Source of the DNA: an uncultured Granulosicoccaceae bacterium
GTDB taxonomy: Bacteria; Pseudomonadota; Gammaproteobacteria; CALCKW01
Direction: 5' to 3'
Length of the DNA stretch: 64,000 nucleotides
Assembly (NCBI GenBank): GCA_937965695.1
Contig: CALCKW010000006.1
Span: forward strand, 37,717 to 101,716
In this document: positions 1 to 64,000 of the stretch, in pieces
Position numbering within the stretch: position 1 is the first letter of the stretch
Layout: each line of letters starts with the position of its first letter
The notes under the pieces: generated by a model
Told to the model about the DNA's origin: nothing
Seen by the model: only the letters and a program-made list of their open reading frames with translations
Database searches by the model: none
Position numbers and translations under genes: made by a program

Positions 1-60
1 TCCCAGCAATGAACATCAAGGCCTGCTTTTGCCTTTGTTTACGGTTTTTGGAGAGTCGGT

Positions 61-564
61 ATGAAACTAGTCATCGCGTTTACGCTGCTGGGCCTCAGTG
101 CTCAGATAGGTGATCTACAAGCGAGAGAGCCTGCAAACTTTTTTAAACCTTGGGGCTCCTTACAGGGGCACAATCAGGCAACAGTTCCAAGTACACCCGA
201 TAAGTATCATCAGCAGCCACCACACAAACAATCGCACCACAACATTGACTGGCGACACGCATCTTTGCATCGAGCCGATGAGAAAATCCATCGCTTAGAA
301 CGTCAGAAAGAAAATGTCATTCGTATACTTAAGCGAGCACGCAAGCTACACGCTAGCAGCCATCAAATTCGGAAGATAAAACGCAATTTACATCGCGTAA
401 ATAAGCAGCTGCACCAAGCGAGACGCGATTATCGGTATTTGCTGTACGCACACTCGGGCACTCGCCGCCCTCAACACTGGCAATCAACAGGCTTATATCA
501 CACGCATCGACATGCCGATAGACCGACGCAAAGAAGCAGACTGACTAAGGCCCAATACAAATAA
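61..564 (+). CDS. Hypothetical secreted protein, very basic and His-rich, with an N-terminal signal peptide
   Basis: 167-aa ORF. N-terminus MKLVIAFTLLGLSAQIGDLQA looks like a Sec signal peptide. The remainder is rich in H/R/K/Q and I recognise no catalytic motif. I do not recognise a family. Confidence 0.4.
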   Translation: MKLVIAFTLLGLSAQIGDLQAREPANFFKPWGSLQGHNQATVPSTPDKYHQQPPHKQSHHNIDWRHASLHRADEKIHRLERQKENVIRILKRARKLHASSHQIRKIKRNLHRVNKQLHQARRDYRYLLYAHSGTRRPQHWQSTGLYHTHRHADRPTQRSRLTKAQYK

Positions 565-595
565 CCTCACGCTTTTACAGTCAGGTCATCGCAAC

Positions 596-1240
596 TTAAT
601 CAACTAAAAATACGTGCATTCGGCGCGGGCCATGCGCTCCTATTTCAATCACTTGCTCCACGTCGCCGGTACGACTGGGGCCAGTGTTGATATGTACCGC
701 TCTGGAGATTCCGCCAGGCTGATCCCGCATAACTTGCCAGGCATCCTCTAGATGGGATACCACCTGAGCACGACACAGAACGACCATGTGGTTGTCGGGC
801 ATAAAGCGGAGAGTTGCGGGTGAAGAGGCACTCGCAGACAACATAATCGAACCCGTCTCTGCGATAGCACAAATGCAAGCCGTTACACTACTGAGGTCTT
901 CCGAACGAGCTGCACCTGCGTGGACCTCTAAAGCTTCTGGCCAGTCTACGTGTTGTAACTCTGGTGCGATGCTTATGTTGGCGGGTAGCTGATGCTCTCG
1001 CAAATATTCTGCAACCGCCTCTCCGAGCTCTGCTTCACTGCCGAGTTCAGTCACTGTCATTTGCACTCGCGCCATTTGTTTTTTCAACTGGCCGACTAGA
1101 TCACCACCAACCTGCGGCCTGGCGTGTTGGCGATGTGCTGCTTCGCGTGATTGCAAGGCGGCGACTTGTTGTTCGGCAAGTGGCTCATCGCGGCCAAGTG
1201 AACGACGGATATTGCCAATTATCTGATCGCGCCCACTCAT
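596..1240 (-). CDS. lutC: Lactate utilization protein C (LutC/YkgG family, DUF162)
   Basis: Last gene of a three-gene minus-strand operon following LutA-like and LutB-like ORFs. I chose the start at 1240 (MSGRDQIIGNIRRSL), which forms an ATGA overlap with the upstream gene's stop. The ORF track extends it to 1324. Confidence 0.65.
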   Translation of the reverse strand: MSGRDQIIGNIRRSLGRDEPLAEQQVAALQSREAAHRQHARPQVGGDLVGQLKKQMARVQMTVTELGSEAELGEAVAEYLREHQLPANISIAPELQHVDWPEALEVHAGAARSEDLSSVTACICAIAETGSIMLSASASSPATLRFMPDNHMVVLCRAQVVSHLEDAWQVMRDQPGGISRAVHINTGPSRTGDVEQVIEIGAHGPRRMHVFLVD

Positions 1241-2652
1241 GATTTTTTGCTCTTTTGTTGTTTGCGCCATTGCGCCATAAACGTGTCCCCTTGCGGGGCG
1301 GGAAGATCGCGCTGACTGGTCCAACTTCCAAGCCCCGGCAAAGTCTTGTAGACACCGCTCTTTCCGCCAAAGTAACTCATGACTTTAACAGCTGGCCGAG
1401 TCAAGGTTTGATAGATGCTTGGTTTCTTCGCCACCGCTGCCCAAGCAGCCAACGTGCCTCGCGCTACTTTACCGCCGAGCCCGCGCTGGAACTGAAGTCG
1501 ACGATGTTCTCGCAATAGATCAGGCAACGGTATGCTCATCGGGCAAACCTCAGCACAGCGTCCATTCATGGTGCAGGCATTGGGTAAGTCCATGGTTTGC
1601 TCCAAGCCGACCATATTGGGTGTTAGCACGGATCCCATTGGCCCTGGGTACACCCAACCATAAGCGTGTCCACCGACATTGCCGTAAACCGGGCAGTGAT
1701 TCATGCAGGCACCGCAGCGAATACATCTCAACATATCTCTAAAGGCATTGCCCAGCATCGTGCTTCGCCCATTATCGACAAGAACCACATGGTACTGCTC
1801 TGGTCCATCCAATTCGTCCGCCGCCTTGGGCCCACCGTAGAGGCTGGTATAGTTCGAAATATGTTGACCGGTTCCACTGCGCGCTAGCAGCCGGATCGTG
1901 GCTGCCGCGTCCTCGAGTGTTGGCACAATCTTGTCGATACTGGTGATCACTATCTGTACTTTTGGAACACTTGAGCAAAGATCACCATTGCCTTCGTTGG
2001 TGACAAGTACATGCTGCCCGCTTTCGGCTATAAACAAATTAGCGCCTGTGATGCCAATGTCAGCCGTCATAAATTTTTCGCGCAGCACGTGCCGTGCTTG
2101 AGTGACAAGACCAGGGCGGTCCTCTATCCGAGGACCTCCATGCGCCTTTTCAAATAAGTCAGAGACCTGCTCTTTCGTCTTATGTGCAGCCGGAGCTATG
2201 ATGTGGCTGGGCGGCTCTCCAGCCAGTTGAATAATGTACTCGCCCAAATCAGTTTCAACGGTCTGCACACCAGCCGCTTCAAGAGCGCTGTTCAAGGCAA
2301 CTTCTTCGCTGACCATCGACTTGCCCTTAACCACTAATTTGGCTTCAGCATTCGTGACTAGCTCAGTAATGATCCGGTTGGCATCTGCAGCAGTTGGCGC
2401 CCAGTGCACTTTGCCGCCGTTTGCCTCAACCGCCGCTTCGTATTGCAGCAAGTAGTAGTCAAGGTTTTCCAAAGTATGGTCTTTCATCACCTTGGCATCG
2501 CTACGGATCTGCTGCCACTCCGGTACCAAATCGATCGCCCTTGCGCGATTACCTTGAAAACCCGCTTTGCCTTGCTTTAATGCTTTCTGCAGGTTTGGTT
2601 CGTCCAGCGCGATAACTGAGCGCTGTTTAAATTCTAAGCTGCGAACATCCAT
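1237..2652 (-). CDS. lutB: Lactate utilization protein B (LutB/YkgF), iron-sulfur protein with two 4Fe-4S ferredoxin motifs
   Basis: 471 aa. It carries CIRCGACMNHCPVY and a second Cys cluster (CTMNGRCAEVCP) typical of YkgF/LutB. Its start overlaps the lutA stop. Confidence 0.8.
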   Translation of the reverse strand: MDVRSLEFKQRSVIALDEPNLQKALKQGKAGFQGNRARAIDLVPEWQQIRSDAKVMKDHTLENLDYYLLQYEAAVEANGGKVHWAPTAADANRIITELVTNAEAKLVVKGKSMVSEEVALNSALEAAGVQTVETDLGEYIIQLAGEPPSHIIAPAAHKTKEQVSDLFEKAHGGPRIEDRPGLVTQARHVLREKFMTADIGITGANLFIAESGQHVLVTNEGNGDLCSSVPKVQIVITSIDKIVPTLEDAAATIRLLARSGTGQHISNYTSLYGGPKAADELDGPEQYHVVLVDNGRSTMLGNAFRDMLRCIRCGACMNHCPVYGNVGGHAYGWVYPGPMGSVLTPNMVGLEQTMDLPNACTMNGRCAEVCPMSIPLPDLLREHRRLQFQRGLGGKVARGTLAAWAAVAKKPSIYQTLTRPAVKVMSYFGGKSGVYKTLPGLGSWTSQRDLPAPQGDTFMAQWRKQQKSKKS

Positions 2653-3434
2653 TACTCGATCTCCTCGCCAATGCCACGTTCAGCCATGCCCGCAAGCACC
2701 TCAGCCGTGTGGAAAACACGCAGATCAGTGCCTTCTCGTCGGGCGCGGCCCGATAAATTGAGCAGACAACCGAGGTCACCACCCAGTAAGACGTCAGCCC
2801 CCGTCGCTTTGGCATTTGACAATTTATCGCTACCAATACGCGCAGAGATTTCAGGGTATTTGACGCAGAATGTGCCACCGAAGCCACAACAAACTTCCGT
2901 GTCTTCCATCTCTACAACTTCAAGCCCAGCAACGCCTTGTAACAATGTGCGCGGTTGCTCTTTGACACCCATTTCCCGAAGGCTCGAACAACTGTCGTGG
3001 TAGGTCGCGTTTGCATTGAATTGCGCGTTGAGCGCTGTGGGCTGCAGGCCCCTGACATCCACTAGGAAGCTCATCAGCTCATGCACTTTGTCGGCGAAAG
3101 TCGCAGCCCGAGCCGCCCAGTCCGGATCATCAGCTAGCAATTTGGGGTAGTGACATTTGAGCGTGCCAGCACATGAACCACTGGGAGCAACAACATAGTC
3201 GTAGTCTTCTAGCGCAGCGATCGTCTGTCGGGCCAGCGCGGCTGCTGAGTCAAAATCACCGTTGTTAAAGGCTGGCTGGCCACAACATGTTTGAGTGGCA
3301 GGCACATCGACATCGCAACCAGCTAATTCCAACAATTTGATCGCGGCAAAGCCGACGCTGGGGCGTTGCAAATCGACGAGGCAGGTGACAAAAAGACCAA
3401 CTTGTGATTTGACGCCCGATGAATCTACACTCAT
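2652..3434 (-). CDS. lutA: Lactate utilization protein A (LutA/YkgE), Fe-S oxidoreductase with cysteine-rich CCG domains
   Basis: 260 aa. Two CCG-type motifs (TCCGQPAFNNGD and VCCGFGGTFCVKYP) are characteristic of the GlpC/YkgE/LutA family. It is the first gene of the operon. Confidence 0.8.
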   Translation of the reverse strand: MSVDSSGVKSQVGLFVTCLVDLQRPSVGFAAIKLLELAGCDVDVPATQTCCGQPAFNNGDFDSAAALARQTIAALEDYDYVVAPSGSCAGTLKCHYPKLLADDPDWAARAATFADKVHELMSFLVDVRGLQPTALNAQFNANATYHDSCSSLREMGVKEQPRTLLQGVAGLEVVEMEDTEVCCGFGGTFCVKYPEISARIGSDKLSNAKATGADVLLGGDLGCLLNLSGRARREGTDLRVFHTAEVLAGMAERGIGEEIE

Positions 3435-3497
3435 GCAGTTTTTCTCCCTTTGTTGCTGACATGCTAGCGCGCCCTTCAGTTAGCTCAAAGAAAAACA

Positions 3498-3516
3498 CAA
3501 TTGGTCAGACCAATTG
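3498..3516. promoter_or_regulatory. Perfect 19-bp palindrome CAATTGGTCAGACCAATTG in the lutA/regulator divergent intergenic region; candidate GntR/FadR-family operator
   Basis: Read directly from the sequence. It lies between the lutA start (3434) and the regulator start (3576). The core TGGTCAGACCA matches the t.GT-N-AC.a architecture of FadR-subfamily operators. Confidence 0.5.
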
Positions 3517-3575
3517 AATCAGTAGAAAAATCATGGTGCAATAACGAATGAGCCTTTAACGCATGGAAAGACCGG

Positions 3576-4262
3576 ATGCCGCAGCCCACCAATCTTCAGC
3601 AACTGGAAGAATTTATAGTCTCAGAGCGCTGGCCGCCGGGTAGAAAATTGCCCGCTGAGCGCACGTTGGCTGCTCAACTTAATTGCTCTAGAGCTGCGCT
3701 GCGAGAGTCGCTGCAATGCTTGCGAACTCGAGGGTTAGTCACCAGCAAGCGCGGCGCCCGTAGTGTTGTGGCAAGCGCTAGCTCCTCAACCCTACCCACC
3801 TTATTAAAGCAATCTCCTCAAAGTCGGCAAGATTTATTAGCGGTGCGATCTGCTCTGGATGCGCTGGCCGCTGAAGGTGCGGCCAAACAAGCCACAGGCA
3901 AGGAGCTTTCCGGCATTCGGCATTTGCACCGACGCTTTGCAGCTGCCGTTGCGCGCCAAGACCAGGCGGCGATGGCCAAATACGACACCGATCTGCATTT
4001 GGCGATTACCGGTGCCTCTCATAACAAGGTACTGCTTGAAATAGTGCGTCATTTACGCGAGACATTGAAAGCGAGTATTGCTATCTCCTCGGAGCGGCTT
4101 TTTGAACAAACCAATTTCGGCAGTGTAGTGGTCGAGCAGCACGGGGAGATAGTCGCTGCGATTGCCCGCCGGGACCCACAAGCGGCAAATGCCGCTGCAA
4201 AGCGGCACACAGCCGCAGTCTCTCATCGTCTTCTCGCTTTAAATGGCGAGACTGATAGCTAA
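3576..4262 (+). CDS. GntR-family transcriptional regulator (FadR/FCD subfamily), likely LutR/LldR-like regulator of the adjacent lut operon
   Basis: 228 aa. N-terminal winged HTH (RKLPAERTLAAQLNCSRAALRESLQCLRTRGLV) with a C-terminal helical FCD-like domain. Transcribed divergently from lutABC. Confidence 0.75.
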   Translation: MPQPTNLQQLEEFIVSERWPPGRKLPAERTLAAQLNCSRAALRESLQCLRTRGLVTSKRGARSVVASASSSTLPTLLKQSPQSRQDLLAVRSALDALAAEGAAKQATGKELSGIRHLHRRFAAAVARQDQAAMAKYDTDLHLAITGASHNKVLLEIVRHLRETLKASIAISSERLFEQTNFGSVVVEQHGEIVAAIARRDPQAANAAAKRHTAAVSHRLLALNGETDS

Positions 4263-4312
4263 AGCGAACGTCAGCACTCTGCAGTGCAGTCGCTTATCGC
4301 CGACAAAAGGGT

Positions 4313-4843
4313 ATGCGTATACTACTTTTGTTGTTTCTTTGGCTACCGTTATGCCCCTCTTTGGGAGCAGTAGAGCTCTTTGGCGTAAATCTAAGCAACG
4401 CGAACAAAGGTAGTTTGGGCCTTGCGGCACGCGCAGCTGGCGCCAAACTGCTCGACAGTGAAAGGCCAGAAGTGTTTGAAGCATTTGATAGCTCTGAAGT
4501 TTTATCGGAGAGCCAGCGGTTGTATCTGGGTTTTGATGCTCAGGATAACGGCTTTGCCTTTGCTGAATATCACATCAATTTGACGTCACACCGACAAATG
4601 CTGGCCAAGCTTAAACGCAAGTACGGCGAGCCGCTGAAAAAGAAAGGTAAATTCATCAGTGATCAGCTTTATAGATGGCAGCAAGACGGCATTTCTATTT
4701 CTTACCAGCGACAATTTGGCTGCCGTTGCAGCGCTCTCCGGTACGAACTGCCGGCTAAAGTCGAAATTATTCGCCAACAACACGCGCAGGTTCAAAAGCA
4801 GCGTCTAGAAGAAGATCTTGCAAAGCAACAAAACGCCTATTAA
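4313..4843 (+). CDS. Hypothetical secreted protein
   Basis: 176 aa. N-terminal signal peptide MRILLLLFLWLPLCPSLGA. No recognisable motifs. Confidence 0.4.
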   Translation: MRILLLLFLWLPLCPSLGAVELFGVNLSNANKGSLGLAARAAGAKLLDSERPEVFEAFDSSEVLSESQRLYLGFDAQDNGFAFAEYHINLTSHRQMLAKLKRKYGEPLKKKGKFISDQLYRWQQDGISISYQRQFGCRCSALRYELPAKVEIIRQQHAQVQKQRLEEDLAKQQNAY

Positions 4844-4884
4844 GTGCAGCATGTCAGGCTCCGCTTTAGCGCGCTGCTCCAACT

Positions 4885-5322
4885 TCAAGCCAAAAACGAT
4901 CCTTGCAGGCTAAAAATCAACTCCCGGTGATGGGGTTGATAGCGATGCTCCCACACATATATGCCTTGCCAAGTGCCGAGCATAAGCTTGCCGCTCATCA
5001 CAGGTACGCTCAAGGTAGTCTGCGTCAAAGCAGAGCGAATATGAGCAGCCATATCGTCTGGACCCTCATAGTCATGGCGATAACGGGCATCGCCATCTGG
5101 GGCAAGGGCAGCAAAAACCGTTTCAAGGTCGTGACGAACGTCTGGATCTGCATTCTCCGTGATTAGCAGCGAAGCACCTGTGTGTCTTATAAACACGTGA
5201 CACAAGCCCTCTACCAATCGCTGCTCTTGGATCAACTGCTGCGCAAACTCAGTAATTTCGGTAAAACCCCGACCATGGGTATTTATCGTTCTACTCTGTT
5301 GTACCACTCGGGCTACACTCAT
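4885..5322 (-). CDS. YjbQ/UPF0047-family protein (secondary thiamine-phosphate synthase-like)
   Basis: The C-terminal 140 aa (…HTGASLLITENADPDVRHD…HIRSALTQTTLSVPV…GTWQGIYVWEHR) match the YjbQ family. I trimmed the start to MSVARV at 5322; the 196-aa ORF-track version (to 5475) probably over-extends. Confidence 0.55.
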   Translation of the reverse strand: MSVARVVQQSRTINTHGRGFTEITEFAQQLIQEQRLVEGLCHVFIRHTGASLLITENADPDVRHDLETVFAALAPDGDARYRHDYEGPDDMAAHIRSALTQTTLSVPVMSGKLMLGTWQGIYVWEHRYQPHHRELIFSLQGSFLA

Positions 5323-5379
5323 GTTTTGATCCCGGCTATTCATGACGGGACACTCTGTTGCAACTGAGGAAGTTGGAAA

Positions 5380-6369
5380 ATGGGCACCTTCAGTGTTTTT
5401 GTCATTGTCATTTTGATTTTGGCAGCGATTGTCGTGATTGCGGCGGCCAAAGTGGTCCCGCAAGGTGAAGAGCATACCATCGAGCGATTGGGGCGGTTTA
5501 CCCGCACAATCAAACCAGGGTTAAGGCTTATTCTGCCATTTGTTGACCAAATTGGGCACAAGGTCAACATGATGGAAACCGTCTGTGATGTGCCCTCTCA
5601 GGAAGTGATCACCAAAGACAACGCCATGATCACCGTAGACGGTGTCGTCTACTTCCAAGTACTGGACGCCGCCAAGGCCTCTTACGAAATCAACGACCGA
5701 GTTGCCGCCATTATCAATCTCACTACCACTAACATACGAACAGTGATGGGTAGCATGGACTTAGATGATCTACTATCGAACCGAAATTTGATCAACGAGC
5801 GTCTTTTACGAGTCGTGGATCAGGCCACCCAACCTTGGGGAGTCAAAGTCACACGTATTGAAATTAAAGACATTAACCCGCCCAAGGAAATGGTTGACGC
5901 CATGGCTCGCCAGATGAAAGCAGAACGAGAAAAGCGCGCAAATATACTGGATGCGCAAGGCAGCAGAGAGGCAGCAATACTACGTGCAGAAGGTGAAAAA
6001 CAAGCAGCGATTTTACTTGCTGAAGGCCAACGTGAGGCATCTTTCAGGCAAGCAGAAGCTCGCGAGCGTGAGGCAGAAGCCGAAGCAAAGGCTACTCAAA
6101 TGGTGTCAGAAGCGATAAGTGGTGGCGATGTGCAAGCGCTCAACTATTTTGTGGCGCAAAAATACGTGGGCGCTCTAGAATCCGTGGCCAGCGCTGAAAA
6201 CGGAAAAGTCGTCTTCTTACCTCTTGAAGCCACCGGTTTACTGGGTGCCATAGGTGGGATCGGAGAACTGACCAAGGGAGCATTAACCGGTTTGAACCCA
6301 GCGGCACCTGCGCACGCTGGGACTTCAACCAAAGCCGCATCTATCAGCAAGACTGATTTAGAGGTTTAG
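5380..6369 (+). CDS. SPFH/band-7 (stomatin/prohibitin-like) membrane protein, QmcA/YbbK-like
   Basis: 329 aa. N-terminal TM helix followed by an SPFH domain, then a coiled-coil EA-rich region. Followed 3 bp later by an NfeD-family gene. Confidence 0.8.
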   Translation: MGTFSVFVIVILILAAIVVIAAAKVVPQGEEHTIERLGRFTRTIKPGLRLILPFVDQIGHKVNMMETVCDVPSQEVITKDNAMITVDGVVYFQVLDAAKASYEINDRVAAIINLTTTNIRTVMGSMDLDDLLSNRNLINERLLRVVDQATQPWGVKVTRIEIKDINPPKEMVDAMARQMKAEREKRANILDAQGSREAAILRAEGEKQAAILLAEGQREASFRQAEAREREAEAEAKATQMVSEAISGGDVQALNYFVAQKYVGALESVASAENGKVVFLPLEATGLLGAIGGIGELTKGALTGLNPAAPAHAGTSTKAASISKTDLEV

Positions 6370-6371
6370 TT

Positions 6372-6818
6372 ATGCTGGAAATGACGGAGATCACCTATTG
6401 GCACTGGCTAATTTTAGGCACTGTGCTGATGATCCTGGAAGTACTCAGCTTTACAGCGATTCTCATGTGGGCAGGTGCTGGGGCATTATTCACCGCTCTA
6501 CTCGTTTTTTTGCTCCCTGGAACGAGCTGGCAAATGCAAGTACTCAGTTTTTCGGTTTCAACCGTGTTTTTACTGGCTATAACGCGTTTTTGGATTCTGC
6601 GAAGAGATATCACTAGCGAGCAACCAACGCTTAACCGCCGCGGTGAAAGCCTGATTGGCCAAACCCATGCTCTCAAAGACGCGATCACATCAGGACAAGG
6701 CCATATTAATGTCCACGACACGATCTGGCAGCTACGCGGGCCTGATTTACCTGCAGGCACACTTATAAAGATAATAGCTATTGAAAACAACACTCTACGT
6801 GTTGAAATTGCAGACTAA
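6372..6818 (+). CDS. NfeD-family membrane protein (YbbJ-like), partner of the upstream SPFH protein
   Basis: 148 aa. N-terminal TM helices followed by a C-terminal OB-fold-like soluble part. This is the canonical stomatin operon partner. Confidence 0.7.
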   Translation: MLEMTEITYWHWLILGTVLMILEVLSFTAILMWAGAGALFTALLVFLLPGTSWQMQVLSFSVSTVFLLAITRFWILRRDITSEQPTLNRRGESLIGQTHALKDAITSGQGHINVHDTIWQLRGPDLPAGTLIKIIAIENNTLRVEIAD

Positions 6819-6825
6819 ATCTTGC

Positions 6826-7530
6826 TCAGTGCGCCGTTTTAGAGGCGATAATGCTGTCATCTAGGCGCTGGTCTCTGGTTAGCCCGGCCAAACGCTGTCG
6901 CGTGTTGTAGTCGAGCGCATCGGTGTCTAGATTACGCAATTTCTCGACATCAACCACGCCATGGCTAAAAGTCGCGAGGGCCTCAACAATTATTTGCATC
7001 GCGCTCAGACGATCCCGCCCATTGATCATCGCCTGCCGCAATAAGGTTTCTATCTGCACTCGATCTGCCGACTGCGGAGCTTCATAGTCACTTATCGACT
7101 GAGGCATCGAAGATATTTTCCTCACAAGACCGCTGACCATCAAGGCGATAGTGTCCTGTACCGCGGCCAGGTCGACGCGAAGCTGTTCAGCGTTCTCCCA
7201 GCGATTATTCGCCAATCCATCAAAAATGCCGCGAACTTCCGCGATTGTCCGCTTTGCTCCCTCTCCCAATTGCTGAATATTTTTATCTTGAGAACCCGTG
7301 AGAAGAGCCAATTCTTGTAATTCTTCAGCTGCTAGTTGCAGACCACGACCCACAGCTCCAGCTCTAGCAGCCTCAAGGGCCGTCAGTTGGGCAACTAAAG
7401 TTGTTCGAGCGGCCGCGGCTGCCACGTCTTCCCCCGCTGAAGTGCAAGGATCGAATTTGACAGCAAGTTCTTCAATTAATTGAGATAAACGCATGAAAGT
7501 TGGTGCAGCTCCGCGGTGATGGACGACCAC
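6826..7530 (-). CDS. Hypothetical Ala/Leu-rich, probably coiled-coil protein
   Basis: 234-aa ORF with no recognisable motif. The start is uncertain: MRLSQL at 7494 is an alternative, and there is no strong RBS at either candidate. Confidence 0.35.
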   Translation of the reverse strand: MVVHHRGAAPTFMRLSQLIEELAVKFDPCTSAGEDVAAAAARTTLVAQLTALEAARAGAVGRGLQLAAEELQELALLTGSQDKNIQQLGEGAKRTIAEVRGIFDGLANNRWENAEQLRVDLAAVQDTIALMVSGLVRKISSMPQSISDYEAPQSADRVQIETLLRQAMINGRDRLSAMQIIVEALATFSHGVVDVEKLRNLDTDALDYNTRQRLAGLTRDQRLDDSIIASKTAH

Positions 7531-7654
7531 CTTAGATCAAACACGCACGACTTCTCGGCGATCCAAACAAGGCTTAACCTTGGTAGCGACCCAACAAACC
7601 GCTTGCTTTAGTCTGTCGACATCGAGAGTACTAAAACGACAAGACGCGTACAGG

Positions 7655-8119
7655 TCAGCGCTTGCGACGAGCTTTAAAAAAGGCTTGCAGTACTTCTCGG
7701 CAATCCGGTTCGAGAATCCCGCCAATAGCATTAACTTGATGGTTATGGGCGGAGGAATCCAATAGTTTTAGCTGGCTCGTTACAGCACCTGAACGGAACT
7801 CACTTGCACCGTAGACAAGCGTGTCTATTCGCGCATGAACCATCGCGCCCACGCACATTGTACAAGGCTCAAGTGTTACATAGAGTTGACAACCGACCAA
7901 ACGATAGTTCCCGAGCTGTATTGCGGCGTCACGCATGGCCTGTATTTCTGCGTGAGCGGTCGGATCACACTTCCCAATAGGTTGATTGAAGCCTCTGCCA
8001 ACTATTTTATCGCCAAGTACAACTACAGCCCCAACCGGAACCTCATCCACTGCTTGTGCGTCTCTCGCGAGTGCTAAGGCCTCGTTCATCCAGTCATCGT
8101 GCGTCATATAATTACTCAT
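7655..8119 (-). CDS. tadA: tRNA-specific adenosine deaminase TadA
   Basis: 154 aa with the CDA-fold zinc motifs HAEIQAMR and LYVTLEPCTMCVGAM. Confidence 0.85.
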   Translation of the reverse strand: MSNYMTHDDWMNEALALARDAQAVDEVPVGAVVVLGDKIVGRGFNQPIGKCDPTAHAEIQAMRDAAIQLGNYRLVGCQLYVTLEPCTMCVGAMVHARIDTLVYGASEFRSGAVTSQLKLLDSSAHNHQVNAIGGILEPDCREVLQAFFKARRKR

Positions 8120-8540
8120 ATGGATCAGGAATAAAAAAAAAAGTTAATTGTCATTGTTACTTTTTCATCGTGATTCGATTGTTCGTTGTTTCTTTCCTGC
8201 GTCATCTGCTCTACGACATTATGACACTGTGATGCATGTCTCATTCAATCATAACTTTATTTTTCATAAGCTTATGGAAGCTATCAACAAATAATTTGAA
8301 AAACCTATTCAAGATGTTTGATAGTCCGAAGAATGCTAAATCGATGTCAACACTTTTTTCATTAATTAATCCCCTACTTTCGTAACCAGATCTCTATTGC
8401 GACTGCGCTAACAAACTCGCACAATCGAGTTCACGGTGTGATGCATTCGGGAAGCACATCACATTTTGTTGTCAAAACTCGCTTTAGAGTGTGCTCTACA
8501 TTGACCCTCTATCTAAGCCGCGCGAGAAACAACGTACTAG

Positions 8541-9605
8541 TTGGTTAATTTGAATATTTGTAAGAAGAGGTCAGTTGCAGTGAAAACTATTTTGGTAACA
8601 GGTGGCGCGGGATTCTTAGGCTCACATCTATGTGATGAGCTGCTCAGCCACGGCCACAGAGTTTTGTGCCTTGATAACTTGAGTACAGGAAGTCTCAAGA
8701 ACATAGAACACAACCTTGGTGACGACGACTTTCAATTTTTGAATCATGACATTGTCGATCCGATAAAATTGCCACCAAGCTTTCAAGATCTGGATCAAAT
8801 TTATAATTTGGCTTGCCCGGCAAGCCCCGTTCACTATCAGAGTGACCCAATCAAAACGACGAAGACCTGTGTACACGGGGCAATAAATGTACTGGATCTT
8901 GGTCTCGAGACTGGAGCGGTCGTTTTTCAAGCCTCTACCAGTGAAGTCTACGGCGATCCGGCGCAACACCCGCAGCCAGAGTCCTACTGGGGCAATGTGA
9001 ACACGATTGGCCCTCGTTCTTGTTACGACGAAGGAAAACGTACTGCTGAGTCACTGTTCTTTGACTACCACCGATTCCACGGTGTGCCCATAAAGGTTGT
9101 GCGTATTTTCAACACTTATGGCCCGCGCATGGCCCATGATGATGGAAGAGTTGTTTCAAATTTCATCGTGCAAGCGCTTAAAAATAAAGATATTACACTG
9201 TACGGAAACGGTAGTCAGACTCGTTCTTTTTGTTATGTCGACGACCTCATCAGTGGCTTCATAGCCATGATGGATACACCTGAGACTGTCATTGGCCCAG
9301 TCAACTTGGGTAATCCAGGCGAATTCAATATGAACGAGCTGGCAACAGCTGTCATCGAATTGACTGGTAGTGACTCTGAATTACTCTACTGTGAACTGCC
9401 CAAAGATGACCCAAAAATGCGCAAGCCTGATATCACCAAAGCGACTAACTTGCTGGGCTGGCAGCCAAAAATCAAGTTGCAAATTGGTTTAGCAAAAGCC
9501 ATCGAGCACTTTAGAAAAGAGCTTGGCCTAGACGGTCTGGAAGATCAGCCCGAAGAGTATGCCAAGCAAGTGGATAACGTAATGGATATCGCGAATGCAA
9601 ACTGA
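8541..9605 (+). CDS. UDP-glucuronate decarboxylase (UDP-xylose synthase, UXS/ArnA-C-terminal-like SDR)
   Basis: [34 protein letters not shown] is the hallmark N-terminus of UXS-type NAD-dependent epimerase/dehydratases. The true start may be the GTG near 8580. First gene of the polysaccharide locus. Confidence 0.75.
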
Positions 9606-9661
9606 CCACTCAAAACAGTCCTTCCACGTCAATATGCCCTTTTTAGCAAGCTAATTTAAGT

Positions 9662-11902
9662 ATGGAAATGAAAGCGATTCAATACACCGCACCGGTTGGC
9701 CCGCAAATCACCGCACCTGCGACAAGTGATACGCGTGAGCTTGTGCGAATACTGAAACGCAATAAATGGGGCTTTGTTACTGCGCTTCTGTTGGGCCTTC
9801 TTCTCGCTTGGCTATACCTTTTGACAACGACTAATGTCTATCAAGCCGATGCATTGTTAAGAGTTGCCTCGACATCAAGTGCTGACGACATCATTGATGC
9901 TTCAAACCCGTCGAACGGTAACTTCGTCCCTCTTATAAAAGAAGAGAGCGAGCTCATTCGTTCTCGCGAAGTGTTAGAACCGGTTGTTAAATCAGGTCGT
10001 TTGCAAGTTGTGGTGGAGCCACTAGAGATGCCGGTGCTTTCTGAGCTGTCAAAGCGATGGCCGAGTCTGCAGTTTTGGCTTGAAGCTCAACCAGACGCTC
10101 AGGCGTACGCATGGCGAGAGACGCACCTTGAACTCAGTGAGCTAAATGTTCCCGACGCTTGGCAAAATAAAGAACTGCGCTTGTTTGCGCTAGGCGATAG
10201 TCACTACTCAGTTTATGACGAAGACACTGTCGTTATCGAAAAGGCTCTAGTGGGGCGTACCGCAAGTGCTCGGGCCTTTGGTAATCAGCTATTAGATTTG
10301 CGTGTTGAGCGTTTAGAGGCTGAGCCTGGAACGGTTTTCACCATTACCTTTAAGTCTTTACAAAACTCTCTCACTGAATTGCGAGACGCCTTAACGATAG
10401 AAAGTAGCGATGCCACTTCACGAGTTTTATCACTTTCTCTACGAGGAGAAGATCCGCAGACGACAGCTGATCTGCTAAACGCGATTGCCAACAAATACAG
10501 TGATGTGAAACTGGGGTGGGAGAGTAAGTCTTTCCGTAGCGAATTGAGCTTTTTTGAGCAACGCTTACCCGAATTAAAAACAGGAATGCAACGCGCTGAA
10601 GCACGTTTGAGACGCTATCAACAACGCAACAATTCAGCGGTAGGTACCAGCGCTCAGACAAATGCGCTCGTGCAACGGCTGGCAAATGAAGAATCAAAAC
10701 TGCTCGAGCTTGAACGCGAGCGACAAGAGCTACGTGAAAGGTACACCCGTTTACATCCTTCGGTAGCGAAGCTCGACAAAGAGATATCGACTTACCGCTC
10801 TACAATCACGAGTTTGCAAGAACGCATTCCCAACATTGCTCGCGTCTCATTCGATCTGGGGCCCTTGCAACGTGATGTTGAAGCTTCTCGAAAGCTTTAC
10901 ACAGAGCTCAATGAAAAAGCACAACGCCTTCGTTTGGCCCAGGCGAATACTGTCGGAAGCGTGCAGATCGTTGACTTGGCTCTACCACAGAACAAACCAG
11001 TGGCTCCTAAGAAAAAACTCGTGTTTGCTCTTGCAGCGTTAGGTGCACTGTTTCTCTATGCATTTTGGGTTCTAATACGCGCTTCATTCAGCAGCACGAT
11101 CGATGACGACGTCGCCTTGGCCCGTCATTCTGGTTTGCCTGTGTTCATGAATATTCCGCGCAGCGAGGCACAACGTCAATTTCGCCACCCTGGGAAAACG
11201 ACTGCAAAACGTGGCGACCTGCTGCCCGCTGGTAGCCATGAAGTTTTGGCAATTCGCGAGCCTGAAGACTTTTCGGTTGAGAATCTTCGTGGACTACGCT
11301 CCATGCTGAGCGATCTAATGTACAACTCGCGCAACAATATTCTGATGATTTGTAGCCCATTACCCGCCATGGGTAAGTCCTTTGTGAGTATCAATCTCGC
11401 GGTGTTATTGGCGCAATCTGGAAAGCGCGTGTTGCTGATTGATGCCGACTACCAACGTGGCTATATTCACAAAACTTTTGCTATTGAAGGTGGCCCAGGT
11501 CTGGTAGACGCTGTAGCAGGCGTCGCGCGTGCGGCTAAGGCCGTAAAAACGACAGGTGTACCGAATTTGTATGTTCTACCACGTGGGCATCATTCGGATG
11601 AAATGCACAGCAGTGCTCCTAATGAAGGTGATTTACAATCCTTTTTGTCTCGTATCACGCCAGCTTTTGACATCGCCATTATAGATACGCCGCCTATCTT
11701 GAGTGTAGCCACAGCCACCACCATTGGCCGCGCTGCCGGTACAACATTGTTGGTTGTCAAAGAGTCTGAGGTTAAAGAGCAGCAACTTAAAGAGAGCATC
11801 CGTCGACTTCAATATGCGGGTGTTAGCGTCAATGGTTGCATCCTCAATGCTTCAAGCCAGTCCGCTAGCCACTACGCCTATTACAAAGACCGGATGGACT
11901 AG
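9662..11902 (+). CDS. Polysaccharide co-polymerase / BY-kinase (Wzc/ExoP/EpsG-like PCP-2a tyrosine autokinase)
   Basis: 746 aa. Wzz-like periplasmic and coiled-coil region between two TMs. C-terminal Walker-A ATPase (PLPAMGKSFVSINLAVLLAQSGKRVLLIDAD) and a Tyr-rich tail (SASHYAYYKDRMD). Confidence 0.85.
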   Translation: MEMKAIQYTAPVGPQITAPATSDTRELVRILKRNKWGFVTALLLGLLLAWLYLLTTTNVYQADALLRVASTSSADDIIDASNPSNGNFVPLIKEESELIRSREVLEPVVKSGRLQVVVEPLEMPVLSELSKRWPSLQFWLEAQPDAQAYAWRETHLELSELNVPDAWQNKELRLFALGDSHYSVYDEDTVVIEKALVGRTASARAFGNQLLDLRVERLEAEPGTVFTITFKSLQNSLTELRDALTIESSDATSRVLSLSLRGEDPQTTADLLNAIANKYSDVKLGWESKSFRSELSFFEQRLPELKTGMQRAEARLRRYQQRNNSAVGTSAQTNALVQRLANEESKLLELERERQELRERYTRLHPSVAKLDKEISTYRSTITSLQERIPNIARVSFDLGPLQRDVEASRKLYTELNEKAQRLRLAQANTVGSVQIVDLALPQNKPVAPKKKLVFALAALGALFLYAFWVLIRASFSSTIDDDVALARHSGLPVFMNIPRSEAQRQFRHPGKTTAKRGDLLPAGSHEVLAIREPEDFSVENLRGLRSMLSDLMYNSRNNILMICSPLPAMGKSFVSINLAVLLAQSGKRVLLIDADYQRGYIHKTFAIEGGPGLVDAVAGVARAAKAVKTTGVPNLYVLPRGHHSDEMHSSAPNEGDLQSFLSRITPAFDIAIIDTPPILSVATATTIGRAAGTTLLVVKESEVKEQQLKESIRRLQYAGVSVNGCILNASSQSASHYAYYKDRMD

Positions 11903-12522
11903 TGAGCGGGTATATTACAAACCATCCCAAGCATCGCATGCCGATGAGCAAGCGCGCCTTGGATTTGGCTATTACCGTACCTGCCATTGTGTTGCTGTCC
12001 CCTTTTCTAGCCATTACAGCACTGTGCATCAAGCTTGATAATCCTGGCCCAGTGCTGTTTAAACAAAAGCGTTATGGTTTGGGTGGCAGCATTTTTCACG
12101 TTTATAAATTTCGCAGCATGAGCTTTCAACCTGACGCGGAGTTTGTACAGGCTAAAAAGAACGATGCGCGTGTGACCCGCGTTGGTGCGGTGATAAGACG
12201 AACAAGCATTGACGAACTTCCCCAGCTTTTTAATGTACTCAAGGGAGAGATGTCTTTGGTAGGACCGAGACCTCACCCACTTTCTTTGGATGATGACTAC
12301 CGCCAATGCATTCCTGAACTAATGAAGCGCTACGGTGCTACGCCAGGGATTACAGGCTGGGCACAAATCAATGGACTTCGTGGAGAAACCCGAACTGTTG
12401 AAGACATGCAAGCACGAATCAATCACGATCTCCAGTACATCGCAACACGAAATACGATGATGGACATTCGCATTGTATTGCGGACGGCCATCGGCGGTTG
12501 GACAGATCCAAATGCCTATTAA
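11902..12522 (+). CDS. Initiating sugar phosphotransferase (bacterial sugar transferase family, WbaP/PglC small form)
   Basis: 206 aa. LKLDNPGPVLFKQKRYG…FRSM…DELPQLFNVLKGEMSLVGPRP is the polyprenyl-phosphate hexose-1-P transferase catalytic domain. An alternative start is the ATG at 11938. Confidence 0.8.
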   Translation: MSGYITNHPKHRMPMSKRALDLAITVPAIVLLSPFLAITALCIKLDNPGPVLFKQKRYGLGGSIFHVYKFRSMSFQPDAEFVQAKKNDARVTRVGAVIRRTSIDELPQLFNVLKGEMSLVGPRPHPLSLDDDYRQCIPELMKRYGATPGITGWAQINGLRGETRTVEDMQARINHDLQYIATRNTMMDIRIVLRTAIGGWTDPNAY

Positions 12523-13282
12523 ATCTCCTCTGACAAACGTTAGCTTGCTTGGCTTCAAATCCCATTTGGGCACTTGTGTGGACTATTTGCAGCACTTGAA
12601 AAACATTGTTGAAACAAACTCAACCACAACTGTGCTTGCGCATAACCTGCATTCGCTGCATCTCTATTACCGATCATCTAGTCTCAGGCAATGCTATCTG
12701 AACAGTGTCAATATGGTTGATGGGATGCCAATCATTTGGTTGCTGAAGCTAGCCGGTAAGAAAGCTTCGACAGAACAACGCCTAACTTATGTCGACTTTA
12801 TTTGGCCGCTGTTAGAGCAAGCACAAGAGCAAAACTGGCGTGTATGTCATATTGGGCAATCGAGTGAAGTGCAACAAAGGGCAATCGGGAAGATAAAAAA
12901 ACGACTGCCAAATCTAGAACTATTAGGCATACCCGGTTATTTCGATCAACAGCAGAACAGCTCGGAGACCCATACGGTTATTGCGGAAGTCAATAAATTC
13001 GCACCACAATTGTTGTTAGTTGGCCTCGGCAGCCCTCTTCAAGAGCACTGGATTGATCAGCACCGTAGCCAGTTGCACGTCCCTGCGGTTCTCAGTTGCG
13101 GTGCCTGTATGGAATACGTTGCCGGTGATGTTGGCACACCACCCCGATGGATGGGTAGAACAGGACTAGAATGGAGCTATAGGTTTTTTGAAAACCCCAA
13201 GCGTTTTGCTGGGCGTTATTTGATAGAGCCGTGGGGGCTTATGTTCTCTATGCTCAGGTATCGACTAAGTGGCCACCGCTGA
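12512..13282 (+). CDS. WecB/TagA/CpsF-family glycosyltransferase
   Basis: The ORF-track start at 12473 lies within the previous gene. The ATG at 12512 overlaps the upstream stop and fits better. Family assigned from the central region (ICHIGQSSEVQQRAIGKIKKRLPNLELLG…). Confidence 0.65.
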   Translation: MPIKSPLTNVSLLGFKSHLGTCVDYLQHLKNIVETNSTTTVLAHNLHSLHLYYRSSSLRQCYLNSVNMVDGMPIIWLLKLAGKKASTEQRLTYVDFIWPLLEQAQEQNWRVCHIGQSSEVQQRAIGKIKKRLPNLELLGIPGYFDQQQNSSETHTVIAEVNKFAPQLLLVGLGSPLQEHWIDQHRSQLHVPAVLSCGACMEYVAGDVGTPPRWMGRTGLEWSYRFFENPKRFAGRYLIEPWGLMFSMLRYRLSGHR

Positions 13283-14555
13283 ACAACTCCGCCCACCTTT
13301 CCACACTTTGGTCACAATGCTTAGAAAGCTATTCAGCTCGCGGTTGACCAAGGCACTCAGTGGGCAAGCGCTAGTCAGCATCTTCCATTTCTCTATCAAC
13401 TTGTTATTGTTGCCTTTGCTCGCACCCTACGACTACGGTGTATTTGCTTTGAGCTTCGTATTGGCGATGTTCGCAGCGGCTATCAACAATGCTTTGATTT
13501 CGACACCACTTTCCATTTACACCCCCATCATCAAGACCGTTGAAGAACGGCAGAAACAAGAAGCTCTTTTTAATGCACTGAATACGTTGTTCTTTATCGG
13601 GGTCATTTCAGCAGGCATTTTGTTCGCGTTAAGAGAGCACTCAATGGCGCTGCCAGTGGCACTCTTTGTAGCCAGCTATGCAACGCGGCAGTTTAGTCGC
13701 AGCTTCGCCTACGCTCGTCTCAAAGCCGAAGTCCCTGCTCGAGCCGACACACTCTATGTCATCGTATCTATCATCGGCACCGCCCTTTCTATTACTTTTC
13801 TCGGGGCATCTGCGACCCCAGCGATTCTGCTATCGCTGGCTGTTGGCAATACTGCTGCAACTCTGCTGGAGTTTTACCAGTTGAAGGATGCTTGGCGTTT
13901 GCCTTCATCTTTCAGAGCATTGCTCGCATACAAATTATTATGGCCACAAACACGCTGGGCCCTCATCGGGGCATTCACCACACTGCTGATGGGTCAAGCG
14001 CACAGCATAATCGTATCCAGTAGTTTTGGCCCTTCTGCCTTTGCTCCACTTGCTGCAGGTGGCGTTTTATTCGGCCCTATCAGAGTGGCTCTGACGACCT
14101 GGCAAAATATGAGTAAGCCGCAAATGGCGATCGATCTAGACGCCAAACGCTTTTATGCGGTGAACCAAACTATACGCCGAGCGACCTTGGTCTTGAGCGT
14201 GACTTTGTGCCTAGTCGCTGCTGCACTCTGGTTATTCTGGCCAGTGATTCACGACCTACTTTATGCAAAAAAGTACGGCGATGAACCCATGTGGTTTATC
14301 GTTTCACTGTGGACCATCATTACCTTGTTTTTTACCTTGAATGCACCTGTGGCGGCAGCACTCCAAGCGCTCGCTGATTTTAAAGTATTAGCAATCGCCA
14401 GTATTTTCGGATCAATACTCAGCATCGCAATTGTAATCACTCTGTTGTTTAGCAATGGACCCGCGAGCACTCTCTACGGAGCTATCGCAGCAGAAATCTT
14501 TATGACGGCATATCTCTTTTACAACCTAAGCCGCAGTTTTGCACGCCAACAATGA
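13269..14555 (+). CDS. Polysaccharide biosynthesis membrane protein, probable Wzx-like flippase (MOP/MATE-like)
   Basis: 428 aa, highly hydrophobic with many predicted TM helices. Located in a Wzy-dependent-type locus. Confidence 0.55.
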   Translation: MATAEQLRPPFHTLVTMLRKLFSSRLTKALSGQALVSIFHFSINLLLLPLLAPYDYGVFALSFVLAMFAAAINNALISTPLSIYTPIIKTVEERQKQEALFNALNTLFFIGVISAGILFALREHSMALPVALFVASYATRQFSRSFAYARLKAEVPARADTLYVIVSIIGTALSITFLGASATPAILLSLAVGNTAATLLEFYQLKDAWRLPSSFRALLAYKLLWPQTRWALIGAFTTLLMGQAHSIIVSSSFGPSAFAPLAAGGVLFGPIRVALTTWQNMSKPQMAIDLDAKRFYAVNQTIRRATLVLSVTLCLVAAALWLFWPVIHDLLYAKKYGDEPMWFIVSLWTIITLFFTLNAPVAAALQALADFKVLAIASIFGSILSIAIVITLLFSNGPASTLYGAIAAEIFMTAYLFYNLSRSFARQQ

Positions 14556-15466
14556 AGCTCGCCATTTGCATTTGTACGCATCAACGTCCGGCAGGATTGC
14601 TTCGACTGTTGAAGTCACTTGAAACATTGGCTGGCCAAGTGCAGTTTGCAATCTTCGTTGTCGACAACCATCAGGATGCCGAGGGTTTAAAAGTAATTGA
14701 GGAAATACAAAAGTCCGGTTACTCGGTAGCGATACAGGGTGAACAGGTGCTCGACGGCGGCATTAGTCAGGCGCGCAACCATGTGCTGCAAATGGCAATC
14801 AATGCAAATGCACAGTTCGTGGCATTCATTGATGATGATGAATGGCCAGAAGCTAGCTGGTTAGATGAACTCATGCGGGTTCAAGCCATCGACGATGCGG
14901 ATGCGGTTGGTGGTCCAACTAAAGCAGTGTTTGAAGCAGACATATCGAATGCATTTGCTTCGTGCCCCTACTACGGCGCCGATTTAAACCTTCCTGACAA
15001 CGCCATATGCGAGTTACAAGCCTGTGGCAATGTGTTGCTGAAACTACAGACAATCGCAAAGCTCGGTCAGCCCTATTTTGATCCAGCTCTTGGGCAAAGC
15101 GGTGGTGAGGACTTAAAGTTTTTTATGCGCTTAAAAGCTGCTGGCTTAAATATGCGATGGGCGGCACAAGCGACAGTCTTTGAAACCGTCCCACCTTCTC
15201 GCAGTACACTTAAATGGCTAAAGCACCGTGTGGCACTTATTGCTAATACGCGAGTACATATCATGCAGCAACTTCAACCCGGCTTGCTTTCGACAGCACT
15301 GCGCTGGATAAAAACTTTAGCGCTTGGCAGTCAGGCCGCCAGTTATCAAATGCTCGCCCTCATTAGGCCTGATGCTCAATTTAACGCGCAACTTTACAGT
15401 GCCAAATTTAATGGTAAGATTCGCGCGCATTTTGGTCAACGACTTGCTCGTGGAGAGAATCACTGA
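14552..15466 (+). CDS. Glycosyltransferase family 2
   Basis: N-terminal KLAICICTHQRP with an acidic FIDDDEWP motif (DXD-like), typical of GT-A fold GT2 enzymes. Confidence 0.7.
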   Translation: MKLAICICTHQRPAGLLRLLKSLETLAGQVQFAIFVVDNHQDAEGLKVIEEIQKSGYSVAIQGEQVLDGGISQARNHVLQMAINANAQFVAFIDDDEWPEASWLDELMRVQAIDDADAVGGPTKAVFEADISNAFASCPYYGADLNLPDNAICELQACGNVLLKLQTIAKLGQPYFDPALGQSGGEDLKFFMRLKAAGLNMRWAAQATVFETVPPSRSTLKWLKHRVALIANTRVHIMQQLQPGLLSTALRWIKTLALGSQAASYQMLALIRPDAQFNAQLYSAKFNGKIRAHFGQRLARGENH

Positions 15467-16417
15467 ATGAACAGCCTGCCAAAATTTTCAGTGATAATTC
15501 CTACCTATAACAGAGCGCAGAGACTGTGCCACACTTTGCAATCAGTGTTAAACCAGGAGTTTGAGAATTTTGAGATCATCGTCATTGATGACGGCTCTGA
15601 CGATGGCTCTGAGGAATCATGCTCGGCATTAGATGATCCGCGTATCCGATATCACTGGCAAGAAAATGCGGGACCCGCTGCCGCGCGGAACAACGGCGTT
15701 AGTCGCGCGACTGGACAATACATTGCCTATCTCGATTCGGATGATCGCTGGCACAAGGATTACCTGAAAGATACCGCTAAGCAACTCGAAAATATAGCCA
15801 CGAACAGTTTCCTTTATGGACAAATTGTAGTGGACCGTGGTGTCGACAAATACTGGATTAAACCAGCTCGTGCCAAATCTGACACTGAGAGTATTTTTGA
15901 CTATCTCTACGTACACAGTGGCTTCATGCAGACCAGTACTTTGATTGTGCCAGCTGAAATAGCGCGACGTGTAAGCTGGGATGAGACCATCACTTTTGGC
16001 GATAATGACCAATACGCGATTGACCTTTGCCAGAGCGGTTCGAACGCAGTGATGCAGGATCGACCGCTGGTTTGGTATCTCGATATAGACAGCGGTGATG
16101 CGTTATCGCAACTGTATATTCACGACGCAAAATCACAGCGCTACCAACGATTTTTCCAGTGGATGGAGAATCACTACAGCTCCATGTCGGTGCAAGCACG
16201 CGCTGGATTTGAAGCACATTTTTTATCGGGAATTTATGCTTGGCGATCGCCACTGAGGTCGTGGAAGTTGTTATGGCACGCACGCCAATCCGGTACTATC
16301 GGCACGGCAGGAATGTTGCGTCAGTTACTGCAAAACTATGCACCAAAAATATATCGAAAGATGACCAACTTCTATGTGAGCATACGTGGTCTTTCGCTGT
16401 CTAAGACCCACTTCTGA
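15467..16417 (+). CDS. Glycosyltransferase family 2
   Basis: FSVIIPTYNRAQRL…FEIIVIDDGSDDGS… is the canonical GT2 N-terminus. Followed by YLDSDD. Confidence 0.8.
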   Translation: MNSLPKFSVIIPTYNRAQRLCHTLQSVLNQEFENFEIIVIDDGSDDGSEESCSALDDPRIRYHWQENAGPAAARNNGVSRATGQYIAYLDSDDRWHKDYLKDTAKQLENIATNSFLYGQIVVDRGVDKYWIKPARAKSDTESIFDYLYVHSGFMQTSTLIVPAEIARRVSWDETITFGDNDQYAIDLCQSGSNAVMQDRPLVWYLDIDSGDALSQLYIHDAKSQRYQRFFQWMENHYSSMSVQARAGFEAHFLSGIYAWRSPLRSWKLLWHARQSGTIGTAGMLRQLLQNYAPKIYRKMTNFYVSIRGLSLSKTHF

Positions 16418-17718
16418 TGCACACATCACAGCAACAACTCGCGTATTCAGCTAGACACACCAATACACCGATTGCAATTGCACTCTGGGTTTTTATTATT
16501 CTAATGGGTTCCAGTGGGCTCAAAGAGCCCGTGATCTATTTTGTCCCCGCAGCGACACCAGGCCTCACCGTCGCCTGGCTCGGTTTATACGCCATCGCTA
16601 CATTAGCTTTGTTTCGACAAAACGGCATCGGTTGGATCTATTGGCTTTTTCGGTACCGCCTGCTACTCACATTGGCTTTAATTGGGGCCGCATGTTCGGC
16701 CTTTTGGGCGGTGGACATGAACCTAAGTTTACAACGAAGCGTGCACTTAATAGGTTGCAGTCTTTTGGCCGTCTACATCGGTTTTGCCCTCAGCCTGGCA
16801 GTGTTACTTAGAACACTGCTTTGGACCGCAGGCGCTACATTGGCTGTCTCTTTGATGATGGTTTATGCCCAACCAGAACTCGGTATACACGCCTACGAAG
16901 GAGATTTAGTGTGGCGAGGGATTTTTGCTAACAAGAATTCATTAGGCTTTTTTTGCACAATGACAGTCGCACTTTCGATATGCCTTTTGCCCAAAGAAAC
17001 ATCTTGGAAAATGACTTTTTTAATCGGTCTGATTACCGTGTTGGGCATAGTCTCCTTGTTCCAATCGAAGTCAGCGACTTCAGTATTATCGTTATTCACT
17101 GGGCTGAGTGTTGCTGGAATTATCGTCACCGCACAAAGACTAAGGCTGGGGCTTGCACAACAGGCTTTGCTCGCAATTCTTGCGAGCGCCACTGTGATTT
17201 TGCTCATTCAGTCGATAGATACGCACTGGCTTAATTCCCTTTTGGGAAGGACTGGCAACCTCACCGGCCGTGGTGAAGTGTGGGCACAAACGTGGGCATT
17301 GATTCTAGAACGCCCACTTGGGGGATACGGCTATGGCAACCTATGGAACCCCACTGAAAGCACTATTTGGATACAAAAAACTTATACTAATTTCAGCTGG
17401 ATTGTGTACCACGCACACAACGGGTTTTTACAAATAGCTTCAGAAATCGGTTTAGTGTTGGCGACGATTGCGGTATTTTTCGTACTCCAACAATTGCTGG
17501 AAAGCATCCACTGCCAGAATCAACAACCCAAAAAAGAGTCCTTGTTTGTCGTGGTATTTTCCGTCGCGTTTCTGCTGAGCAATTATTCCGAAGCCAGAGC
17601 TATGATTGATCGCGATATTTTTTGGATTCTCTTCCTCGCCATGCCTATCAGCCTGTTGTTGCATCCTCCCCACCCTGAGCCGCTTCCTGAACCGACCTCT
17701 AACGGTCATTTGGTTTAA
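16417..17718 (+). CDS. O-antigen ligase/polymerase-family membrane protein (Wzy-like)
   Basis: 433 aa with about 10 or more TM helices and a large periplasmic loop. It sits at the position of wzy in the locus. Confidence 0.6.
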   Translation: MHTSQQQLAYSARHTNTPIAIALWVFIILMGSSGLKEPVIYFVPAATPGLTVAWLGLYAIATLALFRQNGIGWIYWLFRYRLLLTLALIGAACSAFWAVDMNLSLQRSVHLIGCSLLAVYIGFALSLAVLLRTLLWTAGATLAVSLMMVYAQPELGIHAYEGDLVWRGIFANKNSLGFFCTMTVALSICLLPKETSWKMTFLIGLITVLGIVSLFQSKSATSVLSLFTGLSVAGIIVTAQRLRLGLAQQALLAILASATVILLIQSIDTHWLNSLLGRTGNLTGRGEVWAQTWALILERPLGGYGYGNLWNPTESTIWIQKTYTNFSWIVYHAHNGFLQIASEIGLVLATIAVFFVLQQLLESIHCQNQQPKKESLFVVVFSVAFLLSNYSEARAMIDRDIFWILFLAMPISLLLHPPHPEPLPEPTSNGHLV

Positions 17719-17888
17719 AGCAAACTATTTAGATTTTCCGGATAACGCCGATACATGCGGCATTGTCAGTTATTTGTCAGAGAATTACTTTAAACCAGTC
17801 ATCAAAGTCTGCTTTCTAATCATCAAAAAGAATTCATAGTGAACATCCAGCACCAATAATCCAGGGGGCTGAATATTCCGGAGTAACT

Positions 17889-18317
17889 ATGCTCGAATCG
17901 CGCATCGGTCGTCGTCAATTTCTAGCCGCACTATTCTTGACGTGCAGCTCGGTCGCTGCTGCTGAAGGAGAAAAACTGAGTGTTACTTTTGCCTACAATG
18001 CTGTCATTTCTGAGCAGTTGTTACTGATAGATATTCGCACTCCCAACGAATGGCGCCGTACAGGCATACCAGTGGGTGCTTACGGAATCGACATGGATTC
18101 GAAGGAGTTCTATCCAGAACTAAGAGCCCTCGCTGAACAATACCCAAATCGAAAAATCGCTCTGATATCAACCACTGGTGGACGCTCCGCATACCTAGCG
18201 CGATACCTTGCAAGGCAAGGAGTTCTAGTTTACGACGTGCCGGGTGGAATCGTTGGAAAATCAACGAGTTGGAAATCAAAAAACCTACCTTTTTATAAAT
18301 ACCGCTCGCCCTTATAA
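17889..18317 (+). CDS. Rhodanese-domain (sulfurtransferase-like) protein with signal peptide
   Basis: 142 aa. The LLLIDIRTPNEWRRTGIPVGA motif is rhodanese-like. The catalytic Cys position is not obvious, so it may be an inactive or single-domain form. Confidence 0.55.
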   Translation: MLESRIGRRQFLAALFLTCSSVAAAEGEKLSVTFAYNAVISEQLLLIDIRTPNEWRRTGIPVGAYGIDMDSKEFYPELRALAEQYPNRKIALISTTGGRSAYLARYLARQGVLVYDVPGGIVGKSTSWKSKNLPFYKYRSPL

Positions 18318-18608
18318 AGCTTACCCTTCCCTCTTGTTGCCTCAATCTCGGCGATCCTCTAGCGTCATTATTTTCGCTGAATTTCCATCGACTAAAGCTC
18401 GTTAAGCCTAACTACTTGCTTATCGGCCACTGTAATAAATAATGCGTGGACCGTCTAAGAAAGCCAGGTTTTGACATTCATCCGCAATCGCACTGAAAAA
18501 GAACCATCTGATACTAATCTCATGTAGTATTAATATGCACTTTCTCTTAAGTTATCCTTTCACCGTGCCGTCAATGAATTATATATTTACTACAAACACG
18601 GTGAACTT

Positions 18609-18890
18609 ATGGAGAATAAAGGCCAATTCAAGAAAGTTTTAGCGGCTGCTATCGTGGCGACGGCTCTCGTGCCTACAGTACAAGCAGCAGAGACTTGGGA
18701 TACTTTTACACGCAATCCCGATAGAATCATGCCCAATCCAGGGATGCTCCTGTCCGACTTAAAGCACTTCTACGGCGAACCAGCCATGACCCACAACACA
18801 ATTGGTCAGTCCGACGCTGAAGTTTGGGACTACGGTACCTTCCGCACCTTCATCGCTGACGGTATGGTGCAAAGAAGCAAACTTTGGTAA
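18609..18890 (+). CDS. Small secreted hypothetical protein
   Basis: 93 aa. Signal peptide KKVLAAAIVATALVPTVQAAETW. Preceded by an AT-rich promoter-like region. Confidence 0.4.
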   Translation: MENKGQFKKVLAAAIVATALVPTVQAAETWDTFTRNPDRIMPNPGMLLSDLKHFYGEPAMTHNTIGQSDAEVWDYGTFRTFIADGMVQRSKLW

Positions 18891-18892
18891 CC

Positions 18893-19260
18893 AAAGCTGC
18901 TATTTTAGCCGACGAGTCCCTTGCAACCTTTTGAGTTGTGGGACTCCATAAAAGCGATCCAAAAGCTGCTATTTTCTAAATAGTCTTGGCATCAACTCGA
19001 ACAGTAAAATGTGGGGTTTTCCTCCCCTGTTCGCCTGTTTACCCAAGCGATTGCCAGTTCTGATTGGCTAGGGAGCCTCATATCAAGTCATGCTCTCACC
19101 GTCGACGGGCCAGATTTGGCCCGGCTGAGTTGCAAATCTAGCCAATATCAGCACTATAGCCGTCGATTCGCGCTTTGGCTGGGTCCAAAATTTTCAAGCC
19201 GATTCTAGACCGGACTTAATCTGAGGCTCCCTAGTCGCCTACTCAGTGCTGTGTTAGCCT
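18893..19260. repeat. Structured non-coding region with direct and nested inverted repeats (possible MITE-like element or sRNA)
   Basis: Direct repeat AAGCTGCTATTTT at about 18893 and 18963 flanks the hairpin GAGTCCC…GGGACTC. A larger inverted repeat GCTAGGGAGCCTCA (19068) / TGAGGCTCCCTAG (19222) encloses the CGGGCCAgattTGGCCCG hairpin and a CCGTCGACGG palindrome. No convincing ORF. Confidence 0.35.
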
Positions 19261-19405
19261 AAAGTAGTTGAAACCAGCGAAACTAGCACATGCCAAAAGC
19301 ACGTCACATCAGCCCAAATTTTTGCCTGCCAAAAACGAAACAACGGGGTAAAGGCATACAGCGCACACTTCATCTACTTGTGTTATCTCTAAGTGATATC
19401 TGCAC

Positions 19406-21196
19406 ATGAGTAACTATTTCTCTGAATTTCCCAAGTACCTATGGGAACTATTAAGCCCGGCAAAAACCTGGTTACCAGAACTTCGTAACTGGGAAGTGTT
19501 GAGAGCAGACATCATTGCCGGAGTCACGGTTGCACTAGTATTAGTACCCCAAGTTATGGCTTATGCGCAATTGGCTGGGTTGCCCGCATACACCGGCCTT
19601 TACGCGGCATTTGTTGCTCCAATCATTGGTGCAATTTTTGGCTCTTCCCGCCAGTTGCACAATGGTCCAGTCGCGGTCATATCATTGATGACTGCTTCAG
19701 CTCTTGCCTCCCTCACCCTAGAACCCAGTCAATTGATCGGGTTGGCTGCACTGCTAGCACTGATGGTCGGCATTATTCAGATGGGTCTAGGCCTACTTCG
19801 TCTAGGGTTTTTAGTCGACTTTCTCTCTCACCCGGTTATTAGTGGTTTTACAAATGCAGCAGCGATTGTTATTGGGAGCCTGCAATTGGGTAAATTACTG
19901 GGAATATCACAACCCAGTGATCAACAATTCTTAATTACATTACGCGATACTTTACTCGCAATTCCGACCCAAGCCCATGGACCAACGGTTTTAATGGGCG
20001 TGGGTTCATTGGCGATGATTTTTGCATTCAAGCGCTGGGCACCCAAATACCCAGCTATCGTCATGACGGTCATTATTGCAACGTTGATTTCATGGCTATT
20101 TTCTTACCAAGCACGTGGTGGCGCTGTTGTCGGCGTCGTACCAACTGGCCTCCCAGAAATTTCAGTGCCTACTGGCTGGCATCATATATCCCAATTGTTG
20201 TTACCGGCGTTTACTATTGCGTTATTGAGTTTCGTTGAAGCTTTCTCAATTGCAAAAGCTGTTGCATCAAAAACCCGTCAGCGGATTTCAGCTGATCAAG
20301 AAATGTTCGGTAAGGGCCTCGCCAATATTGCGACAGGATTTACTCAGGGCTACCCGGTATCTGGTTCGTTTTCACGCACGGCAGTTAACTTTGACGCGGG
20401 AGCTCGAACCGGATTCGCGGCGATCATATCCGGTCTGTTAGTGGCCATCACCTTATTATTTCTCACGCCATTACTCTACTTTCTGCCACTCTCGACATTG
20501 GCTGCGGTGATCATGGCTGCGGTATTTGGTCTTATACAATTTGAGCCCTTCAAACACGCTTGGAAAGTCAACCCACATGATGGATTTGTCGCCCTGGTGA
20601 CTTTTTTGGTAACACTGTGGCTGGCGCCTCATCTTGAATATGGGATTTTTGTCGGCGTTGGATTATCTATCGCTTTCTATCTTTATCGCACTATGCAGCC
20701 ACATGTAGCGGAATTAGCTCGTGACCAAGATGATACCTTAAGAGACGCCGCGCTTTTTGGCCTTAAGACAAGTCACACCCTTGCAATGTTTCGCTATGAT
20801 GGCGATCTGTACTTTGCAAATGCTGGGTATCTTGAAAAAGTGTTACTCAATGCAGTGGCTGATAAGCCGCACTTGAGGGTATTGATTCTTGATCTTGAGG
20901 CGGTAGACCAGATAGATGCAACGGGTGAAGAAATGTTAGGCAACTTAGCAGACGGTTTATACCAAGCCAACATTGCTTTTTTCATCTGCCGACCGAAGTT
21001 TAAATTATTGGACGCAATAAAACGCTCTGGTCTGAGCACTAAAATTGGCGAAGACAATATTTTCAGTAAGCGTCGGAATGCTATTCAGACGGCAGTCGAG
21101 CGGTTCCCAGGTGTTGTCGATGTTAGCCACCTAATGAGCTATCAACCTGATAAAGATGCCAATATTGAAAACCCACCGAGTAAGCCGACTAACTAA
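19406..21196 (+). CDS. SulP-family (SLC26) anion transporter with C-terminal STAS domain
   Basis: 596 aa. About 10 to 12 TM helices followed by a STAS-like domain (…LRVLILDLEAVDQIDATGEEML…). Confidence 0.85.
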   Translation: MSNYFSEFPKYLWELLSPAKTWLPELRNWEVLRADIIAGVTVALVLVPQVMAYAQLAGLPAYTGLYAAFVAPIIGAIFGSSRQLHNGPVAVISLMTASALASLTLEPSQLIGLAALLALMVGIIQMGLGLLRLGFLVDFLSHPVISGFTNAAAIVIGSLQLGKLLGISQPSDQQFLITLRDTLLAIPTQAHGPTVLMGVGSLAMIFAFKRWAPKYPAIVMTVIIATLISWLFSYQARGGAVVGVVPTGLPEISVPTGWHHISQLLLPAFTIALLSFVEAFSIAKAVASKTRQRISADQEMFGKGLANIATGFTQGYPVSGSFSRTAVNFDAGARTGFAAIISGLLVAITLLFLTPLLYFLPLSTLAAVIMAAVFGLIQFEPFKHAWKVNPHDGFVALVTFLVTLWLAPHLEYGIFVGVGLSIAFYLYRTMQPHVAELARDQDDTLRDAALFGLKTSHTLAMFRYDGDLYFANAGYLEKVLLNAVADKPHLRVLILDLEAVDQIDATGEEMLGNLADGLYQANIAFFICRPKFKLLDAIKRSGLSTKIGEDNIFSKRRNAIQTAVERFPGVVDVSHLMSYQPDKDANIENPPSKPTN

Positions 21197-21231
21197 GACA
21201 CGCTATCGACAACACTGAAGGATCACAATCA

Positions 21232-22725
21232 ATGGCAAGCTATCAAGACGCCGCCAACTATCAGCATGAAATCAGTTTGCTAGGGAGCACATCTGCACTC
21301 CTAGGATGGGATCAAGAAACACAGATGCCCAGTGGCGCACAAGCCTATCGTGCCGAACAGCTTGGTTATCTGACCAAGCTTCAGCACAGTATGCTAATTG
21401 ATGAAAAACACAGTGAACAGCTACGATCCCTCGCGGAAGACAGTAGCTTGAGTGAGATTGAACAGGTCAATATTAAAGAGTGGCTAAAGACAACACACCG
21501 TGCAAGTGCAATTCCTTCGGAGTTGGCTGTAGAGCTGACAGAGACCAGCAGTCACGCAATGATGGCTTGGCAAGCAGCAAGAAAAGAAAATAATTTTGCT
21601 GAGTTTTCTCCTTGGTTACAAAAAACTGTTTCACTTAAACTTCGTGAGGCAGAAGCCGTCGGCTGGACGGAACACGGTGAGCCGTGGGACGCTCTCGCTG
21701 ATGAATTTGATCCGGGAATGACAGCTGAATCCGTGAGCCGAGTATTCAGCCCTTTGCGCAGTGAGCTCGTGACGTTACTCGATGAACTTCGAGGCGCACC
21801 GGTGCAGCCAGATACAAGTTTTTTAGATCAAACCCTAGCGGTAGAAAATCAAAAACCGTTGGTTCGCGAATTTCTTCAAGCACTGGGCTTTAATTTTGAT
21901 CGTGGTGTTATGGCTATCAGCACGCATCCTTTTTGCAGCGGCTTTCACCCTAACGACGTACGGATGACAACCCGCTACGATGAATCGAATTTCAGCGATG
22001 CTGTCACAAGTGCTATGCACGAGTGCGGACATGCGCTCTACGAACAAGGTCTTCCGTTAGACCAAGCCGGCACCCCCGCGGGTGCTTACAATGGACTTTC
22101 AATCCATGAAAGTCAGAGTCGACTGTGGGAAAACCAAGTGGGTCGATCCAAGGGATTTCTAGAATGGGCGCTGCCACAATATAAATCAGCAGGGCTCGCT
22201 AACACTGAACTAAACAAAGCTTACAGCGCGCTAAATATTGCCCAACCTTCACTGATACGCGTAGAAGCAGACGAGACGACTTACAACCTACACATTATGG
22301 TTCGGTTTGAGTTGGAGCGGCTAATGCTCAACGGGGAATTGGCAGTAAAAGACTTACCGGATGCTTGGAATCAGCAGTATCGAGACTACCTTGGTGTCAC
22401 ACCACCGGACGACGCCTCAGGCTGTCTGCAAGACGTGCACTGGAGTATGGGTGCGATGGGTTATTTCCCAACCTACACACTGGGTAACCTTTATTCTGCT
22501 CAGTTCTACGCCTCGGCGAAAAAATCTATCGGAGATCTGGAAAGTCAGTATGCTGCTGGAGACTTTAAACCACTCCTACAATGGTTGCGAGATAACATAC
22601 ACAGCAAAGGCAGACAGCTAAGCCCCGCGGATTTGTGTAAACAAGTTACCGGCGAAGAATTATCCGCCGATTATCTCTTGGATTACTTGCGCAACAAGCT
22701 TCGACCGGTCTACGGCTTAGCTTAA
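21232..22725 (+). CDS. M32 carboxypeptidase (thermostable carboxypeptidase Taq-like)
   Basis: 497 aa. HEXXH zinc motif (HECGHALYEQG) plus the family-typical IRVEADETTYNLHI and DVHWSMGAMGYFPTYTLG segments. Confidence 0.8.
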   Translation: MASYQDAANYQHEISLLGSTSALLGWDQETQMPSGAQAYRAEQLGYLTKLQHSMLIDEKHSEQLRSLAEDSSLSEIEQVNIKEWLKTTHRASAIPSELAVELTETSSHAMMAWQAARKENNFAEFSPWLQKTVSLKLREAEAVGWTEHGEPWDALADEFDPGMTAESVSRVFSPLRSELVTLLDELRGAPVQPDTSFLDQTLAVENQKPLVREFLQALGFNFDRGVMAISTHPFCSGFHPNDVRMTTRYDESNFSDAVTSAMHECGHALYEQGLPLDQAGTPAGAYNGLSIHESQSRLWENQVGRSKGFLEWALPQYKSAGLANTELNKAYSALNIAQPSLIRVEADETTYNLHIMVRFELERLMLNGELAVKDLPDAWNQQYRDYLGVTPPDDASGCLQDVHWSMGAMGYFPTYTLGNLYSAQFYASAKKSIGDLESQYAAGDFKPLLQWLRDNIHSKGRQLSPADLCKQVTGEELSADYLLDYLRNKLRPVYGLA

Positions 22726-23876
22726 TCTTTAGATTGAGCCGAGGATATCTCAGCCAATATTTCATCGGTGTGCTCCCCCAAACTGGGAGACGCTCGATCT
22801 AACGCCAACCGCGATTCTGAAAAAACCAAAGGTGTGCGTACACCGGGCATACCTTCTGGTTCGATCTGTAACCCGCGTGCTTGCACATGCGGATCTGCAA
22901 AAACTTCTTCCACCGTATTGATTGATCCGCATGGAACACCGACTTCTTCCAAGGCAGATAATAAAGAATGTTTATCCCATGTAGCGATTTTGCTTGCCAG
23001 TAGTGCAACGAGTACATCTCGATGCTGCACTCGCCCAGCATTGCGGATAAATCGCTCATCAGTCGACAGTGCAGAAACACCTAAGACAGCACACAGGCGC
23101 TGATACTGACCGTCATTTGCGCCAGCAACGATGATATGACTGTCCGATGTTGCGAAAACTTGGTATGGAACAATAGTCGGATGTGCATTGCCCATCCGTG
23201 TGGGGTTCAATCCACCGATAATATGGTTTGTGGCTTGATTGGCCATCACACCAACCATACTGTCCAGCAAAGAGAGATCGATTTGCTGGCCGTTCCCACT
23301 GCGCTCTCGTTCAGTGAGCGCTGCTTGAATACCGATGACACCGTAAAGCCCGGTGAAGATATCAGCAAATGCAACGCCCATTTTTTGAGGCTCGCCCTCG
23401 GCAGCACCGGTCACCGACATGGCGCCACCCATACCTTGCACCAAAAAATCATAGCCGGGCTTAGCCGCATACGGTCCGGTCTGCCCAAAGCCTGTCACCG
23501 AGCAATAAATCAATCGGGGGTTTACCTCGGCCAAACTGGCGTAGTCAAGTCCGTACTTTTTCAACCCACCGAGTTTAAAATTCTCGATCAAGACATCCGC
23601 ATTGCGAATCAAATCCAGCACGACCCGCTGGCCTTCTTCACTGCGAAAATCGGCAACGATAGAACGCTTGCCACGGTTGCAACAATGAAAATAAGCGGCA
23701 GACTCCTCACCCTTGTGTTTAACAAAAGGTGGGCCCCATTGGCGTGTATCGTCACCTTGCGGACTCTCGACTTTGATGACATCCGCGCCGAGATCAGCCA
23801 GCGTTTGGCCTATCCAAGGACCCGCTAAAATACGCGCCAATTCAATAACACGCAAACCCTGCAATGGCGATGTCAT
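22722..23876 (-). CDS. Family-III CoA-transferase (CaiB/BaiF); glutarate/glutaconate-type CoA transferase by context (GcdG-like)
   Basis: N-terminal LQGLRVIELARILAGPWIGQTLADLGADVIKVE is the CaiB/BaiF signature. Lies immediately downstream of gcdH, as in Pseudomonas. Confidence 0.75.
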   Translation of the reverse strand: MTSPLQGLRVIELARILAGPWIGQTLADLGADVIKVESPQGDDTRQWGPPFVKHKGEESAAYFHCCNRGKRSIVADFRSEEGQRVVLDLIRNADVLIENFKLGGLKKYGLDYASLAEVNPRLIYCSVTGFGQTGPYAAKPGYDFLVQGMGGAMSVTGAAEGEPQKMGVAFADIFTGLYGVIGIQAALTERERSGNGQQIDLSLLDSMVGVMANQATNHIIGGLNPTRMGNAHPTIVPYQVFATSDSHIIVAGANDGQYQRLCAVLGVSALSTDERFIRNAGRVQHRDVLVALLASKIATWDKHSLLSALEEVGVPCGSINTVEEVFADPHVQARGLQIEPEGMPGVRTPLVFSESRLALDRASPSLGEHTDEILAEISSAQSKD

Positions 23877-25093
23877 CAGAAGAAAGCTTGAAGGCTAGTC
23901 TGCGCCCTGCCAAGAATCAACGCATGCACATCGTGCGCGCCTTCATAAGTGTTAACCGTTTCAAGGTTAACCATATGGCGCATCACCTGGTACTCCTCAG
24001 AGATGCCGTTGCCGCCGTGCATATCACGCGCCATGCGAGCGATATCCAACGCTTTGCCACAGTTATTGCGTTTGATCAGCGAAATCATCTCTGGTGCAGC
24101 TTCGGCGCCATCCATCAACCGCCCGACTTGCAGACAGGCTTGCAGTCCGAGTGTTAGCTCAGTTTGCATATCAGCAAGTTTTTTCTGGAACAACTGAGTT
24201 TGCGCGAGAGGACGGTTGAACTGGTGTCGATCCAAACCGTACTGACGTGCCGCGTGCCAGCAAAATTCCCCAGAACCAATAACACCCCAAGCAATGCCAT
24301 AACGGGCACGATTGAGACAACCAAAAGGCCCACGCAGCCCCTCTACATGAGGCAACAAATGCTCTTCACTGACTTCAACCTTGTCCAGAACAATTTCACC
24401 CGTCACAGAAGCACGCAAACTAAGCTTCCCGTCGATTTTTGGTGCAGACAGGCCAGCCATTCCTTTTTCTAAAACAAAGCCCTTAATTTTTCCGCCGTGC
24501 GCTTCCGACTTGGCCCAAACGACAAAGACGTCGGCAATCGGGCTGTTGCTGATCCACATTTTGCTGCCAATCAACCGGTAGCCACCATCGATTTTTTCAG
24601 CACGCGTTTTCATGCTACCAGGATCGGAACCCGCATCTGGCTCAGTCAAACCAAAGCAACCAATCCACTCACCGCTCGCCAACTTGGGCAAGTACTTCAT
24701 CCGTTGTTCTTCGGAGCCGTAGGCGTAAATGGGGTACATGACCAATGAGCTCTGCACCGACATCATAGATCGGTAGCCAGAGTCTACGCGTTCAACTTCA
24801 CGCGCCACTAATCCGTAGCTGACATAACTGGCGCCTACACCACCGTACTGCTCCGGCAGTGTCGTTCCCAGCAAACCCATCTCACCCATTTCTGCAAAGA
24901 TCGCAGGGTCTGTCTTCTCTTGACTAAAAGCTTCTATGACACGGGGCTGCAAACGATCTTGAGCATAACTGCGCGCCGAATCTCGTATCATGCGCTCATC
25001 AGACGTAAGCTGACCGTCAAAATTCAGAGGGTCCTCCCAGTTAAAACTGCCAAGGCTAGCTGCATCTTTGTCTCTGAGATCCGGTTTTGTCAT
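23876..25093 (-). CDS. gcdH: Glutaryl-CoA dehydrogenase
   Basis: Acyl-CoA dehydrogenase fold with a GcdH-like N-terminus ([25 protein letters not shown]). I trimmed the start to MTKPD at 25093, which has AGGAA upstream. The ORF track extends to 25204. Confidence 0.8.
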
Positions 25094-25229
25094 GTCTGTT
25101 CCTAGGTCTTGGACAGCACTGAAGGCTGACGTAGTATGATTAAAACTCAATTTCAGTTGAAACTTTAACCCACTTTTTAGCCACCAGCTGGGATAATAGC
25201 TCAACTGCCTATGACCTAATGGAATAGCT

Positions 25230-26168
25230 ATGCAATTCCCAACACGCTATTTACCGTCCACTCGAGCTTTGCTAGCCTTTGAAGCGGTTGCACGGCTTAG
25301 CAGTTTTTCATTGGCCGCAGCCGAACTCAACCTCAGTCAGAGTGCCGTTAGTAAGCAGCTCAAACATTTGGAACAGCAATTGGGCGTCATGCTGCTCACC
25401 CGTGACCACCACCACGTTGGCCTAACAGCAGCTGGTGCACGCTATGCTCCTGAAATCAGAGAATCCTTAGCGCAAATCGCGCACGCTTCTCTGGCCGTCA
25501 GTACAAACCCTCATGGTGGTACCCTTGGACTAGCTATATTGCCCACTTTCGGCACTCGCTGGTTGGCGCCACGTTTACCCTTATTTTTGAGCGAATATCC
25601 TGGCATTACCGTCAACCTAGTCACACACTTAAAGCCCTTTGATTTCCGACTCGAAAGACTAGACGCAGCAATCCTTGTGGGCGACGGGCATTGGCCAGGC
25701 ACCCAATCGATGTTTCTGATGAATGAGACGGTTATTCCCGCCTGTGCACCCGCTCTAAAAAAGCAGCATAAATTTGAAAACGTCGACCAGCTTCACAACA
25801 CGAGACTACTGCACATGGCGACTAGAGCGCAGGCATGGACACGTTGGATGCGAGCGTATGACGGTGCGACGGAAGAGCGTCAAGGCATGGTCTTTGATCA
25901 ATTCGCCACCGTTGCGCAAGCGGCAATCTCAGGCTTGGGTGTCGCATTGTTGCCTCCTTTTTTAATTCAACGAGAGCTTGACGAAGGATCTTTAGTTGCG
26001 GCCCTTCCCTTGCCGCTTAAAAGTATAGAGTCCTATTATTTGGTTTGGCCAGAGTACAGGCAAGAGTTCCCTCCACTTGTAGCGTTTAAAGATTGGCTGC
26101 AGCAATCCGTTCAGCAATTTGAAAACCGATCAGCCTCAGAAACAACTCCGCAGAGTAAAGAATTGTGA
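25230..26168 (+). CDS. LysR-family transcriptional regulator, GcdR-like (divergent from gcdH)
   Basis: 312 aa. N-terminal HTH ([35 protein letters not shown]) with a LysR substrate-binding domain. Confidence 0.7.
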
Positions 26169-27583
26169 CAACACTCCCCACTCAGCTACAACATGATTTG
26201 CAAGCTCTCGCAGGTGAAGGTGGATATCGCGATGCCACTGAAAGAGATGTCACAGAAATGCGGGGCCGTTACCGCGGCGGCAGTACATTGGTATTACGCC
26301 CGAAAACCACAGAGATTGCTGCCGCGATAGTGAGCCGTTGCGCTGAAGCTCAACTGCCAATCATCCCTATCGGTGGGGCTACTGGGCTAGTGGCAGGGCA
26401 TATCGCGAGTGAGAATCAAACTGGCGTGCTTTTATCCACCGAACGTCTGGTCAATATCCGCGAGATAAATTCAACAGATCGTCAGTTGGTCGCGGAAGCG
26501 GGTGTGATCCTCGCGAACGTACAGGCAGCCGCCACAGCAAAGGATTTACTGTTTCCACTCAGCCTAGCTGCTGAGGGCAGTTGTACTATTGGTGGCAACC
26601 TATCTACTAACGCCGGCGGTGTACAAGTACTCCGCTACGGTAATACACGCGATCTCGTGCTCGGTGTGGAAGCCATAATGCCAAACGGTGAAATACTCAA
26701 CGGCTTGTCACCTTTGCGAAAGAATAACACCGGCTATGACATTAAAAACTTACTCATAGGCGCTGAGGGTACACTGGGCCTAATAACAGCGGCATCTCTT
26801 AAGCTGTACCCGTCGATAAAAGACAGCTGCACAGCATTGTGCCCCGTCGCTTCGCCAGCAGCCGCACTTGCACTTCTTAGCCAACTACAGCATGAACTAG
26901 GAGAGTTCATCAGCGCTTTCGAGCTAATTTCTGGCCAAGGTTTGCATTTTTTGCGAGAGCACTTTCCACAACTGCCACAAGCTATTTCACCTCCGCCTGA
27001 ATGGTCAGTAGTCTTGGAGCTAGGAAGTAGTGCAGAAAACGAATTAAAAAAATTAGCAGAAAGCGCACTTACGAAGGCAATTCAAAAGGACCTGATTCTC
27101 GATGCGGTCATCAGCCAAAGTGAAACACAGCGCCAACAAATCTGGAGTCTGCGTGAACATATTCCGCTGGCGAATAAAAAAGTTGGCGCAATCGTCAGTT
27201 TCGATATCAGTCTTCCGCTTAGCAAACTGGCACTCTTCATAAAAACAGCTGTGCCCAAAGTACAAGATTTTGATGGCAATCTTCGTATTAACTGCTTCGG
27301 TCATGTGGGCGATGGCAATCTGCATTTTAACGTATTTCCACCGATCGATAAGTTAGCGTGTAACTACCGTTCGCAACAAACGGAAATCAGATCGGCTGTT
27401 TATGATCTAGTACAGAAGATGGGGGGATCTTTCAGCGCAGAGCACGGAGTTGGCAGAGATAAAGTTTCAGAGCTTTTACAGTATGGAGACCCAACAAAGC
27501 TAGAGGTCATGGCTTCAATTAAAAAAGCATTGGATCCGAATGGAATTTTTAATCCCGGTGCAGTGATTGATCCGCGAAAATAA
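26165..27583 (+). CDS. FAD-linked oxidase (GlcD / D-lactate / D-2-hydroxyacid dehydrogenase family)
   Basis: 472 aa. PCMH-type FAD-binding N-terminal domain (LVLRPKTTEIAAAIVSRCAEAQLPIIPIGGATGLVAGHIA) with a C-terminal FAD-oxidase domain. GTG start overlaps the LysR stop (GTGA). Confidence 0.75.
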   Translation: MTTLPTQLQHDLQALAGEGGYRDATERDVTEMRGRYRGGSTLVLRPKTTEIAAAIVSRCAEAQLPIIPIGGATGLVAGHIASENQTGVLLSTERLVNIREINSTDRQLVAEAGVILANVQAAATAKDLLFPLSLAAEGSCTIGGNLSTNAGGVQVLRYGNTRDLVLGVEAIMPNGEILNGLSPLRKNNTGYDIKNLLIGAEGTLGLITAASLKLYPSIKDSCTALCPVASPAAALALLSQLQHELGEFISAFELISGQGLHFLREHFPQLPQAISPPPEWSVVLELGSSAENELKKLAESALTKAIQKDLILDAVISQSETQRQQIWSLREHIPLANKKVGAIVSFDISLPLSKLALFIKTAVPKVQDFDGNLRINCFGHVGDGNLHFNVFPPIDKLACNYRSQQTEIRSAVYDLVQKMGGSFSAEHGVGRDKVSELLQYGDPTKLEVMASIKKALDPNGIFNPGAVIDPRK

Positions 27584-27589
27584 AAAAAA

Positions 27590-28609
27590 TTACTCCGGAC
27601 TTGCCTTTTCTTCACCCGAAGAAATACTCATGCCCGCAGCGCGTCTGCGCTCATCACGAGGCGGCAAACCATAGACGTCGCGATAGCATTTGGAAAAATG
27701 AGGCGCTGAAATAAAACCGCAGGCCAAAGCAATATCAACAACGGGCATACTGGTTTGGAGAAGCAATTGCCTCGCCCGCTCAAGTCTAAGCTCTAAATAA
27801 TAACGAGTGGGGACACAGCCTAGGTATTTTTTAAAAAGCCTTTCCAATTGCCGGCGTGATAAACCAATATGATGAGCCAGTTCGCTAAGCGTCATTGGTT
27901 CTTCGATATTGGCCTCCATCAAAGAGACGGCTTCTGTCAGTCGGGGTTGCGAATTGCCAATACGATGTTTCAACGGCATGCGTTGACGGTCTTGATTTTC
28001 ACGCACCCGATCACAGATGAGCAAGTCAGAAACGCTGTTTGCAATTGTAGCGCCCTGCTGCTCGCGCACCAGGTGCAACATCATATCAAGGGGTGCTACC
28101 CCACCTGCACATGTGTGGCGGTCTCGGTCAATTTCGTATATGGATGAGGACAAAACCAGCGCGGGAAATTCTTCTCTCACACTAGCCATGTTTTCCCAAT
28201 GGATAGTGCATCTGTAGCCGTTCAATAACCCTGCCCGCGCTAGCAGATAAGAGCCCGTGCAAATTCCTCCAAGCACTAATTTTCGTTCAGCCATTTTGCG
28301 CAGCCAACCGAGGGTAAAATTATTCGCTGATCGTTGAACCCCTTCGCCGCCACAAACATAAAGGACATCCAGTGCTGGAACAGTCGCGGTACTGCAGTCG
28401 ACAGCGAGCTCAACACCCGCGCTAGAACTGACTGCTGTGCCATCAGACGAAATCAGGTGCCACTCGTAAAGTGTCGAAGCTGCGGTGCGGTTGGCGGCAC
28501 GCAAGGTATCGAGAGCCACCGACAATGACATGAACGTGAAATCCGGCACCAGAAAGAAGCCTACACGTAAGATCGGCTGCGCCGAAGGGTCATTCACATT
28601 CAAAGCCAT
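27590..28609 (-). CDS. AraC-family regulator with N-terminal DJ-1/PfpI (class-I glutamine amidotransferase-like) domain, GlxA/GbdR/CdhR type
   Basis: RVGFFLVPDF…ICTGSYLLARAGLLNGYRCTIHWEN is the DJ-1/PfpI-like part. The C-terminal AraC HTH is LSELAHHIGLSRRQLERLFKKYLG. Start set at MALNV. Confidence 0.75.
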   Translation of the reverse strand: MALNVNDPSAQPILRVGFFLVPDFTFMSLSVALDTLRAANRTAASTLYEWHLISSDGTAVSSSAGVELAVDCSTATVPALDVLYVCGGEGVQRSANNFTLGWLRKMAERKLVLGGICTGSYLLARAGLLNGYRCTIHWENMASVREEFPALVLSSSIYEIDRDRHTCAGGVAPLDMMLHLVREQQGATIANSVSDLLICDRVRENQDRQRMPLKHRIGNSQPRLTEAVSLMEANIEEPMTLSELAHHIGLSRRQLERLFKKYLGCVPTRYYLELRLERARQLLLQTSMPVVDIALACGFISAPHFSKCYRDVYGLPPRDERRRAAGMSISSGEEKASPE

Positions 28610-28780
28610 TCTCCAGAGCACCTGATGGTTATTAACAGATACCCAACCTTATTTAGCCAACACTTTTAAGTAAGAGGAGCCGAAAAAAGCCCTTCCCATT
28701 GTGACCTTACTGCTAGCGGGATTAGGCAGCATTGTTAGGCTTTTGGCAAGCATTGGTTTAATTATTTCACTCGCCGTCTG

Positions 28781-30337
28781 TCAATAATTTGCATCCGGAA
28801 AACTTGCCTTACGTTCAGCGATAAAAGCTAACAAAGCTTCGTCAACGGCAGGGTCTAATTCTGGGGCTTGGTAGTCAGCTAACATTTGTTTCCAACGGGT
28901 ATTAGCTCGTTGCATCGCATCTTGCGAACCCTCAGATTGCCATTGCTCAAAGCTGTTGTTGTCGGCAACCTTGGAAATGTAAAATGCGTCTTGGAAATTC
29001 TCTTGGGTATGCGCGCATCCAAGGTAGTGGTTCCCAGGCCCAACCTCTTGGTGCGCTGACATTGCCAACCCCTTTTCTGAGAGATCCACCCCGCCCAGAA
29101 ATTTTCCTATCATGCCAGCCTGATCTGCATCCATCACGAATTTTTCGTAGCCCATGACCAATCCGCCTTCCAGCCAACCCGCCGTGTGCAACATGAAATT
29201 CACGCCGGAAAGCATCGCAGTTTGCAACGTATTGGCAGCTTCGTACCCTGCTTGAGCATCAGCAATTTTAGAGGCATTTAGCCCCCCACCGGAGCGGAAT
29301 GGTACACCTAGGCGACGAGCAAGCGAGGCGCAAATGTACATCACTTGGCTTGGCTCAGGCACACCAAAAGTTGGGGCGCCTGACTGCATCGATACAGCAC
29401 TGGCAAAAGTACCAAAGACGACGGGTGAGCCTGCACGAACCAACTGGCAAAAAGCCATGCCAGCCAGCGCTTCAGCCAGAATTTGCGATGAAGTTCCAGC
29501 GACTGTCACCGGAGACATCGCGCCCGCTAATATAAACGGAGAAACAACGCATGCTTGGTTGTTCTCGGCGTAGACCTTAGCAGCACCCAACATGGTGTCG
29601 TCGAAAACCATTGGGGAGTTTGCATTGATTAGATTGATGACGACCGTGCGCTCGACACCCGTCTCGGGGTCCAAATAATTGTCGCCAAACAGTATTTTGG
29701 CCATATCAACCGTGTCTTGCGCCCGCTCGGCCGCTGTGACAGAGCCCATGAAGCACTTATCCGAGTACTTCATGTGGCTATAGACCATATCAAAATGACG
29801 CTTATTGACCGGCAGATCTACAGGCTCACAAACAGTGCCACCAGAGTGATGAATTGACGGGGACAAATAGGCCAATTTGACGAAGTTTTGGAAGTCTTCA
29901 ATAGTGCCATAGCGGCGCCCCCCGTCCATGTCGTAGACAAACGGAGGGCCATAGGCCGGCACTAAAACTACGGCATCACCGCCAATCTGTACGTTTTTGG
30001 CAGGATTTCGCGCATGCTGCGTGAATACACTCGGTGCATTGTCTTGGATGATTTTACGGCACATGCCGCGTGGAAAGCGTACACGCTCACCTTGCACGTC
30101 TGCACCAGCAGCTTTAAACAGCTCTAGTGCCAACGGGTAATCGCGGAATTCAATGCCTATCTCTTCCAGCAGCGTATCAGCGGTCTCTTCTATGGTCTTT
30201 AGGCCAGCTTCATTCAATACCTCATAACAAGGTACTTTTCTTGTGATGTAGGGAGCGGCAGGTGCAACATTGGCCTGACGAGCGCGTCGGTCGGCGCGGC
30301 CACCTGCGCGGCGTCGTTTTGGTGCTGGATCTGTCAT
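28781..30337 (-). CDS. MttB-superfamily methyltransferase (non-pyrrolysine trimethylamine/quaternary-amine methyltransferase homolog)
   Basis: 518 aa. After an Arg-rich N-terminal extension, the segment EVLNEAGLKTIEETADTLLEEIGIEFRD matches the characteristic MttB-family N-terminus of the TIM-barrel methyltransferases. No in-frame stop codon that would indicate pyrrolysine. Confidence 0.7.
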   Translation of the reverse strand: MTDPAPKRRRAGGRADRRARQANVAPAAPYITRKVPCYEVLNEAGLKTIEETADTLLEEIGIEFRDYPLALELFKAAGADVQGERVRFPRGMCRKIIQDNAPSVFTQHARNPAKNVQIGGDAVVLVPAYGPPFVYDMDGGRRYGTIEDFQNFVKLAYLSPSIHHSGGTVCEPVDLPVNKRHFDMVYSHMKYSDKCFMGSVTAAERAQDTVDMAKILFGDNYLDPETGVERTVVINLINANSPMVFDDTMLGAAKVYAENNQACVVSPFILAGAMSPVTVAGTSSQILAEALAGMAFCQLVRAGSPVVFGTFASAVSMQSGAPTFGVPEPSQVMYICASLARRLGVPFRSGGGLNASKIADAQAGYEAANTLQTAMLSGVNFMLHTAGWLEGGLVMGYEKFVMDADQAGMIGKFLGGVDLSEKGLAMSAHQEVGPGNHYLGCAHTQENFQDAFYISKVADNNSFEQWQSEGSQDAMQRANTRWKQMLADYQAPELDPAVDEALLAFIAERKASFPDANY

Positions 30338-30571
30338 GGGTGCCTCTGCCTTCTATTTATTATTTATCACTTTCGTCTTTCGCGGGGTATCTACCCACTG
30401 CCCAAATTCGAGAACGGACTGAAAAAATTAAGCGTAGACTATTCTTTCAAACAGCTTAGCGTTGCGCCGATCATCGTCTTCGGATTACCCTTGGCAGTAT
30501 GCGCAGCCACGACAGCAAACTGTTAGCTCTGAGCGACTGCCCTCTACCGCTATCCGACTTGAGCCCATTCG

Positions 30572-31519
30572 ATGCGATTACCTCACGGTTTTGACTTGCG
30601 TGCACTAGAAGTTTTCTGTTGCGTAGCCCGCGAACGTAATATGACGGCTGCGGCCAAACAACTTGAGCTTTCCCAGTCGTCTGTTTCACAGACCATTTCG
30701 CAGTTAGAGTGCACACTGGGTGTGGCCTTGTTGGATCGCAGTGTGCGGCCACCTGCCTTAACTCACGCAGGGCAAAGTTTAAAAAAGAGCGCTGAAGCTT
30801 TGATAGAACACTCAATTGCGGCCTTGCGCGAGACACGTGAAAGCGCGGGTTTGGGGTTGCCTACATTGCGTATCGCCATGATAGATAGTTTTGCGGCTGT
30901 CGTTGGCCCAGCGTTAGTAAGCACTCTTCAAGATCAAGCAAAGCACTGGCGTGTCTGGTCTGGATTATCCCCCGGTCATCTGGATGCGCTATACGATCAC
31001 CAGGTTGATTTTATTGTCGGCGAACATACAGGCGATAGCCGACTGCAGCAGCATTCGATAATACGAGAACCTTTTCTGCTAGTCTTACCGTTAAACGACA
31101 AAGGCCCCCGCGACAACATTGCTCAAATCGCCCGACGCCTACCACTCGTTCGCTACTCGCTGCGCTCGCGGATCGGTCAGCAAGTAGAGAGTTACATAGA
31201 AGCAGCAGGTATCAATGCACCAATGGCCCTGGAATTTGATACTGCACCTGCGCAGCTCGCAATGATTGGTGAGGGCCTGGGTTGGGGTGTCACAACCCCG
31301 CTTTGTGCTCTACATGCAAGAGGCGAACTAGCAAAGTTACAACTGCTCCCTCTGCCTGGACCAGCGCTCAGTCGCGAAATATCGCTGCTCAGCCACTGCG
31401 GGCAGCTAGACGCTTTAGCGGAGCGAACAGCTCAGGTCGCTCGTGATGTTATTCACGAGGAGCTTCTGCCAGAGTTGCATACACGCTTTAAAGATCTAAA
31501 TTTAAACTTCTCAACCTAA
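30572..31519 (+). CDS. LysR-family transcriptional regulator
   Basis: 315 aa. HTH (LRALEVFCCVARERNMTAAAKQLELSQSSVSQTISQLE) with a LysR substrate domain. Divergent from the MttB-family gene. Confidence 0.75.
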   Translation: MRLPHGFDLRALEVFCCVARERNMTAAAKQLELSQSSVSQTISQLECTLGVALLDRSVRPPALTHAGQSLKKSAEALIEHSIAALRETRESAGLGLPTLRIAMIDSFAAVVGPALVSTLQDQAKHWRVWSGLSPGHLDALYDHQVDFIVGEHTGDSRLQQHSIIREPFLLVLPLNDKGPRDNIAQIARRLPLVRYSLRSRIGQQVESYIEAAGINAPMALEFDTAPAQLAMIGEGLGWGVTTPLCALHARGELAKLQLLPLPGPALSREISLLSHCGQLDALAERTAQVARDVIHEELLPELHTRFKDLNLNFST

Positions 31520-31548
31520 ATTTTAAACACAGGAAGACAACGGCAGCA

Positions 31549-32289
31549 ATGGACCCGTTCATCTTAAAAAAAATTATTTCGAACTTGGTTCAGTTTATCC
31601 CTGCCATTCCGATTTTGTTGCTGATGTGCAGTTTAGCCTTGCCACGCCTGCGTGGGTTTGTCGCTTCGATCGCGCTTTCGTTACTTCTGCTTAGCTCTCC
31701 CCCTATTAGTAATGCGTTTGTTAGTTCACTCGAGAATCAATACCCACCTCTGGCACAACCACCAGCCAGCGCTAGTGCTATTGCTGTTTTAGGCTACGGC
31801 CATATCGAACAACCAGATCGTGCGCCGAATAGCGTTTTAACCAGTGGTGCGTTATCAAGACTGTCAGAAGCCGTGCGCCTCTGGCATCTAGTGCCTGAGG
31901 CGAAATTCGTTGTCAGCGGCGGCCTCCTTTGGGGGAGAAGTACCTACACACATGCGGAAGCAATGTCTCGTGCGGCTCTACAACTAGGCGTGGCCGAGGA
32001 AAAAATTGTCAGGCTGCAAGACGGCAGAGACACCGCCGAGGAAGCTGAATTGATGAGAGAACTAGCACAACAAGGACGTCTGGTGTTAGTCACTTCTGCA
32101 ACTCATATGCCCCGCGCTATAGGTTTGTTTAGGAGCTTAGGCGTTCGACCAGTGGCCGCCCCAACAGACTATCTCGCCTCACCTGCCCCCTGGTGGCGAT
32201 TCAGTGCTTACTATTTACACAATGCAGATCGTGCTCTGCATGAATACGTGGGCATGCTGTGGAATAAGATTTCAAGAAAGAAAAATTAG
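31549..32289 (+). CDS. DUF218/YdcF-like (ElyC/SanA-family) protein
   Basis: 246 aa. N-terminal TM followed by a DUF218-type core (AIAVLGYGH…VVSGG…THAEAM…GVAEEKI). Confidence 0.55.
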   Translation: MDPFILKKIISNLVQFIPAIPILLLMCSLALPRLRGFVASIALSLLLLSSPPISNAFVSSLENQYPPLAQPPASASAIAVLGYGHIEQPDRAPNSVLTSGALSRLSEAVRLWHLVPEAKFVVSGGLLWGRSTYTHAEAMSRAALQLGVAEEKIVRLQDGRDTAEEAELMRELAQQGRLVLVTSATHMPRAIGLFRSLGVRPVAAPTDYLASPAPWWRFSAYYLHNADRALHEYVGMLWNKISRKKN

Positions 32290-32357
32290 GTCTAAGGATT
32301 CAAGCCCTAATGACCAAGGAGCGTTCAGTCTGTCATTAAATGGGCTCATTTTTTAGA

Positions 32358-33677
32358 CTAAATATCTTCGCCGACCCCAGCAAAACGCTGTCGCAACGAC
32401 CAGGCGGCACCGAGGTCTAAAAGAGGCCGCGGCGGCAGCCATTTAGCTTCAGCAAAGCCAGAGGCATCTTTAATGAGTTGGTCATCGCCTCCTAACATCA
32501 GTCTGGCCAGTGCTGTTCCAAGTGCAGTGCCGCGACTTAAGCCCGACCCATTATAGCCTGCCGCTGCAAAAACATTTGGCGCGTATTGACCAAAAAAGCT
32601 GGTCATATTGCGGCTAACGCCTTCGCAACCACTCCAACTATGTTCTATCGGTACTGACTCCAATTGCGGAAATCGTTTTAGCATACGTTCTCGGTGTTTT
32701 GGCACTTGTTGCTGCAACTGTTTTGGCGTTAGCAATTGACCGCCATTGTAAGACACACAGTTGCGTAACATTAACCGTCTATCTTTACTCAGACGAACAG
32801 TTGCTCCACCGCCGTGTAAGCCCAACACTCCCCAGCTTGGGCACGTCCCCATACTTGCCATTTCTTCGTCAGTGAGTGGTCGTGTAAAACTGCCCGACAA
32901 CGTTGTCGCAACGATTCGATTGCGCAAAAAGCCAAGCCCAGGCATCTCGTAATTACAAGCCAAGACTAATTGCTGTGTTTGCACCGTGTGGCCAGTAGAC
33001 AGCATGAGATCTATTCCTAGAGCACCTTGCTGAATCTGCTCAACGGGCGTGTTCTCAAAAAACCGGACGTTTTCCGGTAATCGATCCACCAAACGGTAAA
33101 GCAGGTCTGCAGGCTGTACGAGCGCCCCAAGTGGCACGTGCACACCACAATCGTAATGAGATGTGCCCAGCTCTCGCTCTATGTCACTTCTATTAAGTGC
33201 CCTGTACGGCAACCGAAAATTGCGCAGGCTGTTTATAAAGTGCTCGGATTCACGCGCTGATGGTGTGTCCGCCGCGAGATAATGATAACCACTTTCCTGC
33301 CACCAATCGCTATTGGATTCCGGTGAAGCTGCCGCACGCAACAGCGCAAGGCCTTCGTGATTTAGACGATTAATTCGTTTGCATTCGGCAACACGCTCTT
33401 CTGTGACAGGCCCACCAAATTGTGAAACACCAACTGCAAAGCCAGCGTTTCGTCCAGACGCACCCGCAGACAAGGTTCTGGCATCGAGCAACAGCACTTC
33501 ATCATCTGGACACATCGCGGCCAATTCGCGCGCTGCAGACAAACCTGTAAAACCAGCGCCAACCACAACAAATTTCACCGATTTATTCTCTCGCAATGCA
33601 GGTCGCGAACGTCGAGGTTGTGTTAGGTAGCGCCAGCCCGTGAGGTCATCGGAAAAAGTTTTAGTGGTGTGAGCCAT
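32358..33677 (-). CDS. FAD-dependent oxidoreductase (DAO family; PuuB/OrdL-like)
   Basis: 439 aa. Rossmann dinucleotide motif KFVVVGAGFTGLSAARELA near the N-terminus. Confidence 0.7.
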   Translation of the reverse strand: MAHTTKTFSDDLTGWRYLTQPRRSRPALRENKSVKFVVVGAGFTGLSAARELAAMCPDDEVLLLDARTLSAGASGRNAGFAVGVSQFGGPVTEERVAECKRINRLNHEGLALLRAAASPESNSDWWQESGYHYLAADTPSARESEHFINSLRNFRLPYRALNRSDIERELGTSHYDCGVHVPLGALVQPADLLYRLVDRLPENVRFFENTPVEQIQQGALGIDLMLSTGHTVQTQQLVLACNYEMPGLGFLRNRIVATTLSGSFTRPLTDEEMASMGTCPSWGVLGLHGGGATVRLSKDRRLMLRNCVSYNGGQLLTPKQLQQQVPKHRERMLKRFPQLESVPIEHSWSGCEGVSRNMTSFFGQYAPNVFAAAGYNGSGLSRGTALGTALARLMLGGDDQLIKDASGFAEAKWLPPRPLLDLGAAWSLRQRFAGVGEDI

Positions 33678-33772
33678 AGGGCGGCAAGGCCTTTAGAAAT
33701 AATCGTTCTGCAGAGCTTAAACTGATTAGCAAACTGGCGCAGCAATCTTAAAAAAACAAATGAAGTACATCG

Positions 33773-33780
33773 GGGGGGGA
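33773..33780. repeat. Homopolymeric G8 tract (C8 on the minus strand) in the intergenic or promoter region
   Basis: tcGGGGGGGGaaatcg read directly. Lies between the stop of the zinc-ribbon gene (33808) and the start of the FAD oxidoreductase (33677). Confidence 0.6.
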
Positions 33781-33807
33781 AATCGAAAGCTCTACCAAAT
33801 GTCTCCG

Positions 33808-35004
33808 TCAATAACCGTAGGTGGCAGGCCTACTCGAGCCCTGCAGGTTGCCCTCGCTAGCAATCACTAAAAAACCACCAGCAGCGGTTAGCGATGCGAC
33901 GACGACCAATGCAATTTTTATCTTGCTGTAGGGTCTCTCGCCAAGAACTTTGGCTGTGCGGCCGTTTATAACAAATCGATAATGCTTGCCGCTGAATCTG
34001 AAAGCGGCTGTCCACAGCGGCAGCAATATATGCTTGAAGGTAGTACCGCTGTGGCGCGTATTCACACTGTGAACTCGCTGATAATCGCCACCGATATCCG
34101 CCCGTACATCCGCTTTAATCTTGGCACTCATCACTCGCCTAGCCCGATCAAAACCCTCATCGAGTGGCACTTGATAAACTTCACTGCGCAAGCCACTAAG
34201 GTAGGATTCATCGTAGGGGACCAGCGCTTGTAAATCCCATGGATGCAAGCGATCCGTGATTTGTCGAGGCAGCGTATCGGACGCGCCAATAAGCACGTCG
34301 TCAAAGTGCCGGCCAACTCTGCCGGTCACACGATGCCAACGCACCTTGGGCACTTGTTGTCGGCGCCGAACCCGCCGTCCGTTCTGCACCACTGTCACCC
34401 ATTCACTGACAAAGTAAGTTTCACCACGCTCACCACGATACTGGCTGCTCGTATCGCTGTCATAAGTCCAATAGGGCAAATACACGCCGTTGAGCGATTG
34501 ATCGGCCCGCGCATAACGCTTGAGCTTACTGGGAGCAAACCACAAACTTTTCAACCATTTGCGGTAGGCTTCGCTGGCTTGTTTTTCAGTCACAGCAAAG
34601 GGCAACAACGACTCTGCCCTAAACCTCACCGATTCACCGTCAGTCAAGACTACAGGTGCACTGCAAAAGGGGCATTCTCCCGAGCGTTGTTCCGCGTCGT
34701 AACTGAAATGGGCACCGCAGCTATCACAGCCAATATGCGGTACCTCATTGGTCTGATCAGGCGCGCGCTCTAAAGCAGCCAATGCCTCTCGCAAACTGTG
34801 TTCGCTAATGGTTTGCGTTGATTTTTCAATGGCCTGCTGGTGGTTGCAATAGTCGCAGACCAGCGACTCTTGCCCCACGGCATAACGCAACACAGCACCG
34901 CACTGCTCGCACGGAAAACGTTGCTCTTGCCGTTCATTAATTACGTTTTTTTTGTTCGCCAGATTTTTCTTGGCCGTATCAAAAATACCCAAGGCTTTAG
35001 CCAC
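33808..35004 (-). CDS. Multi-zinc-ribbon membrane-anchored protein (B. subtilis YdjG-like), last gene of the TelA/SPFH stress operon
   Basis: 398 aa. Two N-terminal CxxC…CxxC ribbons (CEQCGAVLRY…CDYCNHQ and CDSCGAHFSY…CPFCSAP). Single C-terminal TM helix (IALVVVASLTAAGGFLVIA). Confidence 0.5.
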   Translation of the reverse strand: MAKALGIFDTAKKNLANKKNVINERQEQRFPCEQCGAVLRYAVGQESLVCDYCNHQQAIEKSTQTISEHSLREALAALERAPDQTNEVPHIGCDSCGAHFSYDAEQRSGECPFCSAPVVLTDGESVRFRAESLLPFAVTEKQASEAYRKWLKSLWFAPSKLKRYARADQSLNGVYLPYWTYDSDTSSQYRGERGETYFVSEWVTVVQNGRRVRRRQQVPKVRWHRVTGRVGRHFDDVLIGASDTLPRQITDRLHPWDLQALVPYDESYLSGLRSEVYQVPLDEGFDRARRVMSAKIKADVRADIGGDYQRVHSVNTRHSGTTFKHILLPLWTAAFRFSGKHYRFVINGRTAKVLGERPYSKIKIALVVVASLTAAGGFLVIASEGNLQGSSRPATYGY

Positions 35005-35069
35005 CCGACAAGTTTGCAGTGTTCAATTTCAGTCCAGAGTGCTTACCTTCAAATGATGAAACACCCCGA

Positions 35070-36170
35070 TCAAGCAGACGGTATCGGTGGTGGCTGTTGG
35101 TCATCAAACAAATCGGCTACCACAGGGGCCTCGTCCGCTCGCATCCATTCGCCCAGAGACTTGTACCACACAAGTGTGTCGGCGGAGAGTTCACCCGCCT
35201 CAACTTGTTGGGTGATTTGAGGCAAAGTAAACGGCCCCGTCGCTGTCCCGTCACGAGCAACATGTACACGCACTACTGGCAACAAGGGCGGAGGAACATC
35301 ACCCTGGCCAAGCACACCAGGGCGCATCATTTGAGTCGCAGCGGCCATACCAACCGCCATGCCCATACCATCACTTGCACCGCCGCTCGGGTTTTCCGCA
35401 GCGGACTGCATAGCGGAGCCAGTTTGCACTTTGATGTACCTATCAAGGTCACCAATAATTCCCATGCTGGTGCGTTTATCCAGTGCCGCTTCTACATCAG
35501 AAGGTAACGAGATATTCTCAACCAAAAGCTTGGTGATTTCGAGCCCGTACTCAGAAAACTCAGGCGCTATTTGAGCGGTGATGAAATCACTGAGCTTTTC
35601 GTAGTTAGCAGCCAAGTCGAGCACGGGAATCTGCGCCTCCGCAACAACGGCGGCAAAACGTGCTGCGATCAGATTACGCAGCTGCTCGCTGATTTCATCA
35701 ACAGAAAACAAACCGTCAGTGCCGACAATTTCACGCAAAAACCGTTCGCCATTATTGATACGCATCACGTAACTGCCAAAGGCGCGCAAGCGCACCATGG
35801 CAAACTCCGAATCACGAATCATCAGAGGATTTCGCGTACCCCATTTTAAATCAGTAAAACGCCTTGTGCTGCAAAAATAAACCTCTGCTTTGAACGGGCT
35901 GTTAAACGCGTGAGGCCACGCTTGTAGAGACGACAACAGAGGTAAATTATTTGTTTCCAGTTCGTACATTCCAGGCTCTAGCACATCGGCTACCTGCCCT
36001 TCGTTGACAAATACAGCCACTTGCCCTTCGCGTACAGTCAGTTTTGCACCGTATTTTATCGAGTTTCCCTGGCGCGGAAATCTATACACTAGCGTGTCGG
36101 AGCTATCATCGGTCCATTCAATGACGTCGACAAATTCGCCAAAGAGCCGATCAAAAAGTCCCATGATCAA
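35070..36170 (-). CDS. SPFH-domain protein with C-terminal GYF-like DUF4339 domain (YdjI/virion-core-protein-like band-7 family)
   Basis: 366 aa. The N-terminal 250 aa match the YdjI-type SPFH fold (…KLTVREGQVAVFVNEGQ…). C-terminus is LPQITQQVEAGELSADTLVWYKSLGEWMRADEAP, the DUF4339 pattern. 4-bp overlap with the upstream TelA-like gene. Confidence 0.65.
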   Translation of the reverse strand: MIMGLFDRLFGEFVDVIEWTDDSSDTLVYRFPRQGNSIKYGAKLTVREGQVAVFVNEGQVADVLEPGMYELETNNLPLLSSLQAWPHAFNSPFKAEVYFCSTRRFTDLKWGTRNPLMIRDSEFAMVRLRAFGSYVMRINNGERFLREIVGTDGLFSVDEISEQLRNLIAARFAAVVAEAQIPVLDLAANYEKLSDFITAQIAPEFSEYGLEITKLLVENISLPSDVEAALDKRTSMGIIGDLDRYIKVQTGSAMQSAAENPSGGASDGMGMAVGMAAATQMMRPGVLGQGDVPPPLLPVVRVHVARDGTATGPFTLPQITQQVEAGELSADTLVWYKSLGEWMRADEAPVVADLFDDQQPPPIPSA

Positions 36171-37342
36171 GCGCTCGTTGAGGGCGCTGCGGCCGCTTCA
36201 GTGCCGTGCGCGCTAGCCGCTTTCAAGGACTCACGCAATTCTCCTTCTAAACGATGCAACTCTGTCTCTGCTTCGGCGCGGCGTCGTTTACCCTCGTCAG
36301 CGATGACAAGACTCTCTTCGATACTGGCCACTAAATTTGCGTGCGCTTTTTTAACAGATTCCATGTCAAATACACCGCGTTCCATCTCTTCACGCACCTG
36401 ACGGTTAGCCGTGCGCAGGTTCTCAGAATTTTTTTCCAACAACTCATTGGTTAAATCGGTCGCGGCTTTAACATCGGTGGCCACTTTCTGAGAGCGATAA
36501 ATACTAACCGCCTGTGCCAACTGGTTACGCCACAAGGGCACCGTATTGACAAGCGTTGTATTAATTTTTGTGATGAGGCCTTTGTCGTTCTCTTGAACCA
36601 TCCGAATACTGGGCAATGCCTGCATCGCAACTTGGCGCGTCAAACGTAAATCATGCACTCGTCGCTCCAGGTCATCACGACGTGCGCGCATATCGCGTAA
36701 GGCCTGAGCTTTGAGCATGTCTTCACCTTCGGCCTCCGCAACAAGCGCAGGAATCAGTGTCTTATCACACTCTTCAAGCTTGGATTCACCCGCGGCGATG
36801 TATAACTCGAGATTATTGAAGTAATCCAGATTGGCGTCATAGAGTTTATCTAAGGAGACGATATCGCGTAGCAGCGTTGTCTTGTGGGACTCAAGCTTAT
36901 CAGTCACTGCGTCAATCTGTGGGCGCACTTCCTCGTATTGTTGAATAAACTGTGCAACAGGCGCAGCCCTTCCCGTAATCCAATTGATAAGACGCGCCAA
37001 AAGACCTGGTTTTTCATTTGGATCAAGGCCTGCCACGTCAAAACCACGAAGTACGCCAACCATTTCGTTGAGGGAATCTCCCGCTGTGCCTAGTTCTTTG
37101 TTTTTTACACCTTCGAGCATACTGTCGGATATTGTTGTCAGCTGCTCTTGAGCTTTGCTGCCAAAAAACAAAATATCATTGCTGTCGTTCATGTTGAGCT
37201 GCGTCTGAAGCTCTTCAATTTTAACCCGCTGTTCTTCGCTGGCAGTCGCTAAGGTGACGGGTTCATCGGCCAATACCATCAAGGTGTGACCGACAATTGA
37301 CTGTTCACTTTGCAGTGTAGTTTCGCTCATTGTTTTCTCCAT
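36167..37342 (-). CDS. TelA-like toxic-anion-resistance protein (TelA/KlaA/YaaN family)
   Basis: 391 aa. Helical protein of TelA length, with conserved family-like segments (…GFDVAGLDPNEKPGLLARL…LYIAAGESKLEE…). Confidence 0.7.
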   Translation of the reverse strand: MEKTMSETTLQSEQSIVGHTLMVLADEPVTLATASEEQRVKIEELQTQLNMNDSNDILFFGSKAQEQLTTISDSMLEGVKNKELGTAGDSLNEMVGVLRGFDVAGLDPNEKPGLLARLINWITGRAAPVAQFIQQYEEVRPQIDAVTDKLESHKTTLLRDIVSLDKLYDANLDYFNNLELYIAAGESKLEECDKTLIPALVAEAEGEDMLKAQALRDMRARRDDLERRVHDLRLTRQVAMQALPSIRMVQENDKGLITKINTTLVNTVPLWRNQLAQAVSIYRSQKVATDVKAATDLTNELLEKNSENLRTANRQVREEMERGVFDMESVKKAHANLVASIEESLVIADEGKRRRAEAETELHRLEGELRESLKAASAHGTEAAAAPSTSA

Positions 37343-37392
37343 TGACTTTTGTCACAGAGCGCATCTCTGTGACTTGGGCATGTCGCTTGATT

Positions 37393-38238
37393 TTAAGCCA
37401 CGCCTTCTCTTTCAAGCTGCATTTGCAGCACTTCAATTTTCACGTCCAGGTCGTCGTGGTTATGTTCCATCAATTTAATCCGCTGCTCTTCAACAACAGT
37501 CTCAATGGTATCGAGCACACGGCGGAAGTTATCTTCGAGCGCCGCGTCATCACCGAGACGGTGCGTGCGAGCGTATCCAGCGACCACTTGCTGGGCACCG
37601 TCTAAATACACCTTTAAAAACTTTCGCGCACGCCGTAAATCAGAAGGCTGATCTTCGATGATATCGAGCAATTCGCGCACGGCAGCGACAATGCGACGCA
37701 ATCGCTGACGTAGTTCGGGTTGTTTAATCTGACGAGCGGATGTTTCAATCGCATCAATACGAGACTCAGCCTCTTCAAGCACATCCAACACTTCTTCTGC
37801 CGTCACACCTACTGCAGATATATCAGGAGAATTTCGTGCCGGATCAAAGCCGTAGCGTAAGTAGTACCCCAAAAAAGTGAAGCCACCATAAATGACCGAG
37901 GTAATGAGCCCATTGCGAGTACCCGCCCAGGCGGCGAGTGTCACGCCAGCACCCAAAACTAGCGCGGCCATTGCCTTGTAAGGCACTGTACTACTGCGTC
38001 TGACTAGTTTGCGACGCAGTGCTTGAGATTCGATCAGCATGCCACGCCGAGAAAGATTGGCGGCTAAAATACAGATGGCGAACGCCACGCCTAACAGAAG
38101 CGCCAACATCCAATGACCGCCGGATAATCGCAATAAAGCAGCCAGCAACAGAGGTAGAGGTAAAAAGTAAAGCAAAAGACCACGGCTATTGGGGTGACCA
38201 CCACGCGCTTTACCGCCATAACGCTTGGCGAGGCTCAT
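37393..38238 (-). CDS. XpaC-like (5-bromo-4-chloroindolyl phosphate hydrolysis protein family) membrane protein
   Basis: 281 aa. N-terminal hydrophobic TM helices followed by a C-terminal charged helical domain. Positioned directly upstream of the TelA-like gene, as xpaC/yaaN are in Bacillus. Confidence 0.5.
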   Translation of the reverse strand: MSLAKRYGGKARGGHPNSRGLLLYFLPLPLLLAALLRLSGGHWMLALLLGVAFAICILAANLSRRGMLIESQALRRKLVRRSSTVPYKAMAALVLGAGVTLAAWAGTRNGLITSVIYGGFTFLGYYLRYGFDPARNSPDISAVGVTAEEVLDVLEEAESRIDAIETSARQIKQPELRQRLRRIVAAVRELLDIIEDQPSDLRRARKFLKVYLDGAQQVVAGYARTHRLGDDAALEDNFRRVLDTIETVVEEQRIKLMEHNHDDLDVKIEVLQMQLEREGVA

Positions 38239-38434
38239 CCGATTGCCCCTGGCAGGGTTAACAGTGCTTGACAGGAAACACTACCGACTGTGAATAGCAG
38301 TAAAATTAACCCGATGAACGATTTAAGAGTCTTGGGCATTGCATTCTTTCCAGATCAAACTTTAATGAAGATAAGGGTGAATAAATCACATTCCAAGTAT
38401 CACATACATTACTGCTGAGACGGGATTGCAAAAA

Positions 38435-39238
38435 CTATCGCTTGGGTAGCAGCCGTTCCAAAACGTATAAACCGCACGCTGGCAGCACGATCGCAGGCCC
38501 TGGAGGCCAATCTAACAGAACGGCCAAGACGATCCCTATCAAACACAGCAGCATGGAAATACAAACCGATCGGCCCACCATGCCAGCAAGCGAGTTCGAT
38601 CGTGCCTCAACCAAAAGCGGAGGGATGGTCATCAGGGCTATCACCAATAACAAGCCGACAACCCGCACCGCCAAAACCACCGTCAAGGCTATTAACACAT
38701 AGAGCACGGGGTAGAAAACATCGGTGGCAACTCCGCGCGCGCGCGCGTATTCCTCCTCGAATGCTACCGCTACCAACAAGGGGTAGAACCCATAAAATAA
38801 CACGCTGACCAAAAGGGCCAAAGCGGCTAGCCAGAGCAAATCATTGGGCTGAATGAGCAACATCGAGCCAAAGAGCCAGACACCTAAATCACCTTGATAT
38901 CCGGGGCTGTACTGCATCAGAACTACACCGAGTGACATACCACCCGCCCATATAACACCTACAACGGCCTCAGTTCGATGCCGTGATCGCCTAGTGGCCC
39001 AACCCATAAGAAGCGCCATCGCAATACTGTAAGCAGCAGTTGTCGGTAGAACAGGTAATGCAAAATAACGCGCTAACCCGACTCCGCCATAGGCAGCATG
39101 GGCGATGCCTCCGGCCACGAAACTTATGCGCTTTACAACCACTAGCGTGCCAATTAATCCGCACAGATAACCCACCAACAAGGCTGCCACAAGCGCCTGT
39201 TGCATGAAGGGTTCAAAGATTAAATCAGTGATCCACAT
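38435..39238 (-). CDS. znuB: Zinc/manganese ABC transporter permease
   Basis: 267 aa, 8-TM ABC-3 family permease. Overlaps the upstream ATPase gene. Confidence 0.8.
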   Translation of the reverse strand: MWITDLIFEPFMQQALVAALLVGYLCGLIGTLVVVKRISFVAGGIAHAAYGGVGLARYFALPVLPTTAAYSIAMALLMGWATRRSRHRTEAVVGVIWAGGMSLGVVLMQYSPGYQGDLGVWLFGSMLLIQPNDLLWLAALALLVSVLFYGFYPLLVAVAFEEEYARARGVATDVFYPVLYVLIALTVVLAVRVVGLLLVIALMTIPPLLVEARSNSLAGMVGRSVCISMLLCLIGIVLAVLLDWPPGPAIVLPACGLYVLERLLPKR

Positions 39239-40010
39239 GGTGCTGATGCTCGATCACTAGATTCGACAAATCACTCAAGTAACAACCCATCGGGCAGGCG
39301 TCGGTATGAACACCATAGATCAAAGCAAGCATCTCTCGGCTTAACTGCGAATCCGCGTTGTAGATGAGACGACTATTGACGCATGCCACACTGTCGACCA
39401 TTGGTGCCGTGACACTGAAGTCGTGGCTGACCATCACCATGGTCATGCGCTTGTGCAAGCGCTCAAGCAACTCATGAAAACAATAGGTACCATCAGGGTC
39501 AATATTGGCGGTTGGCTCGTCGAAAAGTAATATCTCGGGTTCACCAATCAACGCGCGTGCAATGTAAACCCGCTGTCGCTGTCCACCAGACAGTGCTTGG
39601 AAAGATCGCTCAGCTAAATCAGCGATGCCTACTTCTTCCAATACACCAAGAATTCGATCAGCTTGACGCTCACGCACAGAGAATCCGCGGCTTCGTGCGA
39701 CGGGCAAGCCCATGGCCACCACTTCACTCACTCGAATAGGAAAACCAGGCTGATTGAGAATCTGTTGAGGCACGTAGCCTACTCGGGTTCGCGCTTTGCT
39801 GGGCTTTTTACCCAACATACGTACGTCACCCGCGTCTGCATCGATCAGACCGAGCATAACCTTTAGCAATGTCGACTTGCCACCGCCGTTAGGGCCGATC
39901 ACAGCCGTGAATTCGCCCGGTGCCAAGCTCAGACTCACCTTGTCGAGCAGAGCACGTCCATCTCGCATCACACTGACATTGTTTAACTCTATAGCAGGGG
40001 ATTGGATCAT
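39225..40010 (-). CDS. znuC: Zinc ABC transporter ATP-binding protein
   Basis: Walker A (GPNGGGKSTLLK), signature LSGGQRQRV, and Walker B (ILLFDEPT). Confidence 0.8.
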   Translation of the reverse strand: MIQSPAIELNNVSVMRDGRALLDKVSLSLAPGEFTAVIGPNGGGKSTLLKVMLGLIDADAGDVRMLGKKPSKARTRVGYVPQQILNQPGFPIRVSEVVAMGLPVARSRGFSVRERQADRILGVLEEVGIADLAERSFQALSGGQRQRVYIARALIGEPEILLFDEPTANIDPDGTYCFHELLERLHKRMTMVMVSHDFSVTAPMVDSVACVNSRLIYNADSQLSREMLALIYGVHTDACPMGCYLSDLSNLVIEHQHHVDH

Positions 40011-40912
40011 GGTGCTGATAATCCATCTGCCAGTGAAAGCAAGGTAACTTCCCAGTCGTAGCTCAGTGGATTGATCACCAACAATTTAAGCCCTAAATGC
40101 GAGGCCACTGTTTGTGCCTGAGCGCCACCGTGTTGACTGACTACGAAACGAGCACCATTTTTACTTGCGGTTTTCTTCAAGTCGCTCATCTGTCGAATTG
40201 AAGGCAACTTACCTTCGTGTTCAACTGACAGTTGTATCAGTTTAAATTCCTGACAAAACCAACCCCAAGATGGATGGTCAGCCACAATCGTCGACGCGCT
40301 ATCTTTCAGTTTCACGGCAAGTGATTGCTGCAGCGTTTCGACACGTTCCTTGAAGGCATCCATCCGCTCAGAATAATAAGCACGTCCCGAAGGATCCAGT
40401 TGTTGCAACGCTTGGCTCGCCAAAGAGCCCATACGCAGCATCTCTCTAGGTGATGTCCAACGATGCGGGTCTTTACCATCTATCTGTGAGTGATTGTGAT
40501 GTTCGTCGGCTTGAGTGTCGTTTGGTTTTTGCGCTTCTGAAGAACGATCACCTTCTTGTCTTTGATCATCATCACTTTCGTCCAGCCATATCAACTTGTC
40601 GCTGCTGCCCAAGCGCTCACCTAAACCACGTTCAAAGGGTAACCCGACGCCAAAGTAAACATCTGCACCTTTTAGAGCCAAAAGCTGTTTTGGTGTGGGA
40701 TCAAGAGCATGAGGATCGCCATTACTAAGTAGGGTACTCACAATCACGCGTTCACCACCTATCTGGTCGAGTAAATAACGCATCGGATCGATACCTACAG
40801 ATACCTGCAACTGCGCCTGCACAGGCGATGCTAAAACAACAGAGAGGAAAAAAAAGTATCGAAGGAACAACATCGGATAGGTGCTTGATTGAAAACGCCA
40901 ACGGTAACACAA
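40007..40912 (-). CDS. znuA: Zinc ABC transporter periplasmic substrate-binding protein with His/Asp/Glu-rich loop
   Basis: Cluster-9 SBP fold with an acidic His-rich insertion (DESDDDQRQEGDRSSEAQKPNDTQADEHHNHSQIDGKDPH) typical of ZnuA. The start is uncertain; 40873 is an alternative. Confidence 0.75.
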   Translation of the reverse strand: MCYRWRFQSSTYPMLFLRYFFFLSVVLASPVQAQLQVSVGIDPMRYLLDQIGGERVIVSTLLSNGDPHALDPTPKQLLALKGADVYFGVGLPFERGLGERLGSSDKLIWLDESDDDQRQEGDRSSEAQKPNDTQADEHHNHSQIDGKDPHRWTSPREMLRMGSLASQALQQLDPSGRAYYSERMDAFKERVETLQQSLAVKLKDSASTIVADHPSWGWFCQEFKLIQLSVEHEGKLPSIRQMSDLKKTASKNGARFVVSQHGGAQAQTVASHLGLKLLVINPLSYDWEVTLLSLADGLSAP

Positions 40913-41034
40913 TAAGCCGTTATTCTGAGGCTAAAAAGCTTCGTGCTGTACCAAAACCCCTGTGATCTGCAGCACCGGCAGATGCTCTGGCATACTAAAA
41001 CCTTCAAACACCGTCGAATGTGGATTTATGGCAC

Positions 41035-41229
41035 ATGATAGATAGCAAACTTTTAGTGATATTGGCCTGCCCCGTTTCGAATGGAACACTAGTAGAAGTG
41101 GGCGAAGAGCTATGGTGCGCTAGGAGTGGTCTTGCCTTCCCGGTTGAAGATCAAATTCCAGTCCTACTTGAAGAACGAGCTCGCACTTTGTCGCTAGATG
41201 AAGTTGATTCGATTAAATCTAAATCTTAA
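41035..41229 (+). CDS. Trm112-like small protein (UPF0434/YcaR family)
   Basis: LLVILACPVSNGTLVE…AFPVEDQIPVLLEERAR matches the Trm112/YcaR zinc-ribbon-like family. Start trimmed to MIDSKLL. Confidence 0.6.
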   Translation: MIDSKLLVILACPVSNGTLVEVGEELWCARSGLAFPVEDQIPVLLEERARTLSLDEVDSIKSKS

Positions 41230-41324
41230 ACAGCGAGAGTTCTGTTGATTCAGTAATGACGAAAAAACCCGCAGGCGAATAGAGCTCTGCGGGCGTCATC
41301 AGCAAGTTAAACCGAGCTGTTAAA

Positions 41325-42011
41325 CTAGTCCCAATGCAAATCACCGACTCGCGTCGTCGATACCGCTTCTATTGTGTTGCCGTCACTATCCAACAAACGT
41401 TTAACCTGTACGTAAAGGTCTTTTGCGGCTACGCGGTTTATATCGTGTCGAGTGACATGGCGGTACGCCTTCCAACTCGACCCCTTAAAGTCAGCTGATG
41501 TGCTTACTCTTATATGCGTAGGCTCCACACCAGATACACGAGTCGCGACATCTACTGTGCCCGCGTGATGGCTATGAGATTTAACATCGATAGAAAGAAG
41601 ATCGAGTGCAGACTTTCCTTGTCCCAGATTGTGCTTTACCGGTGCTAAACAATCTGTCGAGAATTCTCGTTTGTCCAAAGCAACGTAATAAATGATGTCG
41701 AAGTTCCGTGGTGTTTGCTCACGTGCGTAGCTGCCCGAGCCATTACCCGCGACACTCAAAATGAAGTTTCGATGCGGCGTGTCACCGTACATAACCTCAC
41801 CAGCAGCGTCTGTTCGAAGAGCGCCAAAAGCTTGAGGTTGCCCCTTTAAGCCTAGACACACGGCCGCTCCACTCACGGGTTCTAAGGTCTGGGCATCAAC
41901 AACCCTGACTGTGATATTGGCTGCTACCGCAGACTGCCCCACCGCCAACAATGCTGCGGCGATGGTGCCTTGAATTCCTTTCACTAATAAACTGCGTTTG
42001 CTGTCTTGCAT
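41325..42011 (-). CDS. Hypothetical secreted protein with carboxypeptidase-regulatory-like (transthyretin-fold) N-terminal region
   Basis: Signal peptide LLAVGQSAVAANITVRVVDAQTLEPVSGAAVCL…TDAAGEV, which resembles a CarbopepD_reg-like beta-sandwich. Confidence 0.4.
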   Translation of the reverse strand: MQDSKRSLLVKGIQGTIAAALLAVGQSAVAANITVRVVDAQTLEPVSGAAVCLGLKGQPQAFGALRTDAAGEVMYGDTPHRNFILSVAGNGSGSYAREQTPRNFDIIYYVALDKREFSTDCLAPVKHNLGQGKSALDLLSIDVKSHSHHAGTVDVATRVSGVEPTHIRVSTSADFKGSSWKAYRHVTRHDINRVAAKDLYVQVKRLLDSDGNTIEAVSTTRVGDLHWD

Positions 42012-42314
42012 CTTTTTGTACCGGATAGTCGCGGGCCTGCGTTGCCCTTTGAAGTTGACCCGAAGGTAACGAACAGCGAAGAATTAGTTTGTGATTTGCA
42101 TCACACTTTAATTCTCAATTGCAACAACGACCCAAGTGCTTGATCACAAAAACGTTAGCTGTTTCATTCACTGCGTCAATCGATCTCAACTGATGCATAT
42201 TTGAAACAAGAACAACGTGTTTCTCAGTAGTTCCGAAGACATCAGATAACGTAGTAATGCACCATATTCTGATTTTAAGTTGAAAATATACTGGACATCC
42301 AACCACCTATTAAC

Positions 42315-42334
42315 TACTGTTTAACCATACAGCA
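42315..42334. promoter_or_regulatory. LexA (SOS) box, CTGT-N8-ACAG, immediately upstream of the radical-SAM gene
   Basis: TACTGTTTAACCATACAGCA read directly. It matches the gammaproteobacterial LexA operator consensus (TACTGT-N8-ACAGTA) and lies 7 to 16 bp upstream of the candidate start codons. Confidence 0.5.
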
Positions 42335-42340
42335 TTTGAG

Positions 42341-43456
42341 GTGATTGAAATGTTAGATCTCATTGAAAGCAACAAAATCCACCGAGGCCGAGGGGCAACG
42401 AGCAATGCGACCGGCCGCTTTGAGCCCTATCAAAGTGTTGCCTGCAACGATGGCTGGGAACCTCAAAATGAAACGAAGCTGCGCACCGAGTGGCTGCCTG
42501 ATCGCGCAAAGACAATCATTACCCGCAACACATCACCCGACATCCCATTTGACCGGTCTATCAACCCTTACCGAGGTTGTGAGCACGGTTGTGTTTATTG
42601 TTACGCCCGCCCAAGTCATACCTATCTTGGCCATTCTGCGGGTTTAGATTTCGAATCGCGACTCTACGCCAAACAGGATGCTGCCGCACTACTGCGACAA
42701 GAGCTGAAGAGACCTAGCTATCAGTGCAGCCCTATCGCATTGGGTGTCAACACAGACGCTTATCAACCTTTGGAGCGTAAACTAAAAATAACGCGCCAAT
42801 TGCTCGAGCTAATGGTGGAAACACGGCATCCGGTCATGCTAATCACTAAATCGGCCCTCATTGAGCGCGATCTTGATCTCCTGCAAGATTTGGCCAGTGA
42901 GAACTTAGTTTCAGTAAGCATCAGCTTGACGTCTTTAGATCCCAAGCTTTCGAGCCAATTAGAGCCCAGAGCAGCGTCTCCTCGACGAAGGCTTCGCTCT
43001 TTGGAAACACTCAGTAACGCTGGGATACCGACCCGTTTGTCTTTGGCCCCAGTCATTCCTGGTCTCAATGAGAATGTTTTAGAGGCCATCGTGCGTGAGG
43101 CTGCAGATGCTGGTGCCAGCAGTGCAAACTATTTACTGCTTCGTTTGCCGCTTGAGGTGCAGCAATTATTCATTGACTGGTTACAGCAACATTACCCACT
43201 GCGAGCAAATCGAATTTTGAATGCTATTGCTGATTGTCGGGGTCAATCCGTAATACCTGAAGGTGACAAACGAAAACTGAACGACAGTCGTTTTGGTCAT
43301 CGAATGCGAGGAAAAGGCCCTCGAGCTGCCTTAATTCACCAGCGATTTAATCACGCCTGCAGAAAATATGGCTTACAAGCAGACGAAAGGCATTTGGCTC
43401 TAAATGCTCAAAGCTTTAGGCGACCTAGTGACGAGAGGCAACTTGCTTTAATCTAA
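42341..43456 (+). CDS. Radical SAM protein of the DNA-repair photolyase / SplB-like PA0069 family (COG1533)
   Basis: CxxxCxxC radical-SAM motif in RGCEHGCVYCYARPSHTYLG. About 370 aa. The ATG at 42350 may be the true start. Confidence 0.75.
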   Translation: MIEMLDLIESNKIHRGRGATSNATGRFEPYQSVACNDGWEPQNETKLRTEWLPDRAKTIITRNTSPDIPFDRSINPYRGCEHGCVYCYARPSHTYLGHSAGLDFESRLYAKQDAAALLRQELKRPSYQCSPIALGVNTDAYQPLERKLKITRQLLELMVETRHPVMLITKSALIERDLDLLQDLASENLVSVSISLTSLDPKLSSQLEPRAASPRRRLRSLETLSNAGIPTRLSLAPVIPGLNENVLEAIVREAADAGASSANYLLLRLPLEVQQLFIDWLQQHYPLRANRILNAIADCRGQSVIPEGDKRKLNDSRFGHRMRGKGPRAALIHQRFNHACRKYGLQADERHLALNAQSFRRPSDERQLALI

Positions 43457-43572
43457 ATAAAATTGTGGGAAGAATTATTTATTTATATATTTCAATATCT
43501 TACAGGTTTTCCTACAACTATTTTCTACAGTTAATTTTTACTAGACCACCCGTTTTATCCCCTGTTGAGCTT

Positions 43573-43605
43573 GCGTGATTCCTATCTGGAATCACGCTTT
43601 TTTAC
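43573..43605 (+). terminator. Rho-independent terminator after the radical-SAM gene
   Basis: GCGTGATTCC-tatct-GGAATCACGC is a perfect 10-bp stem, followed by TTTTTT. Confidence 0.55.
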
Positions 43606-43721
43606 ATGAAAAGCATTAAATTGATGATAATTTTTAAAATTATTGCTGTTGTTTCTTGAGATTACGCATACACTAGTCACCGCAGATAACTGCGAAAACA
43701 CAAAAAAGAGTTTAGTAAAAA

Positions 43722-43928
43722 ATGAGTAAAGGTACAGTCAAGTGGTTCAACGCCGACAAAGGCTTTGGTTTCATCGCTCCAGAAGATGGCGGTAAAGACC
43801 TCTTTGTCCACCATTCAGAAATCAAGAATGGCGGCGGCTTCGCAACCTTGAACGACGGTCAAGAAGTTGAATACGTCGAAGGTGAAGGCCAGAAAGGGCC
43901 CTGCGCAACCAACGTTGTGGCTGTCTAA
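43722..43928 (+). CDS. cspA: Cold-shock protein, CspA family
   Basis: 68 aa. [18 protein letters not shown]…DLFVHHSEI has the RNP1 and RNP2 motifs. Preceded by a long AT-rich 5' region. Confidence 0.9.
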
Positions 43929-43964
43929 TTTAGTCGGTCTAACTGACTAGAATAAAGACACAGG

Positions 43965-43999
43965 AAGCAGCGATGCCATAAGCATCGCTGCTTTTTTTT
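43965..43999 (+). terminator. Rho-independent terminator after the cold-shock gene
   Basis: GCAGCGATGC-cataa-GCATCGCTGC stem followed by T8. Confidence 0.7.
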
Positions 44000-44050
44000 G
44001 TGCTCAACGAAAATACCTCTTTTACATTGTCGTCTAGCACATCAAACTGC

Positions 44051-44725
44051 TCAACCAGCCTTCCGCATTCCAGCTGCCGCTATCCAGCGGTGACCCACTT
44101 TTGCAAAACGCCCAAACCAGCATCCCTCCAAAATAAGAGCAGAGCCATCCTCTGAAAATAACTGCGCCCCGTAGCTGCCATCTCGATGGTCAATGTGTAG
44201 TTCAGATTGCGAGAAATCCATCCATGATCCAACTTGAGGATAAATAGCTTTAAACAGCGCTTCTTTTAGACAGAAGATCAACTTTGCGCGCTGGCCAAGC
44301 GTTTCATCTGCATTCAAATCGTCTAGATCTTGGCCTCTACAGACACTTGAGATTAAGTTGGATTCAAGCGAATCTGCATCGCAAATGTCGATGCCCAACC
44401 CTATCCAGTGCTCTTCGGAAGCGGCGGCCGCTGCGGCATCAGATTTGTCATGACTAATACTGATGCAAGCTCCAGCAGGTGGCAGTGGCTGTCGATGTTG
44501 GCCAATTAAAATATCTTTTGTTGGCAGCTGTAATTGGTTAAGGGCTTGTCGCGCCGCTGTTCGGCCGGCGGAAAATTCAGCGGTGCGGCTGGGTGCTGCC
44601 TTCCCTAGCGCTAGCAATTCCAACTCTGATGCACTAGCCAAAGGGTCAGATATGGATAGCGCGGCTACCTGTACATCATCGCCAAAGAGCTGACTGAATG
44701 CTTGCCCTAGCAGTTGAGCGCTCAC
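44051..44725 (-). CDS. 4'-phosphopantetheinyl transferase (Sfp/EntD family)
   Basis: 224 aa. GIDI…D motif region with C-terminal FCLKEALFKA (the (F/W)xxKE(A/S)xxK PPTase motif). Confidence 0.6.
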   Translation of the reverse strand: MSAQLLGQAFSQLFGDDVQVAALSISDPLASASELELLALGKAAPSRTAEFSAGRTAARQALNQLQLPTKDILIGQHRQPLPPAGACISISHDKSDAAAAAASEEHWIGLGIDICDADSLESNLISSVCRGQDLDDLNADETLGQRAKLIFCLKEALFKAIYPQVGSWMDFSQSELHIDHRDGSYGAQLFSEDGSALILEGCWFGRFAKVGHRWIAAAGMRKAG

Positions 44726-44962
44726 TTAACCTTTACTCCAATTTGTTTTGCTTAAAAAAGCCTACAGAGACAGTATTTGAGTAATACATCTCTTTCAATA
44801 GTGCACGAATCACCTCATTTGTTTAAACGCAGGCATTTGCCTTGCATAGAGAGTAAACAACGGAGTTTTTCATGATTACTCCGGGCAATTGTCGTACACG
44901 AACTGAACACAACTTTAATCATTTGGCAGCTGTAACCAATTGGAGCCCAAACCTGCGACCCT

Positions 44963-45382
44963 ATGGAACGTTTAATTGAACATGCTTTAACTAACTTTGC
45001 AGACTACCCAATAGTGCTGCTGGTTCTCTATGCGTTCACTTTTTACTTTCCACGAAAAGCTTCGTATTTTTACGGATCGATTTTGTGCCTTCTAATCGCA
45101 TATGGCCTTTACCGGTTTAATGCCAGATTTGAAACAGAGCTTCATGCTTGGCTGACCACGACAAATATGGGCGGTTGGTTTTATTCTTTTTTTGATGCCC
45201 AAGTACCAGAAGATGCTAGAGATGAAGCTGAGAAAGCATTCACCTCTGGCATCTATTTTATGCTTAAACTGGGAGTCATTATGACACTCGTTATAGTGCC
45301 ACTTACCGCCAAATCGCGGGTCAAGGAAGCTATCAGTAACATTGGTCGTCGCCCTGCTAAAGACGCTCCACCAACCATCTAA
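44963..45382 (+). CDS. Hypothetical membrane protein
   Basis: 139 aa with three predicted TM helices. No motif recognised. Confidence 0.4.
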   Translation: MERLIEHALTNFADYPIVLLVLYAFTFYFPRKASYFYGSILCLLIAYGLYRFNARFETELHAWLTTTNMGGWFYSFFDAQVPEDARDEAEKAFTSGIYFMLKLGVIMTLVIVPLTAKSRVKEAISNIGRRPAKDAPPTI

Positions 45383-45411
45383 AGATGTAACGCCTAATCA
45401 GCAGACATCTA

Positions 45412-46746
45412 TCACGGATCTAAGCGCACATTTTCAGCCTCAATCAATAACGTTGTCGAAGTGCTGTGCGCAGTATCAACGGCTAATAGCTGACAGCTCC
45501 CTGCTTGGACGGCGTTGACCCTTGCAGTTGCCCCGGCGCTTGCTTTCAATACACACCCCTCACCACTGACGCTCCAACTATAAATACTGAGGTTCTGTCC
45601 ACTCCAACGCGTTTCGGCGATGTAGCTTTCAGTTTGCCCCACATTGATAGAACGAGGGCCTGAAATGCTCACAGTCGCTCGCACTTCGCTAAAATTATAA
45701 GCATTGAAAGTATGCGTCAGCTCGCCGGTTGCCGCATTTGAATTGGAGTTATTGACGACCCGCAATTGGAATTCATGATCACTGTTAGAAATTCCTCCTT
45801 CTGCGCGGCGCTTCGGCGAGGCATAATTGAGGTTGTACAAGCTGCCAAGCCAACGTTCCAACCTGAGTTGAATAGCCTGTAAAGCTTGAAACAAGGCATC
45901 ATAGCTAGCTGCGCTCTCCGAGCCTTCATTCCCTAGAGCAGCGAGTGCATTTGCGTCGACGTCTTGGCCAACTCCCACGGTAAACACAGCGACGTCTTCT
46001 ATAGCTGCAAGCGCTTGGGCTTGGCTGACTCGATTAGCCGTATCTCGACCATCTGTCACAACAATGATAGCGCCCTCAACAATATCGTTGACGCTATAGC
46101 GGTTGTTTATATCGTTGGCCACATACTGAACAGCCCCAAAGAGATCAGTGGACAAGGTGCCTGAGGTACGCACGGAGTCCAACGCTAAATTCAGCACCGC
46201 CTCGTCATCGGTAAAGCTCACGACCCGACGAACAGTACTATCAAATGTGTAAAGGGCTACCCGCTGACGCGACAACAATCCAGTGCTGCTGCCGCTGTTG
46301 GCAATCAATCCACGCACTGCAGTGATCATCTGAGCCAACTCTTGCGCGTCTATACTGGCACTGATGTCCATCACGATAGCGGTCTGCAACACGTAGGGCA
46401 GAGAGTCTTCCGGCAGGAGCGCCTGTAAGGATTCATCAGCGGAGACCGCCGCGCCGTCTTCGAGAATCTGCAAATCAGACAGATACAACGTGTCCAGTGG
46501 CTCACCGCGCTGGTCTCTGGCACGGAACAATAGATTGACGACGGAGTTATCTGCATAGCTGAAGTCTAGGCTTTCAAACGCGACGTAGGCACCATCACCT
46601 TCTGGCAGAGCACCACCAGAGCCTGCATCGCCGCTTCCATCATTACTCAAGCTATTGCCATTACTGGCAGTATCAGTGATGCCGTTGCCGCAAGCGACAA
46701 GCACTGTGCTTAAGGAAATAAACAAAAACAGCCGAATCAGCGTCAT
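45412..46746 (-). CDS. von Willebrand factor A (VWA) domain lipoprotein
   Basis: Lipobox LVAC-G after the signal peptide. Central VWA-like region with MIDAS-type DxSxS context (IVMDISASID). C-terminal Ig-like (BIG-2-like) region. Confidence 0.55.
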   Translation of the reverse strand: MTLIRLFLFISLSTVLVACGNGITDTASNGNSLSNDGSGDAGSGGALPEGDGAYVAFESLDFSYADNSVVNLLFRARDQRGEPLDTLYLSDLQILEDGAAVSADESLQALLPEDSLPYVLQTAIVMDISASIDAQELAQMITAVRGLIANSGSSTGLLSRQRVALYTFDSTVRRVVSFTDDEAVLNLALDSVRTSGTLSTDLFGAVQYVANDINNRYSVNDIVEGAIIVVTDGRDTANRVSQAQALAAIEDVAVFTVGVGQDVDANALAALGNEGSESAASYDALFQALQAIQLRLERWLGSLYNLNYASPKRRAEGGISNSDHEFQLRVVNNSNSNAATGELTHTFNAYNFSEVRATVSISGPRSINVGQTESYIAETRWSGQNLSIYSWSVSGEGCVLKASAGATARVNAVQAGSCQLLAVDTAHSTSTTLLIEAENVRLDP

Positions 46747-46833
46747 GAGAGGAGCATCAAAAAAGGGAACATACCCACAAAGAATTTAGCCCAAACCAGC
46801 AGAAACGCCAGTATTCCGACACAAATGCTTTGC

Positions 46834-47382
46834 TTAATCGCTTGATAACCACTGTTGAGCGAGTACCAGAGCCGCCATACTTCGTGCTTCGCTGAAGTCT
46901 TCCCGAGCAAAAAGCGCAGGTAACTCAGTCATCGACCAACGGACTAATTCCAATGGCTCTGGCTCGTCCCCTTCAGCACTTTGTTTAAAGAGATCAGTGC
47001 CCAGAACTAAATGCGTGCGATGATTGAAGTACCCAGGGGCCACGGCCATTACTTTCATCAGTTGCAAAGACTTTGCACCGTAACCAACTTCTTCCATCAG
47101 CTCACGATTAGCTGCCGCCAATACCTCTTCACCGGGGTCAATGGCTCCCTTGGGCAGAACCAATTCATAGCGATCTGTGCCTACTTGATACTCGCGTATG
47201 AGTAACACTTCATTGTTTTCAATAGCCGCCACACACACAGCGCCGGCAAGCTGGGTACAAACTCTTTCATACTGGGCAGTCTCGCCGTTGTGAAACAATA
47301 GATCCACTGCTTGTATTTCAAACAGACGAGAGGTGGCAACTTGTGTGACACCAGTAATTCTAGGTTTGTTTGGCATGGGCAT
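46834..47382 (-). CDS. NUDIX hydrolase (ADP-ribose pyrophosphatase-like)
   Basis: Nudix box GAIDPGEEVLAAANRELMEEVGY. Confidence 0.75.
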   Translation of the reverse strand: MPMPNKPRITGVTQVATSRLFEIQAVDLLFHNGETAQYERVCTQLAGAVCVAAIENNEVLLIREYQVGTDRYELVLPKGAIDPGEEVLAAANRELMEEVGYGAKSLQLMKVMAVAPGYFNHRTHLVLGTDLFKQSAEGDEPEPLELVRWSMTELPALFAREDFSEARSMAALVLAQQWLSSD

Positions 47383-47480
47383 ATTTCGCAGCTATTAACA
47401 CAGTGCCATCATACAAGTGAAAAGCAAAAGCAGAAAATAACAATCGCTCAATGCACTGAGATTTAGATCCTTCGAAAAAT

Positions 47481-49103
47481 TTACAGACTGATGTGCTCAC
47501 TACTTTGCCGTTCAAAGGCCGCTTGCATCAATCGTATCGTGTAGGAACTTTTTGGTTTGGCGAAAATTTGCTCTGCATCGCCTTGCTCGACGACGTTACC
47601 TGCTCGCATCACCATCAACTTATGGCTGATCGCTCGCACGACTTTTAAGTCGTGGCTAATGAATATATAACTGATTCCACGCTCACGCTGCAGCTTTAGC
47701 AACAGCGCCAACACTTGCGACTGAATGGATCGATCGAGTGCTGAAGTGGGTTCGTCCAGTACAATCAGCTTGGGCTCTAGCACAATGGCTCGAGCTATCG
47801 CGATTCGTTGGCGTTGACCACCGGAAAATTCATGCGGATAACGATCACGAACATCTGGATCTATTTCTACGTCTTCGAGCGCGCGGGTAACTTTCGCTTT
47901 CACTTCGTCATCAGACAATTCTGATTGATGCACCCCGAGACCCTCACCCACCAGTTGTTCCACCGTCAATCTGGGGCTTAAGGAACCAAATGGATCTTGG
48001 AAAACCAATTGCATATCAGCACGCAAAGTCCGCAGCTTCCTTTGTTTCCAGCCTTGTATATTATCGTTCTGCCAAGAGATTGAGCCCTCACTACTAATCA
48101 GCCGCAGAACAGCCTGTGCAAGTGTGCTTTTGCCTGAGCCACTCTCCCCAACGACGCCAAGTGTCTCACCCTCTCGCAGTTGAAAACTGACTCCGTCGAC
48201 CGCTTTAACAACGGCCACGGTGCGCTTAAACAATCCACCTTTCACGGGAAAGTGAACAAGCAGATCTTTAACCTCCAATTGCAACGGAGCACCCTCCGCT
48301 ACTGGCGCGGGTAAACCTTCAGGTTCAGCATCTAACAAGTGGCGAGTGTATTCGTGTTGAGGATCATTAAAAATTTGTTCACAGCGACCAGTTTCGACTA
48401 TTTCCCCACGTCGCATAACGCAAACACGATCAGCCATGCGTCGAACCACACCTAGATCATGCGTGATCAATATCAAGGCCATACCCATCCGCTGCTGGAG
48501 TTCTAACAATAGATCCAGAATTTGCACCTCGACCGTGACATCCAGCGCCGTGGTGGGCTCGTCAGCGATTAACAGCTCGGGCTCATTGGCCAGTGCCATA
48601 GCAATCATGACCCGCTGACGTTGTCCGCCTGAGAGCTCATGGGGGTAACTGCCCAGTCGTGATTCAGCATCACGAATGCCCACAAGGTTCAGCAACTCGA
48701 GAACTCGGGCTTTAGCCGGCGAACCGCTGATACCTTTGTGAATCTTAAGTACTTCACCAATTTGGCGTTCAATACTGTGCAGCGGATTAAGCGAAGTCAT
48801 CGGTTCTTGGAATATCATCCCAATCCCTTCGCCACGCAACTGGCGCATGCGATTTTCAGTCGCCTCGAGAATCTGTTCGCCCTTAAACAGAATCTGGCCA
48901 CCGGGGTGTGAGGCAGCCGGATAAGGCAGCAAGCGCATAATCGACCTTGCCGTCACTGATTTGCCGGAACCACTTTCACCAACGAGTGCCAGCGTTTCAC
49001 TGGCCGCTATATCAAAATTCACCCCTCTGACGACTTCAGAAACCGCGCCTCCGTTGATAAAGGCAACACGCAGATCTTTAACTTCAACGATGGGCGAGCT
49101 CAT
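47481..49103 (-). CDS. yejF: Fused double-ATPase ABC transporter subunit (peptide/microcin-C type)
   Basis: 540 aa with two complete Walker A / signature / Walker B cassettes. Downstream of the two permease genes. Confidence 0.8.
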   Translation of the reverse strand: MSSPIVEVKDLRVAFINGGAVSEVVRGVNFDIAASETLALVGESGSGKSVTARSIMRLLPYPAASHPGGQILFKGEQILEATENRMRQLRGEGIGMIFQEPMTSLNPLHSIERQIGEVLKIHKGISGSPAKARVLELLNLVGIRDAESRLGSYPHELSGGQRQRVMIAMALANEPELLIADEPTTALDVTVEVQILDLLLELQQRMGMALILITHDLGVVRRMADRVCVMRRGEIVETGRCEQIFNDPQHEYTRHLLDAEPEGLPAPVAEGAPLQLEVKDLLVHFPVKGGLFKRTVAVVKAVDGVSFQLREGETLGVVGESGSGKSTLAQAVLRLISSEGSISWQNDNIQGWKQRKLRTLRADMQLVFQDPFGSLSPRLTVEQLVGEGLGVHQSELSDDEVKAKVTRALEDVEIDPDVRDRYPHEFSGGQRQRIAIARAIVLEPKLIVLDEPTSALDRSIQSQVLALLLKLQRERGISYIFISHDLKVVRAISHKLMVMRAGNVVEQGDAEQIFAKPKSSYTIRLMQAAFERQSSEHISL

Positions 49104-49233
49104 TGTTTAGTCTCAATAAGTACGGCTATTGTCTTACTGAGCTTATAGAAATTCTGTTCGGCAGCACATTTATAAACATCTATTCGTTTAGGCAGCGAGG
49201 TAAAAGATTGAATAGGATCAAAGACCACTGACA

Positions 49234-50268
49234 TCACACACCCTGCCCAAACGTTTTTCGAGGGTCAAAAGCGTCTCTCACCGCTTCGCCTACAAACACC
49301 AATAGACTTAGCATTAAGGAAATCACAAAAAAACCTGTGAGTCCCAACCAAGGTGCCTGCACATTGTTTTTCCCCTGTTGCAACAACTCACCCAGCGATG
49401 GAGAACCAGGCGGTAAGCCAAAGCCCAAAAAATCCAGGCTGGTGAGTGTGGCCACTGACCCACTCAGAATAAAAGGCAAAAAAGTCAGCGTGGCGACCAT
49501 GGCATTCGGCAGAACATGGCGCCACATAATCTGTGTGTCAGATACGCCTAAAGCTCGTGCGGCCTTGATGTAATCGAAATTGCGAACACGCAAAAATTCG
49601 GCTCTCACCACTCCTACCAAAGCTGTCCACTGCACAAACACCATGATCGTCAATAAGGACCAAAACCCTGGCTCGATCACAGTGGCGAGAATGATCAATA
49701 CATACAATACGGGCAGGCCCTGCCAAACCTCGACAAAGCGCTGTCCTAATAAATCCACTCGTCCACCAAAATACCCTTGAAGAGCTCCCGCTAGGACACC
49801 AATCAGAGTGCTTGCAACAGTCAGGGCTAAGCCAAAAAGCACAGAAATACGGAAACCGTAAATCGCTCGGGCCAAGACATCCCTGTTCTGATCGTCGGTG
49901 CCCAACCAGTGACGCGCGTCTGGTGCGGCAGGCGGCGGGTCAATAGCTTCGTAGTCGATAGTTTTATAACTGAACGGAATTGGCGGAAATAACATCCAAC
50001 CCTCAGCATTAATGAGGTCGGCGACAAACGGATCACGGTAATCCGCCTCGGATTCAAACTCGCCGCCAAAGGTCGTCTCTGTATAAACCTTCCAAGCAGG
50101 CACGTAATACTCGCCTTTGTAGCTCAACAATAGCGGCTTCTCATTGGCGATCAACTCAGCACCAAGGCTGATAAAAAAAAGAAAAAGGAAAATCCACCAA
50201 GAACGATAACCGCGTTTGTGAGATTTAAATACTTGCCATCGTCGCCGGTTCAGCGGTGAGAGAAACAC
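49234..50268 (-). CDS. yejE: ABC transporter permease (Opp/Dpp-C-like)
   Basis: 344 aa. Long periplasmic loop after TM1, then the permease core with an EAA-like motif (IKAARALGVSDTQIMWRHVLPNA). Confidence 0.75.
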   Translation of the reverse strand: MFLSPLNRRRWQVFKSHKRGYRSWWIFLFLFFISLGAELIANEKPLLLSYKGEYYVPAWKVYTETTFGGEFESEADYRDPFVADLINAEGWMLFPPIPFSYKTIDYEAIDPPPAAPDARHWLGTDDQNRDVLARAIYGFRISVLFGLALTVASTLIGVLAGALQGYFGGRVDLLGQRFVEVWQGLPVLYVLIILATVIEPGFWSLLTIMVFVQWTALVGVVRAEFLRVRNFDYIKAARALGVSDTQIMWRHVLPNAMVATLTFLPFILSGSVATLTSLDFLGFGLPPGSPSLGELLQQGKNNVQAPWLGLTGFFVISLMLSLLVFVGEAVRDAFDPRKTFGQGV

Positions 50269-50270
50269 GA

Positions 50271-51371
50271 CTAAACCTCCCGCGACTCGAAATCAATGCG
50301 TGGGTCAATCAGTTGATACATGATATCCCCCAATAACTGCAGCACTAATCCCAATAATGTGAATATATATAGCGTTGCAAATACAACAGGGTAATCGCGA
50401 TTTATCGCTGCTTCAAAGCCTAATAGTCCTAGACCGTCGAGACTGAAAATAACTTCTATGAGCAGTGAACCCGTAAATAGAATTCCGATAAAAGCACTGG
50501 GGAATCCGGCGATTACAATCAACATTGCGTTGCGAAACACATGACCGTACAGCACCTGCTGTTCACTCAAGCCTTTAGCCCGCGCCGTCTCAACGTACTG
50601 CATGCGAATTTGATCGAGAAAGGAATTTTTGGTCAACATCGTTAGGCTGGCAAAACCACCGATGACCATCGAAAGCACCGGCAGACAGATGTGCCAGAAA
50701 TAGTCTTTGATTTTCCCCCAATCCGATAGCTGATCGAAATTGTCGGAGGTCAAACCGCGCAACGGAAAGACATCCCAGTAGCGACCACCCGCAAATAATA
50801 CGATCAGTAGGATGGCAAAAAGAAACCCAGGAATAGCATTACCCACCACGACAGCCATCGACGTCCACGTATCGAAGCGCCCACCGTCGCGAACAGCCTT
50901 GTGCACGCCCAGCGGAATTGAAATCAGATAAACCAGCAGTGTTGTCCACAAGCCGAGTGTTATCGAAACAGGAAGCTTCTCGCGAATCAGTTCAATAACA
51001 CTGGCATCACGAAAGTAGCTATCGCCGAAATCAAAGCGCAAATAGCTGCTAATCATAATGAAAAAGCGTTCATGTGCAGGCTTGTCAAAGCCAAACTGAG
51101 CTTCTATCTCGGCGATAATATCTGGCCGTAGGCCCTGCGCGCCCCGGTACTTATTTCCTTGAGCAGCTCCCGCAGCAGCTCCATCACCACCCCCACCACT
51201 AAAGCGCGAAGTAGCACTGGCGGTCTGGCCCTGCAATTCGGCTAGTACCTGTTCCACAGGGCCACCAGGGGCAAATTGAATAATGGCAAAATTGATCAAC
51301 ATGATCCCAAACAGTGTGGGAACCATTAGCGCGACACGGCGCAAGATGTAATTCAACATGGAATCTGCCAA
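50271..51371 (-). CDS. yejB: ABC transporter permease (Opp/Dpp-B-like)
   Basis: 366 aa with EAA motif region ([24 protein letters not shown]). Confidence 0.75.
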
Positions 51372-51498
51372 ACACTCGAGAAGTAGCGTGATGTAGAGCT
51401 TAGTTCATCGCGCCGAGCAAAAGGATGCCTACTAACAGGTATAGCCATGCATTCAGCCGAGGGCAGCAATGGCAGGGTATGCTGACGCGCGAAGCTAA

Positions 51499-51810
51499 CT
51501 AAGCGTCAGAAGCCAATACGTAGATCGCACGCTCAGCGATCATCTCTTTTGTTTTAGCACCGTAGCTGGCCATATGAGGCGCTGCCGCGTGTGCTTTTAG
51601 AGCGGCATCAGTGGACCACTTTTCAATGACCATAAAGCCGTCATCACCCAACGGTGAGGCAAGACCAGAAAAACCTGCCGCATCAACAACAGGTTGATAC
51701 TCGATGCAACCGTCTTCTGCATGTACTGCAGGCATGTTGGCGCGAAACAATGCGAGTACTGCAGCTCTTTGGCCAGGCTTGGTGGTGATATGAGCGACAA
51801 CGTGGATCAT
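51499..51810 (-). CDS. Antibiotic-biosynthesis-monooxygenase (ABM) domain protein, putative quinol monooxygenase
   Basis: 103 aa. MIHVVAHITTKPGQRAAVL…EDGCIEYQ…FMVIEKWSTDAALKAH is the ABM ferredoxin-like fold pattern. Confidence 0.65.
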   Translation of the reverse strand: MIHVVAHITTKPGQRAAVLALFRANMPAVHAEDGCIEYQPVVDAAGFSGLASPLGDDGFMVIEKWSTDAALKAHAAAPHMASYGAKTKEMIAERAIYVLASDA

Positions 51811-51915
51811 GTGATAAATACCTTTTTAATTTGCACGAGAAAAACATGCATGAGTTTAAAGTTTGCCGGTTAAATAATAAAAAGCTATTCAGTATTTTTT
51901 GTTAGGGCATGTCCC

Positions 51916-52518
51916 TCACTGCAACTCTATCGCTAGTCTAGGCCCCGATCTCAAGCGATAGCTCATGACGCGTAAATTTCGCTTTGCACCTTGCTCTGCG
52001 TAGACGCGCCCAGCCCAATCGTAACGATTGCCGCGGCAGCGATCGACAAACCCTCCAAGCCAAGATCGTCCTTGAAACTCACCTCCGGCAGGCAACGCTT
52101 GTACGGGGCAATTGAGCTCGGTGCCCAATGCTTCTAGTACAATCCACGCTGCTTGAGTTCCTCTGTGTACAGGGTCCACGCCGCTTGGCTCGTTGTTTTG
52201 CCAAGAGCTTGCGTCATTCAATCCGATGTCGGACAAACTTTGCAGCTGCGCTTGATCGCGATGCACCACGATTATCGGCTGCTTGCCGATCGAAAAAGTG
52301 TGTGATTGCCCCTCTTCTATATCAGAAACGTTGAGTTGATACCTCGCTACTTTGGTTTGCTGATCGCTGCCAAGCCCCGCCAAGCACCAATAAATAAAAC
52401 CCAGTAACATTGCCCAACCCATCAACTTAAGCAGTCGCGACAACCACAATCGCGTCTTTCGACGCGCATCCGAAGTATTCTGACGCAGTGAGCCTTGATC
52501 ACGAGATTGATCAACCAT
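51916..52518 (-). CDS. Hypothetical membrane-anchored protein
   Basis: 200 aa with one N-terminal TM (LMGWAMLLGFIYWCLAGL). No motif recognised. Confidence 0.4.
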   Translation of the reverse strand: MVDQSRDQGSLRQNTSDARRKTRLWLSRLLKLMGWAMLLGFIYWCLAGLGSDQQTKVARYQLNVSDIEEGQSHTFSIGKQPIIVVHRDQAQLQSLSDIGLNDASSWQNNEPSGVDPVHRGTQAAWIVLEALGTELNCPVQALPAGGEFQGRSWLGGFVDRCRGNRYDWAGRVYAEQGAKRNLRVMSYRLRSGPRLAIELQ

Positions 52519-52589
52519 GCAAAGACAAGCCTATAGACCTAAACATGGATCAGCCACAAAGGCAGAGCTAGGCTTCTTGGAAATTATAA

Positions 52590-53672
52590 TCAACGGGGAA
52601 ATCGCGAGCTCTGCAATCGCTCCCACCAGCGCAAAGCCACTGTGTCCAAGACATCTGCCGCTCCAAAGCCTAGCTTTTCACGCAGTGTTTTGCGAGCGGT
52701 ATACCGCACTTCATAAACATCCATCTCTTTGCAGCGCTCGAGTAAAAGCTCATCAGATGTTTTGATTTCGTCGATCAGCTTAACACCGAGCGCTCGCTTG
52801 CCGTACCACGTTTCGCCAGTGGCAACTTCTTCAATCTGCACTTGCGGACGGTGCTCACTCACAAATTCTTTGAACAACGTGTGTGTGTCTTCCAGCTCCT
52901 CTACAAACTTCTGTCGACCTTCATCGGTGTTTTCACCGAGCATAGTCAAAGTACGTTTGTACTCACCGGCTGTCAGCAGCTCAAAGTCGACATCGTTCTT
53001 TTTAAGCAGACGGTGAAAGTTAGGTAGCTGAGCGACCACGCCAATCGATCCCAGGATCGCAAAGGGTGCGGCAACAATTCGATTGGCAACACAAGCCATC
53101 ATATACCCACCGCTCGCGGCGACTTTATCCACGCAAGCAGTCAGTGGGATCTTTGCTTGAATGATGCGATCGAGCTGAGAAGAGGCCAACCCGTAGCTGT
53201 GTACCATACCGCCGGGGCTTTCGAGGCGTATAACCACTTCGTCGCCGTGACGCGCTACTGCCAACACACTGGTAATTTCACGGCGCAAGTTTTCATTGGC
53301 GGAGGCTCGGATGTCGCCGTCAAAGTTCAATACGTAGACGGTATTGCGCTCAGGCTGCTCTGGAGCAGGCTGCTTGCCACCCAACCGTTTACGCGCCAGC
53401 TTGGCCTCTTTACGGCGCTGCTTACGTTCAATCTTTTTCTTTGCTTTGAGCGCTTTTTCCTCGCGCTTTAGCTGATCGTCGTCGAGCATGGACTCACGCA
53501 AGGTGTCGCGTAGATCATCTAGTTGATCATTGAGTTTTCGCACCTCAATCTGCCCTTCTTCATCGGGTACTTCTCGCCTACTAAAGATAAATCCAATGAG
53601 TACCAAAGCAGCCAAAAGCACTGTCACAACCTTCGCGAAAAACAAACCATAGTCGAGCAGAAAAGCCGTCAC
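52590..53672 (-). CDS. sohB: Protease SohB (peptidase family S49)
   Basis: 360 aa. N-terminal TM, a lysine-rich linker, and an S49 ClpP/crotonase-fold domain (VYVLNFDGDIRAS…GGYMMACVANRIVAAP). Confidence 0.8.
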   Translation of the reverse strand: MTAFLLDYGLFFAKVVTVLLAALVLIGFIFSRREVPDEEGQIEVRKLNDQLDDLRDTLRESMLDDDQLKREEKALKAKKKIERKQRRKEAKLARKRLGGKQPAPEQPERNTVYVLNFDGDIRASANENLRREITSVLAVARHGDEVVIRLESPGGMVHSYGLASSQLDRIIQAKIPLTACVDKVAASGGYMMACVANRIVAAPFAILGSIGVVAQLPNFHRLLKKNDVDFELLTAGEYKRTLTMLGENTDEGRQKFVEELEDTHTLFKEFVSEHRPQVQIEEVATGETWYGKRALGVKLIDEIKTSDELLLERCKEMDVYEVRYTARKTLREKLGFGAADVLDTVALRWWERLQSSRFPR

Positions 53673-53848
53673 GAGTAATCCTCGATGAGAAAAAAACTAA
53701 TAATAGCGTCATCCCGCCACCCTGTGCGCGATCTTCTGTTACACAGGTCGATTTCGTCGCATTGGGGGGCGCTCACATTCACCCCTAACACCACAGTTTA
53801 TTGATATAAAATACCTACAATTCTATACATCTAACGAGGCAGAGATTG

Positions 53849-54718
53849 ATGGCAACGATTATCGACGGCAAAGCAACAGCTGCGGCCCTGCGAGAAAAAC
53901 TGACGGTTGAGGTCGCGCAGATTGTCGAAAGTACCGGCATTCGACCTGGCTTGGCAGTTGTGCTGGTGGGCGAAGATCCCGCTAGTCAGGTCTATGTGCG
54001 CAACAAGGCTAAATCCACCAAAGAAGTTGGTATGTTGTCGCGGGAGCATCGCCTTCCCGCTGACACATCAGAGGAAGACCTGCTCAAGATGGTTGAGCAA
54101 CTTAACAATGACCCTGATATCCACGGAATATTGGTGCAGCTGCCCGTTCCCGCACACATCGACGCTGAAAAAGTTCTGGATGCGATTGATCCAGACAAGG
54201 ACGTAGATGGTTTTCACGTCATTAACAGCGGTCGCTTAGCTGTTGGCCAACGAGGATTAGTGCCGTGCACACCACTGGGTTGCCTAATGATGCTCAAGAG
54301 CACCTTAGGCGATTTGAGCGGTCTAAATGCCGTTGTCGTTGGCCGTAGCAACATTGTAGGCAAACCCATGGCTCAGCTGCTGTTGCAAGAGAGCTGCACG
54401 GTTACTATTGCCCACTCGAGGACCAAAGACCTACCAGCGGTCTGTCGTGCCGCCGACATTGTTGTCGCTGCTGTCGGCCGTCCAGAAATGGTCAAAGGGG
54501 ATTGGATAGCACCAGGTGCCACCGTTATCGATGTAGGCATAAATCGGATCGAAGGTGAAAACGGCAAAACGCGCCTTGTGGGTGATGTGGCTTTTGACGA
54601 AGCCGCTGAGCACGCGAGTGCAATCACACCAGTTCCTGGTGGAGTTGGCCCAATGACCATCGCCTGTCTTTTGCACAACACGGTTACGGCAATGAAGGCG
54701 ATTCATAAAATTAACTAA
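53849..54718 (+). CDS. folD: Bifunctional 5,10-methylene-THF dehydrogenase/cyclohydrolase
   Basis: [18 protein letters not shown]…YVRNKAK…GILVQLPVP…[18 protein letters not shown] are classic FolD motifs. ATG at 53849 with GAGG upstream. Confidence 0.9.
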
Positions 54719-54727
54719 TAAATCTTT

Positions 54728-54748
54728 GCCTGCAAGTTCCTTGCAGGC
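54728..54748. terminator. GC-rich hairpin just after folD (terminator-like or REP-like)
   Basis: GCCTGCAAG-ttc-CTTGCAGGC is a 9-bp perfect stem. There is no strong T-run, so intrinsic termination is uncertain. Confidence 0.3.
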
Positions 54749-55045
54749 ATATCACCCGCCGTTTTAAAGCAAATTGTGTCTGATCGTAGCGCTCGAAGTA
54801 CTTCAATCCTACAAACCGATCATCGTCAGCTAGCGCCTTTCCTCCCCGCAATAGAGACTTCCCACACAAAACGCCAAAACTGCTATATGTCATAGGGTGT
54901 AGTTGTTCCTTTGAGTGCATGCGCCAACCCAAAGATCGATGCTGCGGTGCCGCTAACACAGCAGTATTCCTTTCTTTCCTAAAAGAGAAGCCAATCTGAG
55001 AGCGCCTGTTCGTCTAACTACAGCGCCCCAACAGCCGAGCCATCG

Positions 55046-56617
55046 ATGCTTTTTAACGCAAAAGAATTTATTTTTCTCTTCTTACCCATCACCTTGGCTC
55101 TATTTTTCTGGCTGGGAAGCAATAAAGGGATAAGACCAGCAATCGCCTGGTTGGTCGCCGCAAGCTTATTTTTCTACGGGTATTTTAAGCCCGTCTATCT
55201 GCTTTTGATCGGCGGCTCGATCATCTTCAACTACTTGCTAGGCATCGCTATCGATGACCTGAAGCGCACAGGTAAACAGAAGTCCGCCAAGTGGCTCATG
55301 ATTTTCGGTGTGACGGCCAACCTAGCCAGCATTGCGCTGTTTAAATACGCTGACTTTATCATCGGCAACGTCAATGCCGTAGCGGGTAGCTCTTTTACTG
55401 AGTTAGGCTTGTTGTTACCTTTGGCAATCTCATTTTTTACTTTTCAACAAATTGCCTACCTAGCAGACTGTTATAACAAAGATGTCGTTGAGAGAGATTT
55501 TCTCAACTACTCCTTGTTTGTCACCTTTTTTCCCCAGCTAATCGCTGGTCCAATCGTTCACCACACCGAGATGCTGCCCCAATTCAGCAAACCCGGCATA
55601 GGTAAAATAAACTGGGAAAATATCACCGTTGGGCTGAGTATTTTTTCACTTGGCCTTTTTAAGAAAGTCATTATCGCCGACAACATTGCTACTTTTTCCG
55701 ACCCCGTTTACGCAGCCGCATTAGCTGGCCAAAGCCTGACTTTTCTAGAAGCTTGGGTGGCGGCACTAGGATACACGGTACAGTTGTATTTTGACTTCTC
55801 CGGCTACTCGGATATGGCTATTGGCCTAGCGCGAATGTTTGGCATTTTGCTGCCTCTGAACTTTAACTCACCCTACAAAGCCACCAATATTTCTGACTTT
55901 TGGCGCCGCTGGCACATGACCCTATCGCGCTTTTTGCGTGACTATCTCTATATCGCTCTCGGTGGAAATCGCGCGGGCCAATTGCGCCGATATGTCAATC
56001 TTGCAGTCACCATGGTACTCGGCGGATTGTGGCATGGGGCCGGTTGGACATTTATCATTTGGGGAGCACTTCACGGTGTATTTTTAGTGATAAACCAAGC
56101 GTGGCAGTGGTTCTGCAAAGAAGTGCTTGGCTTCACTGGAAAATCAACGTGGTATGGTCGCGCTGTAGCTCGGCTCCTGACATTTTTAGCAGTCGTCATC
56201 GCGTGGGTTTTCTTCAGAGCGGAGTCTCTGGACGCTGCTATGGCGGTCATAGCCGGCCTAGTCGGTGGCGACGGCTTTATTATTCCAGCACATTGGCAAC
56301 GCTACTTCGGCCCTGCTGCATCGCTGGTGCAAAGCATAGGCTTTGAGTTTGGCGAGTTGAACTACCTCAATCGAATAAGCGCTCTGCCCTTGATCGGTCT
56401 GTGTTTAGCCATCGCTTTTTGGATGCCAAACACGCAACAGATTATGCACCGCTTTGATCCCGCTCTAATGACAGACAAAAAACAACGCATTGTACCCACG
56501 ATTGCATTGTTGAGTTGGCGAGCAAACTTTATTTGGGTGGCAATTATATCCGTGATGGCAGCCTGGGCAGTTTTCGGCAGCACCACGACAAGCCAGTTCT
56601 TGTACTTTAACTTCTAG
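55046..56617 (+). CDS. MBOAT-family membrane-bound O-acyltransferase (AlgI/DltB/PatA-like)
   Basis: 523 aa polytopic protein. The conserved MBOAT His region is WRRWHMTLSRFLRDYLYIALGGNR. Confidence 0.8.
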   Translation: MLFNAKEFIFLFLPITLALFFWLGSNKGIRPAIAWLVAASLFFYGYFKPVYLLLIGGSIIFNYLLGIAIDDLKRTGKQKSAKWLMIFGVTANLASIALFKYADFIIGNVNAVAGSSFTELGLLLPLAISFFTFQQIAYLADCYNKDVVERDFLNYSLFVTFFPQLIAGPIVHHTEMLPQFSKPGIGKINWENITVGLSIFSLGLFKKVIIADNIATFSDPVYAAALAGQSLTFLEAWVAALGYTVQLYFDFSGYSDMAIGLARMFGILLPLNFNSPYKATNISDFWRRWHMTLSRFLRDYLYIALGGNRAGQLRRYVNLAVTMVLGGLWHGAGWTFIIWGALHGVFLVINQAWQWFCKEVLGFTGKSTWYGRAVARLLTFLAVVIAWVFFRAESLDAAMAVIAGLVGGDGFIIPAHWQRYFGPAASLVQSIGFEFGELNYLNRISALPLIGLCLAIAFWMPNTQQIMHRFDPALMTDKKQRIVPTIALLSWRANFIWVAIISVMAAWAVFGSTTTSQFLYFNF

Positions 56618-56626
56618 GGCACAGAG

Positions 56627-57604
56627 ATGACTGACGACAATACACAGTTTCTGCGCTACTTAAAACGGTTCGCTTTTATATTCGTTGTAGCAAGTGCAAT
56701 TATTTACGTGATGGCGAGATCCGATTTATTCCCGTGGATTGGTCCGTGCAGTGCTGAAGGCTATAGCGATGACCACTACCTAGCCTACTGTGAATATGGA
56801 CGCTATGGTGATTTCGAACACGGTGCCCTGCTCTATGGCATGGAGCCGGGTGTGGTGGATCCAGTTAAAAAATCGGACATTTTGTTCCTCGGCAATAGCC
56901 GGGCACAGTACGCCTTCTCTACAAAGGCAAGCATCGCAGCAATGGATGCGTCAGGCGTGCCATGGTATGCCATGGGATTTGGTTTTGGTGCCAAGAGCGA
57001 CATGCCAGAAGCGATGTTCAAGGCCCACGAACTAACACCTAAATTAGTAGTGATCAACGCAGACCCGTTCTTTTCGGAAAGTGCCGCAGGACTTAGCGGA
57101 AAAGTGCTAGCGGGCGGAGACGCTTTTAAAGCCGAATACGGCAAAAAGCGCAAACTACAAGATATTCACCCTAACCTGTGTGATCGATTTGGCGAAGGCC
57201 CTTGGACAAGGCTCACCTGCGGGAGCAAACCTACCCTGTTTAGAGCTCGCAGCAATGGAACTTGGAACGTTGAGCACTATCGTCCCGATCAGCACATACC
57301 CGTTGTCTATAGCGATACGCACCAGATGAATCAAGTGCAAGACACCGTCACTGCTGCCAATCTATTTTTCGAAAATACGGGTATAGATCGCAGCTGTGTC
57401 GTTCTGACAGTTACACCTCAAAGCCCAACTCCAGTCGCCGCCACTCGAGAAGTCGCCAAACAACTTGATGTAGCTTTTATATTCCCACAGCTGGACGACT
57501 TGTGGACAATCGACGCGTCTCATTTGGACGTACCAAGCGGCGAGCGCTGGTCTGCAGAATTTATGCGAGAATTGGCACCGCATATTGAACGTTGCACAAG
57601 TTAG
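56627..57604 (+). CDS. Periplasmic partner protein of the MBOAT acyltransferase (AlgJ/AlgX/DltD/PatB-like role inferred from context)
   Basis: 325 aa with an N-terminal TM anchor. Its start is 10 bp after the MBOAT stop. The family assignment rests on context only. Confidence 0.45.
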   Translation: MTDDNTQFLRYLKRFAFIFVVASAIIYVMARSDLFPWIGPCSAEGYSDDHYLAYCEYGRYGDFEHGALLYGMEPGVVDPVKKSDILFLGNSRAQYAFSTKASIAAMDASGVPWYAMGFGFGAKSDMPEAMFKAHELTPKLVVINADPFFSESAAGLSGKVLAGGDAFKAEYGKKRKLQDIHPNLCDRFGEGPWTRLTCGSKPTLFRARSNGTWNVEHYRPDQHIPVVYSDTHQMNQVQDTVTAANLFFENTGIDRSCVVLTVTPQSPTPVAATREVAKQLDVAFIFPQLDDLWTIDASHLDVPSGERWSAEFMRELAPHIERCTS

Positions 57605-57686
57605 GAGGTTGGCACAACTGAGTAAATAATGAACAGACCAGCGGCTGAAGGCATTTTTAAACCGTTGTGACTTTGCTTTATCAACG

Positions 57687-58628
57687 TTACAAATCTGTCT
57701 TACGAGCAATCAGTCGCAGAGGCTTCAGCGTCTCTTGCTTGCAATAACCCAAGCCTAAAAACATGCCATAAGGGCAATAGACCCTCATCGTATCGCAGTC
57801 CTCAACACCAATAGCCGACACCGGATTACCCGAACAAAAAACCTCTAATTGTCCATCATCTAGCAGTTGTTGCCCCGGCAGGTGCTTCAACGCGCTATCC
57901 ACAGGAATAAGCAAAGCATCCATTTCTGGTTTGTTGTAACCCGGGCTGGTTTTCGCCAATTCTTCAATAACATCTGGATCTTGCATCGCCAAGCCCTCGA
58001 AGGGTTCAACCCAATCGCGATGCAGAAGTGTGGTGTGCGCACCGCACCCAAGCGCTTCGCCTAAATCTTCAATAAGGGTGCGAATGTAGGTACCTTTCGA
58101 ACAACTTATTCGAAATTTAAGCGAGCTTTTTACTTCACTAACTAGCTCAAACTTATCGATATTAATCTTACGTTTTTCTCGCTCGACAGTCTTACCTGCA
58201 CGCGCTAATTTGTACAACGGTGTGCCATCAACTTTCAAAGCCGAGTGCATGGGTGGCACCTGATCAATTTCACCACGGAACTTATCTAGGACGCCCGGCA
58301 AAATTTCAGCTAAATTCTGGGGTATAGGGCGTTGATCGAACAGCTCGCCTTCCAAGTCCCCTGTTGTAGAGCGGGCACCTAACGTTGCTTCAGCCGTGTA
58401 TTGTTTATTTGCATCAAGCAAATGATGAGCAGCAAACTTAGTGGCTTCACCAAAACAGATGGGCAGCATACCGCTGGCTTTGGGATCGAGACTACCGGTA
58501 TGGCCTGCTTTAGCAGCCCCATAGAGCCGTCGGCAAGCTTGCACAACGCCGTGGGAACTCACACCGAGAGGTTTATCGACTAAGAGGATGCCGTCGAGTG
58601 CTCGACCTCGACGGTTGAGTCTAGACAT
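57687..58628 (-). CDS. truB: tRNA pseudouridine(55) synthase
   Basis: LLVDKPLGVSSH…GHTGSLDPKASGMLPICFGEATK. Confidence 0.9.
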   Translation of the reverse strand: MSRLNRRGRALDGILLVDKPLGVSSHGVVQACRRLYGAAKAGHTGSLDPKASGMLPICFGEATKFAAHHLLDANKQYTAEATLGARSTTGDLEGELFDQRPIPQNLAEILPGVLDKFRGEIDQVPPMHSALKVDGTPLYKLARAGKTVEREKRKINIDKFELVSEVKSSLKFRISCSKGTYIRTLIEDLGEALGCGAHTTLLHRDWVEPFEGLAMQDPDVIEELAKTSPGYNKPEMDALLIPVDSALKHLPGQQLLDDGQLEVFCSGNPVSAIGVEDCDTMRVYCPYGMFLGLGYCKQETLKPLRLIARKTDL

Positions 58629-58637
58629 GGGAGCAGA

Positions 58638-59012
58638 CTAATCGTCGTTATCGGTGAGCTTGCGATCGCGCTCTACCGCGTCGTTGATAACACGACTGAT
58701 CTTTTCTGCTTTAAGCGCTGTGTCATCGAGAATAAATCGAAGCTCTGGCACATGACGAAGCTTCATTATGGACGCGAGCTTACGCCTTAAAAACCCTGAG
58801 GCTTTTTGCAGTGCCGGCACGGTCTCAGCATCTTCCCCATCGTCAACGGCTGAGATGTAAATCTTTGCCAGCGACAAATCTGAGGTGACATCGACTTCAC
58901 AGATCGTCGCGAAAGCCGAGACGCGCGGGTCTCGGACCTCATCACGAATCAGCTGAGCAAGTTCTCGTTGAATTTGATCCGCTACGCGGTATTGTCTAGT
59001 CGTGTTTGCCAT
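58638..59012 (-). CDS. rbfA: Ribosome-binding factor A
   Basis: 124 aa. RVADQIQRELAQLIRDEVRDPR is the RbfA N-terminus. Lies in the nusA-infB operon position. Confidence 0.85.
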   Translation of the reverse strand: MANTTRQYRVADQIQRELAQLIRDEVRDPRVSAFATICEVDVTSDLSLAKIYISAVDDGEDAETVPALQKASGFLRRKLASIMKLRHVPELRFILDDTALKAEKISRVINDAVERDRKLTDNDD

Positions 59013-59021
59013 GCCAATGCT

Positions 59022-61667
59022 CTAAAGTGAACGCGCCACTTCTTTGCGTTCAAAGACTTCGATTTGATCGCCTGCTCGAACATCGTAATTCTTAACAGCG
59101 ATTCCGCACTCGGTACCCATTCGAACTTCGTTGACGTCGTCTTTAAAGCGACGCAGCGATTCCAGCTCGCCTTCGAAGATAACAATGTTATCGCGCAATA
59201 CCCGGATAGGCGCGCTCTTACGGACCACACCATCGACAACTGAACAACCCGCTGCCTGGCCAAACTTGGGAGAGCGGAACACGTCTTTAACTTCGGCAAG
59301 GCCGATGATGTTTTCGAGTACTTCAGGGGCCAACAAACCACTACCTACACCGCGCACCATATCGATGGCATCGTAAATAACACTGTAATAGTGCAAGTCG
59401 ACACTCTGCTCTTGGATCACTGTTCTGGCAGATGCATCCGCTCGAGTGTTAAAGCCGATTAAAATCGCCCCAGAAGCTGCGGCTAGAGTCGCATCAGACT
59501 CGTTTATTCCACCAACGCCACCACCGATAACCCGGATCTGCACTTCATCGTTAGACAGTTTTTCAAGCGACTCGCGCAGTGCTTCGTAGCTACCTTGCAC
59601 GTCAGTCTTAACAACCAAGTTAACCATGGCCTTCTGGCCGCTTTTAACTTTGGAAAAGATATCTTCCATACTAGCTGGCTTACGTTCTGCTAAGCGCAAA
59701 TTGCGCTCACGTTCGCGACGCAGTTCGATCAACTCACGTGCATCTCGATCATCTGCGGCTACCTGCATTTCGTCACCCGCATTAGGTGTTCCAGATAGGC
59801 CCAGAACCTGAACGGGAATTGAAGGACCAGCGACTTCTACCTGCTGACCTTTTTCATCAAACATGGCTCGAACGCGACCCACCTGAGTACCACAGACAAT
59901 GATGTCGCCACGATTGAGCGTGCCACCCTGGACCAGGACAGTCGCAACAGGGCCACGTCCACGATCAAGCGTCGCTTCGATAACCATGCCTTGAGCACGA
60001 CCTGCTGCCGGGGCTTTTAATTCTAACAATTCGGCTTGTAGCAAGAGGGATTCAAGCAAGTCGTCGATGCCTTCACCTGTTATGGCAGAAACATGCTTGA
60101 ACTGCGTATCACCGCCCCACTCTTCAGAGATGACTTCGTGGTTTGATAATTCGCTGCGTACTCGCTCTGTATCAGCTGCCTCACGATCGATTTTATTGAC
60201 CGCAACAACCAGAGGCACACCTGCAGCCTTTGCATGCTGAATTGCCTCAATGGTTTGTGGCATGACTCCGTCATCCGCAGCGACAACCAAAATAACTATA
60301 TCGGTTGCCTGCGCACCACGAGCACGCATTGCAGTAAACGCCGCGTGTCCGGGAGTATCTAAAAAGGTTACGACACCTTTGTCAGTCTCTACGTGATAAG
60401 CACCGATATGCTGGGTTATTCCACCCGCTTCACCGGAGGTGACGCGTGTTTTACGGATATGGTCCAGTAAAGAAGTTTTACCATGATCAACATGACCCAT
60501 GACAGTAACAACCGGAGGACGAGTAGTCGCCTCACCTTGCATACCGACCAACTTCTGGGTCAATTCACGCTCAACATTTTCGTCCGATTGAGAAACGGCT
60601 TTATGGCCCATTTCTTCGACAATTAACAACGCTGTGTCGTGATCAAGAACTTGGTTTATTGTCGCCATGACTCCCATACCCATGAGAGTACGGATAACTT
60701 GGCCTGCCTTGATTGACATTCTGTCGGCCAGCTCGGCTACTGAAATTGTCTCAGGTACGACAACGTCACGAACGACCGGCGCTACTGGTTTTTCAAAACC
60801 ATGGCGCTGTTCGATTTCAGCCGTTTGAGCACCACCTAAACCACGGCGCTTTGGCCCACGACCCGGCTTATCACGGCCACCTGGTTTCTTACGACCAAGT
60901 TTGCCACCTCCGCCGCCGCCTTCGTTACGACCACCTGATCCACCACCGCCACGACGGTTGTCGGATCGGCCTTTGTCTTTAGCTTTTGAGGGGGCTGCTT
61001 TACGAGCCGGCGCCGCCGCGGGGGCTTCTGCAGAAGCTGCTGCCGCAGACGCGTCAGCGAGCATTTCAGCATTCGGCTGTACCACTGCAGTTGCAGGTTT
61101 TTCTGTTGCAGGCTTAGACTTTGCTGTCGGCGCTTCATCTGCTACTTCAGGTTTTGTTGGGGCTTCTGCAGCAACAGGCTCTACGGCCGCTTGATCAGCT
61201 TCTTTCCCAGCCTGTTCACGCGCTTGCTGTTTCTGCTCTGCTTCAACGCGTTTGGCATCTTCAGCTGCCAAGCGACGCTCTTCCATCGCCTTAAGCTCGG
61301 CTTCCTCGCGTTCGCGCTCAGAACGAATGGTAGAAGGAGCCTTTTCACTTGTTTCAGCTTCCGCAACACTACGTTTGACGAGCGTTCGACGTCCACGTAC
61401 TTCTACGTTGACAGTCTTTTTACCGCTAGCCGCACTGCCCACTTTGAGTGTCGAAGCACTCTTGCGTTTCAGTGTTATTTTGCGACTGCCGCCGTCTTCC
61501 TTACCATGCGCACGGCGCAGATGCTCCAGCAGCTTGGATTTTTCTTCCGCACTGACAGAATCTCCTCCTGTCTTTTTTTCCACGCCAGATTCCCGGAGCT
61601 GCTCCAGTAAGCGCTCAACGGGGGTACCGACGGTATCGGCTAATTGTTTTACTGTCACTTCTGCCAT
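59022..61667 (-). CDS. infB: Translation initiation factor IF-2
   Basis: 881 aa. G-domain [16 protein letters not shown]…DTPGHAAF…NKID, a low-complexity N-terminal domain, and a C-terminal IF2 fold. Confidence 0.95.
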
Positions 61668-61690
61668 TCCGGACTACTCCTTACCGACGA

Positions 61691-63196
61691 CTAGTTGGTC
61701 GTCTCTTCGTCGGCGTCTTCAAACCAACTTTCACGCGCTTTCATAATCAACTGGCCCGCCGTCACAGCGTCGATCTCCAGTTCCTCGAGTTCATCTAATG
61801 CCTGTTCGGCCAAATCATCAACGGTGCAAATACCCGCGCCGGACAATGTTATGGCTAGCTCTTCAGTCATACCTTCCATCGCGAGTAACTCCTCGCTTGG
61901 CTTGTATTCTTCAAGCTTTTCCTCTCGAGCAATAGCGCTGGTCAGCAGAGCATCACGCGCGCGATTGCGCAGCTCTTCGACCAAATCCTCGTCAAACCCT
62001 TCTATGTCGAGCATTTCCTGGGTTGGGACATAGCCAACTTCTTCCAGCGTTGTGAACCCTTCCTGCACCAACACCAACGCTAGATCTTCATCGATGTCTA
62101 AACGATCGATAAACAGCTTGAGGCTGGCATCCGTTTCTTCTTGATTCTTGCGATCAGCTTCTTCCTGATCCATCACGTTGAGCTCCCAAGCGGTGAGCTC
62201 GGCGGCTAAACGTACGTTCTGTCCACCACGGCCAATGGCCTGCGATAGCTTGTCGGTCTCAACAGCTATGTCCATCGAATGCTTCTCTTCGTCAACGACG
62301 ATAGAAGTCACTTCTGCTGGGGCCATAGCGTTGATGACATACTGGGCGTTGTTCTCATCCCAAAGAATAATATCCACACGCTCGCCAGCCAGCTCGTCAG
62401 AAACCGTCTGAACACGAGATCCACGCATGCCAACACAGGCACCAACGGGATCAAGACGATGTTCGTTTGAACGCACGGCAATTTTCGCTCGCAAGCCTGG
62501 ATCACGTGCAGCTCCCATGATCTCGATCAAGCCCTGTCCAATTTCAGGAACTTCAACCGAAAAGAGCTTGACCAGAAACTCGGGATCGGTACGGCTAAGA
62601 ACCAGTTGCGGGCCGCGGCTATCGACGCGAATCTCCTTGAGGTAGGCCCTCATGCGGTCGTTATTTTTGACAGCTTCACGGGGAATCATCTGATCACGTG
62701 GAATCAGGCCTTCGGCATTGTTGCCCAGGTCCAAAAAAACACCGTTGCGATCTACACGACGAACAACACCAAAGACCAGCTCACCCATGCGGTCACGGTA
62801 TTGATCAACCATGCGCTGGCGCTCTGCCTCACGCACTTTCTGAACGATAACCTGCTTCGCGGTCTGTGCAGCAATACGACCAAATTCAACAGATTCAATC
62901 TGCTCTTCGGTAAAGCCACCGACTTCAATGTCGGCCTGATCGATTTGTGCAGCTGACAAGGTCATCTGACGGAGAGGAAACTCTTGGGGAACGTCGTCTG
63001 CAACGATCTCCCAGCGACGATAAGTATCGTAATCGCCACTTTCACGATCGATATCAACGCGAACGTCGATATCTTTAGCGTGCTTTTTGCGGGTCGCAGT
63101 GGCCAATGCAGCCTCTAGCGCCTCAAAAATAACCTCCTTATCTACCGCCTTCTCATTAGAGACAGCATCTACCACCAGAAGGATTTCTTTGTTCAT
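61691..63196 (-). CDS. nusA: Transcription termination/antitermination factor NusA
   Basis: [18 protein letters not shown]… is the canonical NusA start. S1 and two KH domains followed by a C-terminal acidic repeat. Start trimmed to 63196. Confidence 0.95.
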
Positions 63197-63343
63197 CCGC
63201 CCCACCCTTAACGCAAGTGCGGCTTAAGCCGCTACGCCGGAAACTCGTCAACACGCCCAACAGTGGACGTGCACCCATTTATATTCATTGCAGAGAGAGC
63301 CTAGCAACTCTCAGAGTTGACAAGACATCTTTCAACAGCTTGT

Positions 63344-63796
63344 TCATAGAGAGGCCAATTGACCTGACTCTACGTCATCGAAATCCAAGTCGTACAACTC
63401 GCCATCGACATCAACAACCAGCGTTTTGCCCTCAACGGACTGCAACTGGCCAGTAAATTTTCGACGCCCCAACGTATGGGCGCCTAAGCGCAATTTCATG
63501 CGCTCCCCAACATATTTTTCGTAGTGAGCCAGCACAAACAAGGGACGGTCGATACCTGGAGAAGAGACTTCGAGCACATAGTGCCCTTTGATGGGTTCAA
63601 CCACATCAAGTGTAGCGCTCACCTGTCGCGAAACATCGCCACAATCATCAACATCAATCCCTTTCGGACTATCAATAAACACCCTGAGAGTCAGACCACC
63701 TTCAGCCTGACCTAATTGAGCACCGACATATTCAAAGCCGAGACCACTGACTATAGGTTCTAATAGATCTCGAATATCGACACTGACTTGCTGCAC
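63344..63796 (-). CDS. rimP: Ribosome maturation factor RimP
   Basis: 150 aa, first CDS of the metY-nusA operon. LEPIVSGLGFEYVG…GIDRPL pattern. Confidence 0.85.
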   Translation of the reverse strand: MQQVSVDIRDLLEPIVSGLGFEYVGAQLGQAEGGLTLRVFIDSPKGIDVDDCGDVSRQVSATLDVVEPIKGHYVLEVSSPGIDRPLFVLAHYEKYVGERMKLRLGAHTLGRRKFTGQLQSVEGKTLVVDVDGELYDLDFDDVESGQLASL

Positions 63797-63842
63797 TAAA
63801 AAATCTCACTATGGCACTTTCAACTCGGCGAAGAGCACCAAC

Positions 63843-63873
63843 AAAAAAGCCCCTTTATCAAGGGGCTTTTGCA
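63843..63873 (-). terminator. Rho-independent terminator between the initiator tRNA and rimP
   Basis: AAAAGCCCCT-ttatca-AGGGGCTTTT is a perfect 10-bp stem. On the minus strand it is followed by a T-run. This matches the partial terminator after metY in E. coli. Confidence 0.55.
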
Positions 63874-63882
63874 TAAAGAACT

Positions 63883-63959
<77 letters not shown>

Positions 63960-64000
63960 CCTGACCAAAACAATTATATGGTTAGCCCCTCCTAAACGCA

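Follow-up and report, generated by a model that had tools for sequence, protein, structure and literature searches.

Gene content and organisation of the locus

Within the window (the whole 64-kb stretch of DNA that was analysed), the ORF map shows eight co-directional plus-strand ORFs, abutting or overlapping, between positions 8580 and 17718. They encode, in order, a UDP-glucuronate decarboxylase (UDP-xylose synthase, UXS), Wzc, an initiating phosphoglycosyl transferase (PGT), a GT26 glycosyltransferase, Wzx, two GT2 glycosyltransferases (a and b) and a Wzy_C-family protein. The operon is tightly packed, with overlapping or abutting junctions (11902/11902, 14552/14555, 15466/15467 and 16417/16417) and a sole gap of 56 bp. 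The gene inventory and co-directionality given in a preliminary description of this DNA were both confirmed by the ORF map and Pfam domains (Wzx by fold only), and UXS is indeed the only nucleotide-sugar gene of the locus, as stated there. The borders are formed by a tadA gene (5', divergent) and a rhodanese gene, and no integrase, IS element or tRNA was found at them; the only tRNA in the window lies at 63.9 kb. An Rfam scan of the window returned tRNA-Met only, with no riboswitch and no leader RNA.

The UXS gene (8580..9605, plus strand) starts with GTG and encodes 341 aa. At its longest, the ORF extends upstream to a TTG at 8541, and the GTG start and its ribosome-binding site are kept in an alignment of orthologues. 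Among PDB entries, human UXS1 was matched with E=1.4e-110 and the next non-UXS SDR with 1.4e-41; matches to ArnA and UAXS were also much weaker than that to human UXS1. The extended-SDR motifs (GxxGxxG, Ser/Thr-Glu, Tyr-x3-Lys and the Arg motif RIFNTYGPR) align with those of the human enzyme, and proteins annotated as UDP-glucuronic acid decarboxylase in several phyla share 66-68% identity with it. As judged from these features, the gene product belongs to the UXS family, and conversion of UDP-GlcA to UDP-Xyl is its predicted activity. Bacterial Uxs enzymes are known from Sinorhizobium and Bacteroides.

The second gene (9662..11902, plus strand) encodes a Wzc-type protein of 746 aa with two TM helices, a large periplasmic domain and the Pfam domains WZC_N, Wzz, GNVR and AAA_31, which matches E. 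coli Wzc over its full length (E=6e-86). Its kinase motifs are AMGKS (Walker A), LLIDADYQRGY and IIDTPP. The Tyr cluster at the C terminus is a short one of three tyrosines (HYAYYKDRMD), and the tail HY[AT]YY is kept in clades A and B. With Walker A, A' and B motifs and a Tyr cluster, the protein has the make-up of a PCP-2a tyrosine autokinase. It is followed by the small PGT (11902..12522, plus strand; 206 aa), which consists of one N-terminal hydrophobic helix and a catalytic domain (PF02397, Bac_transf, E=8e-62). This domain is most like that of WcaJ (TIGR03023, WcaJ_sugtrans, E=5e-91, C-terminal domain only), and the protein is assigned as the initiating polyprenyl-phosphate phosphoglycosyl transferase.

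The GT26 protein (WecG/TagA/CpsF family; 12512..13282, plus strand; PF03808, Glyco_tran_WecG, E=3e-46) has 256 aa from its likely ATG start at 12512; the ORF opens at a TTG at 12473, and the ATG was chosen from the gene call in the related contig L004 and the local sequence. The two GT2 genes (a, 14552..15466; b, 15467..16417; both plus strand) match PF00535 with E=4e-11 and E=6e-36, respectively. Conservation within the cassette is lowest for GT2 (a), with 53-65% identity in clade A and 36-46% in other lineages. Glycosyltransferase specificities are not readable from sequence.

The Wzx-type MOP flippase gene (13269..14555, plus strand) encodes 428 aa from a GTG start, or 412 aa from an alternative ATG at 13317. 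Its product has no Pfam or NCBIfam match above threshold (MatE E=1e-3), and some of its homologues carry PF01943. Its AlphaFold (AF2) model has a pLDDT of 92, and the best Foldseek match of this model is the solved WzxE flippase (TM 0.69-0.72), followed by MATE and MurJ; the model places the protein, at fold level only, among putative Wzx flippases of the MOP superfamily. The last gene (16417..17718, plus strand) encodes a membrane protein of 433 aa with ~9-10 TM helices predicted by hydropathy. It matches PF04932 (57 bits vs a cutoff of 31.7), a family that takes in both Wzy polymerases and WaaL ligases without separating them. One relative (L007) has a separate Wzy_C gene within an LPS-core cluster (WaaA, Kdo kinase, LptE); from this separate ligase candidate and the gene context, we infer that the protein of the locus is a candidate Wzy polymerase.

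Between UXS and the divergent tadA gene lies an intergenic leader (8120..8579, plus strand) of 460 bp to the likely GTG start, or 421 bp to the first TTG. Its GC content of 0.367 bears out the earlier remark that it is AT-rich but lies inside the range of other intergenic regions (0.36-0.50), from which the leader is not distinct. The ops/JUMPstart element GGCGGTAG had been reported absent, and our search of 8120-8579 likewise gave no match at ≤1 mismatch; the transcribed leader thus lacks the ops element of RfaH/ops control. Alignments of relatives and motif searches delimited a conserved non-coding block of ~100 nt within the leader (8345..8450, plus strand), with the pattern TTGTCAA ... TTTnGTAAC ... 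GTTGCGA-N17-CACAAT-CG ... TCAnnnTGTGATGCA. This block is probably a promoter plus operator. Its sigma-70-like element TTGCGA-N17-CACAAT has only 8/12 matches and is absent from the promoter-scan output. RNAalifold gave the block -9.2 kcal/mol and a covariation term that was positive, and so unfavourable, and a structured RNA was rejected; sigma-54 and CRP-type readings were dropped because the spacing, judged by eye, was wrong.

Conservation and composition in Granulosicoccaceae

The locus was found at the tadA-flanked site in seven related Granulosicoccaceae contigs (clade A). Between tadA and SulP, the contigs L001, L002, L004, L007 and L008 carry the same eight genes in unchanged order, as far as they reach (L001 ends inside the PGT gene and L008 just after Wzy), and the shorter contig L009 carries tadA-UXS-Wzc. 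Identity to L004 averages ~71% for locus proteins and ~72% for flank proteins. Moreover, the Wzc-PGT-GT26-Wzx-GT2-GT2-Wzy core recurs in G. antarcticus IMCC3135, in another two contigs of Granulosicoccus and in L011, a third lineage, which has UXS with the core as well (61% identity) at a different position. Such a distribution points to a long-established part of the chromosome, passed on vertically and conserved in the family.

UXS travels with the cassette in two divergent lineages (clade A and L011). Granulosicoccus proper has GalE as its accessory SDR (E=2e-110 to UDP-glucose 4-epimerase, with 26% identity to UXS), so xylose is not a fixed feature of the cassette product. For the locus studied here, a xylose-containing polymer, as predicted in the preliminary description, is a reasonable reading of the gene content, and the exopolysaccharide probably contains xylose.

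The locus had also been framed as a polysaccharide island lower in GC than its flanks. That it was horizontally acquired and is strain-variable would agree with the lower GC of its genes (0.479 vs 0.504 in the rest of the window, p=0.001), with a locus GC of 0.475-0.480 against 0.514 in the 5' flank, and with the AT-rich leader. However, GC3 is the same in the locus and the rest of the window (0.484 vs 0.486, p=0.87), so the GC deficit lies in GC1 (0.543 vs 0.601) and reflects amino-acid composition; the 3' flank (0.488) shares the GC of the locus. Synonymous codon usage is unremarkable: 26 of the 35 other eight-gene blocks are no closer to the rest of the window than the locus is, and the locus ranks 33rd of 50 blocks by RSCU distance. 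Across relatives, locus GC follows genome GC from 0.49 to 0.69. Content and site are alike in the seven clade-A contigs, with divergence like that of the flanks, which speaks against the variability looked for among strains, and the borders are free of mobility genes and tRNA. With neither a distinct synonymous-site GC and codon profile nor variable presence, the island framing fails, and acquisition as an island is very unlikely. Where GC3, codon usage and synteny are native, a slight drop in GC together with an AT-rich leader does not mark a locus as an island.

Export, phosphatase and Ugd genes, and the proposed pathway

Poly_export, LMWPc and UDPG_MGDP_dh domains were not found in any ORF of ≥120 aa in the window, nor in its unannotated ORFs (E≤1) or the antisense ORFs inside the locus. 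With every ORF of the window scanned, the absence of Wza (the outer-membrane polysaccharide export protein, OPX) and Wzb at the locus, noted previously, holds. No gene for OPX, an LMW-PTP (the phosphatase type of Wzb) or Ugd (UDP-glucose dehydrogenase) was detected within ~10 kb of the cassette in relatives, and wza/wzb are absent beside it in all 11 related loci examined (about 20-64 kb seen per genome). Unannotated ORFs of ~240-250 aa near the cassette in relatives, considered as cryptic Class-3 OPX, gave no Poly_export signal, and neither a PgaA-like barrel nor a Poly_export protein lies near the cassette. Since the window and the ~10 kb around the cassette in relatives hold none of the three genes, partners encoded in trans are assumed, and the missing OPX and phosphatase genes are most likely located elsewhere in the genome. 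Of the two alternatives raised in the preliminary description, a split locus is favoured over an unusual export route because no related locus among the 11 has adjacent wza/wzb. As Wza and Wzb are never adjacent across lineages, the split layout appears to be ancestral to the cassette.

We consider it likely that the eight genes make up one operon directing a Wzx/Wzy-dependent exopolysaccharide or capsule, conserved and vertically inherited in Granulosicoccaceae, with OPX, phosphatase and Ugd supplied in trans. UDP-glucuronate from the Ugd encoded elsewhere would be converted to UDP-xylose by UXS, and the small PGT would transfer a hexose-1-phosphate, probably glucose-1-P, onto undecaprenyl phosphate. 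GT26 and the two GT2 enzymes would then complete a repeat unit of ~4 sugars, one of them probably xylose. The lipid-linked unit would be flipped across the inner membrane by Wzx and polymerised by the Wzy_C protein, and Wzc would govern polymerisation and export through autophosphorylation cycles on its short HYAYY tail. Outer-membrane passage and dephosphorylation of Wzc would depend on the OPX protein and phosphatase encoded elsewhere.

Two features, the breadth of PF04932 and the lack of a nearby OPX gene in any lineage, would also fit an O-antigen or other LPS-linked glycan locus, in which the Wzy_C protein acts as or with a WaaL ligase and the product leaves via the Lpt pathway without need of OPX. 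We regard this as quite unlikely: in place of Wzz, the locus has a full PCP-2a autokinase as its chain-length protein, with kinase domain and Tyr tail intact; its flippase and polymerase stay conserved from genus to genus, which hypervariable O-antigen genes do not; and the Wzy_C gene in the LPS-core cluster of L007 is a better ligase candidate.

It is also unlikely that the cassette works without a dedicated Wza/Wzb, by an OPX shared with another pathway or an outer-membrane route not yet described. This reading would suit the unusually short, conserved Tyr cluster and the lack of wza/wzb beside the cassette, which extends over three lineages in as many genomic contexts and down to a Wzx identity of 41%. 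However, PCP and OPX genes are not always adjacent, the analysis covered only about 20-64 kb per genome, and Wzc keeps the full periplasmic domain, by which E. coli Wzc docks with Wza. Structures of the Wza-Wzc complex are reported (PMC12881504, PMC13469938), and OPX proteins are widespread and diverse among Gram-negative genomes (PMC9603273). A bolder form, to which we likewise give little weight, is a family-wide Wzc-governed Wzx/Wzy pathway kept apart from OPX/Wzb genes in at least three lineages; from that separation it would follow that exporter and phosphatase are shared among polymers or that an undescribed outer-membrane route exists, and the minimal HY[AT]YY tail would indicate a different regulatory cycle.

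Significance and comparison with known systems

On the preferred reading, a Wzx/Wzy operon with partners in trans, this is an ordinary operon of a marine Granulosicoccaceae bacterium, devoted to a polysaccharide that is secreted or stays at the cell surface. Members of the Granulosicoccaceae are common in biofilms on kelp and other marine surfaces, and a polysaccharide operon kept throughout the family makes a good candidate for the surface-attachment or matrix polymer that they share. The operon also provides a defined genetic target in the cultured G. antarcticus; a literature search on Granulosicoccus EPS, wza and capsule returned nothing on this locus. The separation from wza/wzb is a modest curiosity, which would become interesting only if whole genomes lacked OPX.

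The locus resembles the Xanthomonas gum (xanthan) and Myxococcus xanthus EPS systems in having a Glc-1-P-type PGT followed by a GT26 transferase, a GumD/GumM-like logic. The best NCBIfam matches of the GT26, GT2 and PGT proteins are EPS_EpsA, EPS_EpsD and EPS_EpsZ, which we take to be models of M. xanthus proteins; these matches are weak and all far below cutoff. Xanthomonas gum has OPX genes in or beside the cluster, and our locus, in contrast to both systems, has none. In Myxococcus, OPX genes likewise lie in or beside the EPS cluster, and OPX function is organised differently, with a Class-3 OPX plus a beta-barrel (PMC9603273, PMC9601211).

With the E. coli colanic acid (wca) and group 1 capsule loci, the operon has in common a WcaJ-like Und-P hexose-1-P transferase domain, a Wzx, a candidate Wzy and a Wzc of the PCP-2a type, and, as with colanic acid, it is family-conserved and not serotype-variable. 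Unlike these loci, it has only wzc, as the second gene, in place of the wza-wzb-wzc trio, its PGT is a small single-domain form, and UXS is its sole nucleotide-sugar gene. The Tyr cluster of E. coli Wzc contains about 6-7 tyrosines, whereas that of the locus Wzc has three. Human UXS1 (2B69/4GLL) aligns with the locus UXS over its full length and shares the catalytic Ser/Thr-Glu, Tyr-x3-Lys and Arg; the locus protein, whose activity is predicted, differs by an extra C-terminal tail of ~25 aa.

The cassette of the cultured G. antarcticus IMCC3135 (CP018632, near IMCC3135_12275) has the same Wzc-to-Wzy order with 41-53% identity and is likewise without wza/wzb within 10 kb. There, the 5' UXS is missing and the 3' end carries GalE-type epimerase and GH16 hydrolase genes instead; the cassette occupies another genomic site, next to a PLD-like gene, and its PGT and Wzy are longer, at 247 and 566 aa.

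Gene content of the locus

Eight plus-strand ORFs that overlap or abut, with a sole gap of 56 bp, form an operon between a minus-strand tadA-like deaminase gene (7655-8119), its upstream border, and a rhodanese gene (17889-18317), its downstream border. The first encodes UDP-glucuronate decarboxylase (UXS, 8580-9605), which matches human UXS1 structures with E=1.4e-110 (only 1.4e-41 for the best non-UXS SDR), shares two aligned motifs with human UXS1 and is 66-68% identical to homologues from other phyla named UDP-glucuronic acid decarboxylase. It is followed by Wzc (9662-11902), which contains WZC_N, Wzz, GNVR and AAA_31 domains, two TM helices and a Walker A motif (AMGKS), and can be aligned with E. 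coli Wzc from end to end (E=6e-86); the tail, HYAYYKDRMD, holds only three tyrosines. Next come a 206-aa phosphoglycosyl transferase (PGT, 11902-12522) consisting of the WcaJ-like catalytic domain alone, a GT26 transferase of the WecG/TagA family (12512-13282, ATG at 12512 being the likely start), a 428-aa polytopic protein (13269-14555), two GT2 enzymes (14552-15466 and 15467-16417) and a Wzy_C protein (16417-17718). The polytopic protein has no above-threshold Pfam or NCBIfam match (MatE, E=1e-3). Its AlphaFold model, built on 39 homologues (pLDDT 92), is closest among solved structures to the lipid III flippase WzxE (TM 0.69-0.72), followed by MATE and MurJ; therefore, the name Wzx given to it in the preliminary description is right at fold level.

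Elsewhere in the window (55046-57604), the gene for a 523-aa membrane O-acyltransferase of the MBOAT family (AlgI/DltB-like) stands directly before a 325-aa ORF with no family match even at E<=1; the two, 37 kb away from the locus, could form a pair for polysaccharide O-acylation. A minus-strand cluster at 33808-38238 resembles a module for stress/toxic-anion resistance; its products are TelA, an SPFH/Band_7_1-GYF protein, a Halogen_Hydrol-family protein and a zinc-ribbon-like protein of 398 aa that fits no clear family.

Composition, synteny and distribution

The preliminary description regarded the locus as an island of lower GC. Its genes do have slightly lower GC than the other genes (0.479 versus 0.504, p=0.001), which would favor acquisition, but the deficit lies at first codon positions (0.543 versus 0.601 elsewhere), as is expected with membrane-rich proteins. 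GC3 does not differ (0.484 versus 0.486, p=0.87), and synonymous codon usage is unremarkable, 26 of 35 non-overlapping eight-gene control blocks being at least as distant as the locus from the rest of the window. The GC content of the 460-bp leader (0.367) falls within the spread of other intergenic regions, and no mobility genes or tRNA were found at the locus borders.

Relatives of Wzc with 77% identity occur in two Granulosicoccaceae MAGs, and Wzx and UXS homologue look-ups yielded four further contigs of the same clade (clade A, the window and its syntenic relatives). On each of them the gene order beside tadA is the same as far as the contig reaches (L001 and L009 end inside the locus), and SulP lies downstream of the locus on the three contigs reaching past it (L002, L004 and L007). 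Compared with L004, locus proteins are ~71% and flank proteins ~72% identical. The GC content of the relatives' genomes ranges from 49% to 69%, and that of the locus tracks each genome. An acquired island is thus contradicted by native-like GC3, codon usage and border content, as well as by a synteny in which the locus diverges like its flanks. The locus reflects long-term vertical inheritance under purifying selection, a pattern unlike that of O-antigen or capsule islands, which are typically hypervariable.

Several features of clade A are worth recording. Across the window, L002, L004, L007 and L008, protein identity is 65-80%, yet GC runs from ~49% (window) to ~69% (L008), an unusually wide spread for one family-level clade. 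L007, whose UXS is closest to that of the window (81% identity), carries LPS-core genes upstream of the locus (1-6375) where lutABC/GntR would be: those for a WaaA-like protein, Kdo kinase, LptE, three GT2 enzymes and a separate Wzy_C protein of 439 aa. Its Wzy-SulP interval is without the rhodanese gene and a 93-aa ORF. In the window this ORF (18609-18890) lies in the 1.1-kb gap between rhodanese and SulP (18318-19405); it has no family match. Its counterparts in L002 and L004 are 51-74% identical, and the one in L004 is called as a gene.

Wzx has 175 indexed homologues; the best 120 of the 175 are 44-79% identical, and the few organism names among these 120 are Granulosicoccus or unclassified gammaproteobacterium. 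An exhaustive profile search returned 204 cluster representatives at E<=1e-30. G. antarcticus IMCC3135 and two other Granulosicoccus contigs carry the Wzc-PGT-GT26-Wzx-GT2-GT2-Wzy core in unchanged order, with 41-53% identity to the window, but elsewhere on the chromosome; an SDR and a GH16 hydrolase come after it. This SDR is GalE (UDP-glucose 4-epimerase, E=2e-110) and only 26% identical to UXS; Granulosicoccus proper has exchanged UXS for GalE. A third lineage (L011, GC 62%) has the order Wzc-UXS-large PGT-GT26-Wzx-GT2-GT2-Wzy, with its UXS 61% identical to that of the window. Two divergent lineages thus have UXS linked to the cassette, in differing positions, which supports a UDP-xylose role. 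The nucleotide-sugar gene of the core is thus UXS at the 5' end (window clade), UXS between Wzc and PGT (L011) or GalE at the 3' end (Granulosicoccus). Both L011 and Granulosicoccus proper also have a GH16 hydrolase with the core, to which L011 adds a polysaccharide deacetylase close by; these lineage-variable accessory genes lie at L003 14899-16877, in L005 and L006, and at L011 6597-7583 and 14732-16691.

Leader of the operon

The ops element, already reported missing in the preliminary description, was not found in the 460-bp leader with up to one mismatch allowed, and no Rfam family was detected there. The window as a whole has 59 matches to GGCGGTAG, one mismatch being allowed, versus 34.5 expected, a count reached by no shuffle; none of these matches is in the polysaccharide leader, and the excess is probably an effect of composition or codons rather than ops function. 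The UXS leader contains a non-coding block of ~100 nt (8345-8450). Five of the seven leaders in clade A conserve it, despite wide differences in GC (one of them has 59% GC); the other two hold a degenerate version, and Granulosicoccus lacks the block upstream of Wzc. At its 3' end is the 9-mer TGTGATGCA, present three times in the window against 0.74 expected, always in intergenic DNA (further copies at 8228-8236 and 42097-42105). A structured RNA was considered for the block, and RNA structure was unsupported. The block is possibly a promoter plus operator and a candidate target of an unknown regulator; as a lead, it may stand in for the missing JUMPstart element.

Export partners and proposed pathway

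Poly_export (the domain of Wza-type exporters, OPX), LMWPc and UDP-glucose dehydrogenase (Ugd) domains are absent from all window ORFs of at least 120 aa (64 kb), from its unannotated ORFs at E<=1 and from antisense ORFs within the locus. As an observation, the preliminary description is largely correct. Housekeeping genes flank the operon on both sides, with lutABC, SPFH/NfeD, tadA and a GntR regulator gene upstream and rhodanese, SulP and M32 peptidase genes downstream, and its clear borders rule out wza/wzb lying just outside the window in the same operon. No Poly_export or LMWPc gene was found at the cassette loci of any lineage within the DNA fetched, nor any cryptic OPX signal in unannotated ORFs neighboring the cassette in relatives. 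The split layout is a property of the cassette, not a peculiarity of the window's genome, and conserved split organization best explains the absent export genes. Export shared with another pathway, or independent of OPX, appears improbable. Published work describes a diverse and widespread set of OPX proteins (PMC9603273; PMC9601211), and an OPX encoded in trans is the default expectation.

With such trans-encoded partners, UXS would convert UDP-glucuronate, supplied by an unlinked Ugd, to UDP-xylose, and the small PGT would prime undecaprenyl phosphate, probably using glucose-1-P. GT26 and the two GT2 enzymes would complete a repeat unit with roughly four sugars, to be flipped by Wzx and polymerized by Wzy. 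Wzc, with its full periplasmic domain and intact kinase, would govern polymerization, pass the polymer to an OPX encoded elsewhere, and be reset by a phosphatase also encoded elsewhere. What the analysis demonstrates are the gene identities, the operon structure and its conservation; the sugar identities are predicted from gene content, and xylose in the polymer is plausible. We infer a polymerase rather than a ligase role for the Wzy_C protein; the latter is less likely because L007 has a separate Wzy_C gene in its LPS-core cluster (WaaA, Kdo kinase, LptE). An O-antigen exported by Lpt is likewise unlikely, given that Wzc is a full autokinase and that flippase and polymerase are conserved across genera. 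The locus is another example of a well-known kind of system.

Follow-up and report, generated by a model that had tools for sequence, protein, structure and literature searches.

Granulosicoccaceae are common marine, alga-associated Gammaproteobacteria, and the locus analysed here, from an uncultured member of the family, raises the question of how a predicted corrinoid-dependent methyltransferase could function with none of its partners encoded nearby. A preliminary description of this 64-kb stretch of DNA (the whole of which is referred to hereafter as the window) had singled out a non-pyrrolysine MttB-family gene lying between AraC-type and LysR-type regulators, had treated it as an orphan, and had left its substrate and its methyl acceptor (corrinoid or THF) open. 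We regard it as likely that this gene encodes an aerobic-type MtgB acting on glycine betaine, with partners supplied in trans and with the adjacent GATR (GbdR/CdhR/SouR-type) regulator acting at an upstream repeat.

Locus layout and family of the methyltransferase

The three reading frames of the preliminary description (mttB, AraC and LysR) were recovered at the same coordinates, and the regulator types that it gave, a GbdR-like AraC gene downstream of mttB and a divergent LysR gene upstream, proved correct. The mtgB-like gene (mttB; positions 28781–30337, minus strand) specifies a 518-residue predicted glycine betaine:corrinoid protein Co-methyltransferase of the non-pyrrolysine MttB superfamily. 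Directly 3' of it, on the same strand and across a 171-nt spacer, lies the gene for the GbdR-like GATase1–AraC (GATR) regulator (27590–28609, minus strand, 339 residues; the open frame runs to 28621, with ATG at 28609 as the likely start, as called in the relative L001). The LysR-family gene (30572–31519, plus strand; HTH_1 and LysR_substrate domains) diverges from mttB, with which it shares a 234-bp intergenic region. A terminator and promoter scan around mttB gave counts, terminator-like sites included, that did not exceed those of shuffled sequence; it offers no ground for calling the gene monocistronic, as the preliminary description did, or for joining it to the AraC gene in an operon.

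The mttB product matches the Pfam MTTB model (PF06253) along its entire length (profile positions 1–500 of 500; 745 bits, cutoff 25), HMM scoring against PF06253 being what the preliminary description had named as the test of membership, and its frame is free of internal stop or amber codons. Residue Leu353, invariant in the clade, aligns with the pyrrolysine (“X”) of the pyrrolysine-dependent trimethylamine methyltransferase MttB of Methanosarcina barkeri (PDB 7XCL), a member of the same Pfam family that matches at only 110 bits. The equivalog model for the pyrrolysine type (TIGR02369) gives 246 bits, below its cutoff of 525, and on these two grounds we rejected identity as a pyrrolysine-type trimethylamine methyltransferase; the non-pyrrolysine assignment stands.

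The closest solved structure is PDB 4YYC (745.7 bits), a structural-genomics entry whose name, “putative trimethylamine methyltransferase”, settles no function and which aligns over residues 11–516, shares the GWLEGG motif and includes part of the basic N-terminus; we take it to be a protein of Sinorhizobium meliloti, and found no paper on this entry. MtgB of Desulfitobacterium hafniense (DSY3156, PDB 2qne/9yce, hereafter DhMtgB) belongs to the same TIM-barrel family, likewise has Leu at the pyrrolysine position, and aligns at 452 bits (46% identity over 470 residues); its source is an anaerobe, in which its gene lies beside that of its own corrinoid protein. The orthogroup of mttB is tight, with 67–93% identity across 74 scored proteobacterial loci.

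Partner genes in the window and around the orthologs

Partners were sought in the window by two routes, and both bear out the earlier statement that it holds no gene for a corrinoid protein. Pfam searches of all window ORFs of at least 150 residues were negative for B12-binding, Pterin_bind, RACo, DUF1638 and URO-D domains. A six-frame tblastn search of the 64 kb with queries taken from related loci (22 MtgC, 22 MtgD, 35 RACo, 20 DUF1638 and 19 MetF) returned nothing at E < 1e-3 apart from one RACo match of 35 bits, which was discarded as a spurious fragment inside an acyl-CoA dehydrogenase gene. Rfam found no cobalamin riboswitch in the window, its sole match being a tRNA-Met (63883–63959). 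The same partner genes are missing within 10 kb of mttB in the three closest lineages (L002, L003 and L086) and in two further relatives (L082 and L084).

The neighbourhoods of the orthologs are of a different kind. At 41 of 73 loci, one or more of MtgC, MtgD, RACo and DUF1638 are encoded within 10 kb of the ortholog, MetF also being among such nearby genes, and in 13 loci mtgC is the very next gene. Orthologs with 67–76% identity accompany clusters ordered mtgC–DUF1638–PF13769–MTHFR_C–metF–mtgD–RACo, representatives of which carry B12-binding plus B12-binding_2, DUF1638, PF13769, DUF5981, MTHFR, Pterin_bind and RACo domains by Pfam. In the sister genus Granulosicoccus (locus L013), an mttB–AraC pair lies ~9 kb from RACo–mtgD–metF–MTHFR_C–PF13769–DUF1638–mtgC. 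The S. meliloti ortholog (67%) is divergent to genes for a cobalamin-binding protein, DUF1638, a methyltetrahydrofolate:cobalamin methyltransferase and an ASKHA protein, with bmt and a glycine betaine ABC transporter nearby, and sits in a colocalised cluster mentioned in PMC12478193. The ortholog of Azoarcus KH32C (71.5%) shares its locus with betA, betB and folD and with genes for ETF-QO and a choline-binding protein. Recurrent neighbours of the orthologs include DMGDH-like genes (DAO plus GcvT), SoxAB and BCCT transporters.

Judged by its gene neighbourhoods, the mttB orthogroup probably belongs to the aerobic MtgBCD(E) system (Mausz et al, PNAS 2025; PMC12478193), a glycine-betaine demethylase and split methionine synthase: orthologs of the window gene cluster with counterparts of the MtgC, DUF1638, RamA/RACo, MtgD and MetF2 of the Ruegeria pomeroyi system described there. 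That account reports knockouts of mtgC and mtgD only, MtgB1 and MtgB2 having been inferred from proteomics (PMC12478193). By description rather than by sequence, the window protein resembles MtgB1 (SPO2108) and MtgB2 (SPO2134) of R. pomeroyi DSS-3, which are non-pyrrolysine PF06253 proteins of an aerobic marine proteobacterium. There too, mtgB lies apart from mtgC, mtgD and ramA, none of which occurs in our 64-kb window. The acceptor is accordingly less open than the preliminary description supposed, orthologs at 67–76% identity being embedded in mtgC/mtgD/RACo clusters, and its view of the orphan as an anomaly does not hold, since for aerobic MtgBCD the literature gives unlinked mtgB genes as the usual state (PMC12478193). 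The gene is probably an ordinary further case of the recently described B12-dependent enzymes with which marine bacteria demethylate glycine betaine. By analogy with R. pomeroyi, the missing partner genes most likely lie elsewhere in the same genome.

The proposed scheme would run as follows. MtgB would take a single N-methyl group from glycine betaine, freeing dimethylglycine, and place it on the Co(I) of MtgC, a corrinoid protein distinct from MtgB; the pterin-binding methyltransferase MtgD would hand the methyl group from MtgC to tetrahydrofolate; MetF2 and FolD would carry out its further oxidation, and an activase of the RACo/RamA type, with DUF1638, would re-reduce inactive Co(II). The Granulosicoccaceae locus itself holds just a two-gene module, mttB and the GbdR-like regulator gene, with the corrinoid carrier and its other clients presumably encoded elsewhere and acting in trans as in R. 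pomeroyi.

Absence of partners over 64 kb here, and within 10 kb in the five relatives, could also mean that the lineage has lost the corrinoid carrier system, so that the MttB protein methylates free cobalamin or THF directly, has some other role, or is decaying; in vitro, DhMtgB does methylate free cob(I)alamin (PMC13080624). We consider such a true orphan very improbable. The mttB frame is intact and 89–93% identical to its nearest relatives, the catalytic-pocket residues are all invariant, and the GbdR-like regulator, the operator and the Arg-rich tail common to other MtgC clients (see below) have been kept; an unlinked mtgB is moreover the normal state in R. pomeroyi (PMC12478193). MtgC is also widespread in Granulosicoccus, G. 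antarcticus included, although it is too conserved for the matches to give lineage resolution (all 120 matches listed for a Granulosicoccus MtgC query are at least 87% identical). Supply of the partners in trans remains our preferred reading.

The GbdR-like regulator, its putative operator and the LysR neighbour

The AraC product combines DJ-1_PfpI and HTH_18/AraC domains (Pfam), the architecture of GbdR, CdhR and SouR of P. aeruginosa, and by that architecture it is a predicted member of the GATR subfamily. Its best NCBIfam match is GbdR (NF052371) at 453 bits, which falls just below the equivalog cutoff of 480; we call it GbdR-like. Of the 74 scored loci, 15 (the window and 14 from genomes), spread over several orders, have a GbdR-like AraC gene at the +1 position on the mttB strand, and such a gene follows mttB again in the relatives L082, L084 and L086. 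It is the pair of mttB and the AraC gene that is conserved as a unit.

A direct repeat, GTCG-N17-GTCG (in full AGTCGG-N15-AGTCGC; 30533–30559, minus strand), lies ~200 nt upstream of the mttB ATG, a greater distance than in the relatives, and 13 nt upstream of the divergent LysR ATG. Of the 74 loci, 31 show the same pattern upstream of mttB, in 27 cases oriented like the gene, an enrichment with a binomial p of ~1e-17 to 1e-20 over the density of 0.167 per kb measured empirically in real loci. The window as a whole contains six matches where shuffles predict 1.1, and as six agrees with the empirical 0.167 per kb, we attach meaning only to the enrichment at the position upstream of mttB. The half-site of CdhR is GGTCGC with a 15-bp spacer, and those of GbdR and SouR are described as very similar (PMC5806209); the window repeat, which lies upstream of mttB and has GTCG(C/G) half-sites and the same spacer, is on this resemblance a putative GATR operator. 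The adjacent regulator would activate mttB from this AGTCGG-N15-AGTCGC element in response to glycine betaine or dimethylglycine. The GbdR-like regulator and GATR box that go with mttB here set the window apart from the R. pomeroyi account (PMC12478193), and in Pseudomonas it is an oxygenase route (gbcAB) that GbdR controls rather than a corrinoid methyltransferase.

The preliminary description had put the two regulators on an equal footing, which their distribution does not support: the AraC gene recurs across orders, whereas the cluster of the LysR gene is found only in the window, L001–L003 and L086. In the 79–80% relatives, a TetR gene (L082) takes the LysR position or TelA abuts mttB (L084), and the AraC gene is always kept. 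Control by LysR of a unit comprising mttB, DUF218 and a DAO-family oxidoreductase, the AraC gene being incidental, would suit the divergent layout and the shared intergenic region, and the DAO-family gene cluster also lies four genes from mttB in Motiliproteus (L016). We give this arrangement hardly any weight, as LysR, DUF218 and DAO stand beside mttB in the closest relatives only and the cis-element that is conserved is a GATR-type one. The LysR gene is probably a lineage-specific neighbour outside the system.

Substrate pocket, charged tails and implications

The glycine-betaine-binding residues of DhMtgB are Y97, R312, H348 and F356 (PMC13080624). The first three correspond to Y129, R348 and H384 of the mttB product, invariant in 74/74 orthologs; the fourth, F356, is replaced by an invariant Gly392, which is preceded by four residues by an invariant, clade-specific Trp388, and Y355 of DhMtgB is also Gly in the window protein. 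Members of the MttB family that act on other amines conserve the Arg (and less strictly the His) and not the aromatic pair (PMC13080624), so that Y129, R348 and H384 do not discriminate between substrates. The F356-to-Gly392 exchange and Trp388 make the pocket differ from that of DhMtgB, and substrate identity thus rests on gene context.

That context makes the substrate less wide open than had been supposed and leads us to infer glycine betaine. The same type of corrinoid-dependent enzyme, likewise acting in trans, might instead take proline betaine, carnitine, gamma-butyrobetaine, choline or a derivative: beyond the altered pocket, GATR paralogs differ in the amine sensed (carnitine for CdhR, sarcosine for SouR; PMC5806209), and genomes encode as many as seven paralogs. 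We hold another amine to be unlikely, given that ortholog loci are rich in DMGDH and SoxAB (dimethylglycine and sarcosine use), betAB (betaine synthesis) and BCCT genes, that the orthogroup takes in the gene of the S. meliloti MtgBCDE cluster beside bmt and the glycine betaine transporter, and that the top match of the regulator is GbdR.

The Arg-rich N-terminus noted in the preliminary description is real (MTDPAPKRRRAGGRADRRARQ), although it is not unusual: a tail with a net charge of +4 to +9 is present in 74/74 orthologs, and PF06253 covers the protein from residue 10. This ~30-residue tail is absent from DhMtgB. Codons 1–28 (30254–30337, minus strand; MTDPAPKRRRAGGRADRRARQANVAPAA) specify a segment predicted to be flexible, with AlphaFold2 pLDDT below 50 for residues 1–23. 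Poly-Arg tails are found at the C-terminus of MtgD (22/22), RACo (29/35) and HcyMT/MtgE (6/8), and in none of the 22 acidic MtgC proteins. MtgC, with an overall net charge of −14 to −30, instead carries an invariant, strongly acidic N-terminal segment (…DDELVEQMHDDLYDGLKEEI…; ~45 residues, net charge −14 to −18 in most loci and −10 to −11 in three). The pairing of basic client tails with an acidic MtgC suggests a role in docking. A docking code, in which each client of the shared corrinoid carrier would bear a flexible poly-Arg tail (N-terminal in MtgB, C-terminal in MtgD, RACo and MtgE), is a tentative extension of this idea; MtgC acidity and client-tail basicity showed no significant correlation across loci (Spearman rho −0.10 to −0.24, p ≥ 0.28). 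We found no published link between Arg-rich tails and split methionine synthase, and the term “arginine-rich” does not occur in PMC5764234 or PMC12478193. Were the docking code true, electrostatic tethering would let unlinked, trans-encoded clients such as MtgB compete for one MtgC carrier, and the basic-tail/acidic-carrier pattern may account for the assembly of a split system.

The “orphan” status of mttB fits the 2025 model for aerobic marine bacteria, in which several dispersed methyltransferases, each substrate-specific, share one MtgC carrier. To the known MtgBCD picture our additions are modest: an mtgB-type gene and the gene for a GbdR-like regulator travel together as a module of two, with a recognisable operator, which connects the cobalamin route with regulatory logic familiar from the oxygenase route of Pseudomonas; the repeat offers a cis-element marker for finding members of the regulon; and the pathway would extend to the Granulosicoccaceae.

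The mttB gene and its genomic neighborhood

The mttB gene (28781-30337, minus strand) is free of internal stops and encodes a 518-residue protein that matches PF06253 (MTTB) at 745 bits over profile positions 1-500, bearing out the family membership proposed in the preliminary description, whose three ORFs were all recovered where it had placed them. Leu353 of this protein pairs with the pyrrolysine "X" of M. barkeri MttB (PDB 7xcl alignment) and is invariant among close homologs; the score against the pyrrolysine-type equivalog TIGR02369 is 246 bits, where 525 are required. The nearest solved structure by sequence is PDB 4YYC, a "putative trimethylamine methyltransferase" (745.7 bits), with Desulfitobacterium hafniense MtgB (DhMtgB, 2QNE/9YCE; 452 bits, 46% identity) also among the closest. 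The window gene is probably an aerobic-type MtgB, specific for glycine betaine, and as such a member of an already described system.

An ortholog search using one genome per species yielded 80 loci at 67-93% identity, all of which were subjected to ORF calling and clustering, with recurrent clusters annotated using Pfam. The top matches, Granulosicoccaceae MAGs L002 (93%) and L003 (89%), share the synteny of the window, which assigns the window to the same family. Two regulators flank mttB: a GbdR-like AraC protein (27590-28621, probable ATG at 28609, minus strand) that combines a DJ-1/PfpI domain with an AraC HTH and reaches 453 bits on the GbdR equivalog NF052371 (cutoff 480), and a LysR-type protein (30572-31519, plus strand). 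In 15 of the 74 scored loci, counting the window along with 14 genome loci, mttB is followed immediately and on the same strand by the AraC gene; these loci span Granulosicoccaceae, Motiliproteus, Amphritea and others, and exact look-up repeats this order in three further relatives (L082, L084 and L086). The upstream flank, by comparison, reads LysR–DUF218–DAO in the window and its 89-93% relatives, with TetR in a 79% relative and TelA in an 80% relative; aconitase genes follow the mttB–AraC pair in both of the latter. Since the flanks vary while the pair stays, the conserved unit is mttB plus the AraC gene, and the mtgB-type gene and the GbdR-like regulator form a mobile two-gene module. Both regulator types described initially are thus present, but not of equal standing: the AraC gene recurs, and the LysR neighbor is incidental.

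Upstream, a minus-strand block (33808-38238) encoding PF10112 (Halogen_Hydrol), TelA, Band_7_1/GYF_2 and a zinc-ribbon-like protein (~390 residues, no Pfam family) keeps its place upstream of mttB in 79-92% relatives (L082, L084, L086) by synteny and marks the ancestral insertion neighborhood of the module. The intervening DAO-family FAD oxidoreductase (32358-33677, minus strand, 439 residues) has weak matches to aminophosphonate and pipecolate oxidases; its cluster also occurs four genes from mttB in Motiliproteus (L016), making a link to amine catabolism possible. Directly beside the AraC gene sits a glutarate/lysine-catabolism block (22722-27583) comprising a succinate-glutarate CoA-transferase-like gene (565 bits, cutoff 750), a glutaryl-CoA-dehydrogenase-like ACAD, a GcvA/GcdR-like LysR and a GlcD-like FAD-linked oxidase, possibly a 2-hydroxyglutarate dehydrogenase. 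This block appears unrelated to mttB, because relatives L082 and L084 do not have it. Further away, a polysaccharide/capsule biosynthesis cluster (8541-17718; GC 0.44-0.48, below the rest of the window) encodes an epimerase/dehydratase, a Wzc-type tyrosine kinase, a sugar transferase, WecG, GT2 glycosyltransferases and a Wzy_C ligase-like protein; the ~1.7 kb between the Wzy-like gene and a SulP transporter (17719-19405) holds no ORF of at least 150 residues and no Rfam match.

Corrinoid partners and the methyl acceptor

A Pfam scan of every ORF of at least 150 residues across the 64 kb, together with tblastn using queries from related loci (22 MtgC, 22 MtgD, 35 RACo, 20 DUF1638 and 19 MetF), detected no corrinoid protein, pterin-binding methyltransferase, activase or URO-D-type methyltransferase, in agreement with the earlier reading that the window lacks a corrinoid partner. 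Rfam found no cobalamin riboswitch in the window, and the sole folate gene there is folD (53846-54718).

Such partners do accompany the orthologs elsewhere. At least one corrinoid-system gene lies within 10 kb in 41 of 73 ortholog loci: a B12-binding/B12-binding_2 protein recurs near mttB in 22 loci (directly after it in 13) and a RACo-type activase with a 2Fe-2S domain in 35, alongside DUF1638, PF13769, MTHFR, an MTHFR C-terminal domain protein and a Pterin_bind protein. Also recurrent are DAO + GcvT dimethylglycine-dehydrogenase-like (DMGDH) and SoxA/B-like proteins, BCCT transporters, EtfAB and homocysteine S-methyltransferase. In Granulosicoccus (L013), the mttB–AraC pair stands ~9 kb from RACo–mtgD–metF–MTHFR_C–PF13769–DUF1638–mtgC, with homocysteine methyltransferase and DMGDH upstream; in the window lineage the unit sits apart from the corrinoid cluster. 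In its annotated record, the S. meliloti ortholog (67%) is oriented divergently from genes for a "cobalamin-binding protein", DUF1638, a "virulence factor", MTHFR_C, MTHFR, a "methyltetrahydrofolate cobalamin methyltransferase" and an ASKHA protein, with bmt and a glycine betaine ABC transporter nearby; the Azoarcus KH32C record (71.5%) places its ortholog with folD, ETF-QO, a choline-binding protein, betA and betB. The S. meliloti replicon CP090106.1 (L087) carries three MttB-family places, the paralogs being at most ~55% identical to the window protein. Its PLSDB record is titled "plasmid pSymB", yet spans 3.72 Mb with 3239 annotated features; this is larger than we would expect of pSymB, and the record may be either the chromosome or a mislabeled replicon.

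The set of recurrent neighbors matches the components of the aerobic MtgBCD(E) system of R. pomeroyi, where methionine synthesis depends on mtgC as well as on mtgD, as does growth on glycine betaine, where RamA and DUF1638 are induced together, and where two PF06253 proteins (SPO2108 and SPO2134) are induced by glycine betaine, choline and carnitine (Mausz et al, 2025, PMC12478193). There the mtgC, mtgD, RamA, DUF1638 and PF06253 genes are scattered over the chromosome, and up to seven PF06253 paralogs per genome are thought to use one common MtgC (PMC12478193). An mtgB-type gene with no adjoining corrinoid protein is therefore the published norm rather than an anomaly; by analogy, the window gene most likely serves a carrier encoded elsewhere. 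For the orthogroup, comparative genomics settles the choice of acceptor between corrinoid and THF, initially posed as a question, and points to both in succession: the methyl group would pass from MtgB to the corrinoid, and thereafter to THF through MtgD.

Substrate pocket and a putative operator

DhMtgB holds glycine betaine by cation–π contacts from Y97 and F356 and by carboxylate contacts from R312 and H348 (Picking et al, 2026, PMC13080624). Y97, R312 and H348 are retained as invariant Y129, R348 and H384 in the window protein and all 74 orthologs; in place of F356 and Y355, however, stand invariant Gly392 and Gly391, with an invariant Trp388 four residues before Gly392 (motif GWLEGG). Relatives that use other acidic quaternary amines keep the Arg as well and, less consistently, the His (PMC13080624). 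Genomic context (DMGDH, Sox and betAB genes, BCCT transporters and the GbdR-like regulator) favors glycine betaine as the substrate, an assignment we hold with fair though not strong confidence.

P. aeruginosa CdhR binds direct GGTCGC half-sites separated by a 15-bp spacer, and the GbdR, SouR and ArgR sites are reported to be very similar (PMC5806209). The same architecture is seen upstream of mttB in Granulosicoccus (GGTCGC-N15-(C/A)GTCGC) and, as a putative operator for GATase1-AraC (GATR) regulators, in the mttB–LysR intergenic region of the window (AGTCGG-N15-AGTCGC, 30533-30559, minus strand). Within a 440-bp zone around the mttB start, GTCG-N17-GTCG occurs in 31 of 74 loci, 27 of them in mttB orientation, where an empirical background of 0.167 sites per kb predicts per-locus frequencies of 7% (either orientation) and 3.6% (mttB orientation); the binomial p values (7e-17 and 2e-20, respectively) are optimistic, the loci being phylogenetically related. 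The enriched repeat is also found where the AraC gene does not adjoin and mttB heads the mtgC operon. On this evidence as a whole, the orthogroup is likely a member of the GATR regulon. Five more matches in the window (3353-3377, 4131-4155, 21095-21119, 21186-21210 and 55678-55702) bring the total to six, against 1.1 expected from shuffles; each of the five overlaps a coding region or sits at one of its ends, and their number agrees with the background density of related loci (0.167 per kb), so they are probably not operators.

Arg-rich tails and the acidic carrier

The Arg-rich N-terminus, initially called unusual, proves to be an orthogroup trait: an RRRxGGRxAKRAAR-like segment of net charge +4 to +9 is carried by all 74 orthologs, and is absent from DhMtgB. 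The Pfam match begins at residue 10 of the window protein, and AlphaFold2 assigns residues 1-23 a pLDDT below 50 (mean 74.5, from a shallow alignment). Poly-Arg C-terminal tails (for example …GRGRRPSRRRRKS) mirror this segment in related loci, being found in MtgD (22/22), RACo (29/35) and homocysteine methyltransferase (6/8) but in none of 22 MtgC proteins. Granulosicoccus L013 provides examples of all three tails (MtgD, 17006-17995; RACo, 14829-16964; homocysteine methyltransferase, 4868-5932; all minus strand), and its MtgC (20530-21276, minus strand) has instead an acidic N-terminal segment. That segment is conserved, with a net charge of -14 to -18 in most loci and -10 to -11 in three; whole MtgC proteins carry -14 to -30. 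The four proteins that have to dock on the carrier thus share basic tails, with an acidic carrier as their counterpart. We hypothesize from these charge patterns that basic-tailed clients may be tethered electrostatically to MtgC. A simple test for charge covariation between MtgC and client tails across loci was not significant. A literature search returned no paper tying Arg-rich tails to split methionine synthase, and the two relevant papers among its results did not contain the term "arginine-rich". The putative operator and the pattern of basic tails deserve follow-up.

What the first reader, a model, noticed from the sequence alone, without database searches (positions are those of the whole stretch)
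33808..38238. Four-gene membrane-stress operon fusing XpaC/TelA (yaaN-xpaC-like) with an SPFH-GYF protein and a multi-zinc-ribbon protein (ydjG/ydjI-like)
The minus-strand genes are tightly linked: gaps of 50 bp and 65 bp, and a 4-bp overlap between the TelA-like gene and the SPFH gene. They encode (i) an XpaC-like membrane protein, (ii) a TelA-like toxic-anion-resistance protein, (iii) an SPFH/band-7 protein whose C-terminus is a GYF-like DUF4339 domain, and (iv) a 398-aa protein with two N-terminal zinc ribbons and a C-terminal TM anchor. In Bacillus, TelA-like YaaN with XpaC and the PspA-linked YdjG (zinc ribbon) / YdjI (SPFH) are separate envelope-stress modules. Here the four are collapsed into one operon with no PspA, in a gammaproteobacterium. 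No component has a defined biochemical function. SPFH scaffolds plus zinc-ribbon and TelA proteins resemble what is found in envelope-stress and anti-phage membrane systems. This is the most system-like uncharacterised unit in the window.
Basis: partly seen in the sequence, partly recalled or inferred. Interest (0 to 1): 0.72.

Follow-up and report, generated by a model that had tools for sequence, protein, structure and literature searches.

The report
Conserved five-gene membrane-stress operon (TelA plus SPFH)

Summary
Four tightly packed minus-strand genes encode an XpaC-like membrane protein, a TelA protein, a soluble Band_7_1 SPFH protein with a C-terminal GYF_2 domain, and a protein with two zinc ribbons and a C-terminal membrane anchor.

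New findings:
1. The zinc-ribbon protein is a full-length homologue of B. subtilis YdjG/SamG (E 5e-38). The SPFH protein is a homologue of YdjI/SamI (E 2e-35).
2. All four genes occur in the same order in 66 of 70 genome loci with enough flank (Granulosicoccaceae, Methylococcales, Thiotrichales, Chromatiales). Thioclava (Rhodobacterales) has them with an extra DUF2927 gene.
3. The SPFH-GYF/zinc-ribbon pair is the ancient core, found alone in several phyla. XpaC-TelA is a proteobacterial addition. Firmicutes carry PspA and a TPM protein instead.
4. A fifth gene, a 34-aa membrane or lipoprotein-like peptide at 38339-38235, overlaps the XpaC start. It is conserved and shows coding-type substitution.
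5. PPPxP motifs flank the GYF domain in 67 of 73 orthologues.
6. There are no PADLOC hits and no PspA in the window.

Best reading: a membrane-integrity module in which TelA/XpaC take the place of PspA/YdjH on a SamG/SamI-type scaffold. The mechanism is inferred. I rate it a new variant of a known kind, of moderate interest.

The parts
38235..38339 (-). Small ORF of 34 aa, MPKTLKSFIGLILLLFTVGSVSCQALLTLPGAIG. It has a basic N-terminus, one hydrophobic helix and a lipobox-like VSC. Its stop overlaps the XpaC start (ATGA). This is the likely first gene of the operon.
   Evidence: Sequence read. Homologous 27-52 aa ORFs lie just upstream of XpaC in about 57 of 66 loci and in Thioclava. Substitutions by codon position 1/2/3 are 397/44/757, against a flat upstream control. 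A gene caller also called it in L001. No Pfam family. Hydrophobic segment at 4-27.
37393..38238 (-). XpaC-like membrane protein, 281 aa. Hydrophobic segments lie within residues 18-127. The C-terminal part is a cytoplasmic helical Halogen_Hydrol domain.
   Evidence: Pfam PF10112, 1.6e-27, 97 bits, profile positions 5-191 of 191. Hydropathy. Conserved upstream of TelA in 66 of 70 loci.
37351..37373 (-). Hairpin of 9 bp with a 5-nt loop in the XpaC-TelA spacer, with no T-run after it. Specific to this window.
   Evidence: Sequence. MFE -21.1, z -4.6 against mononucleotide shuffles of the 70-nt spacer in my script. Not conserved: only 6 of the 65 regions tested (window included) have z below -2.
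36167..37342 (-). TelA (toxic anion resistance family), 391 aa. Soluble and all-helical, with a long helical hairpin (128-204 / 209-321).
   Evidence: Pfam PF05816, 6.7e-108, profile positions 1-331 of 332. No TM segment. AF2 model pLDDT 72. No solved relative by sequence.
35070..36170 (-). Soluble SPFH protein (Band_7_1, residues 28-238), homologous to YdjI/SamI. It continues with a Gly/Ala/Met-rich linker, PPPLLP, a GYF_2 domain (303-349) and a C-terminal PPPIP. The probable true start is ATG 36164.
   Evidence: Pfam. BLASTP against B. subtilis YdjI gives 27% over 258 aa, E 2e-35. No TM segment. PPPxP flanks. Junction sequence.
33808..35004 (-). YdjG/SamG homologue, 398 aa. It has two cytoplasmic zinc ribbons (C32/35/50/53 and C93/96/111/114), a conserved alpha+beta domain of about 230 aa, and a C-terminal TM anchor (361-385) with a short outside tail.

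Best explanation
The locus is one conserved operon of five genes: small membrane peptide, XpaC, TelA, SPFH-GYF and a YdjG-like zinc-ribbon anchor. It most likely forms a complex on the cytoplasmic face of the inner membrane that monitors and protects membrane integrity.

Shown by homology to tested B. subtilis proteins: the zinc-ribbon/TM protein is a SamG/YdjG orthologue-type membrane receptor, and the soluble Band_7_1 SPFH protein is a SamI/YdjI-type scaffold. In Bacillus that scaffold depends on the receptor for membrane foci.

Inferred:
- Here the scaffold's client is TelA rather than PspA. TelA is a soluble long-helical protein whose gene is translationally coupled to the SPFH gene.
- XpaC, and perhaps the small peptide, is TelA's membrane partner or restraint. 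XpaC has several predicted membrane helices and a helical cytoplasmic domain. This pair would take the place of PspA/YdjH (TPM) in Firmicutes.
- The GYF domain, flanked on both sides by conserved PPPxP motifs, probably drives or gates self-association of the SPFH oligomer, or its contact with the partner's zinc ribbons.
For: Identity of the genes.
- Homology to YdjG and YdjI is direct, using the B. subtilis pspA-ydjGHI locus fetched.
- An Enterococcus locus has SPFH(+ZnR)-YdjG-like-TPM.

One unit.
- All four genes occur in the same order and strand in 66 of 70 loci.
- No other gene is conserved around them, and flanks differ between genomes.
- The TelA stop and SPFH start are 2 nt apart or overlap.
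- The small ORF overlaps the XpaC start.
- The same set, plus DUF2927, occurs in Thioclava. Paracoccus carries TelA-DUF2927-SPFH-ZnR.

Core plus accessory.
- SPFH-GYF plus the zinc-ribbon gene occur as a pair only in Phycisphaerales, Aminicenantes, Fermentibacteria, Vibrio and Tsukamurella. Comamonas has the same pair, but there the SPFH protein ends in an HTH_17 domain instead of GYF.

Function from papers.
- YdjG and YdjH are needed to bring YdjI and PspA to membrane foci (PMC8581546). Loss of SamI deregulates SamG-SamH signalling (bioRxiv 10.64898/2026.02.06.704340).
- In E. faecium, the xpaC deletion phenotype (daptomycin binding, phospholipid domains) requires an intact telA (PMC6811118).
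- A Listeria telA mutant is sensitised to nisin (cited in PMC12791056).
- A bacterial GYF domain binds a proline-rich sequence, and GYF often pairs with a zinc ribbon as a switch (PMC11135422).

Topology. Only XpaC, the small peptide and the zinc-ribbon protein have TM segments.
Against: - No experiment exists on any member of this operon type, so TelA as a client of the SPFH scaffold is inference from gene order only.
- PspA may be encoded elsewhere in the genome, since only 64 kb was seen.
- Both gene pairs exist independently in other organisms.
- No stress-type promoter motif was found upstream.
- I could not read Anantharaman et al. 2012, which surveyed TelA neighbourhoods.
Confidence: 0.55

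Rival explanations
1. Two independent two-gene modules (XpaC-TelA and SPFH-YdjG-like) merely sit side by side and share a transcript without forming one machine.
For: - SPFH plus the zinc-ribbon gene occur alone in many phyla and in Methylotuvimicrobium buryatense (L050).
- xpaC-telA is a stand-alone pair in Firmicutes (PMC6811118, PMC12791056).
- A Vibrio campbellii TelA has none of the other three genes nearby.
Against: - All four genes occur in a fixed order in 66 of 70 loci across several gammaproteobacterial orders, despite changing flanks.
- The same combination recurs in Alphaproteobacteria.
- The tightest junction of the operon is exactly the one between the two modules, TelA and SPFH.
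Confidence: 0.17
2. It is a tellurite or other toxic-oxyanion resistance determinant in the literal sense, handling or excluding oxyanions.
For: - TelA family membership.
- A thiopurine/tellurite-type methyltransferase gene (TPMT, PF05724) lies just upstream on the same strand in 22 of 81 loci.
- telA mutants are mildly tellurite-sensitive in Listeria (PMC12791056).
Against: - No enzyme, transporter or redox domain is present in any of the five proteins.
- TelA phenotypes in Firmicutes are mainly towards membrane- and cell-wall-active agents.
- The partners are scaffold and anchor proteins.
- TPMT is absent from this window and from most loci.
Confidence: 0.13
3. It is an abortive-infection or anti-phage membrane system in which TelA is a latent ClyA-like pore former held in check by XpaC and the SPFH cage.
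For: - ClyA, AhlC and MakE recur in the Foldseek list.
- The genetics point to XpaC restraining TelA (PMC6811118).
- On a Vibrio plasmid the SPFH/zinc-ribbon pair sits beside TIR-domain genes.
- From my own knowledge, telA (klaB) belongs to the host-lethal kilA operon of RK2.
Against: - No PADLOC hit for any protein.
- The TelA model has only pLDDT 72.
- Flanks are housekeeping and syntenic, and GC content is normal.
- There is no hydrophobic head or tongue at the hairpin tip.
Confidence: 0.1

Closest known systems
B. subtilis pspA-ydjGHI (pspA-samGHI) operon
   Same: - The last two genes are homologues of YdjI/SamI and YdjG/SamG. YdjI/SamI is a soluble Band_7_1 SPFH protein. YdjG/SamG has two zinc ribbons, a YpeB/PepSY-like domain and a C-terminal TM (PMC11237479).
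- The two genes are adjacent, as in Bacillus.
- The expected logic is shared: a membrane receptor recruits an SPFH scaffold.
   Different: - There is no PspA and no TPM-domain YdjH in the operon or the window. TelA, XpaC and a small peptide are present instead.
- The SPFH tail is a GYF domain with PPPxP flanks rather than a zinc ribbon.
- The gene order differs.
Firmicute xpaC-telA (yaaN) pair (E. faecium, L. monocytogenes lmo1966-1967, B. subtilis)
   Same: The same two Pfam families occur, adjacent and in the same order, XpaC then TelA. They are linked to tolerance of membrane-active agents (PMC6811118, PMC12791056).
   Different: - Here the pair is fused into a longer operon with the SPFH/zinc-ribbon pair and preceded by a small membrane peptide.
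- The window protein has extra N-terminal hydrophobic segments (residues 18-65) ahead of the region that matches the Pfam XpaC profile (93-271).
Rhodobacterales XpaC-TelA-DUF2927-SPFH/GYF-ZnR operon (Thioclava; Paracoccus and probably Pseudorhodobacter without XpaC)
   Same: - The same families occur in the same order, including a small hydrophobic ORF overlapping the XpaC start in Thioclava.
- TelA is 56% identical to the Pseudorhodobacter copy.
   Different: An extra DUF2927 gene lies between TelA and the SPFH gene. Paracoccus lacks a recognisable XpaC. I found no published study of this form either.
klaA-klaB(telA)-klaC(telB) kilA/tellurite operon of IncP plasmids
   Same: It contains a TelA-family protein paired with a membrane protein (one search lists klaB and TelA on hundreds of conjugative plasmids).
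   Different: Identity is only 26-29%. That operon is plasmid-borne and has no SPFH, zinc-ribbon or XpaC genes.
Myxococcus GltJ ZnR-linker-GYF switch
   Same: A bacterial GYF_2 domain (weak match to PDB 7z3c) is combined with zinc ribbons and proline-rich ligands (PMC11135422).
   Different: Here GYF and the zinc ribbons are on two different proteins, and the proline motifs flank the GYF domain itself. There is no link to gliding motility.

Membership tests
TelA (PF05816) | Full-length match to the family profile above the curated cutoff | tested here: met
   361 bits against a cutoff of 30, profile positions 1-331 of 332.
XpaC / Halogen_Hydrol (PF10112) | Profile match above cutoff, with TM segments followed by a helical domain | tested here: met
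   97 bits against a cutoff of 29.8, profile positions 5-191 of 191. Hydrophobic segments.
XpaC-TelA gene pair | xpaC immediately upstream of telA on the same strand | tested here: met
   (66 of 70 loci). The pair is described in PMC6811118 and PMC12791056.
YdjI/SamI-type SPFH (Band_7_1) | Band_7_1 domain, no TM segment, homology to B. subtilis YdjI | tested here: met
   323 bits. No TM segment. E 2e-35 against YdjI.
YdjI/SamI-type SPFH (Band_7_1) | C-terminal zinc ribbon, as in the Bacillus and Enterococcus proteins | tested here: not met
   The tail is GYF_2 with PPPxP flanks. Firmicute copies end in zinc ribbons.
YdjI/SamI-type SPFH (Band_7_1) | Recruits PspA to membrane foci | not testable with these tools
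   This needs microscopy or interaction assays. It is known only for B. subtilis (PMC8581546).
YdjG/SamG | Two N-terminal zinc ribbons, a conserved YpeB/PepSY-like domain and a C-terminal TM, with sequence homology to YdjG | tested here: met
   [not shown]
Psp system (pspA-ydjGHI type) | PspA/IM30 gene and TPM-domain YdjH gene in the operon | tested here: not met
   tblastn with E. coli PspA and B. subtilis YdjH finds nothing in the window at E up to 1. The rest of the genome was not available.
Known anti-phage defence systems (PADLOC-DB 2.0) | Any component matches a defence-system model | tested here: not met
   No hits for the four proteins at E up to 0.01.
ClyA-family alpha-pore-forming toxins (for TelA) | Significant structural match to the ClyA fold, including a hydrophobic membrane-insertion element | tested here: inconclusive
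   [not shown]
ESCRT-III/PspA superfamily (for TelA) | Sequence or fold similarity to PspA/Vipp1/ESCRT-III | tested here: not met
   [not shown]

The most novel reading that the evidence does not exclude
TelA is the long-sought membrane-acting effector of this family. It would be a soluble long-helix bundle with a ClyA-like fold that can engage or remodel the inner membrane. XpaC and the small peptide would hold it in check, and a SamG/SamI-type SPFH cage would deploy it. On this reading, proteobacteria with this operon run a PspA-independent version of the phage-shock type membrane-repair response, and the conserved GYF/PPPxP tail is the assembly switch of the SPFH cage.
Probability: 0.2. Interest if true: 0.8.

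Novelty: new variant of a known kind. Interest (0 to 1): 0.55.

Why it matters
TelA and XpaC are annotated in thousands of genomes and affect tolerance to daptomycin, nisin and tellurite, yet they have no known mechanism. The SamG/SamI (YdjG/YdjI) pair has been studied only in B. subtilis, and only with PspA.

This operon physically links the two in many marine and methanotrophic Proteobacteria. That gives a concrete, testable hypothesis: TelA is a client of an SPFH scaffold, and XpaC and the small peptide are its membrane partners.

It also shows that the SPFH-GYF/zinc-ribbon pair is a broadly distributed core that picks up different effectors in different lineages. In addition, it adds an unannotated small membrane protein and a conserved GYF/PPPxP feature that could be tested directly by ITC or NMR.

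Tried and rejected
- An exact-sequence look-up of the window's zinc-ribbon protein, and of its 100%-identical cluster representative, found no contig.
- The afdb50 fold library was unavailable, so no annotated AlphaFold neighbours could be checked.
- A PDB sequence search gave nothing for TelA. For XpaC it gave only chance coiled-coil hits.
- NCBIfam has no model for any of the four proteins. Pfam has none for the small peptide.
- TelA as a PspA homologue was rejected (rank 58).
- The promoter/terminator scan was no better than shuffles for promoters. Searches upstream of XpaC for sigma-54, RpoE, RpoH or sigma-W-like motifs across 66 loci found nothing conserved.
- There were no Rfam matches in 33500-38700.
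- The XpaC-TelA hairpin is not conserved.
- Phage-collection hits to the zinc-ribbon protein are distant, Firmicute-type and in unannotated records, so I judged them uninformative.
- The P0236 look-up gave only a 2.7-kb contig.
- Anantharaman et al. 2012 (Ter/TelA neighbourhood survey) could not be read. Full-text searches found no paper combining XpaC or TelA with SPFH or Band_7 in an operon.
Full report
**Observation**

The spacers are 50 bp and 65 bp.

The TelA/SPFH junction reads TGA-TC-ATG. The 4-bp overlap therefore applies only to a TTG start. The ATG two bases after the TelA stop is the likelier start, and it matches the gene calls in orthologues.

Pfam supports every assignment:
- Halogen_Hydrol/XpaC: 97 bits.
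- TelA: 361 bits, full length.
- Band_7_1: 323 bits.
- GYF_2: 45 bits.

The fourth protein has no family above cutoff. It has eight invariant cysteines forming two ribbons and a single C-terminal hydrophobic helix. TelA and the SPFH protein have no TM segment, while XpaC has several. GC content is unremarkable. The nearest relatives are Granulosicoccaceae MAGs.

**What the last two genes are**

I recovered the B. subtilis pspA-ydjGHI locus from a metagenome contig, using the published ydjG primer sequence as a degenerate pattern.
- The window's zinc-ribbon protein aligns with YdjG over 363 residues (26% identity, E 5e-38). The profile comparison gives 99.9%, E 2.6e-33.
- The SPFH protein aligns with YdjI (27% over 258 aa, E 2e-35).
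- An Enterococcus locus carries SPFH (with a zinc-ribbon tail), a YdjG-like gene and a TPM gene in a row. Its YdjG-like protein matches the family profile at E 1.2e-31.

The family is very large. There are 6883 representative clusters at E of 1e-3 or better, and 897 at 1e-30 or better.

**Conservation**

A genome scan found at least 582 species with a relative of the zinc-ribbon protein, and the best 80 loci were kept.
- 66 of the 70 loci with at least 3.7 kb of upstream sequence carry XpaC, TelA, SPFH and the zinc-ribbon gene in that order on one strand.
- These loci span Granulosicoccaceae, Methylococcales, Thiothrix and Leucothrix, Sedimenticola and Chromatiales.
- Clustering all ORFs of these loci shows no other broadly conserved neighbour. 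Flanks differ between genomes. The four genes are therefore a unit and not a remnant of synteny.
- The exceptions are Methylotuvimicrobium buryatense 5G (SPFH and the zinc-ribbon gene only), two loci with the zinc-ribbon gene alone, and one without XpaC.

**Wider contexts**

| Lineage | Genes found |
|---|---|
| Phycisphaerales, Aminicenantes, Fermentibacteria, Vibrio coralliilyticus, Tsukamurella | SPFH-GYF + zinc-ribbon pair only |
| Comamonas | SPFH with an HTH tail + zinc-ribbon gene |
| A Bacteroidetes contig | zinc-ribbon gene alone |
| Enterococcus | SPFH + YdjG-like + TPM |
| Bacillus | PspA + YdjG + TPM (YdjH) + SPFH (YdjI) |
| Thioclava | XpaC-TelA-DUF2927-SPFH/GYF-ZnR |
| Paracoccus (probably also Pseudorhodobacter, judged from hit spacing) | TelA-DUF2927-SPFH/GYF-ZnR |

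The picture is a broadly distributed two-gene core (SPFH scaffold plus zinc-ribbon anchor) that has acquired different partners in different lineages. These are PspA and TPM in Firmicutes, and TelA, usually with XpaC, in two proteobacterial classes.

**A fifth gene**

K-mer counting upstream of XpaC showed a recurrent ATGCC(C/T)AA. It is the start of a small ORF, at 38339-38235 in the window. The product is 34 aa, MPKTLKSFIGLILLLFTVGSVSCQALLTLPGAIG, and its stop overlaps the XpaC ATG.
- Equivalent 27-52 aa ORFs precede XpaC in about 57 of 66 loci. They share a basic N-terminus, a hydrophobic helix and usually a lipobox-like L-[AS]-[ST]-C.
- A Cys-less version overlaps the XpaC start in Thioclava.
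- Among 11 equal-length copies, differences fall 397/44/757 on codon positions 1/2/3, against a flat control. This is a clear coding signature.
- It has no Pfam family.

**The SPFH tail**

A PPPxP-type motif lies just before the GYF domain, and another lies at the extreme C-terminus. Both are present in 67 of 73 orthologues, and also in the Paracoccus, Vibrio and Tsukamurella proteins. None of the orthologous zinc-ribbon, TelA or XpaC proteins has such a motif.

The only bacterial GYF domain studied so far (GltJ) binds a proline-rich sequence. It works with a zinc ribbon as a switch, and 44% of bacterial GYF proteins carry an adjacent zinc ribbon (PMC11135422). Here the zinc ribbons sit on the neighbouring gene's product.

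I infer that the GYF domain and its flanking proline motifs mediate self-association or autoinhibition of the SPFH oligomer. The partner's ribbons may modulate this.

**TelA**

- No solved relative exists by sequence.
- There is no similarity to PspA.
- The AF2 model (pLDDT 72) is a long helical hairpin plus further helices.

**Mechanism**

Shown in Bacillus: YdjG and YdjH are required for membrane foci of the soluble SPFH protein YdjI and of PspA (PMC8581546). Loss of SamI unbalances SamG-SamH signalling (bioRxiv 10.64898/2026.02.06.704340).

Shown in E. faecium: deleting xpaC changes daptomycin binding and phospholipid domains only if telA is intact (PMC6811118). This implies that XpaC restrains TelA.

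Inferred here, in three steps:
1. The zinc-ribbon anchor recruits the SPFH-GYF scaffold.
2. The scaffold organises TelA, whose gene is coupled to the scaffold's gene.
3. XpaC and the small peptide anchor or gate TelA.

No PspA or TPM gene is in the window. The rest of the genome is unknown.

**Rivals**

The rivals considered are mere adjacency of two modules, literal oxyanion resistance, and an abortive-infection system. They are weighed in the Rival explanations section.
- TPMT lies upstream in 22 loci, which bears on the oxyanion reading.
- PADLOC gives no hit, and the neighbourhood is housekeeping: znuACB, Trm112, LysR and an FAD oxidoreductase. Both points count against a defence system.

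**Novelty**

All the domain families are known. The xpaC-telA pair and the ydjG-ydjI pair are both described. I found no paper that describes their fusion, the small ORF or the PPPxP flanks.

I rate it a new variant of a known kind. It is of moderate interest because it offers a testable route to TelA/XpaC function.

Noticed in passing
window 38235-38339 (-): An unannotated 34-aa ORF for a membrane or lipoprotein-like peptide. It overlaps the XpaC start, is conserved across about 57 of 66 loci, and shows coding-type substitution. No known family.
   Followed up: yes
window 35070-35300 (-), SPFH residues about 290-366: PPPxP motifs flank the GYF_2 domain on both sides. They are conserved in 67 of 73 orthologues and in distant lineages, and absent from the three partner proteins.
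   Followed up: partly
window 36162-36170 (-): The SPFH gene more likely starts at ATG 36164 (MGLFD...), two bases after the TelA stop, than at the TTG that gives the reported 4-bp overlap.
   Followed up: yes
window 37351-37373 (-): A strong 9-bp hairpin lies between XpaC and TelA (z -4.6) with no T-run after it. It is not conserved in orthologous loci. It may tune the XpaC:TelA ratio in this lineage.
   Followed up: partly
L001 3697-4365 and 21 other loci: A TPMT-family methyltransferase gene sits just upstream of the operon on the same strand in 22 of 81 loci. From my own knowledge, bacterial TPMT is linked to tellurite and selenium methylation.
   Followed up: no
[not shown]
   Followed up: partly
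L085 (Vibrio coralliilyticus plasmid) 600-5000: The SPFH-GYF/zinc-ribbon pair lies next to divergently oriented TIR-domain and TRAFs-binding-domain genes. This may be coincidence.
   Followed up: no
L035, L049, L052, L061: In some Methylococcales-type loci one or two extra ORFs (136-369 aa) are inserted between the SPFH and zinc-ribbon genes. Their identity was not examined.
   Followed up: no
L084 4723-5751; L097 3848-4795: Rhodobacterales versions of the operon carry a DUF2927 gene between TelA and the SPFH gene.
   Followed up: partly
Hits P0033, P0050, P0499, P0504: Members of the YdjG-like family are mis-named 'primosomal protein N' (replication factor Y)' or 'RNA polymerase subunit RPC12' in public records. 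The likely cause is their zinc ribbons.
   Followed up: no
window 38435-40912 (-) and 41020-41229 (+): A znuA/znuC/znuB-type metal ABC transporter and a Trm112-like gene lie directly upstream. The same arrangement is seen in the close relative L002, but not in more distant carriers.
   Followed up: partly

Follow-up and report, generated by a model that had tools for sequence, protein, structure and literature searches.

The radical-SAM gene splB (COG1533) is under LexA control in several bacterial phyla, with published cases from Actinobacteria, Alpha-, Beta- and Gammaproteobacteria, Verrucomicrobia and Bacteroidetes. EMSA experiments have proven this regulation in Verrucomicrobia and demonstrated LexA binding in O. 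terrae and V. spinosum (PMC4951493). An association between LexA and splB has additionally been described for Alpha- and Betaproteobacteria (PMC3323433) and for Bacteroidetes (PMC8565304), and a LexA ChIP-seq peak has been reported at Rv2578c of M. tuberculosis (PMC3381160). The gene has been proposed as a core element in the SOS response (PMC3323433, PMC4951493, PMC8565304, PMC3381160), and published work also ties SplB-like radical-SAM genes to SOS modules by their gene neighbourhood. In Pseudomonas aeruginosa, PA0069 is listed as one of 15 SOS genes (Cirz, 2006, as cited in bioRxiv 10.1101/2022.03.14.484287 and PMC4951493).

The locus described here lies in the window, i.e., the whole 64-kb stretch of DNA that was analysed, and contains a PA0069-family gene with a LexA-like palindrome, TACTGTTTAACCATACAGCA, in front of it. 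The link between LexA and the PA0069 family is already published, and the locus is an ordinary orthologue with the regulation that has been described. Most probably, TACTGTTTAACCATACAGCA is a functional LexA operator that represses a monocistronic PA0069-family gene, a reading to which we assign a probability of about 0.88. The features of the locus are given below, in the order in which they occur.

42289–42308, + strand: weak LexA-like site TACTGGACATCCAACCACCT, 10.7 bits, third best match of the window, with the conserved CTGGACA block as left arm.
42292–42297, + strand: putative −35 hexamer TGGACA, 5/6 matches to TTGACA, invariant in five relatives.
42315–42320, + strand: putative −10 hexamer TACTGT (TAnnnT core), equal to the left arm of the operator, proposed from spacing and conservation.
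42315–42334, + strand: predicted LexA (SOS) operator TACTGTTTAACCATACAGCA, 20.8 bits with the position weight matrix (PWM), with conserved arms and family-wide enrichment.
42338–42343, + strand: Shine–Dalgarno sequence GAGGTG, as read from the letters, with 8 nt from the end of GAGG to the ATG.
42350–43456, + strand: gene for a PA0069-family radical SAM protein of 368 amino acids (NF033668), with the CX3CX2C motif at C77/C81/C84 (CEHGCVYC).
43573–43603, + strand: intrinsic terminator, consisting of a 10-bp GC-rich stem (43573–43597) and TTTTTT (43598–43603), predicted from folding and covariation.

The start of the gene at the ATG at 42350 agrees with the public gene calls of an identical protein of 368 amino acids, and 43456 is the last base of the stop codon, so that the coordinates of the preliminary description are correct. 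In the mechanical list of open reading frames the start is a GTG at 42341, which lies inside the Shine–Dalgarno sequence. The protein matches the NCBIfam model NF033668 (PA0069 family radical SAM protein) over profile positions 1–347 of 348 and scores 481.7 bits, well over the curated cutoff of 360 (E 1.2e-144). The sister model NF038135 (Rv2578c) is matched with 211.7 bits, which is under its cutoff of 430, and PF04055 (Radical_SAM; 63 bits) is the only Pfam domain. The three cysteines of C77-x3-C81-x2-C84, located in NPYRGCEHGCVYCYARP, show no variation among 21 homologues. Protein identity amounts to 57–60% with Granulosicoccus-like relatives and to approximately 51–53% with the orthologues of Pseudomonas.

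The preliminary description labelled the protein as SplB/PA0069 family. The PA0069 half of this label is borne out by the NF033668 score, but membership of the SplB family by sequence had to be rejected. Among the NCBIfam matches of the protein at E ≤ 1e-3 there is no model for spore photoproduct lyase (SPL), and the SPL chains in the PDB were retrieved neither by phmmer at E ≤ 1 nor by a profile of 21 sequences at E ≤ 10, both of which returned generic radical-SAM segments only. The fold search alone led to SPL. With the AlphaFold2 (AF2) model of the protein (pLDDT 73.7, pTM 0.75) as query, the top match in the PDB is the SPL structure 4fhc (E 8e-7, TM 0.54/0.57, 345 aligned columns, 14% identity), so that SPL represents the nearest solved fold. 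Judged by this model, the protein is a member of the PA0069 family that is SPL-like in fold only, the resemblance being remote.

The core of the operator, CTGTTTAACCATACAG (42317–42332), is the sole exact match to CTGT-N8-ACAG in the 64-kb window. The LexA box that had been placed a few bp before the start of the gene is indeed an exact CTGT-N8-ACAG, but the distance between the 3′ end of the operator and the ATG is really 15 bp. In dinucleotide-preserving shuffles the bare core occurs on average 1.01 times per 64 kb, and at least one copy is present in 65 of 100 shuffles. As this frequency is about that of chance, the bare-core match was dropped as evidence, and a PWM for the complete 20-mer was used instead. 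This PWM is a symmetrised 20-bp log-odds matrix based on an approximate list of 30 LexA operators of E. coli, after the compilations of Lewis (1994) and Fernandez de Henestrosa (2000).

With this E. coli matrix, a gamma-type LexA being assumed for the lineage, TACTGTTTAACCATACAGCA scores 20.8 bits. It outscores 19 of the 30 operators from which the matrix was built, the scores of which range from 12.3 to 26.6 bits with a median of 20.2. Its heterology index is 4.9, compared to 1.0–10.2 for the operator set. The runner-up site in the window, at 27231–27250 within a glcD-like open reading frame, reaches 11.3 bits; besides TACTGTTTAACCATACAGCA the PWM found nothing above that value, and hence no further SOS operators, in the 64 kb. 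None of 100 random first-order-Markov sequences of 64 kb contained a site of 20.8 bits, the highest random score being 17.6. The score of the 20-mer is far above chance. Thus, the motif holds up when scored with a PWM, as it falls inside the range of verified operators and is the top site of the 64-kb window.

Conservation of the site was studied in four public contigs, which share the gene order of the window and encode orthologues with 77–81% protein identity. This shared order consists of a Trm112/YcaR-like gene, a divergent gene for a hypothetical protein of 220–230 amino acids, the radical-SAM gene and usually csp. When the upstream intergenic regions are aligned, the columns reach an average identity of 62%, the greater part of the alignment being scrambled. 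The block 42312–42333 is nearly invariant: 42312–42323 (AACTACTGTTTA), 42326–42327 (CA) and 42329–42333 (ACAGC) are the same in the four syntenic relatives, and variation is confined to three positions of the spacer. Fixed arms around a free spacer are the pattern of an operator for a dimeric protein, and not that of a hairpin. Apart from this block, the sole long run without variation is CTGGACA, at 42291–42297. L088 and L089, two relatives at a greater distance (63–65% identity), have otherwise unrelated upstream DNA but keep the LexA boxes, as TACTGTTTTTATATACAGTT (26.0 bits) at −36 and TACTGTATATCCATACAGTT (24.3 bits) at −37; the box in the window is found at −35. Altogether, the boxes of all six relatives score 20.7–26.0 bits and are located at −35 to −41 from the start codon.

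The two invariant blocks also indicate where the promoter may be situated. The spacer between TGGACA and TACTGT measures 17 nt, and TGGACA-17-TACTGT probably is the promoter of the gene, as suggested by conservation and spacing. With only 8 of 12 matches, this combination is not returned by a consensus promoter scan, which gave no + strand promoter adjoining the box, either in the window or in L085. For L089, the scan gives a promoter with 9 of 12 matches, TTGATT-17-TATACT, the −10 hexamer of which overlaps the first 4 nt of the L089 box. Downstream of the box, GAGG- or GGAGG-like motifs are present at the same place in the relatives.

The conserved CTGGACA block is part of TACTGGACATCCAACCACCT, which may represent a second operator, auxiliary or degenerate, or else no more than the −35 region. 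If LexA were to occupy both the strong box and this upstream site, TACTGGACA..., over the −35 hexamer, cooperative binding could lead to tighter repression and late induction. We consider such an arrangement rather unlikely, although several observations fit it. The upstream site ranks third among all PWM matches of the window and its left arm is invariant. The equivalent sites in the relatives score 7.8–16.0 bits, with 16.0 bits in L085, and a full CTGG-N8-ACAG is present in L086. However, the 10.7 bits of TACTGGACATCCAACCACCT stay under the weakest operator of the E. coli matrix (12.3 bits), and the critical G is missing from the right arm of the site, CCAC. The −35 hexamer accounts for the conservation of TGGACA equally well, and the centre-to-centre spacing of 26 bp would put the two sites on roughly opposite faces of the helix. 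Moreover, the block is missing in the more distant L088 and L089. Repression by LexA from the strong box TACTGTTTAACCATACAGCA remains the preferred reading.

The association of the gene family with LexA motifs was determined by scanning one genome per GTDB species. From 599 confirmed stretches, the best 80 were taken, which belong to Alpha-, Beta- and Gammaproteobacteria, and for each locus a region of 290 bp was searched, from −250 to +40 relative to the start of the tblastn match. CTGT-N8-ACAG is present upstream in 18 of these best 80 loci (22.5 kb), compared to 3 matches elsewhere (421 kb), an enrichment of approximately 113-fold; the carriers among the best 80 of 599 are seven Pseudomonas species, Burkholderiaceae and other Betaproteobacteria. 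In the seven Pseudomonas species, the tblastn match starts at query residue 12, and the exact box precedes this start by 49–58 bp. The alphaproteobacterial LexA motif GTTC-N7-GTTC is found, in Alphaproteobacteria, upstream of 36 of the best 80 loci, and 15 times elsewhere (approximately 45-fold). Taken together, an exact LexA box of the type appropriate to the class precedes 54 of the best 80 orthologous loci, with 45- to 113-fold enrichment. Near-exact boxes of the gamma type (23.5–23.6 bits) occur in L002, a Chromatiales MAG that is the closest among the GTDB matches listed (57% identity), and in L054, and three alphaproteobacterial loci have a box with one mismatch or a slightly more distant one.

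A recognisable LexA box is absent in about 20 of the best 80 loci. They come from Stenotrophomonas, Rudaea, Lysobacteraceae and Solimonas as well as from several gammaproteobacterial MAGs without classification; Xanthomonadales-like loci and these MAGs make up most of them. A regular expression for a Xanthomonadales-type LexA motif gave 0 matches in the box-less loci of Stenotrophomonas, Rudaea, Lysobacteraceae and Solimonas. Regulation of the family by LexA would therefore be frequent but not universal, or the box-less lineages use other motifs.

These data also bear on the question whether the palindrome could be a chance match, or the site of another dimeric regulator, with a gene that is not under SOS control in this lineage. 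Such a reading draws on the chance-level frequency of the bare core, on the box-less quarter or so of the best 80 orthologous loci and on the absence of lexA from the annotated genes, which cover about 26–55 kb of the window and do not include recA or recN either. It is nevertheless very improbable. The score of the 20-mer far exceeds random expectation, and six relatives have unchanged arms, equally far from the start codon. Another regulator is contradicted by the orthologues of Alphaproteobacteria, which bear a wholly different motif, of the alpha LexA type, at this place, as is expected only if LexA is what has been conserved. LexA regulation of members of the family has been published as well (PMC4951493, PMC3381160). 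The type of operator thus switches with the class of the host while its position is kept, which points to LexA itself as the conserved regulator, and this class-wise switch is the strongest available argument for LexA in that role.

The least credible alternative, with a probability close to negligible, is that a hairpin of RNA or DNA, formed by the inverted repeat, has a function in the 5′ leader instead of an operator, e.g., as an attenuator or stability element. The repeat does lie within or beside the predicted 5′ UTR, where a stem of 4–6 bp might arise, but this stem is very short with a loop of 8 nt, the arms never vary and so display no covariation while the loop or spacer changes freely, a search of Rfam gave no match at the site even at E ≤ 1, and the agreement with the LexA consensus extends past the pairing positions into the TAC...GCA flanks.

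With TACTGTTTAACCATACAGCA read as a LexA operator, the question becomes which genes it would control. The terminator stem begins 117 nt past the stop codon, and 6 of its 10 pairs are GC. Its folding energy is −18.3 kcal/mol, compared to −6.2 ± 2.1 for shuffled sequences (z = −5.8). In an alignment of five sequences, compensatory double changes are seen in 5 of the 10 stem pairs. L086, a relative that has no csp gene downstream, retains the terminator. The clean hairpin terminator that was said to follow the gene is thus present, with its z-score of −5.8 and its compensated pairs, although it is found at some distance and not immediately behind the gene. The stretch from the stop codon to the hairpin contains only short open reading frames of 23–37 codons, and the gene upstream is divergent and begins 304 bp from the box. 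The covarying terminator, the short reading frames in front of it and the divergent upstream gene all support the earlier proposal of a single-gene SOS unit. The neighbours are ordinary chromosomal genes, for NudE, a YejABF-like transporter, SohB, FolD and GbdR.

In general, SOS genes are derepressed after DNA damage by RecA-stimulated autocleavage of LexA. For the locus in the window, a model along these lines can be proposed. A sigma-70-type promoter, probably TGGACA-17-TACTGT, would drive the PA0069-family gene, and the predicted high-affinity operator at 42315–42334 would cover the −10 hexamer as well as the point where transcription is expected to start. In an undamaged cell, a bound LexA dimer would cover the region from −10 to about +7 and thereby exclude RNA polymerase. 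Upon DNA damage, RecA-ssDNA filaments would stimulate self-cleavage of LexA, the operator would be vacated, and the derepressed gene would be transcribed as far as the intrinsic terminator at 43573–43603. SOS control, as put forward in the preliminary description, is strongly supported, because the PWM score, the position in the putative promoter, the phylogenetic footprint and the co-occurrence of the family with class-specific LexA motifs all agree with it. It is from the sequence alone that we infer LexA binding and induction by damage at this locus.

The product is predicted to be a [4Fe-4S]/S-adenosylmethionine enzyme, with the spore photoproduct lyase as nearest solved fold. Most likely, a 5′-deoxyadenosyl radical generated by this enzyme would reverse or process some DNA lesion directly, without light. 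As LexA control of the family recurs across phyla, the enzyme is a candidate for direct-reversal repair. A more specific proposal is that PA0069-family enzymes carry out light-independent, radical-based direct reversal of a DNA lesion that occurs in vegetative cells and is distinct from the spore photoproduct, and that in this lineage late SOS induction through a dual operator comes on top of this; in this complete form we regard the proposal as speculative and improbable. The substrate in non-sporulating bacteria, which the preliminary description brought up, is an already recognised question: in the literature searched, no paper was found on the biochemical characterisation or the substrate of the PA0069 family.

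As to the significance of the locus, the gene can be annotated as a LexA-regulated (SOS) PA0069-family radical-SAM gene, presumptively at least, in an uncultured gammaproteobacterium. The boxes in 54 of the best 80 loci, with a motif type that follows the class of the host, offer comparative support for the published idea of a widespread family near the core of the SOS response. The question of lesion and substrate has been recognised before, and PA0069 or Rv2578c in culturable models are at least as tractable for answering it. What novelty is left concerns the chemistry of the enzyme and the possible second operator; in other respects the locus is like the orthologues described and represents one more test case.

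Several known systems can be compared with this locus. At the level of the operator, the closest counterparts are those of sulA and ftsK (dinH) in E. coli, which we take to be TACTGTACATCCATACAGTA and TCCTGTTAATCCATACAGCA, respectively, and which are very similar to TACTGTTTAACCATACAGCA. The sulA operator overlaps the −10 region. The genes downstream of these operators are different ones, and E. coli is not known to have a PA0069-family gene.

At the level of the protein, SplB (PDB 4FHC) shares the partial TIM barrel of radical-SAM enzymes, with a near full-length match to the AF2 model, and the C-x3-C-x-Y-C-Y stretch of the protein presumably resembles the CX3CX2C region of SPL with its flanking tyrosines. 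In contrast, sequence identity with SplB is 14%, and the host is a non-sporulating Gram-negative bacterium, without the context of A-form, SASP-bound spore DNA. The regulation differs as well: SplB is under the control of sporulation sigma factors, whereas at the PA0069-family gene LexA would take this place.

The genes annotated as splB (COG1533) in other phyla, as well as Rv2578c, belong to the same orthologous group and have the same arrangement of one radical-SAM gene behind a LexA operator. The splB clades differ in the LexA motif, e.g., GTTC-N7-GTTC in Alphaproteobacteria (the 36 loci among the best 80), and Rv2578c is described by the sister model NF038135, which the protein studied here matches below the cutoff. 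Finally, the locus differs from PA0069 in its host, an uncultured marine-type gammaproteobacterium, but the two have the protein family (NF033668), the bacterial class and the CTGT-N8-ACAG type of operator in common.

Upstream of the predicted LexA box that precedes the radical-SAM gene of the PA0069 family, a conserved block is found, and a second gene starts in the opposite direction:

42289-42308, plus strand: conserved block ACTGGACA, at a distance of 26 bp from this box
41325-42011, minus strand: gene for a 228-aa protein, transcribed divergently from the radical-SAM gene

With a symmetrised matrix built from E. coli LexA operators (the LexA PWM), the ACTGGACA block is the third-ranking match in the window at 10.7 bits. 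Its counterpart reaches 16.0 bits in the relative L085, and that in L086, another relative, is a full CTGG-N8-ACAG. The block may represent an additional, weak operator, or merely the -35 hexamer.

Among the best 80 of 599 orthologous stretches, approximately one quarter of the orthologues in the PA0069 family lack a recognisable box of either type (CTGT-N8-ACAG or GTTC-N7-GTTC) within 300 bp upstream (loci L004, L030, L033, L037 and about 16 others). The taxa concerned include Stenotrophomonas, Rudaea, Lysobacteraceae, Solimonas, a Methylococcales MAG and several unclassified gammaproteobacterial MAGs. Either a different LexA motif is used in these bacteria, or the link with the SOS response has been lost.

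The start of the divergent gene lies 304 bp from the LexA box, and each of the six relatives examined has this gene beside its radical-SAM gene. The N-terminus of the encoded protein resembles a signal peptide. Searches of Pfam and NCBIfam gave no match for this protein; its counterpart in one relative has a weak match to CarboxypepD_reg.

Further genes in the window are the following:

27590-30337, minus strand: adjoining GbdR-like regulator and MttB-superfamily methyltransferase homologue
33808-38238, minus strand: four consecutive ORFs (398, 366, 391 and 281 aa), searched against NCBIfam
38435-40912: AztABC/ZnuABC-like metal ABC transporter
43722-43928, plus strand: CspE-like cold-shock gene (PF00313; NF049933 at 101 bits, below cutoff)
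63886-63959, minus strand: tRNA gene (Rfam RF00005, 64.4 bits)

The four ORFs are located just upstream of the transporter; none of them matches an NCBIfam model at E <= 1e-3. Throughout the 64 kb, the tRNA gene is the only Rfam match above its gathering score. A sub-threshold match to the Rfam cspA thermoregulator, running off the 3′ end of the stretch searched, precedes the CspE-like gene (40.1 bits, E = 2.3e-8; gathering score 78). Of the four close relatives, three share conserved blocks of the 5′ UTR of this gene, among them the small hairpin CGCAGATAACTGCG. These features lie within 43626-43950 on the plus strand.

The GbdR-like choline/betaine regulator scores 453 bits, just under the cutoff of 480, and the methyltransferase homologue 246 bits against TIGR02369, well under the cutoff of 525. 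The latter is unlikely to be a true trimethylamine enzyme; a non-pyrrolysine quaternary-amine methyltransferase is the probable identity.
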